Positions 1-64,000 of a DNA stretch of 64,000 nt are shown in pieces. The translations under genes and the position numbers were made by a program. Source of the DNA: Bugula neritina (taxonomy: Eukaryota > Animalia > Bryozoa); contig OZ037772.1 of NCBI GenBank assembly GCA_964035545.1, forward strand, positions 2,108,001 to 2,172,000, given 5' to 3'. The notes under the pieces were generated by a model that worked only from the letters and a program-made list of their open reading frames with translations, did not search any database and was not told where the DNA came from. How positions within the stretch are numbered: the stretch's first letter is position 1; the number at the start of each line of letters is the position of its first letter.

Positions 1-166
1 GTTTCCACAGATATTTAATGTTTAAGAATAAGAGTTTTTCCATGAGTTGCCTGTATTATATAATTCTGTATATTTAACAGCTGAACAGGTTTTAGAAGTT
101 TTATGTGATGTTTGTATTGTGTTAGTGTGAAAAAGAGAAGTTGTATTCTCTATTGTTTGTTGTCAG

Positions 167-1335
167 GTGGATCCAGATGGTGGCTCCATAGCTAATGCTA
201 TCCAGGCTTACTGTCGCAAGGAAATGAAGAGCACTTGTATTAATGCCAAGACCTCTGAGTTTGCCACCAAATCATACGTCACCCAGCAGCTAGATAATCA
301 GCCATTCGTTGCTAAACACATGGGAACAACAATTGTGAGTGTTTATCTTGCATCAACGATGACTTTCTCAGTAATACTTGAGAATATTCAAAAGTTTTAT
401 GTTGAGAATTGTCGCTATAGTAACATATTTGTTTACTGTATGGATGTTGATAAGTGTTGCTATAGTAACATGTTGGTTTCCTGTATGGATGTTGATAAGT
501 GTTGCTATAGTAACATGTTGGTTTCCTGTATGGATTGTAGTTTGAGTATCAGGCAGAGTCTTCCCAACTCAACTTCCTTCGAATTCATTCTGAGAGAGCA
601 AACCCTGACTTACAGGTAATAGTCACTGCTAGCAGCTTATCAAATAGTCACTAGTTGCTAGTCACCAGTTGCTAGTTGCCAATCACCAGATACTAGTCCT
701 CTACTATGTTGCAAGTCACTTGATAATCTGAACAATCACAGGCTTTTTTAAGCTGAGCGAGTTGTTGGTATGACTATTCCTTTTGTCGATTGTAGATGTA
801 TAAACTCAGTGGCGGTAGAAGCCGCATACGGTAGGAAGAATAAGTCAGTCATTTTATATACAGCTGGTGATAAAGAATACACAGCGACAGATAGCAGGTT
901 TCAATATTCAGTGCTGCAGGATGATTGCAAGGTATGTAAATGTGACCTATATAATGTAAATCTGACCTATATAGTGTAAACCTGATCTATATAGTGTAAA
1001 TCTGACTTCTATAGTGTAAATATGACCTGCATATGCACATGATTGCGATAGTTGCATCTTTTGTTCTATTAATTTACTGTGGAGCTTGCTTTTGAGGCTT
1101 GTAATAAATGTTTACGAGTTCAACCCAAAAGCCACTTTGAGTGCTGTACGAGTTTAGAGTTTTGAGTTTGCCGTCTGCCATTTTGTAGTATGCCAAATCA
1201 TCAGAAGCTCAGACAGTGATTGAGATTGACACCAAGACCGCCACCCACTTGCCTATTATTGACATTGCTCCTGGTGACATCTGGACCACCCACAAAGAGT
1301 TTGGGGTTCAGCTTGGAGAAGTCTGCTTTTCATAG
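167..1335 (+). pseudogene. Fibrillar collagen C-propeptide (COLFI) last four exons, copy 1 (167-334, 541-615, 796-931, 1189-1335), frameshifted
   Basis: AG/GT-bounded exons give VDPDGGSIANAIQAYC..., FEYQAESSQLNFLRIHSERA/QTLTYR, CINSVA...VLQDDCK, TVIEIDTKTATHLPIIDIAPGDIW...EFGVQLGEVCFS*, matching COLFI motifs (IDPN.G...DAI..C; QL.FLR..S..A.Q..TY.C.NSVA; LPIID.AP.DIG...EFG...G.VCF). Exon 2 shifts frame near 598, giving an early TAG in exon 3. Confidence 0.9.
414..538. repeat. 45-bp tandem repeat, about 3 copies, ending at a splice acceptor
   Basis: Unit tgttgctatagtaacatgttggtttcctgtatggatgttgataag; related copy at about 11590-11698. Confidence 0.8.
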
Positions 1336-2259
1336 ACTCATATCTAACAACAGTGTTATTTGGCTGATTTTTTAAAACTGTCCCTGATTAGATAATTAGT
1401 GGCCAATCAGAGAATTCAATCAATGTTGGTTGGCTGAGACCAGCAGTCTGATTCTTATATAACCTAATTGTTAAATGAAATATTTGATTACTCTAAATAA
1501 ATTTATCCGAGATTTCCAAGGCAGTGATGGTGATTTTTGTACATATAAATTTGAAGGAGTTTAGCTATAGGGTTTATGCTGTTTTTTTAATTATTTCACC
1601 ATAACCTGAGATTGTGAGTAGTAATTCTAGAATAAGGTAGGGAGGGTGTAAAGCCCTTCCCTATGACTTTATGTATTTAGAAACTGTTGTTAATTTAGTA
1701 ATTCTGTTGGTGCTACATTTTTAAATTCATTTAATCCAAACATTTCTCTATTACAAAATATATTTTACCATAAGGTGCTACACAATTTATTTCTCAGCTT
1801 GTAGATTACATCATCAAAATTATTGAAGTAATAAAATTGGTCCAGAATTTGTAAGAAGCTGCAGTTTTCAGATCTGATTATTTAACCTATTTATCCTGAA
1901 ATTAAACATTGTTAGTTTAAAATGGAGTGTAACATATATTTTAGTCACTTAATTCAAACTGTGTTGACCATATCAACATTTTAAATTTTACTTTGGCTGC
2001 TATGAAGTACATAAGTAAATGGCATTAAATTTCACAGGTCACATCATCTTGTAAAAGTTAATTGTAAATAAAAATAAATTTCTAGTGTTTTTGAGAAGCT
2101 ACAGGTTTGTATGTTTGAACAAATGTAACATAATGTTCCTTAATGTCAATATTCTGCTTTTACAACAATACCATAAACATTGTGACTCTGTCAGTAGCCA
2201 AAAGAAATGATGAAAAAAGTTGTTTACTAACACAACTAGTAAATTTTATAAATATCAGA

Positions 2260-3852
2260 CACGATTTAGAGAAGAGTTGATGCTGCCCCGCTGCTGCGGG
2301 ACGGCGGAAGATTTTTGAAAACATAGATTGGGACTTTGGCAGAGTCAGACTTGGGCTCGCATTTGAAAGACTTGTTACTGAAAGCAGAAACAATAAATAT
2401 CAAAATTGTCTAATTTTCAGGTTTCTGGGAAATTTCTTTAGATGTATATCTGAAACTAACAATGTTTTACTAACCTTCATGTCAGGAGTTCTCTTCATCA
2501 TTGTTGTACAGACTTTGAATACTGTCACATATCAACTGGAAACACACATTTCAATCATTAACTCAAGCACAATCAACATAGAAGTTTAGCAATTACCAGT
2601 GAGCGTTGAAAGAATTTCAACAGATTGAAAACTTTTCCAAATAAATTATAAGTCTACAAACTGTTTTTGATCTAGCAATGAGCCATTTTAATTCGATACA
2701 TAGTGGTGATCGCTTAGCTGGGATCTTGGTTGGGGGTGGGGTCTATTCCTGCCATTGTTTCTGCCCATCTCAGTGTCTCTGCTACACACTCCTATGTAAC
2801 AGATGTATGAGTTATATCCATTATACTGTATGCCTTCAGCACATATATGTCATACATCCATATTGCACCTTATCACAGTGGTAACTGGTATAAAATGTAT
2901 CACCTTATATGCGTCAAATTGCGTGACTATCAGCTTCTTCTGAAAAGTCAAACTTTGCACTTTGGCTTCAGCCTTCGTCATTCGAGAATATAACTGAGAA
3001 ACAACATCCTGCCAATAGGAAGACAGATAGCAGCGTAAATTTTTCAAATTTTGGTTTTCCTGATGTCAAACACAGAAAGGTTTAACTCATGAAAACACAG
3101 CACTAATTAAACAGGGAGAACTATTATATTAATTCAAGGGAACCTTTAGGTTACAACTCGTTAGCAAAGTGGGTATCTCGAGGATTTTGTATTGGTGAAC
3201 TTCAGCCTATAAATGGCTCGTTTTACTCTTTTGCTCACAAAGTTTATCAACAAGATAGAAAAGCTTAACATATTCACTAGAAGAAGATTGTATCTGCTAA
3301 AGACTATGTCCAGCTATTATAGATTATAGATTGTATCTACAATCACATGGCACACTCACAGTAAACTTGTTAGCTTATTACTAAGCAGTGAACTTCAAAC
3401 TATTAGGCAGAGTGTTAACAAAGGAAGTCACTTCCAACAACTGCATATCTGTTGAGAATAGCTCACTGCGGCCAGCTAAAGACTATGTCCAGCTATTATA
3501 CACACTTTAGTCACAAATAATTAATTATATTTCACTTGCAAAATGCAAGGATTCGGTAACATACATTAGCCCTGGCGATATGTTTTCTCATCTTGATAAT
3601 ATCCCATTGTTGAAAGGCTATCATTCGCTCCTTCTTAGCGACAAGTGCATTAGCAGCTTCCAGTTCAATTTTCAGTTTGTCATTGATGCTCTCTGCATCT
3701 GCCGTGGAGTCACTAATCTGCTACATAGACACCTGCTGCTTGGCTAATTCTTTCTGAACTGTGAACAACTCACAGTTGAGGCTCTTCAACTTGTCCTGCA
3801 ACTGGCCAACTTCTTCTTGTAGAGTTCCGGAAGTCTGTTTTTCAACAAAAAG
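2260..3852 (-). pseudogene. 3' exons of a coiled-coil protein with a PACT-like (pericentrin/AKAP9-type) motif (3852-3565, 3059-2904, 2535-2475, 2377-~2260)
   Basis: Four phase-compatible AG/GT exons. Coiled-coil segment, then QLYSRMTKAEAKVQSLTFQKKLIVTQFDAYK, resembling PACT (LY.+YL+AESFRKALIYQKKYL), and later SKIFRR. In-frame TAG at 3723-3721 and a TGA in the third exon. Confidence 0.55.
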
Positions 3853-4489
3853 CTGTGTTCGCAGGTCACAATACACAATGTTATATATGTTATATATGAT
3901 ATATATGTACTTTGCCTCTTTATATTGGAAACTTGGTTTCTTTACTGCATAACCAATTGTGAAACAACACTGATGTTTCAAACACAGCACGCTTAGCGCA
4001 TTTCAAAATCATTTGAAAAAAATGGGACATTTTCAAATTGATGTACGTTGATTGACTGACTGATTCAGATAAGCTTTGATCTGAACAGACAACTCTTAAT
4101 CTACAGAGAAATTTTAATATTTGTGACACAGAATAATATAAAATAATCCTGCAGCATCCTGTTTCACAGAAATCTTATGGTTTTGTATTTAGGAATGAGC
4201 AAAGTACAAATGGAAGAGTCCAAGCTACTCATTTACTTTGATATAACACATTGAATAAAACACAATAATTCTCATCACAGATTGTAGACTAATAATTATG
4301 GTTTTCATACAAAATTAATTTGTCAGCAACTTCTTCTAGTTTGAAAAAAGCAATAGATTTTACTAAATTTACTACTAAACTGTTAATCTAAATATGGAAT
4401 GGATAATTCAACATCCCGTAGCATAGCTAAAATTTCACCAAGTTGCATTGCATCTTAAAAGAATAGTAAGTGTAATCATAACTAAACTA

Positions 4490-4596
4490 ACATGTGTCAT
4501 CACAACTAGAATAGTATGAGTCACCACAACTAGAATAGTATGAGTCACCACAACTAGAATAGTATGAGTCATCACAACTAGAATAGTATGTGTCAT
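4490..4596. repeat. 24-bp tandem repeat, about 4 copies
   Basis: Unit gtcaccacaactagaatagtatga. Confidence 0.75.
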
Positions 4597-4604
4597 AGAC
4601 CTAC

Positions 4605-4752
4605 CTGCCTTTCTGCTTTTCACCAGCCGGGTGTCTCCCAGCATAGAAGAAGTGGTTGATATTGTCAGGGTAGCTGCGCGGTTTCTCTCTGCATTTCTTG
4701 TATGCTTCTTCATCAAACGTCTTACATGGACCAAACTCAAACACTTGGCTTA
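4605..4752 (-). other. Orphan exon-like segment of an unidentified gene
   Basis: ttacag/GTAGGT boundaries, raised GC, open frame SQVFEFGPCKTFDEEAYKKCREKPRSYPDNINHFFYAGRHPAGEKQKG; phase not compatible with the 3852 exon. Confidence 0.4.
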
Positions 4753-5428
4753 CTGTAACGCAATATACTAGAACATGCTAGAATATACTATACTAGGGTA
4801 CACTATACTATACTAAGAACACACTAGAATATACTAAGTAATTGTAAACATTTGGTTTACTGTAACATAATTTAAAAATATATTAGTTGCTGACAGACAG
4901 ACAGACAGACATTGCATAGTTTGTTAAGTGTTAAGTGTTAAGCTTCATGCTACTTTACCTGAGCATTCTATGCTATTGAATGTTTATTTTCTGCAATATT
5001 TCTAGCTGTTATAGCTTTGAATTTAACATTTTTATGGTGTTTGTGATACAAGTTTCATTTGTTAATAAAGGTGTGCATTCTTTGGCTGAAATGTGGTTTA
5101 CTTAGCTAGACTGATCCTAGTGACTTCCAATATTACTATATTTATGATGCTGCTATTCTAGTAAACTGAATGGTGAAGACTGACTAAGGAAAGAGACAGC
5201 ACGTCACAAGACCGCTGTATCCAGGTGTCCTTGCCGAAGTGACTCCCCTCTCAACTACCGCATAGCATATAAACCCACAAATCACTCTACACCACCATCT
5301 TCTGTCCTACAATCTCAGTCTAACCAACCAATGGTAAGTCATAACCAACTTCTGTCAGTCACTCATTCAACATGGTGCATTCTGATTGCATCAATTATAC
5401 ATCTGTTGAGTACTACTGCATGCTGTAG

Positions 5429-6499
5429 AACGGTCCCGACTTGCAAGGAGCGGATGGTGGTGAGGAGTTTCTGATTGACGATTCAGATGAAGATATGTCC
5501 CTGGACCCTCTGACTCCGTCTGGAGAATACTCAAAGAGCTGTCCAATCATGACGAGAGGTTAGTCTTTCATCAAATAATTGCTTTGGCCTATCGCTTGTT
5601 AAATAAATAAACGCTGCTGATATAATGAACAGTTTTAAAATAGTGCAGACTAACTTATCCCGATGTATTACACTATGGTTCTTGTAAAGTTTACTGACTA
5701 ACATTAGGTCATCTGTTGAGATGTGTCACTAGTTTCTAGAATTTTATTTCTACTCTGTGTAAAAAATGTTGTAAGTTGGTCTCACTAGGGTAAACTGTAG
5801 TTGTGATTAACTTCTATGGCTTTTACAGAGCTACGAGCATGAAGAGTGCAGGTGCAGGAAAGCTAGTTACTCCGCTTTGGTCACTCTTTACATGATAATA
5901 GGAGATAATCTCAAGCCATATTTGTCTGTAATAACTGGCAGCAAGGTAGGCCATCAGTTCTTCACAAAAAACATGTTTGAAACTAAACTATAAAGATCTG
6001 CTGAGAATAAGTGCCGGTTACTTGCACTCTAGTAAACAGTAAATCTTATGGATGTATATTTTATCCAAACTCGTATGTTTTGAATTGCCCCTAGCACATT
6101 TATAACCAAAGAGTTTTGGTAACAACATTTTTATTTTAGTTATTTTTATATGATAGTTTTTATACTTAGCTCAATAATTGAATTTACTACTTGTCTAAAT
6201 AATACATCAGAAAAATGCAAAATAAATGTCATTTTCAATATTAAATGTAGATTTCACCTCCCACGTTTAACATCACACATTTATAGAGTTGGCTATTAAA
6301 TGACCAAGTCTTTGGTATGAATAAACTGGACAGTATTTGGCTAATGACTATACAATGTACCATCATTATTGACTCTGTGGTTGGCACCACATTTCCCTGA
6401 CTATTCTATCTTTTGTAGCTGAAACTTCTCAATCTATATATTAAAAGAGCAGAAGAAAAGTGTGCAGAGCTTCACCACGACACTATCACAAAGAAGTAA
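5429..6499 (+). pseudogene. CLASP: CLASP (CLIP-associating protein) 3' fragment A (5429-5558, 5829-5945, 6419-6499; a possible further exon ends at 5333)
   Basis: RILKELSNHDER, RKAS..ALV.LYMIIGDNLKPYLS..TGSK and LKLLNLYIKRA match the CLASP C-terminal domain. Frameshift near 5508; three internal exons absent relative to fragment B. Confidence 0.85.
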
Positions 6500-7320
6500 G
6501 TTACTCAAGAATTACTTTCTTATATTCACAAGAGTCAGATGTTGAGAGCCAGCTATGCCTCAGTTGACAACAAGATGGGAGACGCCCACGGTTCTACCGT
6601 CAACGCTAAGAGTGCCATGAAAAATATGAAGAAACATACCCTCAACATGTAGACATTGCATCGAACCAGTCTGAGCTAATGTCAAGGTTAAACTCTGTTT
6701 CCTGTTGATGGACTTCCTTCTTGAATATCAGCTGTACCTTTATCTTGTATAGATATTTTAATTATATTTTCCTTGTATGATTAGGAAAATAGTTTGGATA
6801 CAAATGTCACAATTTACTCTTTATTGTTTATGTGCTTTTGAAAATCATGTTTGGTAATTTTTTTATGTTGCTGTGATCAATTGTTTAATAATAATAGATA
6901 ATGATTATTCAATAATGACTTCTTCTGAAATTCCCTCAGGGCGTTGCATGTTGTCTATTTTAAAGAGAAAGTAAAGCATTGCCTATAAACAAACAAATGG
7001 AGCAGCTGTGGTTTAGGGTAAACACAATGTCAATGATTTGAATCTCTGGTAAACAATAAGACATTTTCATAATGACCATAGAAAGCTCCATTAAATTGTT
7101 TATCACTAAACAATAGTTCTATATACTTCAAGTGGTTCATTTCATGATCCTAGTTTAGCATCCAAAGAGAAATCTCATGATAAGTAGTCTATGAGAGTGC
7201 AAGGGAATAAAATAGATATGAAGAACACAATCAAAGTAGAAAAACAAAACAATAACGATAATTAGTAGGGAATTAACAAACAGCCATTTTGATTTGAAAG
7301 AGGACTGAGAAAACTGCATA
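5675..7320 (+). repeat. Direct duplication of about 9350-10990 (CLASP last two exons and 3' flank)
   Basis: Collinear, highly similar sequence read directly in both places. Confidence 0.9.
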
Positions 7321-7843
7321 ACTCTGTTTAGAGTTGTCTTCTTAATTTTGAGCTCATGGCATGTGTATGTGCTACCTAGCAGCAGTACTATAATATAAAC
7401 AAGAAACAATCTCCGTTATATGCCCATCATTGACATCTTTGATGCATCTATTGATTCTATTATCAGGTATTAGCGGTTAAATTAGTTTTTTCAACTTTTT
7501 CTAAAATAGTTAGCTCAGCTAACAGACTGGTTTAAAAAATTACACTTTGAAATATTTTTTTTTTTTGTAATTCTGTTCTAAGCATTGTCCTACAGTGGCA
7601 AATTCTCAGGCCTACTTTTAACAGTCAGCTGTTGGAGCAGCAAAGTAGTTTGGGTTGAATAGTGTATATTAATAACTTTCCTTTTAATGACTGACAGTCT
7701 AGTAGCAATACAAACAATACTTTTACAAAACTTTTCATCTTTACCAACAACACAGCTAAATGCTGAAACAGTTTTAAAATAGTGCAGACTAACTTATCTC
7801 AATGTATACTGCTATATGGTCAGTGTCAAATGTGTATGTATAG

Positions 7844-10180
7844 ACATAAAGAAAGAATACAAGCAATGGAAGACCTGATTTGTATGGCTATAGAAAAGGT
7901 GGTAATGATGCCAGATGGGATGAACATTTTGAGACATTACTCTTACTGTTGATTGAGACTTTACGAGACAGAGATGTAAAACAAGTTTATTAAATTAATG
8001 AAGTTTTCTCCTCCTGTCATGTTTTAAATAGCAATCAGTTAGTTGTTGTTCTGCTGTTACAACTTAGTTAAAGGATTGCTCAATCTTAGTTTATTGCAAT
8101 CACATTATAATTATGAACTATAATCTAATGTGTATGCAAACAATTGTGGCTTTGCAAAGGGATATGTGCCTAGAAAACAGCTTTTCAAAATTCCAATTCT
8201 GAGGGAGGTAAAATTTTCAGCCATGAAAAAGAAGAGCCTAAAACGTGACGTGTGAACGCCAGTAACTATGCTGCACGTGCTAACTATAACGCTAGTATTC
8301 AAGGTTGCTGGGCACAACATCAACCAATAACGCTCAAGCAGTTACAGTGCGCTATATAGGTCAGCTTTGGTGTGCCCGTAATATTGCACAATCTGACCAA
8401 GTTTAGATCGATCGCAGGCATTCATCCTAAAGAATGCATGTTTTTGCAAGGCTTTTTCTAATGTTTACAAGCAAAATATAGCCTAATGCTATCACATACA
8501 TGTTATTTAAAATGTCAAAAAACTATAGGTTGAGATAATTCACATTTGCACTTCTATAAATATACAAATTACAAGCTAAAAGATTACATCTCACAGTCAT
8601 ATTTCTATAGTTATTCATTTGTATAGTCACGTGACCAGCAGGAATGCTGGCGCTGTTACGTCACATTTCCCAGCTCATTTCAAAATCGGCGTTTTGGCTG
8701 TTGCCAATCTACACCCTCAACTTCAACTAACTTTTTTTACCTTTGGTCAAATGCTTTTTGTCAATGCATGCTTAGAAAAACACAATATTATGTGTGTTTG
8801 ACCTAAATGGCCATTTATTAGACAAGATAGAGCAATCCTTTAAGCTGATACATGTGGTATTTAGGAATTGATAAGAACCAGTGCCTTGAAAGTGCTCCGA
8901 TAGCTGATCAATTGGGAGAAACACCGATTTGATAGCTATGCTGAACTCACCATATACAATATCATACAAGCTCATAAGGATGCCTGCAAGTGGGTGAGAA
9001 CTTTGTCCTCCAGTAATCCTGCTCATTCGAATAAACGTTACAGTACTGGTGATTCATATTAAAATATATTTCTTGTTTTAAGCTTTTAGTACTGTTGCTT
9101 GTGATGGTGAGAGAACTGTGTTGACTATAAACCTTTAGGTGTACCGAGCAGCTGAGGAGTGTGCTATAACACTGGCCATGTCACTGAAGCCTGAGCACTC
9201 TGTCGTAGTACTGGCTAAACTAACAGACAGTCTTGAGTACCCACTATTAGTAGCCACTATAAAGACACTCACACATGTTATTAAACGAATGAGTGAAGAA
9301 TCCTTAATCAAAGTTATTCAACAGCTGATACTAAGTCTTATTAAGGTATTACGCTATGGCTCTGGTAAAGTTTACTGACTAACGTTAAGTCATCTGTTGA
9401 GATATGTCACTAGTTTCTAGGATTTTATTTCTAGTCGGTGTAAAAGATGTTGTAAGTTGATCTCACTAGTGTACACTGTAGTTGTGATCAACTTCTATGG
9501 CTTTTACAGGGCTATAAACATAAAAAGTGCAGGTGCAGGAAAGCTAGTTGCTTCGCTTTGGTCGCTCTTTACATGAAAATAGGAGATAATCTCAAGCCAT
9601 ATTTGTCTGTACTAACAAGCAGCAAGGTAGGCCATCAGTTCTTCACAAAAAACATGTCTGAAACTAAACTATAAAAATCTGCTGAGAATAAGTGCCTGTT
9701 CCTTTTACTCTAGTAAACAGTAAATCTAATGGATGTATATTTTATCCAAAATCGTATGTTTTGAACTGCCCCTATCAAATTTATAGCCAAAGAGTTTTGG
9801 TAACAACATTTTTATTTTAGTCATTTTTATATGATAGTTTTCATACTTAGCTCAATAATTGAATTTACTACTTGTCTAAATAATACATCGGAGAAATGCA
9901 AAATAAAAGTTATTTTCAATATTAAAAGTATATTTCACCTCCCACGTCTAACACCACACATTTATAGAGTTGGCTATTAAATGACCAAGTCTTTGGTATG
10001 AATAAACTGGACAGTATTTGGCTAATGACTATACATTGTACCATCATTATTGACTCTGTGGTTGGCATCACACTTCCCAGACTATTCTATCTTTTGTAGC
10101 TGAAACTTCTCAATTTATATATTAAGAGAGCAGAAGAAAAGCGTGCAGAGCTTCACCACGACACTATCACAAAGAAATAA
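7844..10180 (+). pseudogene. CLASP: CLASP 3' fragment B (7844-7975, 8865-8993, 9139-9345, 9510-9626, 10100-10180)
   Basis: WDEHFETLLLLLIETL.D.D; IRTSALKVLR*...RF.SYAELTI...AHKD; VYRAAEE.A.TLA.S..PE....YP...A.IK; LKLLNLYIKRA. In-frame TAG at 8901-8903 and a frameshift in the first exon. Confidence 0.9.
8072..8839. mobile_element. Non-autonomous DNA transposon, Kolobok-like (768 bp)
   Basis: TTAA on both sides (8068-8071, 8840-8843); 16-bp TIR aggattgctc(a/t)atctt with one mismatch; AG...CT termini. Confidence 0.75.
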
Positions 10181-11347
10181 GTTACTCAGGAATTACTTCC
10201 TTATATTCACAAGAATCAGATGTTGAGAGCCAGCATTGCCTCAGTTGACAACAAGATGGGAGACGCCCACGGTTCTACCGTCAATGCTAAGGGTGCCATG
10301 AAAAATATGAAGAAACGTACCCTCAACATGTAGACATTGCATCACCAGTCTGAGCTAATGTCAAGGATAAACTCTGTTTCCTGTTGATGGACTTCCTTCT
10401 TGAATATCAGCTGTACCTTTACCTTGCACCTTGTGAAGATTTTAATTATATTCTCCTTGTATGATTAGGAAAATAGTTTAGATACAAATGTCACAATTTA
10501 CCCTTTATTGTTTACGTGCTTTTGAAAATCCTGTTTGGTAATTTTTTATGTTGCTATGATCAATTGTTCAATAATAATAGATAATGATTACTTCTTCTGA
10601 AATTCCTTTGGGATGTTGCATGTTGCCTATTTTAAAGAAGAAAGTAAAGCATTGTTTATAAATAAACAAAGGAAACAGCTCTGGTCTAGGGTAAACACAA
10701 TGTCAATGATTTGAATCTCTGGTAAACAATAAGGCATTTTCATAATGACCAGAGAAAGCTCTATTTAGCTGTTTATCACTAAACAATAGTTCTATATACT
10801 TCAAGTGGTCAATTTCATGATCAAAGTTTAGCATCAAAAAAAAGTTATTGATAAGTAGTCTATGAGAACGCAAGGAAATAGAATTGATATGAAGAACACA
10901 ATCAAAGTGGAAAAACAAAGCAATAACGATAATTAGTTGTGACTTAACAAACAGCCATTTTAATTGGAGAGAAGGCTGGGAAAACTGTAGAGAACTTTTC
11001 ACTGAAAACCCAGAGTTCAAAATAAAAATTTATTGGGTGAGAATAATGCTGATATGTTTCTATTTTCTCTGCTCAGAGGAATTCTGTATCCAAGTCTGAT
11101 GACTGAAATTCTGTGAACATGTTTTATATTCTGCAATTGCTACTCCTGAGATGTCAATATAATGTCATGTGAAGTTTCCACAGATATTTAATGAATTGTT
11201 GTTTAGGAATAAGAGTTTTTCCATGTGTTGCCTGTATTATATAATTCTGTATATTCAACAGCTGAACAGGTTTTAGTAGTTTTATTCGATATTAGCATTA
11301 TGTTAGTGTGAAATATAGAAGTTGTATTCTCTATTGTTTGTTGTCAG

Positions 11348-12092
11348 GTGGATCCAGATGGTGGCTCCACAGCTAATGCTATCCAGGCTTACTGTCGCAA
11401 GGAAATGAAGAGCACTTGTATCAATGCCAAGACCTCCGAGTTTGGCACCAAGTCGTACGTCACCCAGCAGCTAGATAATCAGCCATTCGTCGCTAAACAC
11501 ATGGGAACAGCACTCGTGAGTGTTTATCTTGTATCAACCATGACTTTCTTAGTAATAGTCAAGAATATCCAAGAGTTTTATGTTGATCATTGTCGCTATA
11601 GTAACATATTTGTATACTGTATGAATGTTCATAAGTGTTGCTATAGTAACATGTTGGTTTCCTGTATGGATGTTGATAAGTGTTGCTATAGTAACATGCA
11701 GATTACTATATCTATTTCATAAATCACCCAAAAAATAACAGGCATCTTCTTAAGCTGAGTGATTTCTTTGCAGGATTTTTGCAAGGTATCTAAATCTGAC
11801 CTATATACTGTAAATCTGACCTATATACTGTAAATATGACCTATATAGTGTAAACCTGACCTATAAAGCGTAAATTCGACCTACATATGAACATGATTGC
11901 GATAGTTGCATCTTTTTTTGTATTAATATACAATATTTTGTAGAATTCCAAATACCATCCAAAGCTCTGACAGTGATTGAGATTTACACCAAGACCCCCA
12001 CCCACTTGCCTATTATTGACATTGCTCCTGGTGACATCTGGACCACCCACAAAGTGTTTGGGGTTCAGCTTGGAGAAGTCTGCTTTTCATAG
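11348..12092 (+). pseudogene. Fibrillar collagen COLFI fragment, copy 2 (exon 11348-11515 and last exon 11944-12092; middle exons largely deleted)
   Basis: 11175-12790 duplicates 1-2030; only a remnant of the third exon remains near 11770-11785. Confidence 0.88.
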
Positions 12093-12806
12093 ACTCATAT
12101 CTAACAACAGTTTTATTTGTCCGATTTGTAAGACTGTCCCTGATTAGATAATTAATGGCCAATCAGAGAATGCAATCAATGTTTGGTTGGCTGAGCCCAA
12201 CAGTCTGATTTTTATATAACCTAATTTTTAAATGAAATATTTGATTACTCTAAATAAATTTATCCGAGACTTCTGAGGCAGTGATGGTGATTTTTGTACA
12301 TATAAATTTGAAGAAGTTTAGCTATAGGGTATATGCTGTTCTTTTAATTATTCCACCATAACCTGAGATTGTGAGCAGTAATTGTAGAATGAGTTAGGGA
12401 GGGTGTTATGCCCCTTCCTATGACTTTATATATTTAGAAACTGTTGTTGATTTAGTAATTCTGTTGGTGCTACATTTTTAAATTAATTTAATCCCATCAT
12501 TTCTCTGATATTGCAAAATATATTTTACCATATGGCCCTACACAACTTATTTCTCAGCTTGTAAATTTCATCATCAAAATTATTACAGTACTAAAGTTGG
12601 TCACAGATTTCTGATAAGCTGCAGTTTTCAGATTTGATTATTTAACCTATTCATCCTGAAATGAGACACTGTTAGTTTAAAATGGAATTGAACATATATT
12701 TTAGTTACTTAGTTCCAACTGTGTGGACCATATCAACATGTTAAATTTTACTTTGGCTACTATGAAGTATATAAGCAAATGGCATTAAGTTATTAATATA
12801 TAATAA

Positions 12807-13135
12807 GGTTTACAAAGACTTAATATACCAAGCAACTGTGACAAGACATGACAATAACTCCAGCCAATCATACACAGGACTCTGTTCAACTACCTTCAAA
12901 GCCAGACTCAACAACCATAAAGCCTCTTTCCTACATGCAGATAAACAACACACAACTCAGCAGACACATCCGGAATTTAGAACAAAAACAACACGCAATT
13001 CAGCCTAAAATGGATCATTTTAAAAATTTGTAAATCATACTCAAAACCTAATCAACAGATGTAACTTATTTAGCTATGAGAAATATGTAATTTTTAAACA
13101 ACCGGAGTTATCCACTCTCAACAAACGCAAAGAGC
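12807..13135 (+). mobile_element. Penelope-like element remnant, GIY-YIG endonuclease region
   Basis: With frameshifts: LIYQATV...SY(T/I)GL.STTFKARLNNHKASF...TQLSRHI..L...KWIIL...RCNL..YEK..I.....STLNKR.E. Confidence 0.75.
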
Positions 13136-13337
13136 GAAGTGTGAGAATTCCGTGCTAGTGACCTGCCACACACAGTGCGTGTGTTGCGAGTGCAAAATAT
13201 TATTAGCAAATGATGTTAGCGCTAAACTTTACTGCTCGCCTACAGACGTTTGTTTTTAAACAGCGTCACCGGGCAAAGTAATTTGGATATTATAAAAGCG
13301 GAAATGCAAAATATATAAAACTGTTTTAATTCAGCTC

Positions 13338-14714
13338 AGTATATTATGTCATACAGTATATTATGTTATACAGTATATTATGTTATACAGTATATTATGT
13401 TATACAGTATACTATGTTATACAGTATATTATGTTATACAGTATATTATGTTATACAGTATACTATGTTTTACAGTATATTATGTTATATACAGAATATT
13501 ATGTTATACAGTATATTATGTTATACAGTATACTATGTTATACAGTATACTATGTTATACAGTATACTATGTTATACAGTATACTATGTTTTACAGTATA
13601 TTATGTTATACAGTATACTATGTTATACAGTATACTATGTTATACAGTATACTACGTTATACAGTATATTATGTTATACAGTATATTATGTTATACAGAA
13701 TATTATGTTATACAGTATATTATGCTATAGAGTATATTATGTTATACAGTATATTTTATGTTATACAGTATATTATGTTATACAGTATATTATGTTATAC
13801 AGAATATTATGTTATACAGTATATTATGTTATACAGTATATTATGTTATACAGTGTACTATGTTATACAGTATACTACGTTATACAGTATACTATGTTTT
13901 ACAGTATATTATGTTATACAGTATACTATGTTATACAGTATACTATGTTATACCGTATAATATGTTATACAGTATACTATCTTATACAGTATATTATGTT
14001 ATACAGTATATTATGTTATACAGTATACTATGTTTTACAGTATATTATGTTATACAGTATACTATGTTATACAGTATACTATGTTATACAGTATACTATG
14101 TTATACAGTATAATATGTTATACAGTATATTATGTTATACAGTATATTATGTTATACAGTATATACTATGTTATACAGTATAATATGTTATACAGTATAT
14201 TATGTTATACAGTATATTATGCTATACAGTATATTATGTTATACAGTATATTATGCTATACAGTATAGTATGTTATACAGTACACTATGTTATACAGTAT
14301 ATTATGTTATACAGTGTACTATGTTATACAGTACATTATGTTATACAGTATACTATGTTATACAGTATATTATGTTATACAGTATACTATGTTATGCAGT
14401 ATACTATGTTATACAGTATTTTATGTTATACAGTATATTATGTTATACAGTATACTATGTTATACAGTATACTATGTCATACAGTATATTATGCTATACG
14501 GTATATTATGTTATACAGTATATTTTATGTTATACAGTATATTATGTTATACAGTATATTATTATGTTATACAGTATATTATGTTATACAGTGTACTATG
14601 TTATACAGTATATTATGTTGTACAGTATATTATGTTGTACAGTGTACTATGTTATACAGTATATTATGTTGTACAGTATATTATGTTGTACAATATAATT
14701 ATATTATGTTATAT
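13338..14714. repeat. 17-bp minisatellite (cagtatattatgttata), about 80 copies
   Basis: Direct tandem periodicity; source of the MLYSILCYTV ORFs. Confidence 0.97.
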
Positions 14715-14899
14715 TAATCAACATACAAATGAGATGCTTTTGTCAGTCTATAATGATGAATATTATACACTGGAACTGGGTTACTCTCTCACCTCCCCTC
14801 ACCTCAGCTCAGCTAGACCAGATCTTCCCAAGTGATGAATTTGGGCTTTCTTAGGGAAGATTTTTATTTCTAAAAATTCACAGTTTGTTACCAGCTCTT

Positions 14900-15916
14900 T
14901 GAGCTCTTGCCTTGTTTTCAAGATTACATGTACTGCATATGTATAACTATAACTCCTTCATTTTATGTAGTTCATATATTTATCCTCACTACACTCTACA
15001 ATCTAAGTTTACTTCTACATCCATGTGTCTATTATTCACTCTACTTTAGCTGCATGCTACCACTCCTACTACGAATGAAGGTTCGGAAGTTTGAATTGGA
15101 AGCAAAACCAACAGGAAGTTTAAGCAGCAATGCAAGCTCATTTCTATAAACTATACACACTGCATACATATAGTGGATATATTTCCTGTGTTCCAGTGCA
15201 ATCATCACATCATCACTCTTCATTATAGCTGCATCAATCCTTTCAAAGCTGAACTCAAGTTGTGACCTTGACATAATTCTATGATACAACTATCCTCACA
15301 CTCAATAAGTTATTAGAAAAAGAACCTGTTCCAGAGATATCTTTCAAAAAGCAATTCTGCGAATATATTTGAACTTTTAACATTATTTGACAGTATTTCC
15401 CTGAGCTACCTTCATAAGAGAGTTACATGAGAGTGTTATTGAGCTGGTTTGCAGTGAAGGATGATTTTTTGAGTTCTGTGTTTTCACAAGCAAACTCTAC
15501 CCACACATTGCTGACAATACTTTAACAGTTTTAGTGCCATTCAGCACCACGTTTTTATATAAGGTAGGATTCCTTCAATATGCCAATGGTTAGGAATCAG
15601 CAAATAAACTGCCTTGACCTGCAAAGTGACCTACAATGTACAGCTTGTCAAAACCCAAGTCAAACTTAAGCAAGCTGCAGCACAAATTTACCAGCTGCAG
15701 CCATCATATCAATAATTGAACTGCTCTGTGCTTTATACATGCATAATATAATAATCATAATCTTATATTATAATCGAATATACTAGAACAAATATAGACT
15801 TCTATAGTATATTATGCCTATCATTCATAAATTGCACTTTTAGAAAGAGGGGAACTTAATAGTAAACAGTTATGGAAGGGGAGATGATATGGTATGAAAA
15901 AGGTTTGGGACCACTG
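14900..15916 (+). mobile_element. Decayed hAT (Charlie-like) element with transposase dimerisation-domain remnant
   Basis: About 15470-15710 reads LYPHIADNTLTVLVPFSTTFLYKVGF...LDLQSDL...QLQPS, like YP.L...AL..L.PF.TTYLCE.GFS...Q.SH; ends in TIR-like aggtttgggaccactg. Confidence 0.65.
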
Positions 15917-16299
15917 AGCTAGAGGAACCACCATACCTCTACCATAGCATCACATTGCTCTGCCATCTTGATTGCAGCCTGCCAATTAAGAAAATTCAGG
16001 ATTAATCAGATGTTCATTGATGTCGCTGAATATGCTAGTACTAAACAGCTCAACTTAAACATATAACAAAAATATTTTACATAATGAAAGTACAAACAAA
16101 AAGATGCAAGTGCTAGCTGACACTGAAGGAGACTAATAAGAAACAAAGTCCTTGTAAAGATTTTGCTACTAAAAGGACATAGATTTTATCGGTATTTTTG
16201 TAATTTGAAAATATACAGGGCCGGAATTAGATATTCTAAAATAGCTCAATTGAAAAACATGCACACCTGGTGCCCTGGATAATTTTTCAGATTTCAACC

Positions 16300-16580
16300 T
16301 TAGAGTTGTCTCTCTTCGACGCTAAAATATAGCGCTCCGCTCAATGAATGCAACATTTCTTTCACGTGATTATTATAGAGCTGACCTTTGTAGTTGAGTG
16401 ACGTGTTATAATCCTTCTGCGCGTAGAACTTCCTCGTTACTTTAGTTTTATTCATATTGTGCCTTTTCTCAGTTACTACTTACTAGTTACTAAGTTTCTT
16501 ACCAGTTTACAGACTGACACTATTGGCTCTCCTGGGGTGAGAACAGTTTGAGTCATCTCATCATTTCTCAAATTAATCAG
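16300..16580 (+). promoter_or_regulatory. Putative promoter and non-coding first exon of TRIM copy 1
   Basis: Local CpG cluster with tcacgtga and gtgacgtg motifs, a CAG/GTAACC donor at 16581, and the ATG exon beginning at an acceptor (19148). Conserved at about 52740-53004. Confidence 0.5.
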
Positions 16581-17889
16581 GTAACCGTACTTTAATACTT
16601 GCAGTTAGATTTACTATTTTAGTATTCACTATTAGTATTAGTATTAGTATTTAATATTTTACTATTAGTATTTTAATTCTAGATTTACTTTTACTTTTAG
16701 TTTTCCTTTTAGCCTTTAGGCTTTAGGTTTAAGTCTAGGCTTATAACTTATATAATATCAATATAAGATTAAGCTTAAGACTAAGTTATATTTAAATTAT
16801 AAGTTATATAAATTAAAATTCTTACAGTTACTGTTATGAGTTAATGTTATAATGTTAATTAAATATAATTGTTTCTCTTTGAGTCTTTGATTTGAAATTT
16901 ACAATAGACATAGTAATACCATAGCCCATAGGCATGTGATCAATAATTAATTAATTATAATGATTTATCGAAAAATATAAATATGAATATCGTATTAATG
17001 ATATTAAATTTACTATTATTATAAAAAATTTAATCGACTTCAAGTTTAGGTTCAAGTTTTAATACTGAAAAATTGATCTACTAGTAGTAGTACTAGTACT
17101 ACTACGTCTACAGTAGTAGTAGTGGTAGTAGCCTACGATTACAGATTACTATTACGTACTATAAGTATTAGTCTATTAGTAATACATGTACTATTTGATT
17201 ACTCTTAGTATTGCTATTCGATTTACTGTTGGTATAACTATATAAGAATTGAGACTAGGTATTTCAGTTTCGCACTATTTTATTTATATAAATATTTGTA
17301 TTAACTTTAAGTATTACTATTAGTAATCACAATTAGTATTGATATTGCATCTCCTATTAGGATTACTGGTATTACTATTACTATTAGTATTGTTGTATGA
17401 GTAATTACTAATTAGTATTAGTAATTTTTACTCATTGCATTACATTTACTATAAGTATAAATATAAAGTGTAAGTTACTATTATTGCTCTACTATAACTA
17501 TCAGTATTAGATTTAGTGTTGCAGTTGGTTTTACTGCCAGGTCCCCTACCATCATTAAATTTATTTATAATGATAATCTTGGTGATTATCACCCAATATT
17601 GACTCATATGACTAGGTTAGCCACATTTATATGATCTGCTATTGTTGTAAACATAAAAATATGAGGTTAGTGTTAACAAATCATTTGCTAGGTAAGAGTG
17701 TAGAATAAATAATTGGCTAGAGATGAGTGTAGAAGCTGCCAACTCATGAAACAACTACACCTGACCTAACAGAAGCACAAACATGTTAAATTAGTATGTT
17801 CCACACCATCGTAGTTTCTATTAGATGATGAAAATATATAACTAGCAGTTGATGGCTTTTTCCCTGGCTGGTGGAAGAGTGACTCTAAG

Positions 17890-18492
17890 TAACATATTAA
17901 TATCTTGGTGTGTTAGTGGATCAGAATTTGAGATTTCATGAACATGTACAATCAGTAGTTGCAACAGTATCAAGAAGAATGTATATTGTGAAGGGTTTTG
18001 CATATCTTAGCTCTAAACCTCTAGAAAATATGTTATTCAAAAGTTTCATCTTGTCCCGCATCGCCTATTGTCTACCTACTATTTTTACTTGTATCTATGC
18101 CAGTGATAAAAAAGCCATTCGAAGGATTTTCAAAGTTTGCTCAAAACTTGGGATTGAGTATCTAAACATTGATTTGCACATTCAGAAACTCACTAAAGAA
18201 CTTGCTATCAAATATATAGCAGACAATGACCATTTTATCAATAACTTTCTGAGTCAATGCCCTTCTGGAGGATATCGAACTATCAAATATAGAGGGGCAT
18301 GGGGCAGAGATAGCTTCTTGCGACTTCTTGTAAATACTTTAAACGAGCTTTTATTTTAAATAGTCTAACAGAGTTTTGACTTTTTCTCCTAATTTTGTTA
18401 ATGCCTAGTTATGTTATAATCAGCATTTACACTGAATTTTGCAACGTGTTGTCATGTTTGTGATATGTAATAAATCAATCAATCAATCAAAT
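17890..18492 (+). mobile_element. 5'-truncated non-LTR retrotransposon (CR1/L2-like), RT C-terminus and 3' tail
   Basis: YLGVLVDQNLRFHEHV..V.....RRMY......LFKSFILSRI.YC; ends in aataaa followed by (tcaa)n. Confidence 0.8.
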
Positions 18493-19170
18493 CATGCATC
18501 ACCAACACTGCAGAAATGTTAAAATGAATTTTGTCATTTAGATTATGGAGAAAACAAAGTATTTTCAACACCCAGCACAAAGTATTTCATGAAACTATTT
18601 TTTCAACCACTGCTATGTTTCCCCCTATTTTGTGTTTTAGAGTGAGCCCACGCAATGTATCTAGCCCAAAAATGGGAAGGTAACATTGTAAAACTGGCTG
18701 ATATTTTTGAATGAGGGGATAAGCAGCTGAGCCCAATTGTGCTGTTTGTTCATAAAAGTAATACATAACTCACTGGTATTCATGTTTCACTTCTCCTCTA
18801 TATATTAGAAACACTTGATTAGTGATGTTCAATAGAAGTAGAATAAAAGTGTTCACTGAAGCACACAACATTGCTTCATATTTATTGTATATGGAGTTTG
18901 AGTCACCAGCAAAAACCTATTCAGTGATTACAATGGAAACAATACAGCCTTTGTTAGAGAGTTGAAGCTGTGAGCTCAGCATGTTGTAGCTGACTATCAC
19001 GTATACCAGTCTTATTAACTGCCTTTGTTTAACATTATTTTTCACTTTATTTTGTATGGTTTATTGTTAATGGTTAAGTCTTTGATTTGGAAACCTTCAC
19101 ATATGTAGTGTGAAATATTATGCTAAGAGTATGTGTATCTTTTACAGGATTTCCTTATTATATAACCAAT

Positions 19171-22100
19171 ATGGCAGAATCCAGAGTTGTGAAAAAGAGA
19201 TTAAACAATTCGTATCGCTGTGGGTACTGCTCGCAGTACTTCAACAAACTTGAAGATCCCAGAACTCTGCCCTGTCTGCATGTGTACTGCATGAGATGTT
19301 TGAAGACTGACATCGGTGGTAGGAAGGATCATATTAGATGTGCTTATTGTAGGTGAGTTACAGTACATAACACAATATATCATGTCATAGGCTTGCATAT
19401 GATTTTCTCACCATTATCTAGGAGTTGTCTGATCTGTGTCTATGAAAAGCAAACAATACTGTATATTCTATGTAAACTCTGGTTACTAACTTGTGGAGTG
19501 TGTGGATATCTTTTCATTAGGTAGAGAAAGTAACTGTTATGTAGATTGCACCATCAGCTGTCCTCTCTTGTTGAATTGTGGTGCTGTTAGATGTCATGGG
19601 ATTGGGGTTGTCTCCTCATTATATTATTTTGTTCTCATACAGTACAAGACTTGTTAGACCAACCTTTTTCATATCATCCCCACTTTAATAAATGTTTACT
19701 ATTAATTATCCCCCCTTTAAAAAACGAAAAAATTTATGACTGACATAATGATAATATAGATTACTATGCAATATTTTTCCTATTACATTTGAATACAATA
19801 TAGTTATTTCTGATAATTATATTATGCATGTATAAAACACAGAGCAGTTCAATTAATGATATTATGGCTGCAGCTGATGACATTGTACCAGCTTGCTTTC
19901 AAACCTCCCACCCCAACCCCTAAACCCCAACCCCAATATTGAAATTAAAACACATTCATGTAGAAGTAGACTGAGATGACAGAACTGGTTAAATAGATAA
20001 GCTAAGATGAATGCTTATAGATATACATGTACATGTAACTTGCAAGAGCTCAAAAGTCTTTAACAAACTGCTTGAAATTTTCAAAATCGAAATCCAGGCT
20101 CCCCCTAAAAAGCCCAAATTCCCTCTTATAGGGGATTCTCCCAGGTTGGGAACCACTGTGTTGAATTGACTTGTGTTTACTATCTTCTTTCCTGTGATTA
20201 TAAACATGTATGATGTTGTCATGACAACAGAGTTGCTGTGGCACAAAGTACAGTTTACTAGTAAGTAGTGATTGTGTAGTGAGAGTGGAGTGTCTGGTTA
20301 TTGTCCATGGTTATGTGTAATCTGTAAGGAATAGAATTATATTATTTTAATATAATGTTTAGAAAGGTACTTTTATAATGGCAGTTTGCTCAATAGCTTT
20401 AGTTCTAATGCGATAGACTCATAGCTCTGGAGTCTAGCAGCTGTTACCATTACCACTAGCTGTTCAAAATTCTGCCAACATCCGGGCTGCCAAAGCATAA
20501 TAGCCATTGACATTAAGGCCAAGCAGTCACTGGGAAACTATTTGACTAAAGAGCAGGTCTTATGACAATTAGTAGTCAGTCCCTTAGACAGGAATCAGTG
20601 ATTCTGTGACCTATATAGTTAAATCCAATGCTGAAATTTTAATAGATTATTAGACGGCCATCACAATTGTATTTGGTAGTGAGTTGTACAATATAATGTT
20701 ATGGGGTGCCAATCAGTGTCTAATATAGTCTGTGAATTGAGTGTCTCCTTTAGCTTTGATGAGTTGATTACTTCTTCTACCATCAGTCAGTTGTATTAAG
20801 TGTTACTTTGTATTGAGTGAATAGTGTTGAAGATTTGGGCCTATATTATGCCAACCCCCTCCCTCTGACTTAGACTGTGACCCAACCTGCTGCACATACA
20901 TAGTAGTACTACACTGAAGATAGTCAACATGTGTATATATCATATACATATATATATAACATATATATATACATGCATATATCATCCTACTAGTAATGGA
21001 TTACTAAGTACAAGTTATCCTATGACTCACTCTTCTTATGCTAGCTGCACGAGATAGAAAACACTCACACGTGACACGCACTCACAGTGCACTAGCTCTT
21101 GACACATTGCCAAGGATGATGAAATGACAGTTTCGCGCCACTCCTAGCAGTTAGAGTGGCAGGGAATAGTTGTAGTATGTTGTAGTATTGGCTCCTCAGA
21201 ATTCACCCCTCAGTAATTAGTTGCATTGCACAAACTTGCAACAAAAGTGAATAATTATTGACAATATGGCCTCCACTCAGTAGTTAACTAGTAATTTATC
21301 TATCATTTTACTCTACAAGTTACAGTTGAGTCTGTTTGTTGAGTAGCAGTTCTTTGTCATGAGTGACTATTTTCCAGCATATTAAGTACATAATATAGTC
21401 AAGTGTGTTTGTGTGGTAGCCTGTGGTCTATATAATGAATGTGTGTTGATGAGTGATGAGTATTTATTTGAGTATTTGTCAAGGACATAGCTGTGTGTGT
21501 GGATGGAGTATTTCATTACTTGAGATATACTAAACACAGCTAACACAGGTAACATACTGGTTGCTATATATTGTAGGAAAGATCACTATGACATAACAGA
21601 TCCCACAACACTACCAGTAGCTCAGCATGGAGACCCCTTAGAATACAAGTCTCCACCCAAACCTGCACCCATTCCCTGCGATGTGTGTAAAGGTGGAACA
21701 GAAGCTGCTGTGTTCTGTCTTGAGAGTCAAAAGAAATTGTGTCAGCAGCATCAAGAAGTGAGTCTTTCTTATATAATTTCTCAAGATAGGTTACTAAACC
21801 AGTTCTGGTTTGTGTGCAGAATATTATTGAAAAGAAATGTTGAGTCTGTGTGACTTTTTATACTAAACACACAGTTTCACAGTGCAGTGAGTCAACTATG
21901 ACAGACTTGTTGGTGAAAATACAACCAACTAAACTGTTGACCTTTATTATACAGAATCACAGAGAGCTGATGGGAGATAGACATCAGTTTATTGACATTG
22001 AGGTCTACAGAGCTTCTCCCCAAAGATATACTATAACTGAATGTGAACATCATAAAGAGGAACAGCTGACAGAAGTGTGTTCCAAGTGTCACCAGATATT

Positions 22101-25100
22101 CTGTATGAGATGTGATATGAGGACTGGCTGTAAGGATAAGACAGGTATTTACTTGCTGTTTCTATTTCTGTAGAAAGAAACTGAGAAATATTACAAGAAC
22201 CTGTTATTTATTATTTTATTATCAAAGTGAGTTATGTAACAGTAAAAGAGGAAGTCAGTTTGTCAGCATTAAGGTTTGTGTGAGACAGAAGTGGATAGTG
22301 CAGGAGTTTGTATTCTCACTGTTATGTTGAATATTTAGTATATTTCATCCTTCAAGTGTCTGTTTCCTTGATAAGATGGTATAGGCATAGCTTTAACTCA
22401 GTTGTGTCCCACCTTTTTTATAAATGTTTTCTATTAAGTTTCCGCCTCTTTGATAAAATTGTAATTTCATTTATAAAGAAAATCTTGGACAGGTTGTTTT
22501 CCTAATAATTCATTGAGTGTAGAAAAAAGCACTTTGTATTTGACATGGACCAGTGTCTGCCGCAACTTCAGTTCAGCTTTGAAAGCATTGATGCTGCTAT
22601 TAAAAGCAGTTAGTTGATGATTATAATCATTCATTTTAGGTTCAAAGTTTTTAGTACAACAATTATATCTACTAGGTATGCAATAAGTAGTTTATGGAGA
22701 TCAGATTGACTCACTGCAAAAACTTGCTGTTGGTTTTTACTTTCAAGAAACTTTTTAACCTCCATTCGTAGTAGGAGGGGTAGCAGCTAGGGTAGAAAAG
22801 GAAAAGGCACTTTGTGTTTGGCATGGACCAGTGTCTACCACAACTTGAGTTTAGTTATAGTTATACATATACATGTAACCTGAAAAACAAGGCAAGAGCT
22901 CAAAGAGCTGGTAAACTGTGTGAATTTTTAGAAATGAAACCCCTGAAAAGCCCAAATTCCCTGCAAGGGGAATCCCCCAAGGTTGGGAGCCACTGCTCTA
23001 ACGTTTTCAATTATATTATTCCAAGTGCAGTGATTAATGAGCTAACCTGTGAAATATTTCTAGTCCAACCAACTGTCTAGTTATTACATAGTATGTGTAT
23101 AGTGATACATCATCTACCTGTAGGTACAGGTAGTAGGTGTAGAATAAGTACAATGTCATATCTAAAAATGCTTTTATGAATAGTGTGATTTTATGTATAC
23201 AGAGGAGACAGTAGCATCCCATGACTTGGCATCTTTGAGTGATTTGTCTTGTGAGTTACGAGAAAGTCTGACTGGTGGAATAGAGACTCTGTCTGAGAAA
23301 GTTGCAGAGTTGAATGACATCTCAAAGGATGCCTGGAAAGAACTGAGTAAAATAGAAGATGAAGTGAAGAAGATGGTTGCCAGAGTGAACGCTGTGGCTG
23401 ATGCTCAGGTATGCTGACATGGTGATGTCATTGGATGTATTTCTGGTTGACTGAAATTAGGTTTTGCATTTGGTCTTTGAGTTGTAAATAGAAATAAATT
23501 TCATTTGCCACTAAAATTAACTGGCCATTAAAGCTTTATCATTCTGTGAACAAGTAGCAGTAGTCATACATCACATGTTACTCAGTGCAGAGGAACCTGT
23601 CAATACAGATGACTCACTCATCCTTCTGCAACTGTCAATCACTCACACAGAGAGGTTGGCTGTCTGAGTGATTGACAGGTGTCAGGAGGAGGAGACTAGT
23701 CACGTGATGTACTAGCTCTCTGCTGTGTATAGAGTGTCACGTGACTGAGTCATTGTCCACTCAGTGGGTGATCTGTCACCTTCATTTCAAGTGTAGAGGT
23801 TGTGAGGTGCAGATGTGGTTATACTGTGTTACTATTTATTAGATAGAAGAGATTAGAAAGAAAGCTACAAACCTGAGGCTAGAAATATATGGATATTTGA
23901 AGAGCTGCACACAGATAGTGGATAATTATAGAATAGAGCTGGCCTTGAGTAAGACAATGGGCAGACAGTCTCTGCTGGACACAGTACAGCATGCAGTTGA
24001 TAAGTTCAATGATGCAGGGATTGTGAGAGACTACAAAGAGATGAGTGAGAAGATGGAAAAGGCTACAGATATTGGTGTAATAGAGAAGTGTGTACTTCCA
24101 GACAGCATCTTGGTACCAACATGTAGGTGGAGTCTATAAATAGTAACACTTACTATAAATAACTTTCTGCTTGTAATCATGTGAGTTGCCTTCATTGAAT
24201 ATTTAAATAGTAGAATAAGTAGATAGAGTTTATTTATTAGAGAATTGAGTTTTGTTCTACTCTCACATTATGAGACATTTCTGCAGTGTTTCAGAGTTTA
24301 TGATGTATAAGTGAGCTGCTAAACTGTGTTATGCTGACTACCTGCTGTCAGTATTAACAAGATATTCTCACTTAGACCTGTGCATCACGTAGCAACTTGT
24401 AGTAACTGCAGACCGCTTGTATTTAAAACATCTTTTAGTTTTAAGTTTGAAAAGCTGTTCCCACCTCCTCAGGTGATGAGATTCTCAAGTTATAGTATTG
24501 TTATTTTGTTGTTGCAGACAGTGAAGACAGTCTGGGACTGAAGTTGCTGCAGCCACCATCTTCTCTCCAGTCTGATGGACTTCCTGTACGTGACTGGTGT
24601 GACTCAGTAAACATCTCAGCTGATGGACATCTCATGTGTCGGACACCAGAAGGTGTAGAAGTAATAAATGGAGACACTCTGGATACTATCAGCTCAGTGA
24701 AACACACCAACACTACAGTGTGGTGGGAGATAATCCAACCTGAAGGGGTGATGGTTGGCAGCTGGTATAACAGAGAGGAGAAAACAGCTGAATTCTCACT
24801 TCTTGATCCGAACTCCTTTGAGAAGACTCGCTCTCTCTTCAAGCATTCAGTAGATAAACCCACTTACTATAGAATAACTCAACACCTCTCACTGCTCTGT
24901 ATTGTAGACAGGAGAGAGAAACAGCTGGTAGTCTGTAACCTAGTTGACAATAAAATACAGAAGTTCCCACTTCCTGAGATGAAGTACCCTGTACCTGTAT
25001 GCATCCTCCCAGACTCAACTCTCCTCATAGGAGACTACACTGCAGATGGTAAAGTGAGAAGATATAAAGTGGAGAACACAACTCTCACTCTAATGTGGGA

Positions 25101-26346
25101 GTTTCCACACATCTCAGGACCAACTGGTATTTCCTTTGATCCAACATCTGAACTGATTCACATCTGTACATGGGAAGGACCTCTCCTCATCCTCTCACTT
25201 GAAGGTAAATACTCTGTTTATTATAGTAAGTTTAGTTATTTTATATATAATTATGTTGTAGTAAATAATATATTTTAATAATTAACAGTAAACAACTTCC
25301 ACTCATAAGATATATTATGATATTGTTAGTATTTATCAACTCACTGATGTTATTTTTAGCTAAAAGTTATGTAATAAAGACTGTAGCATGCTGATAGTAG
25401 ATGTTATATTCTTCATCACATGACTTGTAGCTAATAATAATATTAGTGAATAATACTGCCTCCCTGCAATAAGTTTATTTCCAGCTGCAGTAACATGCAG
25501 GATGTAAGCACAGGTAAAAGTGTATGTTATACTGTATAGGTTTAAGATGTACTCTGTGTAGTGTGCAGTGAGCTCTTAGTAAACTCTCTATTCAGTCTTC
25601 CTTTCCAAGGGTTCACCTGGTAGTGTAGAGGATAGGGACTCCACACTGCTGAGTGAGTTGGTGCTGCAAAGGGTTCAAACCCTCCTATCAGCATGTCTAG
25701 TTAGTATACTATGCAAGTGTTTTACAGTAGTTTTAGAGGTGCTCAGTCTAACAACTGTACAGACTGCCAGCTACACATGAGTTATGAGTTGTAGTTTGAC
25801 TTCAGTCTAGTGCTGCTGTTGTTTTGGTCATCAGATAATTTAAATATAATTTGCTACTTTCTGACTGCCATTACTGAGACTATTGTAATTTGATGATGGC
25901 TGGTAGAGCAGTGTTTGCTGGTGAAACTCAGGTGGCTGTGGTTGGTTCTTGTCATGTATTTAATATGTGATAATGTTGGAGTAGATGCAGTAGTATAGTA
26001 TTAGAAGTAGACATGTGGGTGTGTCCTTGCTGAGAGCCACAGGCTAAGTTTGTGGGTCAAGGTCAATACAGTTGTATAATGAGACACTGTTTTCTGCTAG
26101 AATATTTACTTAATGCATATAACCTGCTTAGTTCCATCTTTAAAGGCAGTCTGTGTGTTTCTCTCAATACACACCAACTGATACAATATGATGCTATTAT
26201 TTACAGGTCAACTGGTGCTTACTGTTCCCAGAGAAAGTCTTGGTGTGAGTAGCTGGGTGAGGGTGAGGGACATTGCTGTGTATAACAGAGACACAGTATT
26301 TCTAGCATGTAGAGATGGTCTGAGGAGATACACAATAAAATACTAA
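19171..26346 (+). CDS. TRIM-type E3 ubiquitin ligase, RING-Bbox1-Bbox2-coiled coil-NHL-like beta-propeller, copy 1, 621 aa. Exons 19171-19352, 21577-21757, 21955-22144, 23203-23408, 23843-24122, 24518-25204, 26207-26346
   Basis: C3HC4 RING (CGYC...LPCLHVYCMRC...CAYC), B-box1 (CDVC...FCLES..LCQQH..NH), B-box2 (CEHH...CSKC...CMRC), coiled coil, propeller blades (P.PVCILPDSTLLIGD; P.GISFDP...IHIC). All introns GT-AG and phase-compatible, no stops; AATAAA at 26524. Confidence 0.92.
19658..20158. mobile_element. hAT-like non-autonomous element in a TRIM intron
   Basis: Ends aggttgggaaccactg; the paralogue at 55354-55865 shows both TIRs. Confidence 0.55.
22399..22995 (-). mobile_element. hAT-like remnant related to the 14900-15916 element, in inverted orientation
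   Basis: cagttgtgtcccacc...ggttgggagccactg ends; internal cattcgtagtaggag is the reverse complement of about 15063-15077. Confidence 0.55.
25609..25700 (+). mobile_element. tRNA-derived SINE-like head (paralogue about 61518-61610)
   Basis: A-box-like tagtgtagagg and B-box ggttcaaaccc at tRNA-like spacing; no convincing cloverleaf. Confidence 0.45.
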
Positions 26347-27060
26347 ACTTATCAGCTACAGTTTACTAATAATCAGCTCAGTGAGGTACTGAGAGATAAA
26401 ATGGATAATATTTGTCATCAACATAATTATCTTCATTACAATTCATCAATACACACACTCTGTAATTATAGTTGGATATGAGATGTTTTACTGTATCAAA
26501 TATGTGTTGTTATTTTACCATCTAATAAAGTTTATTTGTTAGCGAAAATATAGTCTGTTTTCATGCCTCATTAGCTTTAGTTCAAGTTGAGTTCGGTTAG
26601 TAAAAATAATTTTTACTGGAGCAGTAACTGTAAATGACTTGTCTGTGGGAGAATTTATTCACTGAATTGACATGCAAGTGCAAGTAACTCCAACATGACT
26701 AAGCAATTTTATTCCAACCATTCATAATAATAATATACATTCCACTGCTCTGTATACAACAGCATTGAGTAGCCAATCAAATTGTTTCTTGTCATGCAAT
26801 CAGGAATCTGATAAATAATATATAAGGCAATCAACTAGATATAAACACTGTTTTACTCAACACATGAGCTGTCTGTGATACAGCTGCTTTGTAAAATGTT
26901 TGTTAATTTGATTAGTTCAGTTACAGTTTAATTATGACGTATTCCCCATTCACCTGGTAGAAATACCATACAATATGTGCACAGACAAGTTGCAATGACT
27001 CTAACAGAAACTTTCTCAGTAGGTTTCAGTTCATCTTGAATATAGTACAGCTTGTTGTCA

Positions 27061-27465
27061 TTTGGCCTCAATAGTATTGATGATACACTACCTTGTTTGG
27101 CCTCAATAGTATTGATTGTATACTACCTTGTTTGGCCTCAATAGTATTGATGGTAGACTACCTTGTTTGGCCTCATTAGTATTGATGGTAGACTACCTTG
27201 TTTGGCCTCAATAGTCTTGATGGTAGACTACCTTGTTTGGCCTCAATACTATTGATGGTATACTACCTTGTTTGGCCTCAATAGTATTGATGGTAGACTA
27301 CCTTGTTTGGCCTCATTAGTATTGATGGTAGACTACCTTGTTTGGCCTCAATAGTCTTGATGGTAGACTACCTTGTTTGGCCTCAATACTATTGATGGTA
27401 TACTACCTTGTTTGGCCTCGATAGTCTTGATGATACATTACCTTGTTTGGCCTCAATAGTCTTGC
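27061..27465. repeat. 35-bp minisatellite, about 11 copies
   Basis: Unit tttggcctcaatagtattgatggtagactaccttg, head-to-tail with no spacers. Confidence 0.95.
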
Positions 27466-28067
27466 TAATATAAGATTAATAGCACAACTTACAAGATTCA
27501 ACTAATTTAAGTTGTGGAAATTTGCATGAATATAACACATATGAAATGTGAAAATAGCATTAAAAGTCAAGCAAGGAATTCACACTTTGACACAATTATA
27601 TACTTTCACTTGAAGGTAAGCTTGATGAACCAATATGAACTGCTCACAGAGTTTAACCACCTGTGTAGGATTTGCACCTACAATATTTAGTTACATCAAA
27701 GCCAAGTGAAAAATCTAACAGTTGATTTATTCTGTTGAAAGTTAAATTATTAACAGTCACTGATTGGCCATCACGATGGCACCATCACACTAGTTGATCT
27801 GCATGCTGCAAAATGCATCATGTCCTCTAGTTGAAGTGTGTGCGTGGAGTTGTCCTTTCGATATAATAACATAATGTACAAAATCTCTACAATATGCCAT
27901 CTGGGATATCTGTATGATAAACTTAACCAATCAACTAGCAGCATCTTGGTTATTCAATGGAATTATCAAACTATTATTTAACTGTAACAATATCCTAGTG
28001 AAACCTCTCAACTGTTCCTCCTATTCACTAATCCTCAAATTATTTTCCTCTACCAAATCAATACATT

Positions 28068-28809
28068 CACCGGCTTTCCATGGACCGATCTCCATGGAAA
28101 GACGCCAAAGATCGATCTCCGTCGATCTGAGCTGGTCGGTCTGTGGAGCTCGAACTCAGATCGATCTCATGTCAATAAGACCATGGAAAGACGCCAGATC
28201 GATCTGAGAAGTAGAAAAGGACTGCTCGCTACAATGTTGTCTGCTAATAAAAATGATAACTTATTGATAATTACTAAGCAAAGTATTAAATAATTATGAT
28301 AGCCACCTTTTCAGATACCAAAACTTTGACTTTCAGTACAATGATTAAGAAGACTCAATTGTATGCAGTAGAAGGTAAAAAAAATGGGAGAATTTAAATT
28401 GAATTAAAATGACTATTAAAACTTAGTTTCATTAGCTATTTTCTTTGTAATTTTAAGCCTAACAGTCCTGTAAGTTTATTAATAATCTGCAAGACGGCTA
28501 TTAATTTTATATAAGCTGTCAAGCTAAAAAATTAAAATTAATTATTTTAAATTGGCCAAATTACCATACACTGAAAGCTTTGCTGCTTATAGTTTATAGC
28601 TGAAATTAAATTTTAGACTAAGACCATCTTGTTTTCAACAGTAGTAGCTTTAATCACTCAAATAGGTGAACAAATTATACTTTTAAAGTACCCTTCACTT
28701 AAGAGGAGGCAACTTCGCGAGATCGATCTGACACTCTCATGGAAAAACGATCGATCTGAGAAATGTGCTCAGATCGATCTCGCTGAGATCGGTACATAGA
28801 AAGCCCGTG
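28068..28809. mobile_element. Non-autonomous DNA transposon, CMC (CACTA/Chapaev)-like, 742 bp
   Basis: CAC...GTG termini, 25-bp TIR with 3 mismatches, ATT on both sides, subterminal agatcgatct repeats. Confidence 0.65.
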
Positions 28810-29609
28810 ATTGTGCAGACCACATATTTAATCTCCTCTACATACAGTTTATATTCCAGCTATCAGAGTCATGATTCTACATCACATGAATGTTCTCTAC
28901 TTTAACAAGAGAATAACCAACTATAAAAACCTGCTATAGCACACAATATAGCAACCTGTTATAACATGACACACAGTACATCAATATTCATTCACTACAC
29001 AAAATATCTCAATACACATAACAACTGGAGCTGCTGAAGTTCAATGGCTTATATAAGTTGAATTGAACAAAACACTACGTTGTTCTTCAGCATATCAACT
29101 AGTATGAGTAGTGTGGAGAGATCTTTTATATATATAAAAACTTGTGTTTGAAGGAAATATTAAATTATATTATTCCTCTTAGTATCACATGTGACATGAA
29201 TATCAACTTATAGTTAGTCAGTTACTAGAAGTTTCTTTGTAACAGAAACTAGTCCGGGTTCCTCTGTAGTTCCATCTTCACGAGTCTGGCCTGAGCTGAG
29301 GTCACTGCATGATGACATCATTCACTAGGTTCTTCTTGGTGTCTGGAAATTTTCCACCAGTTACTCCAGTGACTGAAAGTGAAGCACTAATACCAGTGAC
29401 ACGGTCTCATACTCACTTGCTGAGTCATTGTGATTATTAGTTGATGACTTAATGTTTTAGTGAAGTTATAGTTATAGTTAACTTAAAGTCCTACTGATAC
29501 TGATAGCTAATATGCCCCTCAGTCTCATCTTCACTCTCAGTAATTGTAATACTGATAGTAAGACTAACTAACGTCTAATGCTAAGTTCAACTACTAATTA
29601 TTACACTTC

Positions 29610-29610
<1 letters not shown>

Positions 29611-29650
<40 letters not shown>

Positions 29651-30096
29651 CTAGTAGTAATGAGAGTACCAGTAGTAGTAGTAGTAGCGTTAGTAGTAGT
29701 AGCGGTAGTAGTAATGGGAGTACTAGTAGTAGTAATGGGAGTACTAGTAGTAGTAGCAGTAGTAGTGGTAGTACTAGTAGTAGTAGTAGTAGCAGCAGCA
29801 GCAGCAGCAGCAGTAGCAGCAGTAGTACTAGTAGTAGTAGTAGTAGTAGTGGCAGCAGTAGTAGTAGTAGCAGTAGTAGTAATGAGAGTACCAGTAGTAG
29901 TAGTAGCAGCAGTAGCAGTAGTAGTACTAGTAGTAATGAGAGTACCAGTAGTAGTAGTAGTAGTAGTAGTAGTAGCAGTAGTACTAGTAGTACTAGTAGT
30001 AGTGGTGGTAGTAGTAGTAGTGGTAGTGGTAGTAGTAGTAGTAGTACCAGTAGCAGTACTAGTAGTACCAGTAGCAGTACCAGTAGCAGCAGTAGC

Positions 30097-30139
<43 letters not shown>

Positions 30140-30213
30140 CTAGTAGTAATGAGAGTACCAGTAGTAGTAGTAGCAGCAGTAGCAGTAGTAGTACTAGTAG
30201 TAATGAGAGTACC

Positions 30214-30248
<35 letters not shown>

Positions 30249-30479
30249 CAGTAGTACTAGTAGTAGTGGTGGTAGTAGTAGTAGTGGTAGTGGTAGTAGT
30301 AGTAGTAGTACCAGTAGCAGTACTAGTAGTACCAGTAGCAGTACCAGTAGCAGCAGTAGCAGTAGTAGTAGTAGTAGCAGTAGTAGTAGTAGCAGTAGTA
30401 GTAGTAGTAGTAGTAGTAGTACTAGTAGTGGTAGTACTAGTAGTGGTAGTAGTAGTAGTAGTAGCAGTAGTAGTAGTAG
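29611..30479. repeat. Degenerate (AGT)n microsatellite with internal block duplication
   Basis: AGT/AGC/GGT triplets; the block starting near 29870 recurs about 260 bp downstream. Confidence 0.95.
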
Positions 30480-31067
30480 ATGGAGGTTACCAATTCTGTC
30501 ACTAAATTAAACCGGCAATAGCTTTCCACACTGGCCGGTCAGCACTTTATCTACATGAAATCCGCACATAAGCCAAAGTTGGGGCTAGCATGTGTCCCTA
30601 GGCTCACTCTCCTAGATGCTACAAATGCTGTCACCGTGTCCACTCTTGCAGGTCAATATACAACCCAACAGGAAACTAAAGACAACAGAACGGGGCTGAC
30701 AAACCAACCAATCAAATTATAAATAAAGAGGAACTCATGACTCACTCTGTCCAGACGGTGTCGGTAGATGAGGCCATTTTTGTTCACCCAAAACGTGTTG
30801 AATCCATCTTTTTTACTACAAAGCAATCATGTGACCATTATCATGTGACCAACTCCATATTATTGCAGAAAGCAGTAGAAAGTGTTAAACTTGCGAAGTG
30901 CAAGTAGCCATGTTGGAGGAATCTACTAGCGGAAAGGGACTCACATGAAGTTTTTCCTCGTCTCCTCCACGAAACCGTCTTTCTTGTTGTACGTGAAGAG
31001 GTTCCACTTCCAGAACATGAGGGCTCTCCACTGGGACACGCCCCTCATTGTCCACCTGTTGGGAAGT

Positions 31068-34000
31068 AATATATCATATCTACACTGTAATATATACTCT
31101 CTATACTGTAATATATCCTCTCTACACTGTAATATATCCTCTCTACACTGTAATATATCTTCTCTATACTGTAATATATCCTCTCTACACTGTAATATAT
31201 CCTCTCTACACTGTAATATATACTCTCTATACTGTAATATATCCTCTCTACACTGTAATATATCTTCTCTATACTGTAATATATCCTCTCTATACTGTAA
31301 TATATCCTCTTTACACTGTAATATATCTTCTCTACACTGTAATATATCCTCTCTATACTGTAATATATCCTCTCTACACTGTAATATATCCTCTCTACAC
31401 TGTAATATATCCTCTCTACACTGTAATATATACTCTCTATACTGTAATATATCCTCTCTACACTGTAATATATCTTCTCTATACTGTAATATATCCTCTC
31501 TATACTGTAATATATCCTCTCTACACTGTAATATATCTTCTCTATACTGTAATATATCCTCTCTATACTGTATTATATCCTCTCTATACTGTAATATATC
31601 CTCTCTACACTGTAATATATCCTCTCTACACTGTAATATATCTTCTCTATACTGTAATATATCCTCTCTATACTGTAATATATCCTCTCTACACTGTAAT
31701 ATATCCTCTCTACACTGTAATATATCCTCTCTATACTGTAATATATCCTCTCTATACTGTAATATATCCTCTCTATACTGTATTATATCCTCTCTATACT
31801 GTAATATATACTCTCTATACTGTAATATATCCTCTCTATACTGTAATATATCCTCTCTATACTGTAATATATACTCTCTATACTGTAATATATCCTCTCT
31901 ATACTGTAATATATCCTCTCTATACTGTAATATATCCTCTCTACACTGTAATATATCCTCTCTACACTGTAATATATACTCTCTACACTGTAATATATCC
32001 TCTCTACACTGTAATATATCCTCTCTATACTGTAATATATCCTCTCTACACTGTAATATATCCGCTCTACACTGTAATATATCCTCTCTACACTGTAATA
32101 TATACTCTCTACACTGTAATATATCCTCTCTATACTGTAATATATCCTCTCTATACTGTAATATATCCTCTCTACACTGTAATATATCCTCTCTATACTG
32201 TAATATATCCTCTCTATACTGTAATATATCCTCTCTACACTGTAATATATCCTCTCTATACTGTGATATATCCTCTCTACACTGTAATATATCCTCTCTA
32301 CACTGTAATATATACTCTCTACACTGTAATATCTCCTCTCTACACTGTAATATATCCTCTCTATACTGTATTATATCCTCTCTATACTGTAATATATACT
32401 CTCTATACTGTAATATATCCTCTCTATACTGTAATATATACTCTCTATACTGTAATATATACTCTCTACACTGTAATATATACTCTCTATACTGTAATAT
32501 ATCCTCTCTATACTGTAATATATACTCTCTATACTGTAATATATACTCTCTACACTGTAATATATACTCTCTATACTGTAATATATCCTCTCTATACTGT
32601 AATATATCCTCTCCACACTGTAATATATACTCTCTATACTGTAATATATCCTCTCTATACTGTAATATATCCTCTCTATACTGTAATATATCCTCTCTAT
32701 ACTGTAATATATCCTCTCTACACTGTAATATATATTCTCTACACTGTAATATATACTCTCTACACTGTAATATATCCTCTCTATACTGTAATATATCCTC
32801 TCTACACTGTAATATATCCTCTCTATACTGTAATATATCCTCTCTACACTGTAATATATCCTCTCTACACTGTAATATATACTCTCTACACTGTAATATA
32901 TCCTCTCTATACTGTATTATATCCTCTCTATACTGTAATATATACTCTCTATACTGTAATATATCCTCTCTATACTGTAATATATCCTCTCTATACTGTA
33001 ATATATACTCTCTATACTGTAATATATCCTCTCTATAATGTAATATATCATCTCTATACTGTAATATATACTCTCTATACTGTAATATATCCTCTCTATA
33101 CTGTATTATATCCTCTCTATACTGTAATATATACTCTCTATACTGTAATATATACTCTCTACACTGTAATATATCCTCTCTATACTGTAATATATACTCT
33201 CTATACTGTAATATATCCTCTCTACACTGTAATATATCTTCTCTACACTGTAATATATCCTCTCTACACTGTAATATATCCTCTCTACACTGTAATATAT
33301 ACTCTCTACACTGTAATATATCCTCTCTACACTGTAATATATACTCTCTATACTGTAATATATACTCTCTACACTGTAATATATCCTTTCTATACTGCAA
33401 TATATCCTCTTTATACTGTAATATATCCACTCTATACTGTAATATATCCTCTTTATACTGTATTATATCCTCTCTATACTGTAATATATACTCTCTACGC
33501 TGTAATATATCCTCTCTATACTGTAATATATCCTCTCTACACTGTAATATATCCTCTCTATACTGTGATATATCCTCTCTACACTGTAATATATCCTCTC
33601 TACACTGTAATATATACTCTCTACACTGTAATATCTCCTCTCTACACTGTAATATATCCTCTCTATACTGTATTATATCCTCTCTATACTGTAATATATA
33701 CTCTCTATACTGTAATATATCCTCTCTATACTGTAATATATACTCTCTATACTGTAATATATACTCTCTACACTGTAATATATACTCTCTATACTGTAAT
33801 ATATCCTCTCTATACTGTAATATATACTCTCTATACTGTAATATATACTCTCTACACTGTAATATATACTCTCTATACTGTAATATATCCTCTCTATACT
33901 GTAATATATCCTCTCCACACTGTAATATATACTCTCTATACTGTAATATATCCTCTCTATACTGTAATATATCCTCTCTATACTGTAATATATCCTCTCT

Positions 34001-34593
34001 ATACTGTAATATATCCTCTCTACACTGTAATATATATTCTCTACACTGTAATATATCTTCTCTACACTGTAATATATCCTCTCTACACTGTAATATATCC
34101 TCTCTACACTGTAATATATACTCTCTACACTGTAATATATCCTCTCTATACTGTATTATATACTCTCTACACTGTAATATATACTCTCTATACTGTAATA
34201 TATCCTCTCTATACTGTAATATATACTCTCTATACTGTAATATATACTCTCTACACTGTAATATATCTTCTCTATACTGTAATATATCCTCTCTACACTG
34301 TAATATATACTCTCTATACTGTAATATATACTCTCTACACTGTAATATATCCTTTCTATACTGCAATATATCCTCTTTATACTGTAATATATCCACTCTA
34401 TACTGTAATATATCCTCTTTATACTGTATTATATCCTCTCTATACTGTAATATATACTCTCTACGCTGTAATATATCCTCTCTATACTGTAATATATCCT
34501 CTCTATACTGTAATATATCCTCTCTATACTGTAATATATACTCTCTATACTGTAATATATCCTCTCTACACTGTAATATATACTCTCTACACT
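31068..34593. repeat. 21-bp minisatellite (ctgtaatatatcctctctaYa), about 168 copies, filling an intron
   Basis: Direct periodicity; variant blocks recur at offsets of 1302 and 966 bp. Confidence 0.97.
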
Positions 34594-35153
34594 GATTATT
34601 ATACCTGACTTTAATGGCCCCCTCGTCAGGGTGAGATGAAATGTTAATTATGTATAGATTTACGTCTGCGTACAGCAGATTGCAGAGTAACCTCAGCTTT
34701 GTGAGTTGCATCGCACACTTCGCTACCCCCCCTGAAACAGTGAGTGACAGAGTAAAAACTTAGGCTACACGTGGGAATATTGCAGACATAATATGACAGA
34801 GTTGTACATATAAAACAAGTATACATTGTATGTACCTATAGTATAAGGTATATACATTGTATGTACCTATAGTACAAGGCATATACATTGTATGTACCTA
34901 TAGTACAAGGCATATAGTACAAGACGTAACTACATGCAATATACACTCACTTGAAAGTCTTATTTTTGCCGGTGAAGTTATTCTCGAACACGAGGTCTGT
35001 GGTGTAGTGATTGTAGTAGTGAACCGATGACTTGAAGAACACAGGAAACTACAGAAAGAAGAGATCAGCATCAACAGTAGCAACTACATGCCTTGACAGA
35101 GTAACTGAGTTACCAGAGAGAGAGACAACTCCCTGACAGAGTACCTGAGTTAC

Positions 35154-35156
<3 letters not shown>

Positions 35157-35207
<51 letters not shown>

Positions 35208-35393
35208 GAGGGGAGGGGGAGGGGGAGGGGGTTTGGGGTTTGGGGGAGGGGGAGGGGGAGGGGGAGAGGGAGAGGGAGAGGGAGAGGGAGAGGGAGAGAG
35301 GGAGAGAGGGAGAGAGGGAGAGAGGGAGAGGGAGAGAGGGAGAGAGGGAGAGAGGGAGAGAGGGAGAGAGGGAGAGAGGGAGAGAGGGAGAGA
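35157..35393. repeat. Polypurine (GA)n / G-run tract
   Basis: Almost purely G/A for about 235 bp with G4-G5 runs. Confidence 0.9.
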
Positions 35394-35661
35394 GGACGGT
35401 TCAACAGTTACTAGCACCTCAATTTCCCAACACTTCTCACCTGTTCTGTGATCTTCACCTTGACCTCTTCCAACTTGTCATGGCCCGGTAGTCTGCTGTC
35501 TCCACTGTTGGAATCTGGTTTTATACCCTCACTCTCATTGGATGAGCCGTTAGCCAATAACGTGTGAGCAAATGGTGTGTTGGTGTTTAATGCTGAGTTA
35601 TTACCAGTGTTTACTGCTGACTGATAGAGATTCGGCCTCAACTACAAAACATAACAGGATA

Positions 35662-35966
35662 ATCTACAGTACAAGGAGAGGATCTGATGTACAAGGAGAG
35701 GATCTACAGTACAAGGAGAGGATCTGATGTACAAGGAGAGGATCTACAGTACAAGGAGAGGATCTACAGTACAAGGAGAGGATCTACAGTACAAGGAGAA
35801 GATCTACAGTACAAGGAGAGGATCTACAGTACAAAGAGAAGATCTACAGTACAAGGAGGGGATCTACAGTACAAGGAGAAGATCTACAGTACAAGGAGAG
35901 GATCTACAGTACAAGGAGAGGATCTACAGTACAAGGAGAGGATCTACAGTACAAAGAGAGGATCTA
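35662..35966. repeat. 20-bp minisatellite (gatctacagtacaaggagag), about 15 copies
   Basis: Direct periodicity, intronic. Confidence 0.95.
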
Positions 35967-36150
35967 ATGTATTCCTTAGCTACAGTCTCACAAGAGAATG
36001 GATACTCTACCAGATGTGTGTATGATATGTGAGTGGTAGATGAGCTCACCTGGTCAGTCATTGAGAGTCGAATGAGTTCACTGGATATCACTCCGTCTGT
36101 GTCACACAGGAAGTGCTTCCTCTGAGAGTTCTGGACCTTCGTCTTTGTTC

Positions 36151-37218
36151 CTATGGCAACAGCAGTGGCATTATTAGTTACTATAGCAACAGCAGTGAAA
36201 CTATTAGTTACTATGGCAACAGCAGTGGCATTATTAGTTACTATAGCAACAGCAGTGAAACTATTAGTTACTATGGCAACAGCAGTGAAACTATTAGTTA
36301 CTATGGCGACAGCAGGGAGACTATTAGTTACTATAGCAACAGTAGTGAAACTATTAGTTACTATAGCAACAGCAATGAAACTATTAGTTACTATGGCGAC
36401 AGCAGTGAGACTATTAGTTACTATAGCAACAGCAGTGAGACTATTAGTTACTATAGCAACAGCAGTGGAACTATTAGTTACTATGGCAACAGCAGTGAGA
36501 CTATTAGTTACTATAGCAACAGCAGTGAAACTATTAGTTACTATGGCAACAGCAGTGGAACTATTAGTTACTATAGCAACAGTAGTGAAACTATTAGTTA
36601 CTATAGCAACAGCAGGGAGACTATTAGTTACTATAGCAACAGTAGTGAAACTATTAGTTACTATGGCAACAGCAGTGAGACTATTAGTTACTATGGCAAC
36701 AGCAGTGAAACTATTAGTTACTATGGCAACAGCAGTGAAACTATTAGTTACTATGGCAACAGCAGTGAAACTATTAGTTACTATAGCAACAGCAGTGAAA
36801 CTATTAGTTACTATAGCAACAGTAGTGAAACTAGTAGTTACTATAGCAACAGCAGGGAGACTATTAGTTACTATAGCAACAGCAGTGGAACTATTAGTTA
36901 CTATAGCAACAGTAGTGAAACTATTAGTTACTATAGCAACAGCAGGGAGACTATTAGTTACTATAGCAACAGTAGTGAAACTATTAGTTACTATGGCAAC
37001 AGCAGTGAGACTATTAGTTACTATGGCAACAACAGTGAAACTATTAGTTACTATGGCAACAGCAGTGAAACTATTAGTTACTATGGCAACAGCAGTGAAA
37101 CTATTAGTTACTATAGCAACAGCAGTGAAACTATTAGTTACTATAGCAACAGTAGTGAAACTAGTAGTTACTATAGCAACAGCAGGGAGACTATTAGTTA
37201 ATATAGCAACAGCAGTGT
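36151..37218. repeat. 30-bp minisatellite (ctatagcaacagcagtgaaactattagtta), about 35 copies
   Basis: Direct periodicity; starts exactly at the minus-strand splice acceptor (36152-36151). Confidence 0.97.
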
Positions 37219-37239
37219 AACTAGTAGCTTAACTAATTC

Positions 37240-37365
37240 GTGCACAGAGCAAATATAAACATACACAGCTATAGTGTACACAGAGTATATATAAATATAC
37301 ACAGCTATAGTGTACACAGAGTATATATAAATATACACAGCTATAGTGTACACAGAGTATATATA
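37240..37365. repeat. Short tandem repeat of roughly 36 bp, 3-4 copies
   Basis: atacacagctatagtgtacacagagtatatataaat recurs. Confidence 0.75.
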
Positions 37366-40300
37366 AGGATATAAGGGTTTGTCTACTGTGAGCTAGCTAG
37401 CCAACTATACTATCTATTGTACAGAAAGAAACAATTTCTCTCTCGTATACAATGGCACATATTCAGATATATCTTTATTGTATACTGTGGTGTTACTAAC
37501 TGGTCAATAGTAATACAGTCTCTGCCCCCACTACTATAAACCACATGTAAAACTAGTAACATTTCTGTCAATATCTATTAATAACATTCTGAGAACAGCA
37601 TGTATATAAATGATAACTTTTTACCAGTAAATATTTCTACTGTAAGAACAGCTCACAGGAAAGCCAGGTTGTCGACTACTGACTCATAATTATCACTAGT
37701 TGACTACTAGTAACCATGGTAACAACTAACATCCTATTACTATCAAATGTTACTTGCTATCACCTGAATAAGTATCAGAATAAAGGTATAATGTATGAAT
37801 AATGTTGGCAGACAGCAGCCTACCAGTATGTCACTCTTAGTAACTGAGTCAATATACTGAGAAGTTACAGGGAGATGATACAATCGTTATATTTACTCTG
37901 CTGTACTAGACAAGGAACAAGAAAACTTGTGTTCTAATGTGCACCAAAATCTCTACTTAGCTACAAACATAGCTGATACTCTCCCCTGTTTATATAATGA
38001 AGTTGTAATCTAAAGAATACAAACACACTTTTCCTTAGTGGATGTCAGGACTGGACTACTCAAAGCTCTCACCAGTTTTAACTTCTCAGGAGCATTGAGG
38101 AACACGGTCTACAAAATACACCCACACATATCTAGAACTACCCTCTATATTCACTAAACAGAGTTCCTCAGTCTATTCAGCATGATAGGACAAACCCAGC
38201 AGGAAATAAACCCAAGGCTAATACAGTTATCTGACTTTGAATCACACATTTTATGTTTCAACATTGCAGAACACATTTAATCAGCACACACTAGGCTAAC
38301 TACAATCAGCTAGTCTCATGGTTCTCTCTCATACTACAGAGAGCTAAGTCTTTCTAACTGGTGGCCAGCTATAAAGTTTTGAGTATTTATATAGTGTGCC
38401 CATGAATTGTTAACAGGGTGGACTCAACTTCTTTAACCCCTTCGTCTCGAACTCTCTGTATAATACTTATATTATGGGGCGCAGTAGCTATGTATTTTTG
38501 TAAATTGAAAAAAGTATTTAAATATACTCCAGTTGCAGTTTTATAATAGATTTGGAGACAACTAGCTAATGTTTAAATGAAAACATTTAATGGCCTACAC
38601 CAAGCTTGAAAATAATTAGATATAAGCCCACCCCTTGTGCTAGTCACATATTCATATTCATAGCTTAAGTGAGCTGAAGCACACATCACAGTGGCTGATC
38701 ATCACCACACACATTCTCACACTGTTCTCATAAACTGCAGTCGTGAATGGTACTTGATCTCTTACTGAAAGTGTTGCTCATAACTGTTCATATTGACACT
38801 GACATTATGAAGTTAGTAGTGATATTTCATTTTCAATAGTAGGGCTTTTAGATGGTATTGATTCGTCCACAATGAGAAATACTTGCAAATGTTGATAAAT
38901 TATTTTATGATTGAATTGGTGAGTTATAATGTGTATCATTCAAATGAGAATACTGAACATGATCTGGTCACCTTGATTACCTCATATTGATTTATCATAA
39001 TTGTCAGTATAATTGTGCCATAGAGAATTCTATTAAGTTTGAAAATTGACATTCAGTTTCACATTGCTCATTCAGTGATCCATGCTTAGTGTCACATTGG
39101 CCTTCAGGCTTAAAGCAACGAAATCTAACAGTAACACTATCTATAAGTATATTTATATTATTATCAAGTATTAGCATTATGACATAAAATTAAACTTAAA
39201 GCCTGTCAGTTATAGTGTCTATGAAATTAAATTCCAAAAATAAAAAAAAAACAAAAATAACAACTTTTATTCACGCTTCAACTTTCAAAACGAAGACTAA
39301 GTTCAACCCAACGAGGTAAGAGATGATCATTTAATCAGTTAATCACAATGCCTAGTATGTTATCACATTCACGCAAGCTTTCACTGTGAATCACAATGAT
39401 TATGAGTATGATTTAATGAGTATGGCAATCCCAACGACAATAAGTATAACTGTGAGTGACTGACTGAGTGTGACTGATAAGAGCCAGGCCAATGCCAGGG
39501 GCAATCGCAATCACAATCGGTATGACTGAATCACTATCAGTATAAGTATTAAAATCACAAAGTCAAATGACAATGCCATTATAGCACTATCAATATCATA
39601 TTGATATTGAATTGAATTTTCATTTTGATTGCGATTATCAAATAGCACCCTCTTAGTTCTTACTATTACTATTAGTATTACTTACAACTTGCTTATGCAA
39701 GAGAATTAAATCTTTAAAGCGTAGCATCCTTTTCAAGCAAAATAAGGATAATAAGTTTCGTCAAATTGAGTTAAAAACTACAACTTATAAGTCACAAGTA
39801 TAAAGCAACTCATCACTAATCCTAGTGGGTACGGCAAGCATTATTTATTTTACAATGCGACAAGATTATCTAGACGGTGCGCTTACGCCTCTCATTGTAC
39901 TTAAGCAATATCCAATTGTATGGTTTTTATGACTTTAAAATCCGTTTTTGAGAAGCAAGGCTAGATAGAAATTAATGATCGATATTGACTCGCTAAGAGT
40001 ACTCATGTAAACCCGCAAACTACAACTTTTAACTTGATCGCAAAGCTGGAAGTACGATAAGCGTCGCCGTATTGATTTCAGGCGAATTTTAGCTTATTTC
40101 TTTCAAACTGCTGAGAAGTAATATTTGCTTCCATTTTATGTCTGTATCAGACATCAGGGCTATCGCGATACAATTATAAATGTTCTTAATTCTATCAATA
40201 TTATGAAATAATTAATGTAGGAAATTCAATTTTGACTATATAGAATAATCTCAATCTGAATAAGTAGTATTTATTTATTGTAACACTTGCACTTCGTCTT

Positions 40301-41274
40301 ACTCTTAGTCAGATAACATAGTACATACTCATACTCAATCCCATACTCAATCTCATACTGAGTCCGATACTCATAGTCATAGTGATAGTCTTTGCCATTT
40401 ATTGCTAGATAATTTAAGCTAGTACTAGTACTACTACTAGTAGTACTACTACTAGTACTAGTACTAATAATCACAGTAGTAATAGTAATAGTATTAGAGT
40501 AATACTTATACTAATACTAATACTAATAGTAATACTACCACTAGTAGTAGCAGTAGTGCTAGTAGTAGTAGGCTACATGATGATGATCATTATGATTATG
40601 ATTATGAAGATGGTTATTACTATAACTATTACGGTATGAGTATAACTATAACTGTATTAGTATTTGATTTTATTTTGCATTGCTAATTGAAGACCATGCG
40701 TTAAAATTAACTGTTTCTCTCTTTTCTAAGGTACATTTCAAGTTGCACACTAATAGACATATATGCTTTCAATTTTTTTGGTCTATCTTTAAGTTGTGAA
40801 ACTTGACCAGTATGACTACGACTAACTGTAACTAGAATAAAAAATTGGATGATAGAGAAGTTCCATACAGTTACACCTCCTTTGACTTGTGCTACCGTCG
40901 GTAGTGCTAAAAGAGTGGAGCCAAAGAAAAGCAAAATCACAGAATTCACAGCCTGCTGGTTTGAGATTTTTGTGGTCTAGAGATTGTACTGGGTTACAGA
41001 GATCTTTTTCCCGTCTGTGAATTTCTGATCCCTGCGGTTGTTTCTGACTGTGGGTAGTTGGAGGTGTTGAGGGAGTGGGCTCACTGGGTAGGTTATATTA
41101 TTGTAATCATATTAACCAACTTGACAGTTTACTAATTCATTGTCTAACTCTGTCTGTCTTGGTCTAGTAACACTATTTATTTATTTATTTACTTATTAAT
41201 TTATTTATTTGTCTAAATCTTGTCTGTCTTTGTATAGTAACACTATTTATTTATTTACTTATTAATTTAATTAA

Positions 41275-42135
41275 ATTACTGGTTTATATTACCAAGTTAT
41301 ATTACTAGTTTATATTACCAAGTTATATTACTAGTTTATGTTACCAAGTTATATTACTAGTTATTGTTACCAAGTTATATTACTAGTTAATGTTACCAAG
41401 TTATATTACCAGTTTATGTTACCAAGTTATATTACTAGTTTATGTTACCAAGTTATATCACTAGTTTATGTTACCAAGTTATATTACTAGTTTATATTAC
41501 CAAGTTATATTACTAGTTTATGTTACCAAATTAAATTACTAGTTTATTTTACCAAGTTATATTACCAAGTTATATTACCAATTTAGATTACCAAGTTATA
41601 TTACTAGTTTATGTTACCAAGTTATATTACCAGTTTATGTTACCAAGTTATATTACTAGTTAATGTTACCAAGTTATATTACTAGTTTATGTTACCAAGT
41701 TATATTACTGGTTCATATTACCAAGTTATATTACCAGTTTATGTTACCAAGTTATATTACTAGTTTATATTACCAAGTTATATTACCAGTTTATGTTACC
41801 AAGTTATATTACCGGTTTATGTTAACAAGTTATATTACCAGTTTATGTTACCAAGTTATATTACTAGTTTATATTACCAAGTTATATTACTAGTTCATGT
41901 TACCAAGTTATATTACTAGTTAATTTTTACCAAGTTATATTACTAGTTTATGTTACCAAGTTATATTACTAGTTTATATTACCAAGTTATATTACTAGTT
42001 CATGTTACCAAGTTATATTACTAGTTTATATCACCAAGTTATATTACAAGTTTATATTACCAAGTTATATTACTAGTTTATGTTACCAAGTTATATTACT
42101 AGTTTATATCACCAAGCTATATTACTAGTTTATAC
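41275..42135. repeat. 26-bp minisatellite (ttaccaagttatattactagtttatg), about 33 copies
   Basis: Direct periodicity. Confidence 0.95.
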
Positions 42136-42717
42136 TGCTAGTATTCAACAACTATTCTCCAGCACATCTCAACTCTGACGCAACTACACTGACTAATCAT
42201 CCGTATAGTTTATAGTTTATGTTGAACTCTTCAGACCCTGAGAACTGTGCGTGTGGCTTCACCTGCGAGTGTGGTGCCTGTGTTGGGGTATGTGACCTTG
42301 ACAGAGACTGTGGGAAGCTACAGATCTGTTTGGAGAAACGATGTTATCAGCAGGCCTCACCAGATGACAGAACAGTTATGACTACCTACTATAATTTATA
42401 CTGCGAGTCCAAGTAGCTGCTGTAACTTATGCTGTGAGTCATGACTAACTGATATCACTTATACTGTGAGTCAATTATCAAAAATAGAGATATGTTGTGT
42501 ATGTGAGATATGTGAGGTTATTTAGTGACTAGTTTGCTATTTATAGAGTTTTGTTTCTATTAATAGACTGTACTGAAGATGAACAATGTGGATCTGAGTT
42601 TATTGAATGTATATCCAACATATGCTATCAGCTTTATCCTCTCAACAATCCAGATCTTTCTGATGCTGAGCAGGACAGACTTTTTGATGATCCGCTGGAT
42701 CTACAGAATGATGGTAA

Positions 42718-43435
42718 GTTACTCTGTTAGTATAGTTACTCTGTTAGTATAGTTACTCTGCTAGTACAGTTACTCTGCTAGTACAGTTACTCTGTTAGTA
42801 CAGTTACTCTGTTAGTATAGTTACTCTGTTAGTATAATTACTCTGTTGGTACAGTTACTCTGTTAGTATAGTTACTCTGTTAGTACAGTTACTCTGTTAG
42901 TATAGTTACTCTGTTAGTATAATTACTCTGTTGGTACAGTTACTCTGTTAGTATAGTTACTCTGTTAGTACAGTTACTCTGTTAGTATAGTTACTCTGTT
43001 AGTACAGTTACTCTGTTAGTATAGTTACTCTGTTAGTACAGTTACTCTGTTAGTATAGTTACTCTGTTAGTATAATTACTCTGTTGGTACAGTTACTCTG
43101 TTAGTATAGTTACTCTGTTAGTACAGTTACTCTGTTGGTACAGTTACTCTGTTAGTATAGTTACTCTGTTAGTACAGTTACTCTGTTAGTATAGTTACTC
43201 TGTTAGTACAGTTACTCTGTTAGTATAGTTACTCTGTTAGTATAGTTACTCTGTTAGTATAGTTACTCTGTTAGTATAGTTACTCTGTTAGTATAGTTAC
43301 TCTGTTAGTATAGTTACTCTGTTAGTACAGTTACTCTGTTAGTACAATTACTCTGCTAGTACAGTTACTCTGTTAGTACAGTTACTCTGTTAGTATAGTT
43401 ACTCTGTTAGTATAATTACTCTGTTAGTATAGTTA
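42718..43435. repeat. 17-bp minisatellite (gttactctgttagtaYa), about 42 copies
   Basis: Direct periodicity starting within the GTAAGT donor at 42714. Confidence 0.96.
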
Positions 43436-43559
43436 CAGTAAAAGTTTGCCAGTCATAATAACTTTCACTGTTAGTTGCTCGACAAGTTATTCTACATCTC
43501 TTGTAGCCACAACCAAAGTGGTGTCTATATATTCTGCTAGTGACTTGAGTAATGACTCA

Positions 43560-43992
43560 TATGTAATTGTAATTGATTTTTGCAATTACTTTACAATTAC
43601 ATCTCAATTACTTTAAACTTTTAAATCTTAAAATTTTAAGAAATTTATTCTTTTTTAGCATGACTACTGTTAAATAACAAGTACAGATTAAGTCAATGTA
43701 GTATAGTATCACTTTTGCGAACAAAGCACGTTCACCCCTGTCAAAATTGCCCCTGCTAGGTGGACCCTAGAGGTGAAATTGCATAACTTCCATTTGTCCT
43801 TTGTGAGAACAAAAGTAATTGTAATTGTAATTATTTGCATTGCCATGTAATTGTAATTAATTGCTTTACAATGTAATTTTGTACTGTAATTAATTACATT
43901 TATTTCAACTGTAATTATAATTGTAATTGTAATTGACAAATTCTCATGTAATTGTAATTAATTACATTCACATGTAATTGACCCCAACCCTG
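43560..43992. mobile_element. MITE-like remnant rich in taattg/caatta repeats
   Basis: Right end taattgaccccaaccctg is TIR-like; left TIR not found. Confidence 0.4.
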
Positions 43993-44603
43993 GTTTATTA
44001 TGGAGCTCATACTTTTATTGTTCAAGGTCTAGATGTATTCTCCACCATGTTTTTACTAGAAGTGAACTTTATTTTGGTAATAAGTTTAAAATAAAATGTT
44101 GTTTGGCATTGTACAGTTTACTATTGCCTGAATATTGTATTGAGAATATTGGCTTAACAATTCCAGTGCAGCGATGTGATTGGCTTGACAGTATTAGAGT
44201 AGTGATGTGATTGGCTACTCTGTTCTGTTCTGCAGGGCCATGCCTACTTGTATTATGTGTTAATCTTGTTTTGCAGTGAACAGAAAGGGAGAATGGGTCC
44301 CAAAAGACACCCGGGATCTTACAGAACTGATGGAGAGGGAGGGTTCACCCGATGTTGATGGCCTGTCTGGTATATCCGGCAATCCTGGAGATGCAGGAGA
44401 AAGGAGACCACCTTGTTTTTCAGGAGATACCGGACTTTTTGGAGAACCAGGTAATGTTTATGCTCAATTGAGTTTAATCTGTCAAGTTATGTTGGGATCT
44501 TTTTCGTTTTCGTTATTTTATGTTTGTTATGTGGAAAAGGGGAAAACTCTGTCTCGGAGCATTTTTGTTTTTTCAGAGAGCTTTGGATTATTTGATTATG
44601 GTC

Positions 44604-44785
44604 TACACAGGGGTGTAGACAAACTAAACTACACAGGGGTGTAGACAGACTAAGCTTGACAGGGGCGTAGACAGACTAAACAACACAGGGGTGCAGACAG
44701 ACTAAACAACACAGGGGTGCAGACAGACTAAACTACACAGGGCTGTAGACAGACTAAACTACACAGTGGTGCAGACAGACTAAAC
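44604..44785. repeat. 26-bp tandem repeat, about 7 copies
   Basis: Unit ctacacaggggtgtagacagactaaa. Confidence 0.85.
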
Positions 44786-45094
44786 TTACTACGAACTTAT
44801 AACTACCCTGCGTCATGCCGTCTCCATTCTCTCTTGTAATTTGACCTTTATTTAGGGAGCAGATTTCTAGTAGGCTATTCTATAGTGACCAGTCACACTG
44901 TTTATTATAGCAACATAGAAATCAAGTTGAAAACTAGTTGCACCTGTTGTGATGATATCAATGGGTGCTTACCGGTAGAGACGGAGTACCTGGACCTGTT
45001 CAGATAGGTTATCAGGGTAAACAAGGAGATCAAGGTCCTGCAGGTAAAAATGAGGAGTTACTCACCCTTGCTTGTGTATTTCTGTTCTTTTTAG

Positions 45095-45277
45095 GTATTC
45101 TATAATATGCTGGGGTTTCCCTCACAGCTATTATATATGCTGGAATTCCCCTCACACCTATGCTATATGCCGGGTTCCCTCACAGATATGCTATATGCTG
45201 GGGTTTCCCTCACAGATATTCTATATGCTGGGGTTTCCCTCACAGATATTCTATATGCTGGGGTTCTCCTCACAGCT
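45095..45277. repeat. 30-bp tandem repeat, about 6 copies
   Basis: Unit ctatatgctggggtttccctcacagatatt. Confidence 0.85.
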
Positions 45278-47532
45278 AGTCTGCACTAAGGCAGGGAGTA
45301 GGCTAAGTAATCATATTGAATCCCAGCAGTGCTTGTTACTTCAACTGGCAGGATTACTGTGTATGATAGTTACTCTGACTGGTTTTCATGGATCATTTTT
45401 ACCATATTGTTTGCCACATGATGCATTGTCTTAGTAAAAACAAGAAAACAAAGAAATATACCAGAAATGTTGAGAAATGTGGTGTTCCAGAATTAATAAA
45501 TGACCACTTGTAATGCATACTGGTGCTGCTTGGTTCATAGGACCTGTCGGACAAGCTGGAGAACCTGGTCTGGATGGCAGAAATGGAAAGACAGGAGAAA
45601 CTGCACGAACTGGTATGCCTGGTCCAACCGGCTCAAGGGGGGTCACTGGAGAACCCGGATCTGATGAAAGGTATTTTTTGTGCTTTACTCTACCCTATTC
45701 AGCTTCTTGGAACTTTTTATTTGATTTAGTTTTTATAATTTGTTATCAATTTTTTCAGAGACGGTTTACCTGGAGTACCGGGTGCTGATGGTAGACCTGG
45801 GGAGCAGGGTGATCAAGGACCTCCTGACCCCATGGGTCCAGTGGGAATCCCCGGTAACCAGGGACCTGAAGGTGCTCAAGGAGACAAGGGTGATAAGGTA
45901 AGAACATTCTTTATTCAGTTTTCTATTTATTTCAGTTCTCTGGTTTTCCACTAGTCAATCCTGTAGTTGTTTATTTGTTTTAGTTTATTTATGTTAATAC
46001 TAGAGTTGCTTCAGTGACACCACATCATGTAATATATTACATAACAGTGCAGTATAATACACCATAATATAATATGTTATACAATACAATAATATTGCAG
46101 AAAATATAATTCACTAATATCTCACAGCTAAGGTGTGTCTCCTAAATATATTCGTTACTATAGGGGCCAGCTGGGCCACAGGGTGCTTCTGGACCAACTG
46201 GATTGTCTGGGCCTACGGGTCCACGTTGGCCAACTGGTCCTCAGGGACCCCACGGAGCTTCCGGGAATTCCCGGCGAACAAGGACCTAAAGGTATGAATT
46301 CAGTTGAACCAATCTTTGTCCTTAGTTATTGGCCATCAACAGAAGTATGGCTCTAAGAGTTGTCCTTCTTGGTAAGGAGATAAGGCAACTCCTAACTCAT
46401 GATAATATGAATATAATCTGCTGTTGTAGGACCCACTGGTTTCCAGGGACCTCAGGGATTCCCCGGAGCTCCCGGTATTTATGGTGCAAGGGGAGATGTC
46501 GGATCACTTGGTATTGCTGGACCACCCGGGCTACTGGGTGCTGACGGCAAACAAGGAATAACTGGTTCTCCTGGTGCTATGGGTCCACCTAGTTGTAATA
46601 AACCAATAGTCTGTATTTCTAGGGTGAACAAGGGAGAGATGGGGAAATGGGTAGTCCTGGCAGTCCTGGACCTCCTGGTAAAGCCCAGTATTTGGTTAGT
46701 TATTAGTAAAACTGAATCATTGTTCATTACTTGTATCTTTTTTTATTTTCTTTCAACTGTGTATTGATGATCTTTTGGGAATTTCATCCATAGCCTGTGA
46801 TTGAAGCTTTTATTTGATTCTACCATGGGTTATGTTAGGTGCGCCCCCTATGATGATGAGTGCAATGATGTCCAACGGTAAAGGTGTACAAGCAGATGAT
46901 GCAGGCGCCAACAATGAGCTCTATAATATGTACCTCAGTGAGTAATGGCCATGATGTGCTTTGATGTTGCCTGCTTTGTAGCGGAAAGGCTCTTTTAAAT
47001 GCTGTTTTGGAACTCAAATGATGGACCTGTTTCAAATTGTTTGTATGTTTAATTTGCAGACAAACAATTTTATAATTAACTGCTAGAAACTATTGTAATA
47101 AAAATATAGACAGCTGTTGTGATGTGTTTCTCCTCCTAGCATTGATGATTGACATTCTTGTTTGATGAGTCACCTATTTAGTTCATTTCTCCAGTTAAAT
47201 GTTGCTAGAATATTCAAAAGTTTTATGTTGAGAATTGTCGCTATAGTAACGTGTTGTTTCATGTATGGATGTTGCTAGTCACCAGATACTAGTCCTCTAC
47301 TATGTTGCTAGTCACTTGATAATCTGAACAATCTCTGGCTTCTTCTTAAGATTAGCAAGTTGTTGGTATGACTATTCCCTTTGCTGATTGTAGATGTATA
47401 AACTCAGTGGCGGTAGAAGACGCATGTGGTGGGAAGAATAAGTCAGTCATTTTATATACAGCTGGTGATAAAGAATACACAGTAACAGTCAGCAGGTTCC
47501 AATATTCAGTGCTGCAGGTTGATTGCAAGGTA

Positions 47533-47760
47533 TGTAAATCTAACCTGTATAGTGTAAATCTGACCTATATAGTGTAAATCTGACCTATATACTGTAAATC
47601 TGACCTATATAATGTAAATCTGACCTATATAGTGTAAATCTGACCTATACAGTGTAAATCTGACCTATATAGTGTAAATCTGACTTATATAATGTAAACC
47701 TGACCTATATAGTGTAAATCTGACCTATAAAGTGTAAATCTAACCTATATAGCGTAAATT
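47533..47760. repeat. 21-bp tandem repeat (tgtaaatctgacctatatag-like), about 11 copies; about 4-5 copies at 935-1030 and 11790-11885
   Basis: Direct periodicity beginning at the splice donor. Confidence 0.85.
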
Positions 47761-48786
47761 CTACCTACATATGAACATGATTGCGATAATTGCATCTTTT
47801 TGTATTGATATACAATATAGCTTGCCTTTGAGGCTTTTTAACAACTACTAATGAGTTCAACCCAAAAGCACTTTGATTTCTGTGCAAGTTTAGAGTTTTG
47901 AGTGTGCCCCCTGCCATTTTGTAGTATTCCAAATCATCAGAAGCTCAGACGGTGATTGAGATTGACACCAAGACCGTCACCCACTTGCCTATTATTGACA
48001 TAGCTCCTGGTGACATCGGGACCACCCACAAAGAGTTTGGGGTTCAGCTTGGAGAAGTCTGCTTTTCATAGACTCATATCTAACAACAGTGTTATTTGGC
48101 TGATTTTTTAAAACTGTCCCTGATTTGAGAATTAGTGGCCAATCAGAGAATGCAATCAATGTTGGTTGGCTGAGACCAGCAGTCTGATTCTTATATAACC
48201 TAATTTTTAACTGAAATATTTGATTACTCTAAATAAATTTATCCGAGACTTCCAAGGCAGTGATGGTGATTTTTGTACATATAAATTTGGAGGAGTTTAG
48301 CTATAGGGTTTATGCTGTTTTTTAATTATTCCACCATAACCTGAGATTGTGAGTAGTAATTCTAGAATGAGGTAGGGGGGGGGTGTAACGCCCCTCCCTA
48401 TGACTTTATATATTTAGAAACTGTTGTTAATTTAGTAATTCTGTTGGTGCTGCATTTTTAAATTCATTTAATCCAATCATTTCTCTGATATTGCAAAATA
48501 TATTTTACCATAAGGTGCTACGCAAGTTACTTCTCAGCTTGTAAATTTCATCATCAAAATTATTATAGTACTAAAGTTGGTCACAGATTTCTGATAAGCT
48601 GCAGTTTTCAGATCTGATTATTTATCCTATTTATCCTGAAATTAGACATTGTTAGTTTAAAATGGAATTTAACATATGTTTTAGTCACTTAGTTCCAACT
48701 GTGTTGACCATATCAATATTTTAAATTTTACTTTGGCTGCTATGAAGTATATAAGCAAATGGCATTAAGTTATTAATATATAATGA

Positions 48787-49118
48787 GGTTTGCAAAGACT
48801 TAATATACCAAGCAACTGTGACAAGACATGCCAATAACTCCAGCCAATCATACATAAGACTTTGTTCAACTACCTTCAAAGCCAGACTCAACAACCATAA
48901 AGCCTCTTTCCTACATGCAGATAAAGCCAACAACACACAACTCAGCAGACACATCCGGGATTTAAAACAAAAACAACACGAAATTCAGCCTAAAATGGAT
49001 CATTTTAAAAATTTGTAAATCATACTCAAACCTAATCAACAGATGTAACTTATGTAGCTATGAGAAATATGTAATTTTGAAACAACTGGAGTTATCCACT
49101 CTCAACAAACGCAAAGAG
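48787..49118 (+). mobile_element. Penelope-like GIY-YIG remnant, duplicate
   Basis: YQATVTRH...SYIRLCSTTFKARLNNHKASFLHADKANNTQLSRHIRDLK...RCNLCSYEKYVI...LNKR.E. Confidence 0.75.
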
Positions 49119-49287
49119 CGAAGTGTGAGAATTCCACGCTAGTGACCTGCCACACACAGTGCGTGTGTTGCGAGTGCAAAATATTATTAGCAAATGATGC
49201 TAGCGTTAAACTTTACTGCTCGCCTACAAACGTTTGGATATTATAAAAGCGGAAATGCAAAATATATAAAACTGTTTTAATTCAGCT

Positions 49288-51278
49288 CAGTATATTTTGT
49301 TATACAGTATACTACGTTATACAGTATACTATGTTATACAGTATACTATGTTATACAGTATATTATGTTATACAGTATATTATGTTATACAGTATACTAT
49401 GCTATACAGTATATTATGTTATACAGTATACTATGTTATACAGTATATTATGTTATACTGTATATTATGCTATACAGTATATTATGTTATACAGTATAAT
49501 ATGTTATACAGTATATTATGTTATACAGTATATTATGCTATACAATATATTATGTTATACAGTATGTTATGTTATACAGTATGTTATGTTATACAGTATA
49601 TTATATTATACAGTATACTATGTTATACAGTATAATAAGTTTTACAGTATACTATGTTATACAGTATACTATGTTATACAGTATACTATGTTATACAGTA
49701 AATTATGTTATACAGTATATTATGTTATACAGTATACTATGTTATACAGTATATTATGTTATACAGTATATTATGTTATACAGTATATTATGTTATACAG
49801 TATACTACATTATACAGTATATTATGTTATACAGTATATTATGTTATACAGTACATTATGTTATACAGTATACTATGTTATACAGTATACTATGTTATAC
49901 AGTATATTATGTTATACAGTATATTATGTTATACAGTATACTACATTATACAGTATATTATGTTATACAGTATATTATGTTATACAGTACATTATGTTAT
50001 ACAGTATATTATGTTATACAGTATATTATGTTATACAGTATAATATGTTATACAGTATACTATGTTATACAGCATATTATGTTATACTGTATATTATGCT
50101 ATACAGTATATTATGTTATACAGTATAATATGTTATACAGTATATTATGTTATACAGTATACTATGTTATACAGTATACTATGTTATACAGTATATTATG
50201 TTATACAGTATATTATGCTATACAGTATATTATGTTATACAGTATATTATGTTATACAGTATACTATGTTATACAGTATATTATGTTATACAGTATATTA
50301 TGTTATACAGTATATTATGTTATACAGTATACTATGTTATACAGTATACTATGTTATACAGTATATTATGTTATACAGTATACTATGTTATACAGTATAC
50401 TATGTTATACAGTATATTATGTTATACAGTATATTATGTTATACAGTATATTATGTTATACAGTATACTATGTTATACAGTATACTATGTTATACAGTAT
50501 ATTATGTTATACAGTATATTATGTTATACAGTATATTATGTTATACAGTACATTATGTTATACAGTATATTATGTTATACAGTATATTATGTCATACAGT
50601 ATACTATGTTATACAGTATACTATGTTATACAGTATATTAAGTTATACAGTATAATATGTTATACAGTATACTATGCTATACAGTACATTATGTTATACA
50701 GTATATTATGTTATACAGTATATTATGTCATACAGTATACTATGTTATACAGTATACTATGTTATACAGTATATCAAGTTATACAGTAAGTTATGTTATA
50801 CAGTATATTATGTTATACAGTATACTATGTTATACAGTATACTATGTTATACAGTAAGTTATGTTATACAGTATATTATGTTATACAGTATATTATGTTA
50901 TACAGTATGTTATGTTATACAGTATATTATGTTATACAGTAAATTATGTTATACAGTATATTATGTTATACAGTATGCTATGTTATACAGTATATTATGT
51001 TATACAGTATACTATGTTATACAGTAAGTTATGTTATACAGTATCTTATGTTATACAGTATATTATGTTATACAGTATTCTATGTTATACAGTATATTGT
51101 GTTATACAGTATACTATGTTATACAGTAAGTTATGTTATACAGTATCTTATGTTATACAGTATATTATGTTATACAGTATATTATGTTATGCAGTATACT
51201 ATGTTATACAGTATACTATGTTATACAGTATACTATGTTATACAGTATACTATGTTATACAGTATATTATGTTATATT
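49288..51278. repeat. 17-bp minisatellite (cagtatattatgttata), about 117 copies
   Basis: Paralogue of 13338-14714 with the same flanks. Confidence 0.97.
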
Positions 51279-51469
51279 ATTCAACATACAAATGAGATGC
51301 TCTTGTCAGTCTATAATGATGAATATTATACACTGGAACTGGGTTACTCTCTCACCTCCCCTCACCTTAGCTCAGCTAGACCAGATCTTCCCAATAGTGA
51401 TGAATTTGGGCTTTTTTAGGGAAGATTTCTATTTCTAAAAATTTCACAGTTTGTTACCAGCTCTTTGAG

Positions 51470-52336
51470 CTCTTGCCTTGTTTTCAAGATTAAATGTACT
51501 GCATATGTATAACTATAACTCCTTCATTTTATGTAGTTCATATATTTATCCACACTACACTCTACAATCTAAGTTTACTTGTACATCCATGTGTCTATTA
51601 TTCACTCTACTTTAGCTGCTATACCTGTCCTACTACGAATGAAGGTTCGGAAGTTTGAATTGGAAGCAAAACCAACAGGAAGTTTAAGCAGCAATGCAAG
51701 CTCATTTCTATAAACTATACACACTGCATACATATAGTGGATATATTTCCTGTGTTCCAGTGCAATCATCACATCATCACTCTTCATTATGGCTGCATCA
51801 ATCTTTTCAAAGCTGAACTCAAGTTGTGACCTTGACACAATTCTGTGATACAACTATCCTCACACTCAATAAATTATTAGAAAAAGAACCTGTTTCAGAG
51901 ATATCTTTCAAAAAGCATTTCTGACATTGCTGACAATACTTTAACAGTTTTAGTGCCATTCAGCACCACGTTTTTATATAAGATAGGATTCCTTCAATTA
52001 ATATGCTAATGGTTAGGAATCAGCAAATAAACTGCCTTGACCTGCAAAGTGACCTACAATGTGCAGCTTGTCAAAAACCAAGTCAAACTTAAGCAAGCTG
52101 CAGCACAAATTCACCAGCTGCAGCCATCATATTAATAATTGAACTGCTCTGTGCTTTACATGCATAATATAATAATCATAATCTTATATTATAATCAATA
52201 TACTAGAACAAATATAGACTTCTATTGTATATTATGCCTATCATTCATAAATTGCACTTTTAGAAAGAGGGGAACTTAATAGTAAACAGTTATGGAAGGG
52301 GAGATGATTTGGTATGAAGAAGGTTTGGAACCACTG
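51470..52336 (+). mobile_element. Decayed hAT (Charlie-like) element, duplicate with an internal deletion
   Basis: Aligns to 14900-15916; lacks about 15360-15505. Confidence 0.6.
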
Positions 52337-54864
52337 CATGAGCTAGAGGAACCACCATACCTCTACCATAGCATCACATCCCTCTGCCATCTTGATTGCA
52401 GCCTGCCAGTTAAGAATTGATTGACGATTGACGAGAGATTCAGTGATGTCGCTGAATATGATAGTACTAAACAGCTCAACTTAAACATAATAAAAATATT
52501 TTACATAATGAAAGTACAAACAAAAAGATGCAAGTGCTAGCTGACACTGAAGACTACTAATAAGAGACAAAGTTCTTGTAAAGATTTTGCTACTAAAAAG
52601 GACATAGATGCTATCGGTATTTTTGTAATTTGAAAATATACAGGACCGGAATTAGATGTTCTAAAATAGCTCAATTGAAAAATATGCACACCTGGTGCCC
52701 TGGATAATTTTTCAGATTTCAACCTAAGAGTTGTCTCTCTTCGACGCTAAAATATAGCGCTCCGCTCACTGAATGCAACATTTCTTTCACGCGATTATTA
52801 TAGAGCCGACCTTTGTAGTTGAGTGACGTGTAATAATCCTTCTGCGCGTAGAACTTCCTCGTTACTTTAGTTTTATTCATATTCATATTGTGCCTTTTCT
52901 CAGTTACTAGCTACCAAGTTTCTTACCAGTTTACAGACTGACACTATTGGCTCTCCTGATGTGAGAACAGTTTGAGTCATCTCATCATTTCTCAAATTAA
53001 TCAGGTACCCGTACTTTAATACTCGCAGTTAGATTTACTATTTTAGTATTCACTATTAGTATTAGTATTTAGTATTTTACTATTAGTATTTTAATTCTAG
53101 ATTTACTTTTAGTTTTAGTTTTACTTTTAGCCTTTAGGCTTTAGGTTTAAGTCTAGGCTTATAACTTATATAATATCAATATAAGATTAAGCTTAAGACT
53201 AAGTTATATTTAAATTATAAGTTATATAAATTAAAATTCTTACAGTTATGAGTTAATGTTATAATGTTAATTAAATATAATTGTTTCTCTTTGAGTCTTT
53301 GATTTGAAATTTACAATAGACATAGTAATACCATAGCCCATAGGCATATGATCAATAATTAATTAATTATAATGATTTATCGAAAAATATAAATATGAAT
53401 ATCGTATTAATGATATTAAATTTATTATTATTATAAGAAATTTAATCGACTTCAAGTTTAGGTTCCAGTTTTAATACTGAAAAATTGATCTACTAGTAGT
53501 AGTACTAGTACTACTACTAGTACTACTACGTCTACAGTAGTAGTAGTGGTAGTAGCCTACGATTACAGATTACTATTACGTACTATAAGTATTAGTCTAT
53601 TAGTAATACATGTACTATTTGATTACTCTTAGTATTGCTATTCGATTTACTGTTGGTATAACTATATAAGAATTGAGACTAGGTATTTCAGTTTCGCGCT
53701 ATTATTTATATAAATATTTGTATTAACTTTAAGTATTACTATTAGTAATCACAATTAGTATTGATATTGCATCTCTTATTAGGATTACTGGTATTACTAT
53801 TAGTATTAGTATTGTTGTATGAGTAATTACTAATTAGTAATTTTTACTCATTGCATTACATTTACTATAAGTATAAATATAAAGTGTAAGTTACTATTAT
53901 TGCTCTACTATAACTATCAGTATTAGATTTAGTGTTGCAGTTGGTTTTACTGCCAGGTCCCCTACCATCATTAAATTTATTTATAATGATAATCTTGGTG
54001 ATTATCACCCAATATTGACTCATATGACTAGGTTAGCCACATTTATATGATCTGCTATTGTTGTAAACAGAGTTTTGACTTTTTCTCTCAATTTTCAGTT
54101 ATGTTATTATCAGCATTTACACTGAATTTTGCAACGTGTTGTCATGTTTGTGATATGTAATAAATCAATAAATCAATCAATCAAATCATGCATCACCAAC
54201 ACTGCAGAAATGTTAAAATGAATTTTGTCATTTAGATTATGGAGAAAACAAAGTATTTTCAACACCCAGCACAAAATATTTCATGAAACTATGTTTTCTC
54301 CCACTGCTATGTTTCCCCCTATTTTGTGTCTTAGCGTGAGCCCACGCAATGTATCTATCCCAAAAATGGGCAGGTAACATTGTAAAACTGGCTGATATTT
54401 CTGAATGAGGGGATAAGCAGCTGAGCCCAATTGTGCTGTTTGTTCATAAAAGTAATACATAACTCACTGGTATTCATGTTTCACTTCTCCTCTATATATT
54501 AGAAACACTTGATTAGTGGTGTTCAATAGAAGTAGAATAAAAGTGTTCACTGAAGCACACAACATTGCTTCATATTTACTGTATATGGAGTTTGAGTCAC
54601 CAGCAAAAACCTATTCAGTGATTACAATGGAAACAATACAGCCTTTGTTAGACAGTTAAAGCTGTGAGCTCAGCATGTTGTAGCTGGCTATCATGTATAC
54701 CAGTGTTATTAACTGCCTTTGTTTAACATTATTTTTCACTTTATTTTGTATGGTTTGTTGTTAATGGTCAAGTCTTTGATTTGGAAACCTTCACAGATGT
54801 GGTGTGAAATATTATGCTAAGAGTATGTGCATCTTTTACAGGATTTCCTTATTATATAACCAAG

Positions 54865-57800
54865 ATGGCAGAATCCAGAGTCGTGAAAAAGAGACTCAAC
54901 AATTCGTATCGCTGTGGGTACTGCTCGCAGTACTTCAACAAACTTGAAGATCCCAGAACTCTGCCCTGTCTGCATGTGTACTGCATGAGATGTTTGAAGA
55001 CTGACATCGGTGGTAGGAAGGATCATATTAGATGTGCTTATTGTAGGTGAGTCACAGTACATAACACAATATATCATGTCATAGGCTTGCATACGATTTT
55101 CTCACTATCATCTAGGAGTTGTCTGATCTGTGTCTATGAAAAGCAAACAATACTGTATATTCTATGTGAACTCTGGTTACTAACTTGTGGAGTGTGTGGA
55201 TATCTTTTCATCAGGTAGAGAAAGTAACTGTTATGTAGATTGCACCATCAGCTGTCCTCTCTTGTTGATTTGTGGTGCCGTTGGATGTCATGGGAGTCAG
55301 GTTGTCTCCCCATTATATTATTTTGTTCTCGTACAGTACAATACTTGTTAGAGCAGTGGTTCCCAACCTTGTTCATACCATTCCCACTTTTATACATGTT
55401 TACTATTAAGTCCCCTCCATTTCGTCAATCGGAAATTTTTATGACTGTCATAATGATAATATAGATTACAATGCAATATTTTTCCTATTACATTTGAATA
55501 TAATATAATTATTTCTGATAATTATATTATGCATGTATAAAACACAGAGCAGTTCAATTATTAATATTATGGCTGCAACTGATGATATTGTACCAGCTTG
55601 CTTTCAAACCTTCCACCCCAACCCCTAAACCCCAACCCCAATATTGTAATTAAAAACACATTCATGTAGAAGTAGACTGAGATGGCAGAACTGGTTAAAT
55701 AGATAAGCTAAGATGAATGCTTATAGATATACATGTACATGTAACTTGCAAGAGCTCAAAAGTCTTCAACAAACTGCTTGAAATTTTCAAAATCGAAATC
55801 CAGGCTCCCCCTAAAATGCCCAAATTCCCTCTTATAGGGGGATTCTCCCAGGTTGGAAACCACTGTGTTGAATTGACTTGTGTTTACTATCTTCTTTCCT
55901 GTGATTAGAAACATGTATGATGTTGTCATGACAACAGAGTTGCTGTGGCACAAAGTACAGTTTACTAGTATGTAGTGATTGTGTAGTGAGAGTGGAGTGT
56001 CTGGTTATTGTCCATGGTTATGTGTAATCTGTAAGGAGTAGAATTATATTATTTTAATATAATGTTGAGAGAGGTACTTTTATAATGGCAGTTTGCTCAA
56101 TAGCTTTAGTTCTATTGCGATAGACTCATAGCTCTGGAGTCTAGCAGCTGTTACTATTACCACTAGCTGTTCAAAATTCTGCCAACATCCGGGCTGCCAA
56201 AGCGTAATAGCCATTGACAAGGCCAAGCAGTCACTGGGAAATTATTTGACTAAAGAGCAGGTCTTATGACAATTAGTAGTCAGTCCCTTAGACAGGAATC
56301 AGTGATTCTGTGACCTATTTAGTTAAATCCAATGCTGACCTTTTGATTGATTATTAGATGGCCATCACAATTTTATTTGGTGGTAAGTTGTACAATATAA
56401 TATTATGGGGTGTCAATCAGTGTCTAATATAATCTGTGAATTGAGTGTCCCTTTAGCTTTGATGAGTTGATTACTTCTTCTACCATCAGTCAGTTGTATT
56501 GAGTGTTACTTTGTATTGAGTCATGAATAGTGTTGAAGATTTGGGCCTATATTATGCCAACCCCCCCCCTCTGACTTAGACTGTGACCCAACCTGCTGCA
56601 CATACATAGTAGTACTACACTGAAGATAGTCAACATGTGTATATATCATATACATATATATATATATAACATAATTATATATATACATGCATATATCATC
56701 CTACTAGTAATGGATTACTAAGTACAAGTTATCCTATGACTCACTCTTCTTATGCTAGCTGCACGAGATAGAAAACACTCACACGTGACACGAACTCACA
56801 GTGCACTAGCTCTTGACACATTGCCAAGGATGATGAAATGACAGTTTCGCGCCACTCCTAGCAGTTAGAGTGGCAGGGAATAGTTGTAGTATGTTGAAGT
56901 ATTGGCTCCTCAGAATTCACTCCTCAGTAATTAGTTGCATTGCACAAACTTGCAACAATAGTGAATAATTATTGACAATATGGCCTCCACTTAGTAGTTA
57001 ACTAGTAATTTATCTATCATTTTACAATACAAGTTACAGTTGAGTCTGTTTGTTGAGTAGCAGTTCTTTGTCATGAGTGACTATTTTCCAGCATATTAGT
57101 ACATAATATAGTCAAGTGTGTTTGTGTGATAGCCTGTGGTCTATATAATGAATGTGTGTTGATGAGTGATGAGTATTTATTTGAGTATTTGTCAAGGACA
57201 CAGCTGTGTGTGTGGATGGAGTATTTCATTACTTGAGATATACTAAACACAGCTAACACAGGTAACATACTGATTGCTATATATTGTAGAAAAGATCACT
57301 ATGACATCACAGATCCCACAACACTACCAGTAGCTCAGCATGGAGACCCGCTAGAATACAAGTCTCCACCCAAACCTGCACCCATTCCCTGCGATGTGTG
57401 TAAAGGTGGAACAGAAGCTGCTGTGTTCTGTGTGGAGAGCCAAAAAAAGTTGTGTCAGCAGCATCAAGAAGTGAGTCTTTCTTATATAATTTCTCAAGAT
57501 TAGTTACTAAACCAGTTCTGATTTGTGTGTAGAATATTATTATAAAGAAATGTTGAGTCTGTGTGACTTTTTATACTAAACACACAGTTTCACAGTGCAG
57601 TGAGTCAACTATGACAGACTTGTTGGTGAAAATACAACCAACTAAACTGTTGACCTTTATTATACAGAATCACAGAGAGCTGATGGGAGATAGACATCAG
57701 TTTATTGACATTGAGGTCTACAGAGCTTCTCCCCAAAGATATACTATAGCTGAATGTGAACATCATAAACAGGAACAGCTGACAGAAGTGTGTTCCAAGT

Positions 57801-60800
57801 GTCACCAGATATTCTGTATGAGATGTGATATGAGGACTGGCTGTAAGGATAAGACAGGTATTTACTTGCTGTTTCTATTTCTGTAGCAAGAAACTGAGAA
57901 ATATTACAAGAACCTGTTATTAATTATTTTATTATTAAAGTGAGTTATGTAACAGTAAAAGAGGAAGTCAGTTTGTCAGCATTAAGGTTTGTGTGAGACA
58001 GAAGTGGATAGTGCAGGAGTTTATATTCTCACTGTTATGTTGAATATTTAGTATATTTCATCCTTCAAGTGTCTGTTTCCTTGATAAGATGGTATAGGCA
58101 TAGCTTTAACTCAGTGGTGTCCCACCTTCTTCATACCATCCCTCTTTTTACAAATATTTTCTATTAAGTTTCCCCCCTTTTGAGAAACACTGTAACTTAT
58201 ATTCATAAAGAAAATCAGGGTACAGATGTTTTCCAGAAAAGGCCAGTGTGTTTGACATGGACCAGTGTCTGCCACAACTTCAGTTAAGCTTTGAAAGCAT
58301 TGATGCTGCTATTAAAAGCAATGAGTTGATGATTATACTCATTCATTTTAGGTTCAGAGTTTTTAGTACAGCAAATATAACTACTAGGTATGCAATAAAT
58401 AGCTTATGGAGATCAGTTTGACTGACTGCAACAAATTCTTGTTAATTTTTGCTTTCAAGAAACTTTTTAACCTCCATTCGTAGTAGGAGGGGTAGCAGCT
58501 AGGGTAGAGTGATTATTAGACACATGGATGTAGAAGTAAACTTAGATTGTAGAGTGTAATGTGGATAAATAAATGAACTACATAAAATGAAGGAGTTATA
58601 ATTATACATCTTTCTAGTCCAAGTCCAACTGTCTAGTTATTACATAGTATGTGTGTAGTGATACACCATCAACCTGTAGTTACAGGTAGTAGGTGTAGAA
58701 TGAGTACAATATCATATTCTGACACATCTAAAAATGCTTTTATAAATAGTGTGATTTTATGTATACAGAGGAGACAGTAGCATCCCATGACTTGGCATCT
58801 TTGAGTGATTTGTCTTGTGAGTTACGAGAAAGTCTGACTGGTGGAATAGAGACTCTGTCTGAGAAAGTTGCAGAGTTGAATGACATCTCAAAGGATGCCT
58901 GGAAAGAACTGAGTAAAATAGAAGATGAAGTGAAGAAGATGGTTGCCAGAGTAAACTCTGTAGCTGACGCTCAGGTATGCTGACATGATGATGTCATCTA
59001 ATGTATTTCTGTTTGTCTGAAATAAGGTTTTGCATTTGGTTTTTGAGCTGTAAATAGAAATGAATTTCATTTGTCACTAGAATTAACTGACCATTAAAGT
59101 ATTATTATTCTGTGAACAAGTAGCAGTAGTCATACATCACATGTTACTCAGTGCAGAGGAACCTGTCAATACAGATGACTCACTCATCCTTCTGCAACTG
59201 TCAATCACTCACACAGAAAGGTTGGCTGTGTGAGTGATTGACAGGTGTCAGGAGGAGGAGACTAGTCACGTGATGTACTAGCTCTCTGCTGTGTATAGAG
59301 TGTCACGTGACTGAGTCATTGTCCACTCAGTGGGTGATCTGTCACTTTCATTTCAAGTGCAGAGGTTGTGAGGTGCAGATGTGGTTACACTGTGTTACTA
59401 TTTATTAGATAGAAAAGATTAGAAAGAGAGCTACAAACCTGAGGCTAGAAATATATGGATATTTGAATAGCTGCACACAGATAGTGGATAATTATAGAAT
59501 AGAGCTGGCCTTGAGTAAGACAATGGGCAGACAGTCTCTGCTGGACACAGTACAACATGCAGTTGATAAGTTCAATGATGCAGGGATTGTGAGAGACTAC
59601 AAAGAGATGAGTGAGAAGATGGAAAAGGCTACAGATATTGGTGTAATAGAGAAGTGTGTACTTCCAGACAGCATCTTGTTACCAACATGTAGGTGGAGTC
59701 TATAAATAGTAACACTAACTATAAATAACTTTCTGCTTGTAATCATGCAAGTTGCTTTCACTGAATATTTTTATAGTAGAATAAGTAGATAGAGTTTATT
59801 TATTAGAGAATTAAGTTTTGTTCTACTTTCACATTATGAGACATTTCTGCAGTGTTTAAGAGTTTATGATGTATAAGTGAGCTGCTAAACTGTGTTATGC
59901 TGACTACCTGCTGTCAGTATTAACAAGATATTCTCACTTAGCCTAGGGCCACACTGTGCGTATTTTCGCATGCGAAAATTGAAATCACAAGTAGCAAAGG
60001 TGTCCACTGTAGCGTCAGTGATGCGTGATAAATAAAGCTTTCATTTTTAAATCGCACTCGCTTTCAATAGAACGCAATTTGCTGGAATGTAGCACTAAAT
60101 TAAAGAAATTGGGCTCGCTGAATAGCTACCAGCCAATTAGATGACGATGACAGAGACGATTCGCACTTGTCGCTCAGCATTTTCAACGCAAGTGCGAACG
60201 TTTTCTCAACGCGCACAGTGGACACCTTTGCTACTTGTGATTTCAATTTTCGAATGCGAAAATACGCACCGTGTGGCCCTAGGCTTAGACCTGTGCATCA
60301 CGCAGCAACTTGTAGTAACTACAGACTGCTTGTATTTAAACATCTTTTAGTTTTAAGTTTGAAAATCTGTTCCCACCTCCTCAGGTGATGAGATTCTCAA
60401 GTTATAGAATTGTTATTTTGTTGTTGCAGACATTGAAGACAGTCTGGGACTGAAGCTGCTGCAGCCACCATCTTCTCTACAGTCTGATGGACTTCCTGTA
60501 CGTGGCTGGTGTTTCACAGTAAACATCTCAGCTGATGGACATCTGATGTTTGGGACACTAGGAGGTGTAGAAGTAATAAATAGAGACACTCTGGATACTA
60601 TCAGCTCAGTGAAGGACACCGACACTACAGTGTGGGAGATAATCCAACCTGAAGGGGTGATGGTTGGCAGCTGGTATAACAGAGAGGAGAAAACAGCTGA
60701 AGTCTCACTTCTTGATCCGAACTCCTTTGAGAAGACTCGCTCTCTCTACAAGCATTCAGTAGATAAACCCACAACCTATAGAATAGCTCAGCACGACTCA

Positions 60801-62247
60801 CTGCTCTGTATTGTAGACAAGAGAGAGAAACAGCTGGTAGTCTGTAATCTAGTTGACAATAAAATACAGAAGTTCCCACTTCCTGAGATGAAGGACCCTC
60901 GACCTGTATGCATCCTCCCAGACTCAACTCTCCTCATAGGAGACTACACTGTAGATGGTAAAGTGAGAAGATATAAAGTGGAGAACACAACTCTCACTCT
61001 AATGTCGGAGTTTCCTCACATCTCATATCCATCTGGTATTTCCTTTGATCCAACATCTGAACTGATTCACATCTGTACAGAGGAAGGACCTCTCCTCATC
61101 CTCTCACTTGAAGGTAAATACTCTGTTTATTATAGTAAGTCTAGTTATTTTATATATAATTATGTTGTAGTAAATAATATATTTTAATAATTAACAGTAA
61201 ACAACTTCCACTCATAAGATATATTATGATATTGTTAGTATTTATCAAGTCACTGATGTTATTTTTAGCTAAAAGTTATGTAATAAAGAGTGTAACATGC
61301 AGATAGTAGATGTTCTATTCTTCATCACATGACTTGTAGCTAATAATAATATTAGTGAATAATACTGTCTCCCTACAATAAGTTTATTTCCAGCTGCAGT
61401 AACATGCAGGATGTAAGCACAGGTAGAAGTGTATATTATATTGTATAGGTTTAAGGTGTACTCTGTGTAGTGTGCAGTGAGCTCTTAGTAAACTCTCTAT
61501 TCAGTCTTCCTTTCCAGGGGTTCACCTGGTAGAGTAGAGGATAGGGACTCCATACTGCTAAGTGAGTTGGTGCTGCAAGGGGTTCAAACCCACCTATCAG
61601 CATGTCTAGTTAGTATACTATGCAAGTGTTTTACAGTAGTTTTAGAGGTGCTCAGTCTAACAACTGTACAGACTGCCAGCTACACATGAGTTATGAGTTG
61701 TAGTTTGACTTCAGTCTAGTGCTGCTATTGTTTTGGTCATCAGATAATTTAAATATCTGATACTTGATACTTTTTGACTGCCATTACTGAGACTATGTAA
61801 TTTGATGATGGCTGGTAGAGCAGTGTTTGCTGGTGGGACTCAGGTGGCTGCGGTTGGTTCTTGTTAAGTATTTTATATGTGATAATGTTGGAGTAGCTGC
61901 AGTGGTATTAGAAGTAGACATGTGGGTGTGTTCATGCTAAGAGCCACAGGCTAAGTTTGTTGGTCAAGGTCAATGCAGTTGTATAAGGAGACACTATTTT
62001 CTATTTGAGTATTTACTTCATGCATGTAACCTGCTTAGTTGCATCTTTAAAGGCAGTCTGTCTGTTTCTCTCAATACACACTAACTGATACAATATGATG
62101 CTATTATTTACAGGTCAACTGGTGCTCACTGTTCCCAGAGAAAGTCTTGGTGTTAGTGACTTGGTGTGGGACATTGCTGTGTGTAACAGAGACACAGTGT
62201 TTCTAGCATGTAGAGATGGTTTGAGGAGATACACAATAAAATACTAA
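54865..62247 (+). CDS. TRIM-type E3 ligase with NHL-like propeller, copy 2, 618 aa. Exons 54865-55046, 57290-57470, 57668-57857, 58769-58974, 59409-59688, 60430-61113, 62114-62247
   Basis: Same exon phases as copy 1; only in-frame indels (3 nt and 6 nt); no stops; AATAAA near 62424. Confidence 0.92.
55354..55865. mobile_element. hAT-like non-autonomous element in a TRIM intron
   Basis: TIRs cagtggttcccaacct ... aggttggaaaccactg; no clean 8-bp TSD. Confidence 0.6.
59941..60284. mobile_element. PIF/Harbinger-like MITE, 344 bp, TTA target-site duplication
   Basis: About 70-bp near-perfect TIR (gcctagggccacac...), TTA at 59938-59940 and 60285-60287; empty site ctcacTTAgacctg in the paralogue at about 24372. 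Confidence 0.9.
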
Positions 62248-62856
62248 ACTTATCAGCTACAGTCTACTAATAATCAGCTCAGTGAGGTGCTGAGAGATGA
62301 AATGGATAATATTTGTCATCAACATAATTATTTCATCACAATTCATCATTACACACACTCCGTAATTATAGTTGGATATGAGATGTTTTACTGTATCGAA
62401 TATGTGTTGCTATTTTACTATCTAATAAAGTTTATTTGTTAGTGAAAATATAGTCTGTTTTCATGCCTCATTAGCTTTAGTTCAAGTTGAGTTCGGTTAG
62501 TAACAATAATCTATACTGGAGCAGTAACTGTAAATGACTTGTTTGCGGGAGAATTTATACACTGAATTGACATGCAGGTGCAAGTAACTCCAACATGACT
62601 AAGTAAATTTTCTCCAACCATTCACAATGTTATACATTCCATTGCTGTGCAAACAATAGCATTGAGTAGCCAATCAAATTGTTTCTTGTCATGCAACCAG
62701 GAATCTAATAAATAATATATAAGGCAATCAACTAGATATAAACACTGTATTACTCTACACATGAGCTGTCTATGATACAGCTGCTTTGTGAAATGTGTGT
62801 AATTTGATGAGTTAAGTTCAATTGGTTGCAGTTTAATTATGACATGTTCACCATTA

Positions 62857-63170
62857 TGTAATATTAGAGGACAACTCCTATCCAGTGTGCAGTGGTAGTA
62901 TACTATTAGTCAAAGGGAGTGCTCCGTATAATATAAATAGCTGACTACTCCTACACCAACACTCCTGAACACCAGCTAGACGACAAGAACTCTTGAACAC
63001 CACTCAGGTTAAGGGACTCCACCCACCCAGGCACCCCTGAACACCATCCAAGGCAGACCTGTTCTGGATCACAGTCTTAACTCCTCACAGACTAAGACAG
63101 GAGCTGAAGTCATCCTCACAGCCAAGCAACCCATGCCAATATACCAACCCTAGCTAACCTGAATACTACA
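62857..63170 (+). mobile_element. Candidate solo LTR (314 bp)
   Basis: TGTAATATT...AATACTACA inverted termini, internal tataaatag, absent from the paralogous block; no clean TSD. Confidence 0.4.
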
Positions 63171-63819
63171 ACTTATATATTATAGTATTCGGAATAACTC
63201 CAAAGTAGCATATTTCTGTTAAAATAACATTATTAATAAACAGATAAATTATATATTCACTGATTCAATCACTATTTGAGTTTTCAAAATAAAATTCAAT
63301 AAGAGACATCAGCAAGTAATAATCATATGTTATGTAATAATACATGCAACAAAAAGGCATCATTATAAAATTTAACAAAATGTATTAGCAGTTATCTATA
63401 CTGAGATTATAATGTAATACTAATGTTGTATAAAGTATTAAACTATCAACCCCTCTCTCATATTATTTAACCTTTGACCTACAAACAATGATTAAATCAT
63501 TTTCTTGTTGCTATACTGTCTTTTTTTTAGTTGGCTCACAGAAACAGTTTCAATCTAACAATGTAGTGTTGATACAAATCAGAGTATATAAGCTCAACAA
63601 TAAAACAGAAAGAAATAATTATCCTCAATATCCTAAGGAATATTCCAGAGAAAACTGCAGGCTGAGCTAAGATATTTTACAACTACATGCAGTTGACATA
63701 TCTACATGAATTGTGGACCATTTTGGTGTTTCTGTGTGCACAGACAAGTTGTAATGACTCTAACAGAAACTTTCTCAGTAGGTTTCAGTTTATCTTGAAT
63801 ATATTACAGCTTGTTGTCA

Positions 63820-64000
63820 TTTGGCCTCAATAGTATTGATGATACACTACCTTGTTTGGCCTCAATAGTATTGATGGTAGACTACCTTGTTTGACCTCAA
63901 TAGTGTTGATGGTACACTACCTTGTTTGGCCTCAATAGTGTTGATGGTACACTACCTTGTTTGGCCTCAATAGTATTGATGGTAGACTACCTTGTTTGAC
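63820..64000. repeat. 35-bp minisatellite, runs off the window end
   Basis: Same unit as 27061-27465. Confidence 0.95.

Follow-up and report, generated by a model that had tools for sequence, protein, structure and literature searches.

In the bryozoan Bugula neritina, about 100 genes for predicted TRIM-NHL E3 ubiquitin ligases form a lineage-specific tandem array, which probably represents a germline-encoded repertoire of intracellular recognition molecules that combine a constant enzyme half with a diversified propeller face. Very strong diversifying selection acts on ~27 top-face codons of the six-bladed NHL-like propeller, while the half comprising the RING, B-boxes and coiled coil is under purifying selection. 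Two members of this family are found in the window, that is, the whole 64,000-nucleotide stretch of DNA analysed here, and their comparison with further paralogues provided the evidence for this contrast.

Gene organization and domain architecture

The self-BLAST of the window revealed a tandem segmental duplication whose two units share 92-95% nucleotide identity (Table 1). According to the tandem repeat table, the period is roughly 36 kb and, outside the gene-carrying unit of ~15-16 kb, it consists mostly of satellite DNA. The first unit carries copy A (19171-26346; 621 aa) and the second carries copy B (54865-62247; 618 aa), which are both intact and present seven exons with GT-AG ends at all introns in their complete gene models, four of the six introns being backed by GT-AG joints in RNA contigs. 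One of these joints supports the start of exon 6 at 24518, as had been assigned beforehand, and the alternative acceptor at 24522 was ruled out, since its AG is absent in copy B and the RNA joint uses 24518.

Table 1. Duplicated units and exons of the two TRIM genes in the window.
Feature	Positions	Strand	Remarks
Duplicated unit, first copy	11935..27239	.	~15-16 kb, carries the copy A gene; self-BLAST and tandem repeat table
Duplicated unit, second copy	47916..63998	.	Self-BLAST of the window
Copy A exon 1	19171..19352	+	Start codon and C3HC4 RING finger; donor AG/GTGAGT (slash marks the exon end)
Copy A exon 2	21577..21757	+	Linker and B-box 1 (Cys/His pattern); AG acceptor, GT donor; RNA contigs join 21757 to 21955
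Copy A exon 3	21955..22144	+	B-box 2; RNA contigs join 22144 to 23203 (three runs)
Copy A exon 4	23203..23408	+	First exon of the predicted coiled coil; gene model
Copy A exon 5	23843..24122	+	Second exon of the predicted coiled coil, with linker; RNA contigs join 24122 to 24518, GT..AG ends (three runs)
Copy A exon 6	24518..25204	+	NHL-like propeller, blades I to V; holds 23 of the 27 codons under positive selection
Copy A exon 7	26207..26346	+	Last strand of blade V, blade VI, stop codon; RNA contigs join 25204 to 26207
Copy B exon 1 (RING)	54865..55046	+	Aligned from copy A; 3 mismatches in 182 bases, splice sites intact
Copy B exon 2 (B-box 1)	57290..57470	+	Aligned from copy A
Copy B exon 3 (B-box 2)	57668..57857	+	Aligned from copy A
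Copy B exon 4 (coiled coil)	58769..58974	+	Aligned from copy A
Copy B exon 5 (coiled coil and linker)	59409..59688	+	Aligned from copy A
Copy B exon 6 (propeller blades I to V)	60430..61113	+	Open frame; differs from copy A by 24 substitutions and the deletion of one codon
Copy B exon 7 (blade VI and stop codon)	62114..62247	+	Aligned from copy A

The TRIM architecture announced by the original prediction was supported, with one reservation regarding the Pfam NHL model. The RING encoded by exon 1 matched the Pfam families zf-RING_UBOX (30.5 bits, cut-off 25.2) and zf-C3HC4 (22.5 bits, cut-off 21), and the closest solved RINGs in a phmmer search against PDB sequences were those of TRIM56, TRIM2, TRIM3 and TRIM32 (E 3e-5 to 6e-3). 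The second B-box matched zf-B_box with an E-value of 9e-5 and 23.0 bits, slightly below the cut-off of 24.1, and the sole Pfam match of the first was a weak one to ANCHR-like_BBOX (E 0.07); the Cys/His spacing is visible by eye in both B-box exons of copy A. The ~160 residues encoded by exons 4 and 5 presented weak matches to Pfam families of the coiled-coil type (E 0.003-0.1). Neither a signal peptide nor a membrane segment was seen on inspection of the protein sequence, so that the protein looks cytosolic.

The C-terminal domain is, judging by its modelled fold, a six-bladed NHL-type beta-propeller, and not a B30.2/PRY-SPRY domain; no SPRY match was found in the Pfam search of the copies. 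In the structural comparison, its ten top-ranking matches were without exception NHL domains from TRIM-NHL proteins, and two of these structures contain bound RNA. Pfam NHL (PF01436) found no match in the propeller exons of either copy, even at E <= 1, and the NHL assignment therefore rests on the fold, on profile searches and on distant matches: a profile built from family members alone reached the Pizza proteins at E 2e-5 and PknD at E 0.011, the former being designs derived from the PknD NHL domain, and distant bacterial matches carry Pfam NHL. By these sequence comparisons, the propeller repeats are best described as divergent NHL-like repeats.

Divergence between the two copies

Replacement and silent changes between copies A and B, counted by NG86, reproduced nearly number for number the counts that had been made by eye. 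Along the 346 codons of exons 1-5 there are 8 amino-acid differences, corresponding to 9.0 replacement and 14.0 silent changes (dN/dS 0.16). The 229 codons of exon 6 hold 24 substitutions and one codon indel, with 30.3 replacement and 8.7 silent changes and six codons altered at more than one base, and exon 7 differs, again as originally read, by SSWVRVR versus SDLVW (5.0 replacement, 4.0 silent). The whole propeller thus shows 35 replacement and 13 silent changes, and its contrast with the N-terminal half is beyond chance (Fisher p = 0.009), with silent divergence being equal in both halves (0.07). By itself, however, this pair does not show positive selection, because its propeller dN/dS is 0.84, not above 1.

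Diversifying selection on the propeller face

Selection was analysed on 18 full-length genes and 27 propeller sequences taken from about 100 copies. Across these 18-27 copies, dN/dS reached 1.73 in the propeller versus 0.19 in the N-terminal half, with silent divergence again equal in both. The propeller dN/dS above 1 that had been anticipated holds among the family and fails for the A/B pair alone, showing up only once further paralogues are compared. The whole-propeller omega is significantly higher than 1, and site models, whose branch lengths could vary only by a scale factor, gain greatly in fit once a selected class is allowed, with 12% of codons evolving at omega about 13 (2dlnL about 720), a statistic that recombination among copies inflates and that comes from a codon model which does not handle multi-base codon changes. 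The same models yielded no positively selected class in the N-terminal half. These results show strong site-specific positive selection in the propeller and purifying selection in the N-terminal half at equal silent divergence, in agreement with the original prediction of a diversifying propeller beside a conserved half.

By naive empirical Bayes posteriors, 27 propeller codons are positively selected. Four of them lie in exon 7 (propeller residues 244, 245, 249 and 264), whose presumed strand layout follows the NHL repeat pattern and which in copy A includes an indel-rich hypervariable loop; three of these four sites fall in the indel-rich stretch, where the alignment is uncertain. According to the strand order in a five-blade model, rather than to coordinates, the selected sites map to the d-a and b-c loops that make up the top face, and to that face only, just where the variable residues had been placed by the initial reading. 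Each copy examined presents a distinct combination at the selected codons.

Family size, transcription and recombination

At least about 95-120 copies are present in the genome, most of them standing in tandem within 4.4 Mb of a single contig, with further clusters on four other contigs, in line with the expanding family that had been proposed. For exon 5, ~95 candidate copies were found, the 40 scored being 98-100% identical, and exon 4 shows 96-99.5% nucleotide identity across paralogues. Recombination among copies is rampant and shuffles variants between them at a fine scale. The RNA contigs demonstrate that the family is transcribed and spliced; this evidence stands at the family level and is not assignable to copy A or B, as contigs this short do not separate paralogues that have sequence in common. 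In fact, a single RNA contig spanned the selected codons 156 and 158, and its codon 158 is unlike that of copy A.

Proposed function and alternative explanations

In the repertoire model, which we consider the most probable, each protein would be a cytosolic ligase, predicted to dimerize through its coiled coil, and the top face of each copy's propeller would bind its own putative ligand, which the constant RING would then mark, unless it signals instead. The array as a whole would constitute a repertoire against targets that change fast, among which proteins or RNA from viruses or from other intracellular parasites are the likeliest, and would follow by analogy the logic of TRIM5 and of the fish finTRIMs with an NHL propeller in place of the B30.2 domain. 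The role as sensors of pathogens, transposons or non-self that was initially suggested is a proposal made from the sequences. It is also possible, although doubtful, that the array encodes sequence-specific RNA binders, whose targets would be viral or transposon transcripts or many endogenous mRNAs, given that the NHL top face binds single-stranded RNA in Brat, LIN-41 and Mei-P26. The structural matches cited above, all of them RNA-binding TRIM-NHL domains, are consistent with this, and the top surface of Brat is an RNA-binding platform from which basic and aromatic residues protrude (PMC4015489). An excess of Arg, Trp, His and Tyr at the selected sites points in the same direction. However, hot spots of protein-protein contact are likewise typically rich in Trp, Arg and Tyr, and the net charge summed over the 27 selected sites ranges from -4 to +6 between copies, indicating that the top face is not uniformly electropositive, unlike what is reported for canonical TRIM-NHL proteins. 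Slightly more doubtful is the specific proposal that ~100 sequence-specific RNA-binding propellers, each on the same ubiquitin-ligase module, would allow an innate, protein-based system to recognize viral or transposon RNA by its sequence, with selection and fine-scale exchange between copies as the sources of its diversity.

The remaining explanations are improbable to different degrees. Since the host is a colonial bryozoan, the variable face could encode individuality in self/non-self or kin recognition, during colony fusion, gamete compatibility or larval settlement near kin, and the system does unite extreme diversity with a tandem arrangement and a fine-scale shuffling of variants; this is nevertheless unlikely, because the protein looks cytosolic and because known allorecognition systems rely on allelic polymorphism at few loci and not on ~100 paralogues fixed in one genome. 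Marginally more unlikely is an intragenomic conflict, in which the targets would be selfish elements of the host genome, or the array itself a selfish amplifying unit, so that the arms race would be internal. The array is indeed set in satellite-rich DNA with transposon fragments, and its amplification looks very recent, with dS among copies of about 0.05 and some nearly identical pairs 1.0-1.4 Mb apart, but nothing ties the copies to specific elements, and purifying selection on the N-terminal half together with the near-absence of pseudogenes points to a function useful to the host. The least probable explanation, and a very unlikely one, is non-adaptive: a propeller under relaxed constraint, or subject to targeted hypermutation or micro-conversion, beside an N-terminal half homogenised by gene conversion. 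The near-neutral propeller dN/dS of the A/B pair would fit it, as would the pervasive recombination and the multi-base codon changes that are common at selected sites, where most variants are common to other copies, as micro-conversion would give. Against it stands the whole-domain omega above 1, as well as the uneven distribution of variation, since 173 of the 277 propeller columns are invariant in the 18-gene alignment while 17 hold five or more states, with variable sites confined to one face. Moreover, the open frame is kept in about 96% of copies, all differences among the listed exon 6 lengths are multiples of three, and silent variation beside the selected sites is not elevated. Finally, silent divergence is the same in both halves, which means that the N-terminal half was not simply homogenised.

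Significance

In the intrinsic immunity of vertebrates, diversified TRIM families are known, and there they carry the B30.2 domain. In the Bugula family it is the NHL propeller, a domain described in a few conserved regulators of RNA in development, that serves as a hypervariable recognition surface in a ~100-gene array, and in a little-studied phylum. The signal is unusually clean, combining equal silent divergence with intense selection at few codons on one face, and it defines ~27 candidate specificity positions on a small, well-folded and experimentally tractable scaffold. Such a system could show how an invertebrate devoid of adaptive immunity builds intracellular recognition diversity, and whether an NHL domain can be adapted to a wide range of RNA or protein targets.

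Comparison with known systems and relatives

No description of the Bugula TRIM-NHL family was found in the literature searched. An exhaustive HMMER search of 1.84 billion representatives returned just 14 matches at E <= 1e-10, all of them fragments, and at least part of the closest matches are contigs from metagenomes or sequencing runs with the same GC content and gene structure, which probably come from the same or a sibling species. Two more divergent members, with a propeller identity of about 52%, lie in tandem on a metagenome contig of 13 kb, which, given this probable origin, says nothing on the age of the family. By protein-language-model features, a comparison that involves neither alignment nor E-value, the nearest look-alikes are clusters of mollusc NHL propellers in the ESM Atlas (0.93-0.94), whose recorded taxa are mostly Mollusca and part of whose members carry Pfam NHL. 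As a lead only, this suggests that related divergent NHL propellers exist elsewhere in lophotrochozoans.

The closest known proteins in architecture are the TRIM-NHL proteins (TRIM class VII, or Marin's subfamily C: Brat, Mei-P26, Thin, LIN-41/TRIM71, TRIM2, TRIM3, TRIM32 and NHL-2), which share the RING and the C-terminal six-bladed NHL-type propeller, with the predicted B-box(es) and coiled coil in between, and which use for RNA binding the same face that varies in the Bugula family. Three canonical members are found in flies and four in worms (PMC4015489). These are single-copy, slowly evolving developmental regulators, whereas the Bugula family comprises ~100 near-identical tandem copies under intense top-face selection, lacks a filamin domain, has repeats too divergent for the Pfam NHL model and presents a top-face charge that varies between copies.

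In its evolutionary behavior, the family resembles TRIM5alpha and the expansions of fish finTRIMs and other B30.2-TRIM proteins. Common to both sides are a constant TRIM scaffold, lineage-specific multiplication and a concentration of positive selection in the surface loops of the C-terminal recognition domain; for the finTRIMs, amplification and a change in selective regime have been noted (PMC3503706). The Bugula family differs in that its recognition domain is an NHL beta-propeller and not B30.2/SPRY, its host is a lophotrochozoan invertebrate, its array is larger and more uniform, and its antiviral role is putative. A more distant parallel is offered by the F-box and MATH-BTB adaptors of nematodes and plants, which also form large lineage-specific families of ubiquitin-ligase substrate recognition with positive selection in the substrate-binding domain, and for which the targeting of pathogen proteins has been proposed. 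However, those are adaptors of cullin ligases built on other folds, whereas the members of the Bugula family are predicted single-chain RING ligases.

Gene Organization and Expression

Self-comparison of the window, whose GC content is 34.5%, revealed a tandem segmental duplication (11935–27239 versus 47916–63998) with 92–95% nucleotide identity, in which each unit carries a single gene, with satellite arrays making up most of the DNA that separates and flanks the units. The model of copy A was derived from open frames and splice signals and comprises seven exons, with all introns bounded by GT-AG and a product of 621 residues, while copy B, its exon-for-exon counterpart, is intact and encodes 618 residues. 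Exons 1 to 5 correspond to the N-terminal half (RING, B-boxes and coiled coil), and exons 6 and 7 to the propeller.

The repeat unit, of approximately 36 kb, is in the main satellite DNA, with a 17-base satellite upstream of each gene (80 and 117 copies for A and B) and 35-, 6/21-, 21-, 20-, 30-, 26- and 17-base satellites between the units. Additionally, approximately 0.7 kb upstream of copy A is absent from the aligned place in copy B and contains a 149-codon open frame that, by eye, resembles the C terminus of a retrotransposon reverse transcriptase. Intron 5 measures 741 bases in copy B versus 395 in copy A, copy B carrying an insert of roughly 350 bases.

Coordinates of the features in the window
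Feature	Position	Strand
Copy A exon 1	19171–19352	+
Copy A exon 2	21577–21757	+
Copy A exon 3	21955–22144	+
Copy A exon 4	23203–23408	+
Copy A exon 5	23843–24122	+
Copy A exon 6	24518–25204	+
Copy A exon 7	26207–26346	+
Exon 7 hypervariable loop, copy A	26245–26275	+
Copy B, first exon	54865–55046	+
Copy B intron 5	59689–60429	+
Copy B, last exon	62114–62247	+
17-base satellite, copy A	13337–14707	
17-base satellite, copy B	49288–51276	
Segment absent from copy B	17654–18366	
Putative reverse transcriptase-like frame	17910–18359	
Inter-unit satellite arrays	27061–27464, 29610–30479, 31066–34594, 35662–35966, 36147–37227, 41284–42134, 42717–43436	

The sequence is present in public runs that include marine, biofilm and symbiont metagenomes. 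The runs whose contigs were compared with the gene model behave as RNA, since these contigs cover the exons and leave the introns almost uncovered. Four of the six introns were confirmed by contig joints, all of them GT..AG (21757>21955, 22144>23203, 24122>24518 and 25204>26207), the third of which places the start of exon 6 where the original prediction had put it; an alternative start at 24522 was ruled out, being impossible in copy B. Because the contigs are short and their sequence is common to paralogues, transcription is shown at the family level and not for copy A or B singly. Low-depth contigs from three runs also connect 22155 with 22853 across 26 unrelated letters, which could reflect an alternative exon or else a paralogue whose intron 3 differs.

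Domain Identity and Relatives

The RING, a complete C3HC4 finger, scores above Pfam thresholds, and its closest solved counterparts (TRIM56, TRIM2, TRIM3 and TRIM32) all belong to the TRIM subfamily containing NHL proteins. B-box 2 scores marginally below the Pfam cut-off; B-box 1 can be recognised by its Cys/His pattern only. The Pfam NHL model gave no match to the propeller. Weak links to NHL came from a family-only profile, which reaches PknD and the Pizza proteins (designed from the PknD NHL domain), from distant bacterial matches bearing Pfam NHL, and from protein-language-model look-alikes, which are NHL clusters mostly of molluscs. On the basis of these links and of the RING relatives, the genes are filed as divergent members of the TRIM-NHL family despite the missing Pfam match.

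When 1.84 billion protein representatives were searched exhaustively, only 14 matches at E ≤ 1e-10 were returned, every one a fragment; those looked up derive from metagenomes and sequencing-run assemblies, and some at least probably come from this species or a sibling. A 13.4-kb metagenome contig carries two tandem, more divergent members with unchanged exon structure and a much more compact layout (complete gene of about 4.7 kb, intergenic gap of about 2.5 kb), whose RING is 82% and propeller 52–54% identical to copy A, their propellers being only 45% identical to each other.

Size and Integrity of the Family

Querying the complete 216 Mb assembly in six frames with the exon 6 product yielded 122 matches among 204 first-look candidates. 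Approximately 75 of the matches lie between 0 and 4.4 Mb on the contig of the window, spaced mostly by tens of kilobases, and four further contigs bear smaller clusters. Together with about 95 candidate copies of exon 5, 40 of which were scored and are 98–100% identical, this shows the paralogue family to be large, in support of the proposed expansion. Exon 6 frames are open in nearly all matches, and length differences among the matches listed are always multiples of three; under random substitution at the observed divergence, only 16–38% of exons would be expected to be open. Moreover, 16 of the 20 full-length loci examined are intact seven-exon genes.

On C8, the contig bearing the main array, the loci L032 and L033 (2.07 and 0.69 Mb) and L037 and L048 (1.78 and 0.78 Mb) are near-identical in exons and introns although 1.0–1.4 Mb apart, which suggests either very recent duplication of large blocks within the array or a duplication in the assembly; between L037 and L048 there are 8 replacement changes, spread over 7 codons, and 0 silent ones. 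Another locus (C8:1640790–1649890) retains open propeller exons, but its exon 5 is partial and the 6.5 kb upstream yielded none of exons 1–4; the copy may be truncated or disrupted.

Divergence and Selection

Between copies A and B, NG86 counts gave 9.0 replacement and 14.0 silent changes in exons 1–5 (346 codons, 8 amino-acid differences), 30.3 and 8.7 in exon 6 (229 codons, 24 differences plus one codon indel), and 5.0 and 4.0 in exon 7 (4 differences, SSWVRVR versus SDLVW), reproducing the figures previously obtained by eye. dS is alike in the two halves (N-terminal 0.069, propeller 0.070), and introns differ by 3–5%. The halves differ significantly in dN/dS, at 0.16 and 0.84 respectively (Fisher p = 0.009), so that the contrast seen by eye between them is correct and non-random. 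The positive selection also proposed for the propeller is not attained by this pair alone, whose value does not exceed 1, but emerges across the family, where omega reached 1.73 in the propeller (27 sequences) and 0.19 in the N-terminal half (IQ-TREE, GY+F3X4).

These analyses cover about one quarter of the family copies (18 full-length genes and 27 propeller sequences). Of the 347 N-terminal columns in the full-length genes, 311 are invariant and only 3 show at least three states; of the 277 propeller columns, 173 are invariant, 37 show at least three states and 17 at least five. Pairwise comparison (153 gene pairs) gave a median dS of 0.054 for either half, with dN of 0.011 for the N-terminal half and 0.073 for the propeller, whose dN/dS exceeds 1 in 127 pairs (median 1.30).

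Site models were fitted with our own codon-likelihood routine, whose likelihood agrees with that of IQ-TREE to three decimals, and branch lengths were held fixed apart from a scale factor. In the propeller, a free omega was preferred to omega = 1 under M0 (2dlnL 32.9, p = 1e-8), and a selected class was favoured by M2a over M1a (2dlnL 720; 12.2% of codons, omega 12.9), by M8 over M7, the comparison originally suggested (753), and by M8 over M8a (718), multi-base substitutions and recombination being outside the model; the M1a–M2a comparison in the N-terminal control gave 0.07. Posterior probability, by naive empirical Bayes, exceeded 0.95 at 27 propeller codons. Since recombination can inflate such tests, the alignment was divided into four pieces of 70 codons with a separate tree for each, and 2dlnL was still 76–206 in every piece.

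Position and Nature of the Variation

The successive loops of a propeller lie alternately on its two faces. Brat, Thin, TRIM71, TRIM3 and TRIM2 are TRIM-NHL proteins. In Brat, the top surface, defined by the b-c and d-a loops, is the RNA-binding platform (PMC4015489). With faces assigned by strand order in a five-blade model, and not from coordinates, selected sites occupy 15 of 47 residues in the d-a and b-c loops versus 0 of 42 in the a-b and c-d loops (Fisher p = 2e-5), and, strand ends counted in, 21 of 22 assignable sites lie on the top side. The model thus points to a one-sided pattern, in line with the expected clustering of variable residues at top-face loops. The four selected sites in exon 7 match it if the assumed NHL repeat layout is accepted, three of them being in an indel-rich stretch of uncertain alignment. 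The exon 7 hypervariable loop, which has its equivalent in loci L031–L050, lies within a GGTGAG-like repetitive stretch in which copies differ by in-frame indels and substitutions, and slippage may add to its diversity.

Selected sites are enriched in Trp (16.7-fold), His (3.4-fold) and Arg (3.3-fold), with 13 different residues at one site among 27 genes, each of which has a different combination. Silent variation flanking these sites is not raised (0.17 versus 0.27 variants per codon), which argues against a simple local mutation hotspot, and the propeller exons are more diverged (p = 0.066) than their own introns (0.036–0.048). Inter-copy distances of neighbouring gene segments are uncorrelated, the four-gamete test fails for about one quarter of informative site pairs separated by less than 30 bases, and one pair of copies with 0–1% divergence in N-terminal exons and introns nevertheless differs at 30 propeller codons, mostly by variants also found in other copies. 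The array is therefore a fine-scale mosaic: top-face variants from a shared pool are reshuffled by inter-copy exchange, and new combinations are kept by selection.

Proposed Mechanism and Comparison with Known Systems

The most likely mechanism would be a cytosolic ligase, dimerised by its coiled coil, whose propeller top binds a copy-specific ligand that the constant RING ubiquitinates, or in response to which it signals. Such ligands may be proteins or RNA: structural relatives bind RNA via the equivalent face, but the net charge at selected sites, ranging from -4 to +6, argues against uniform RNA binding. Under this scheme, the array would be a recognition repertoire directed at fast-evolving intracellular targets.

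No description of this family was found in the literature searched, bryozoan genome papers included. The closest known logic is that of TRIM5 and the fish finTRIMs, from which the B. neritina array differs in using an NHL propeller as the hypervariable module, and it is this usage, along with the array's size and uniformity, that is new.
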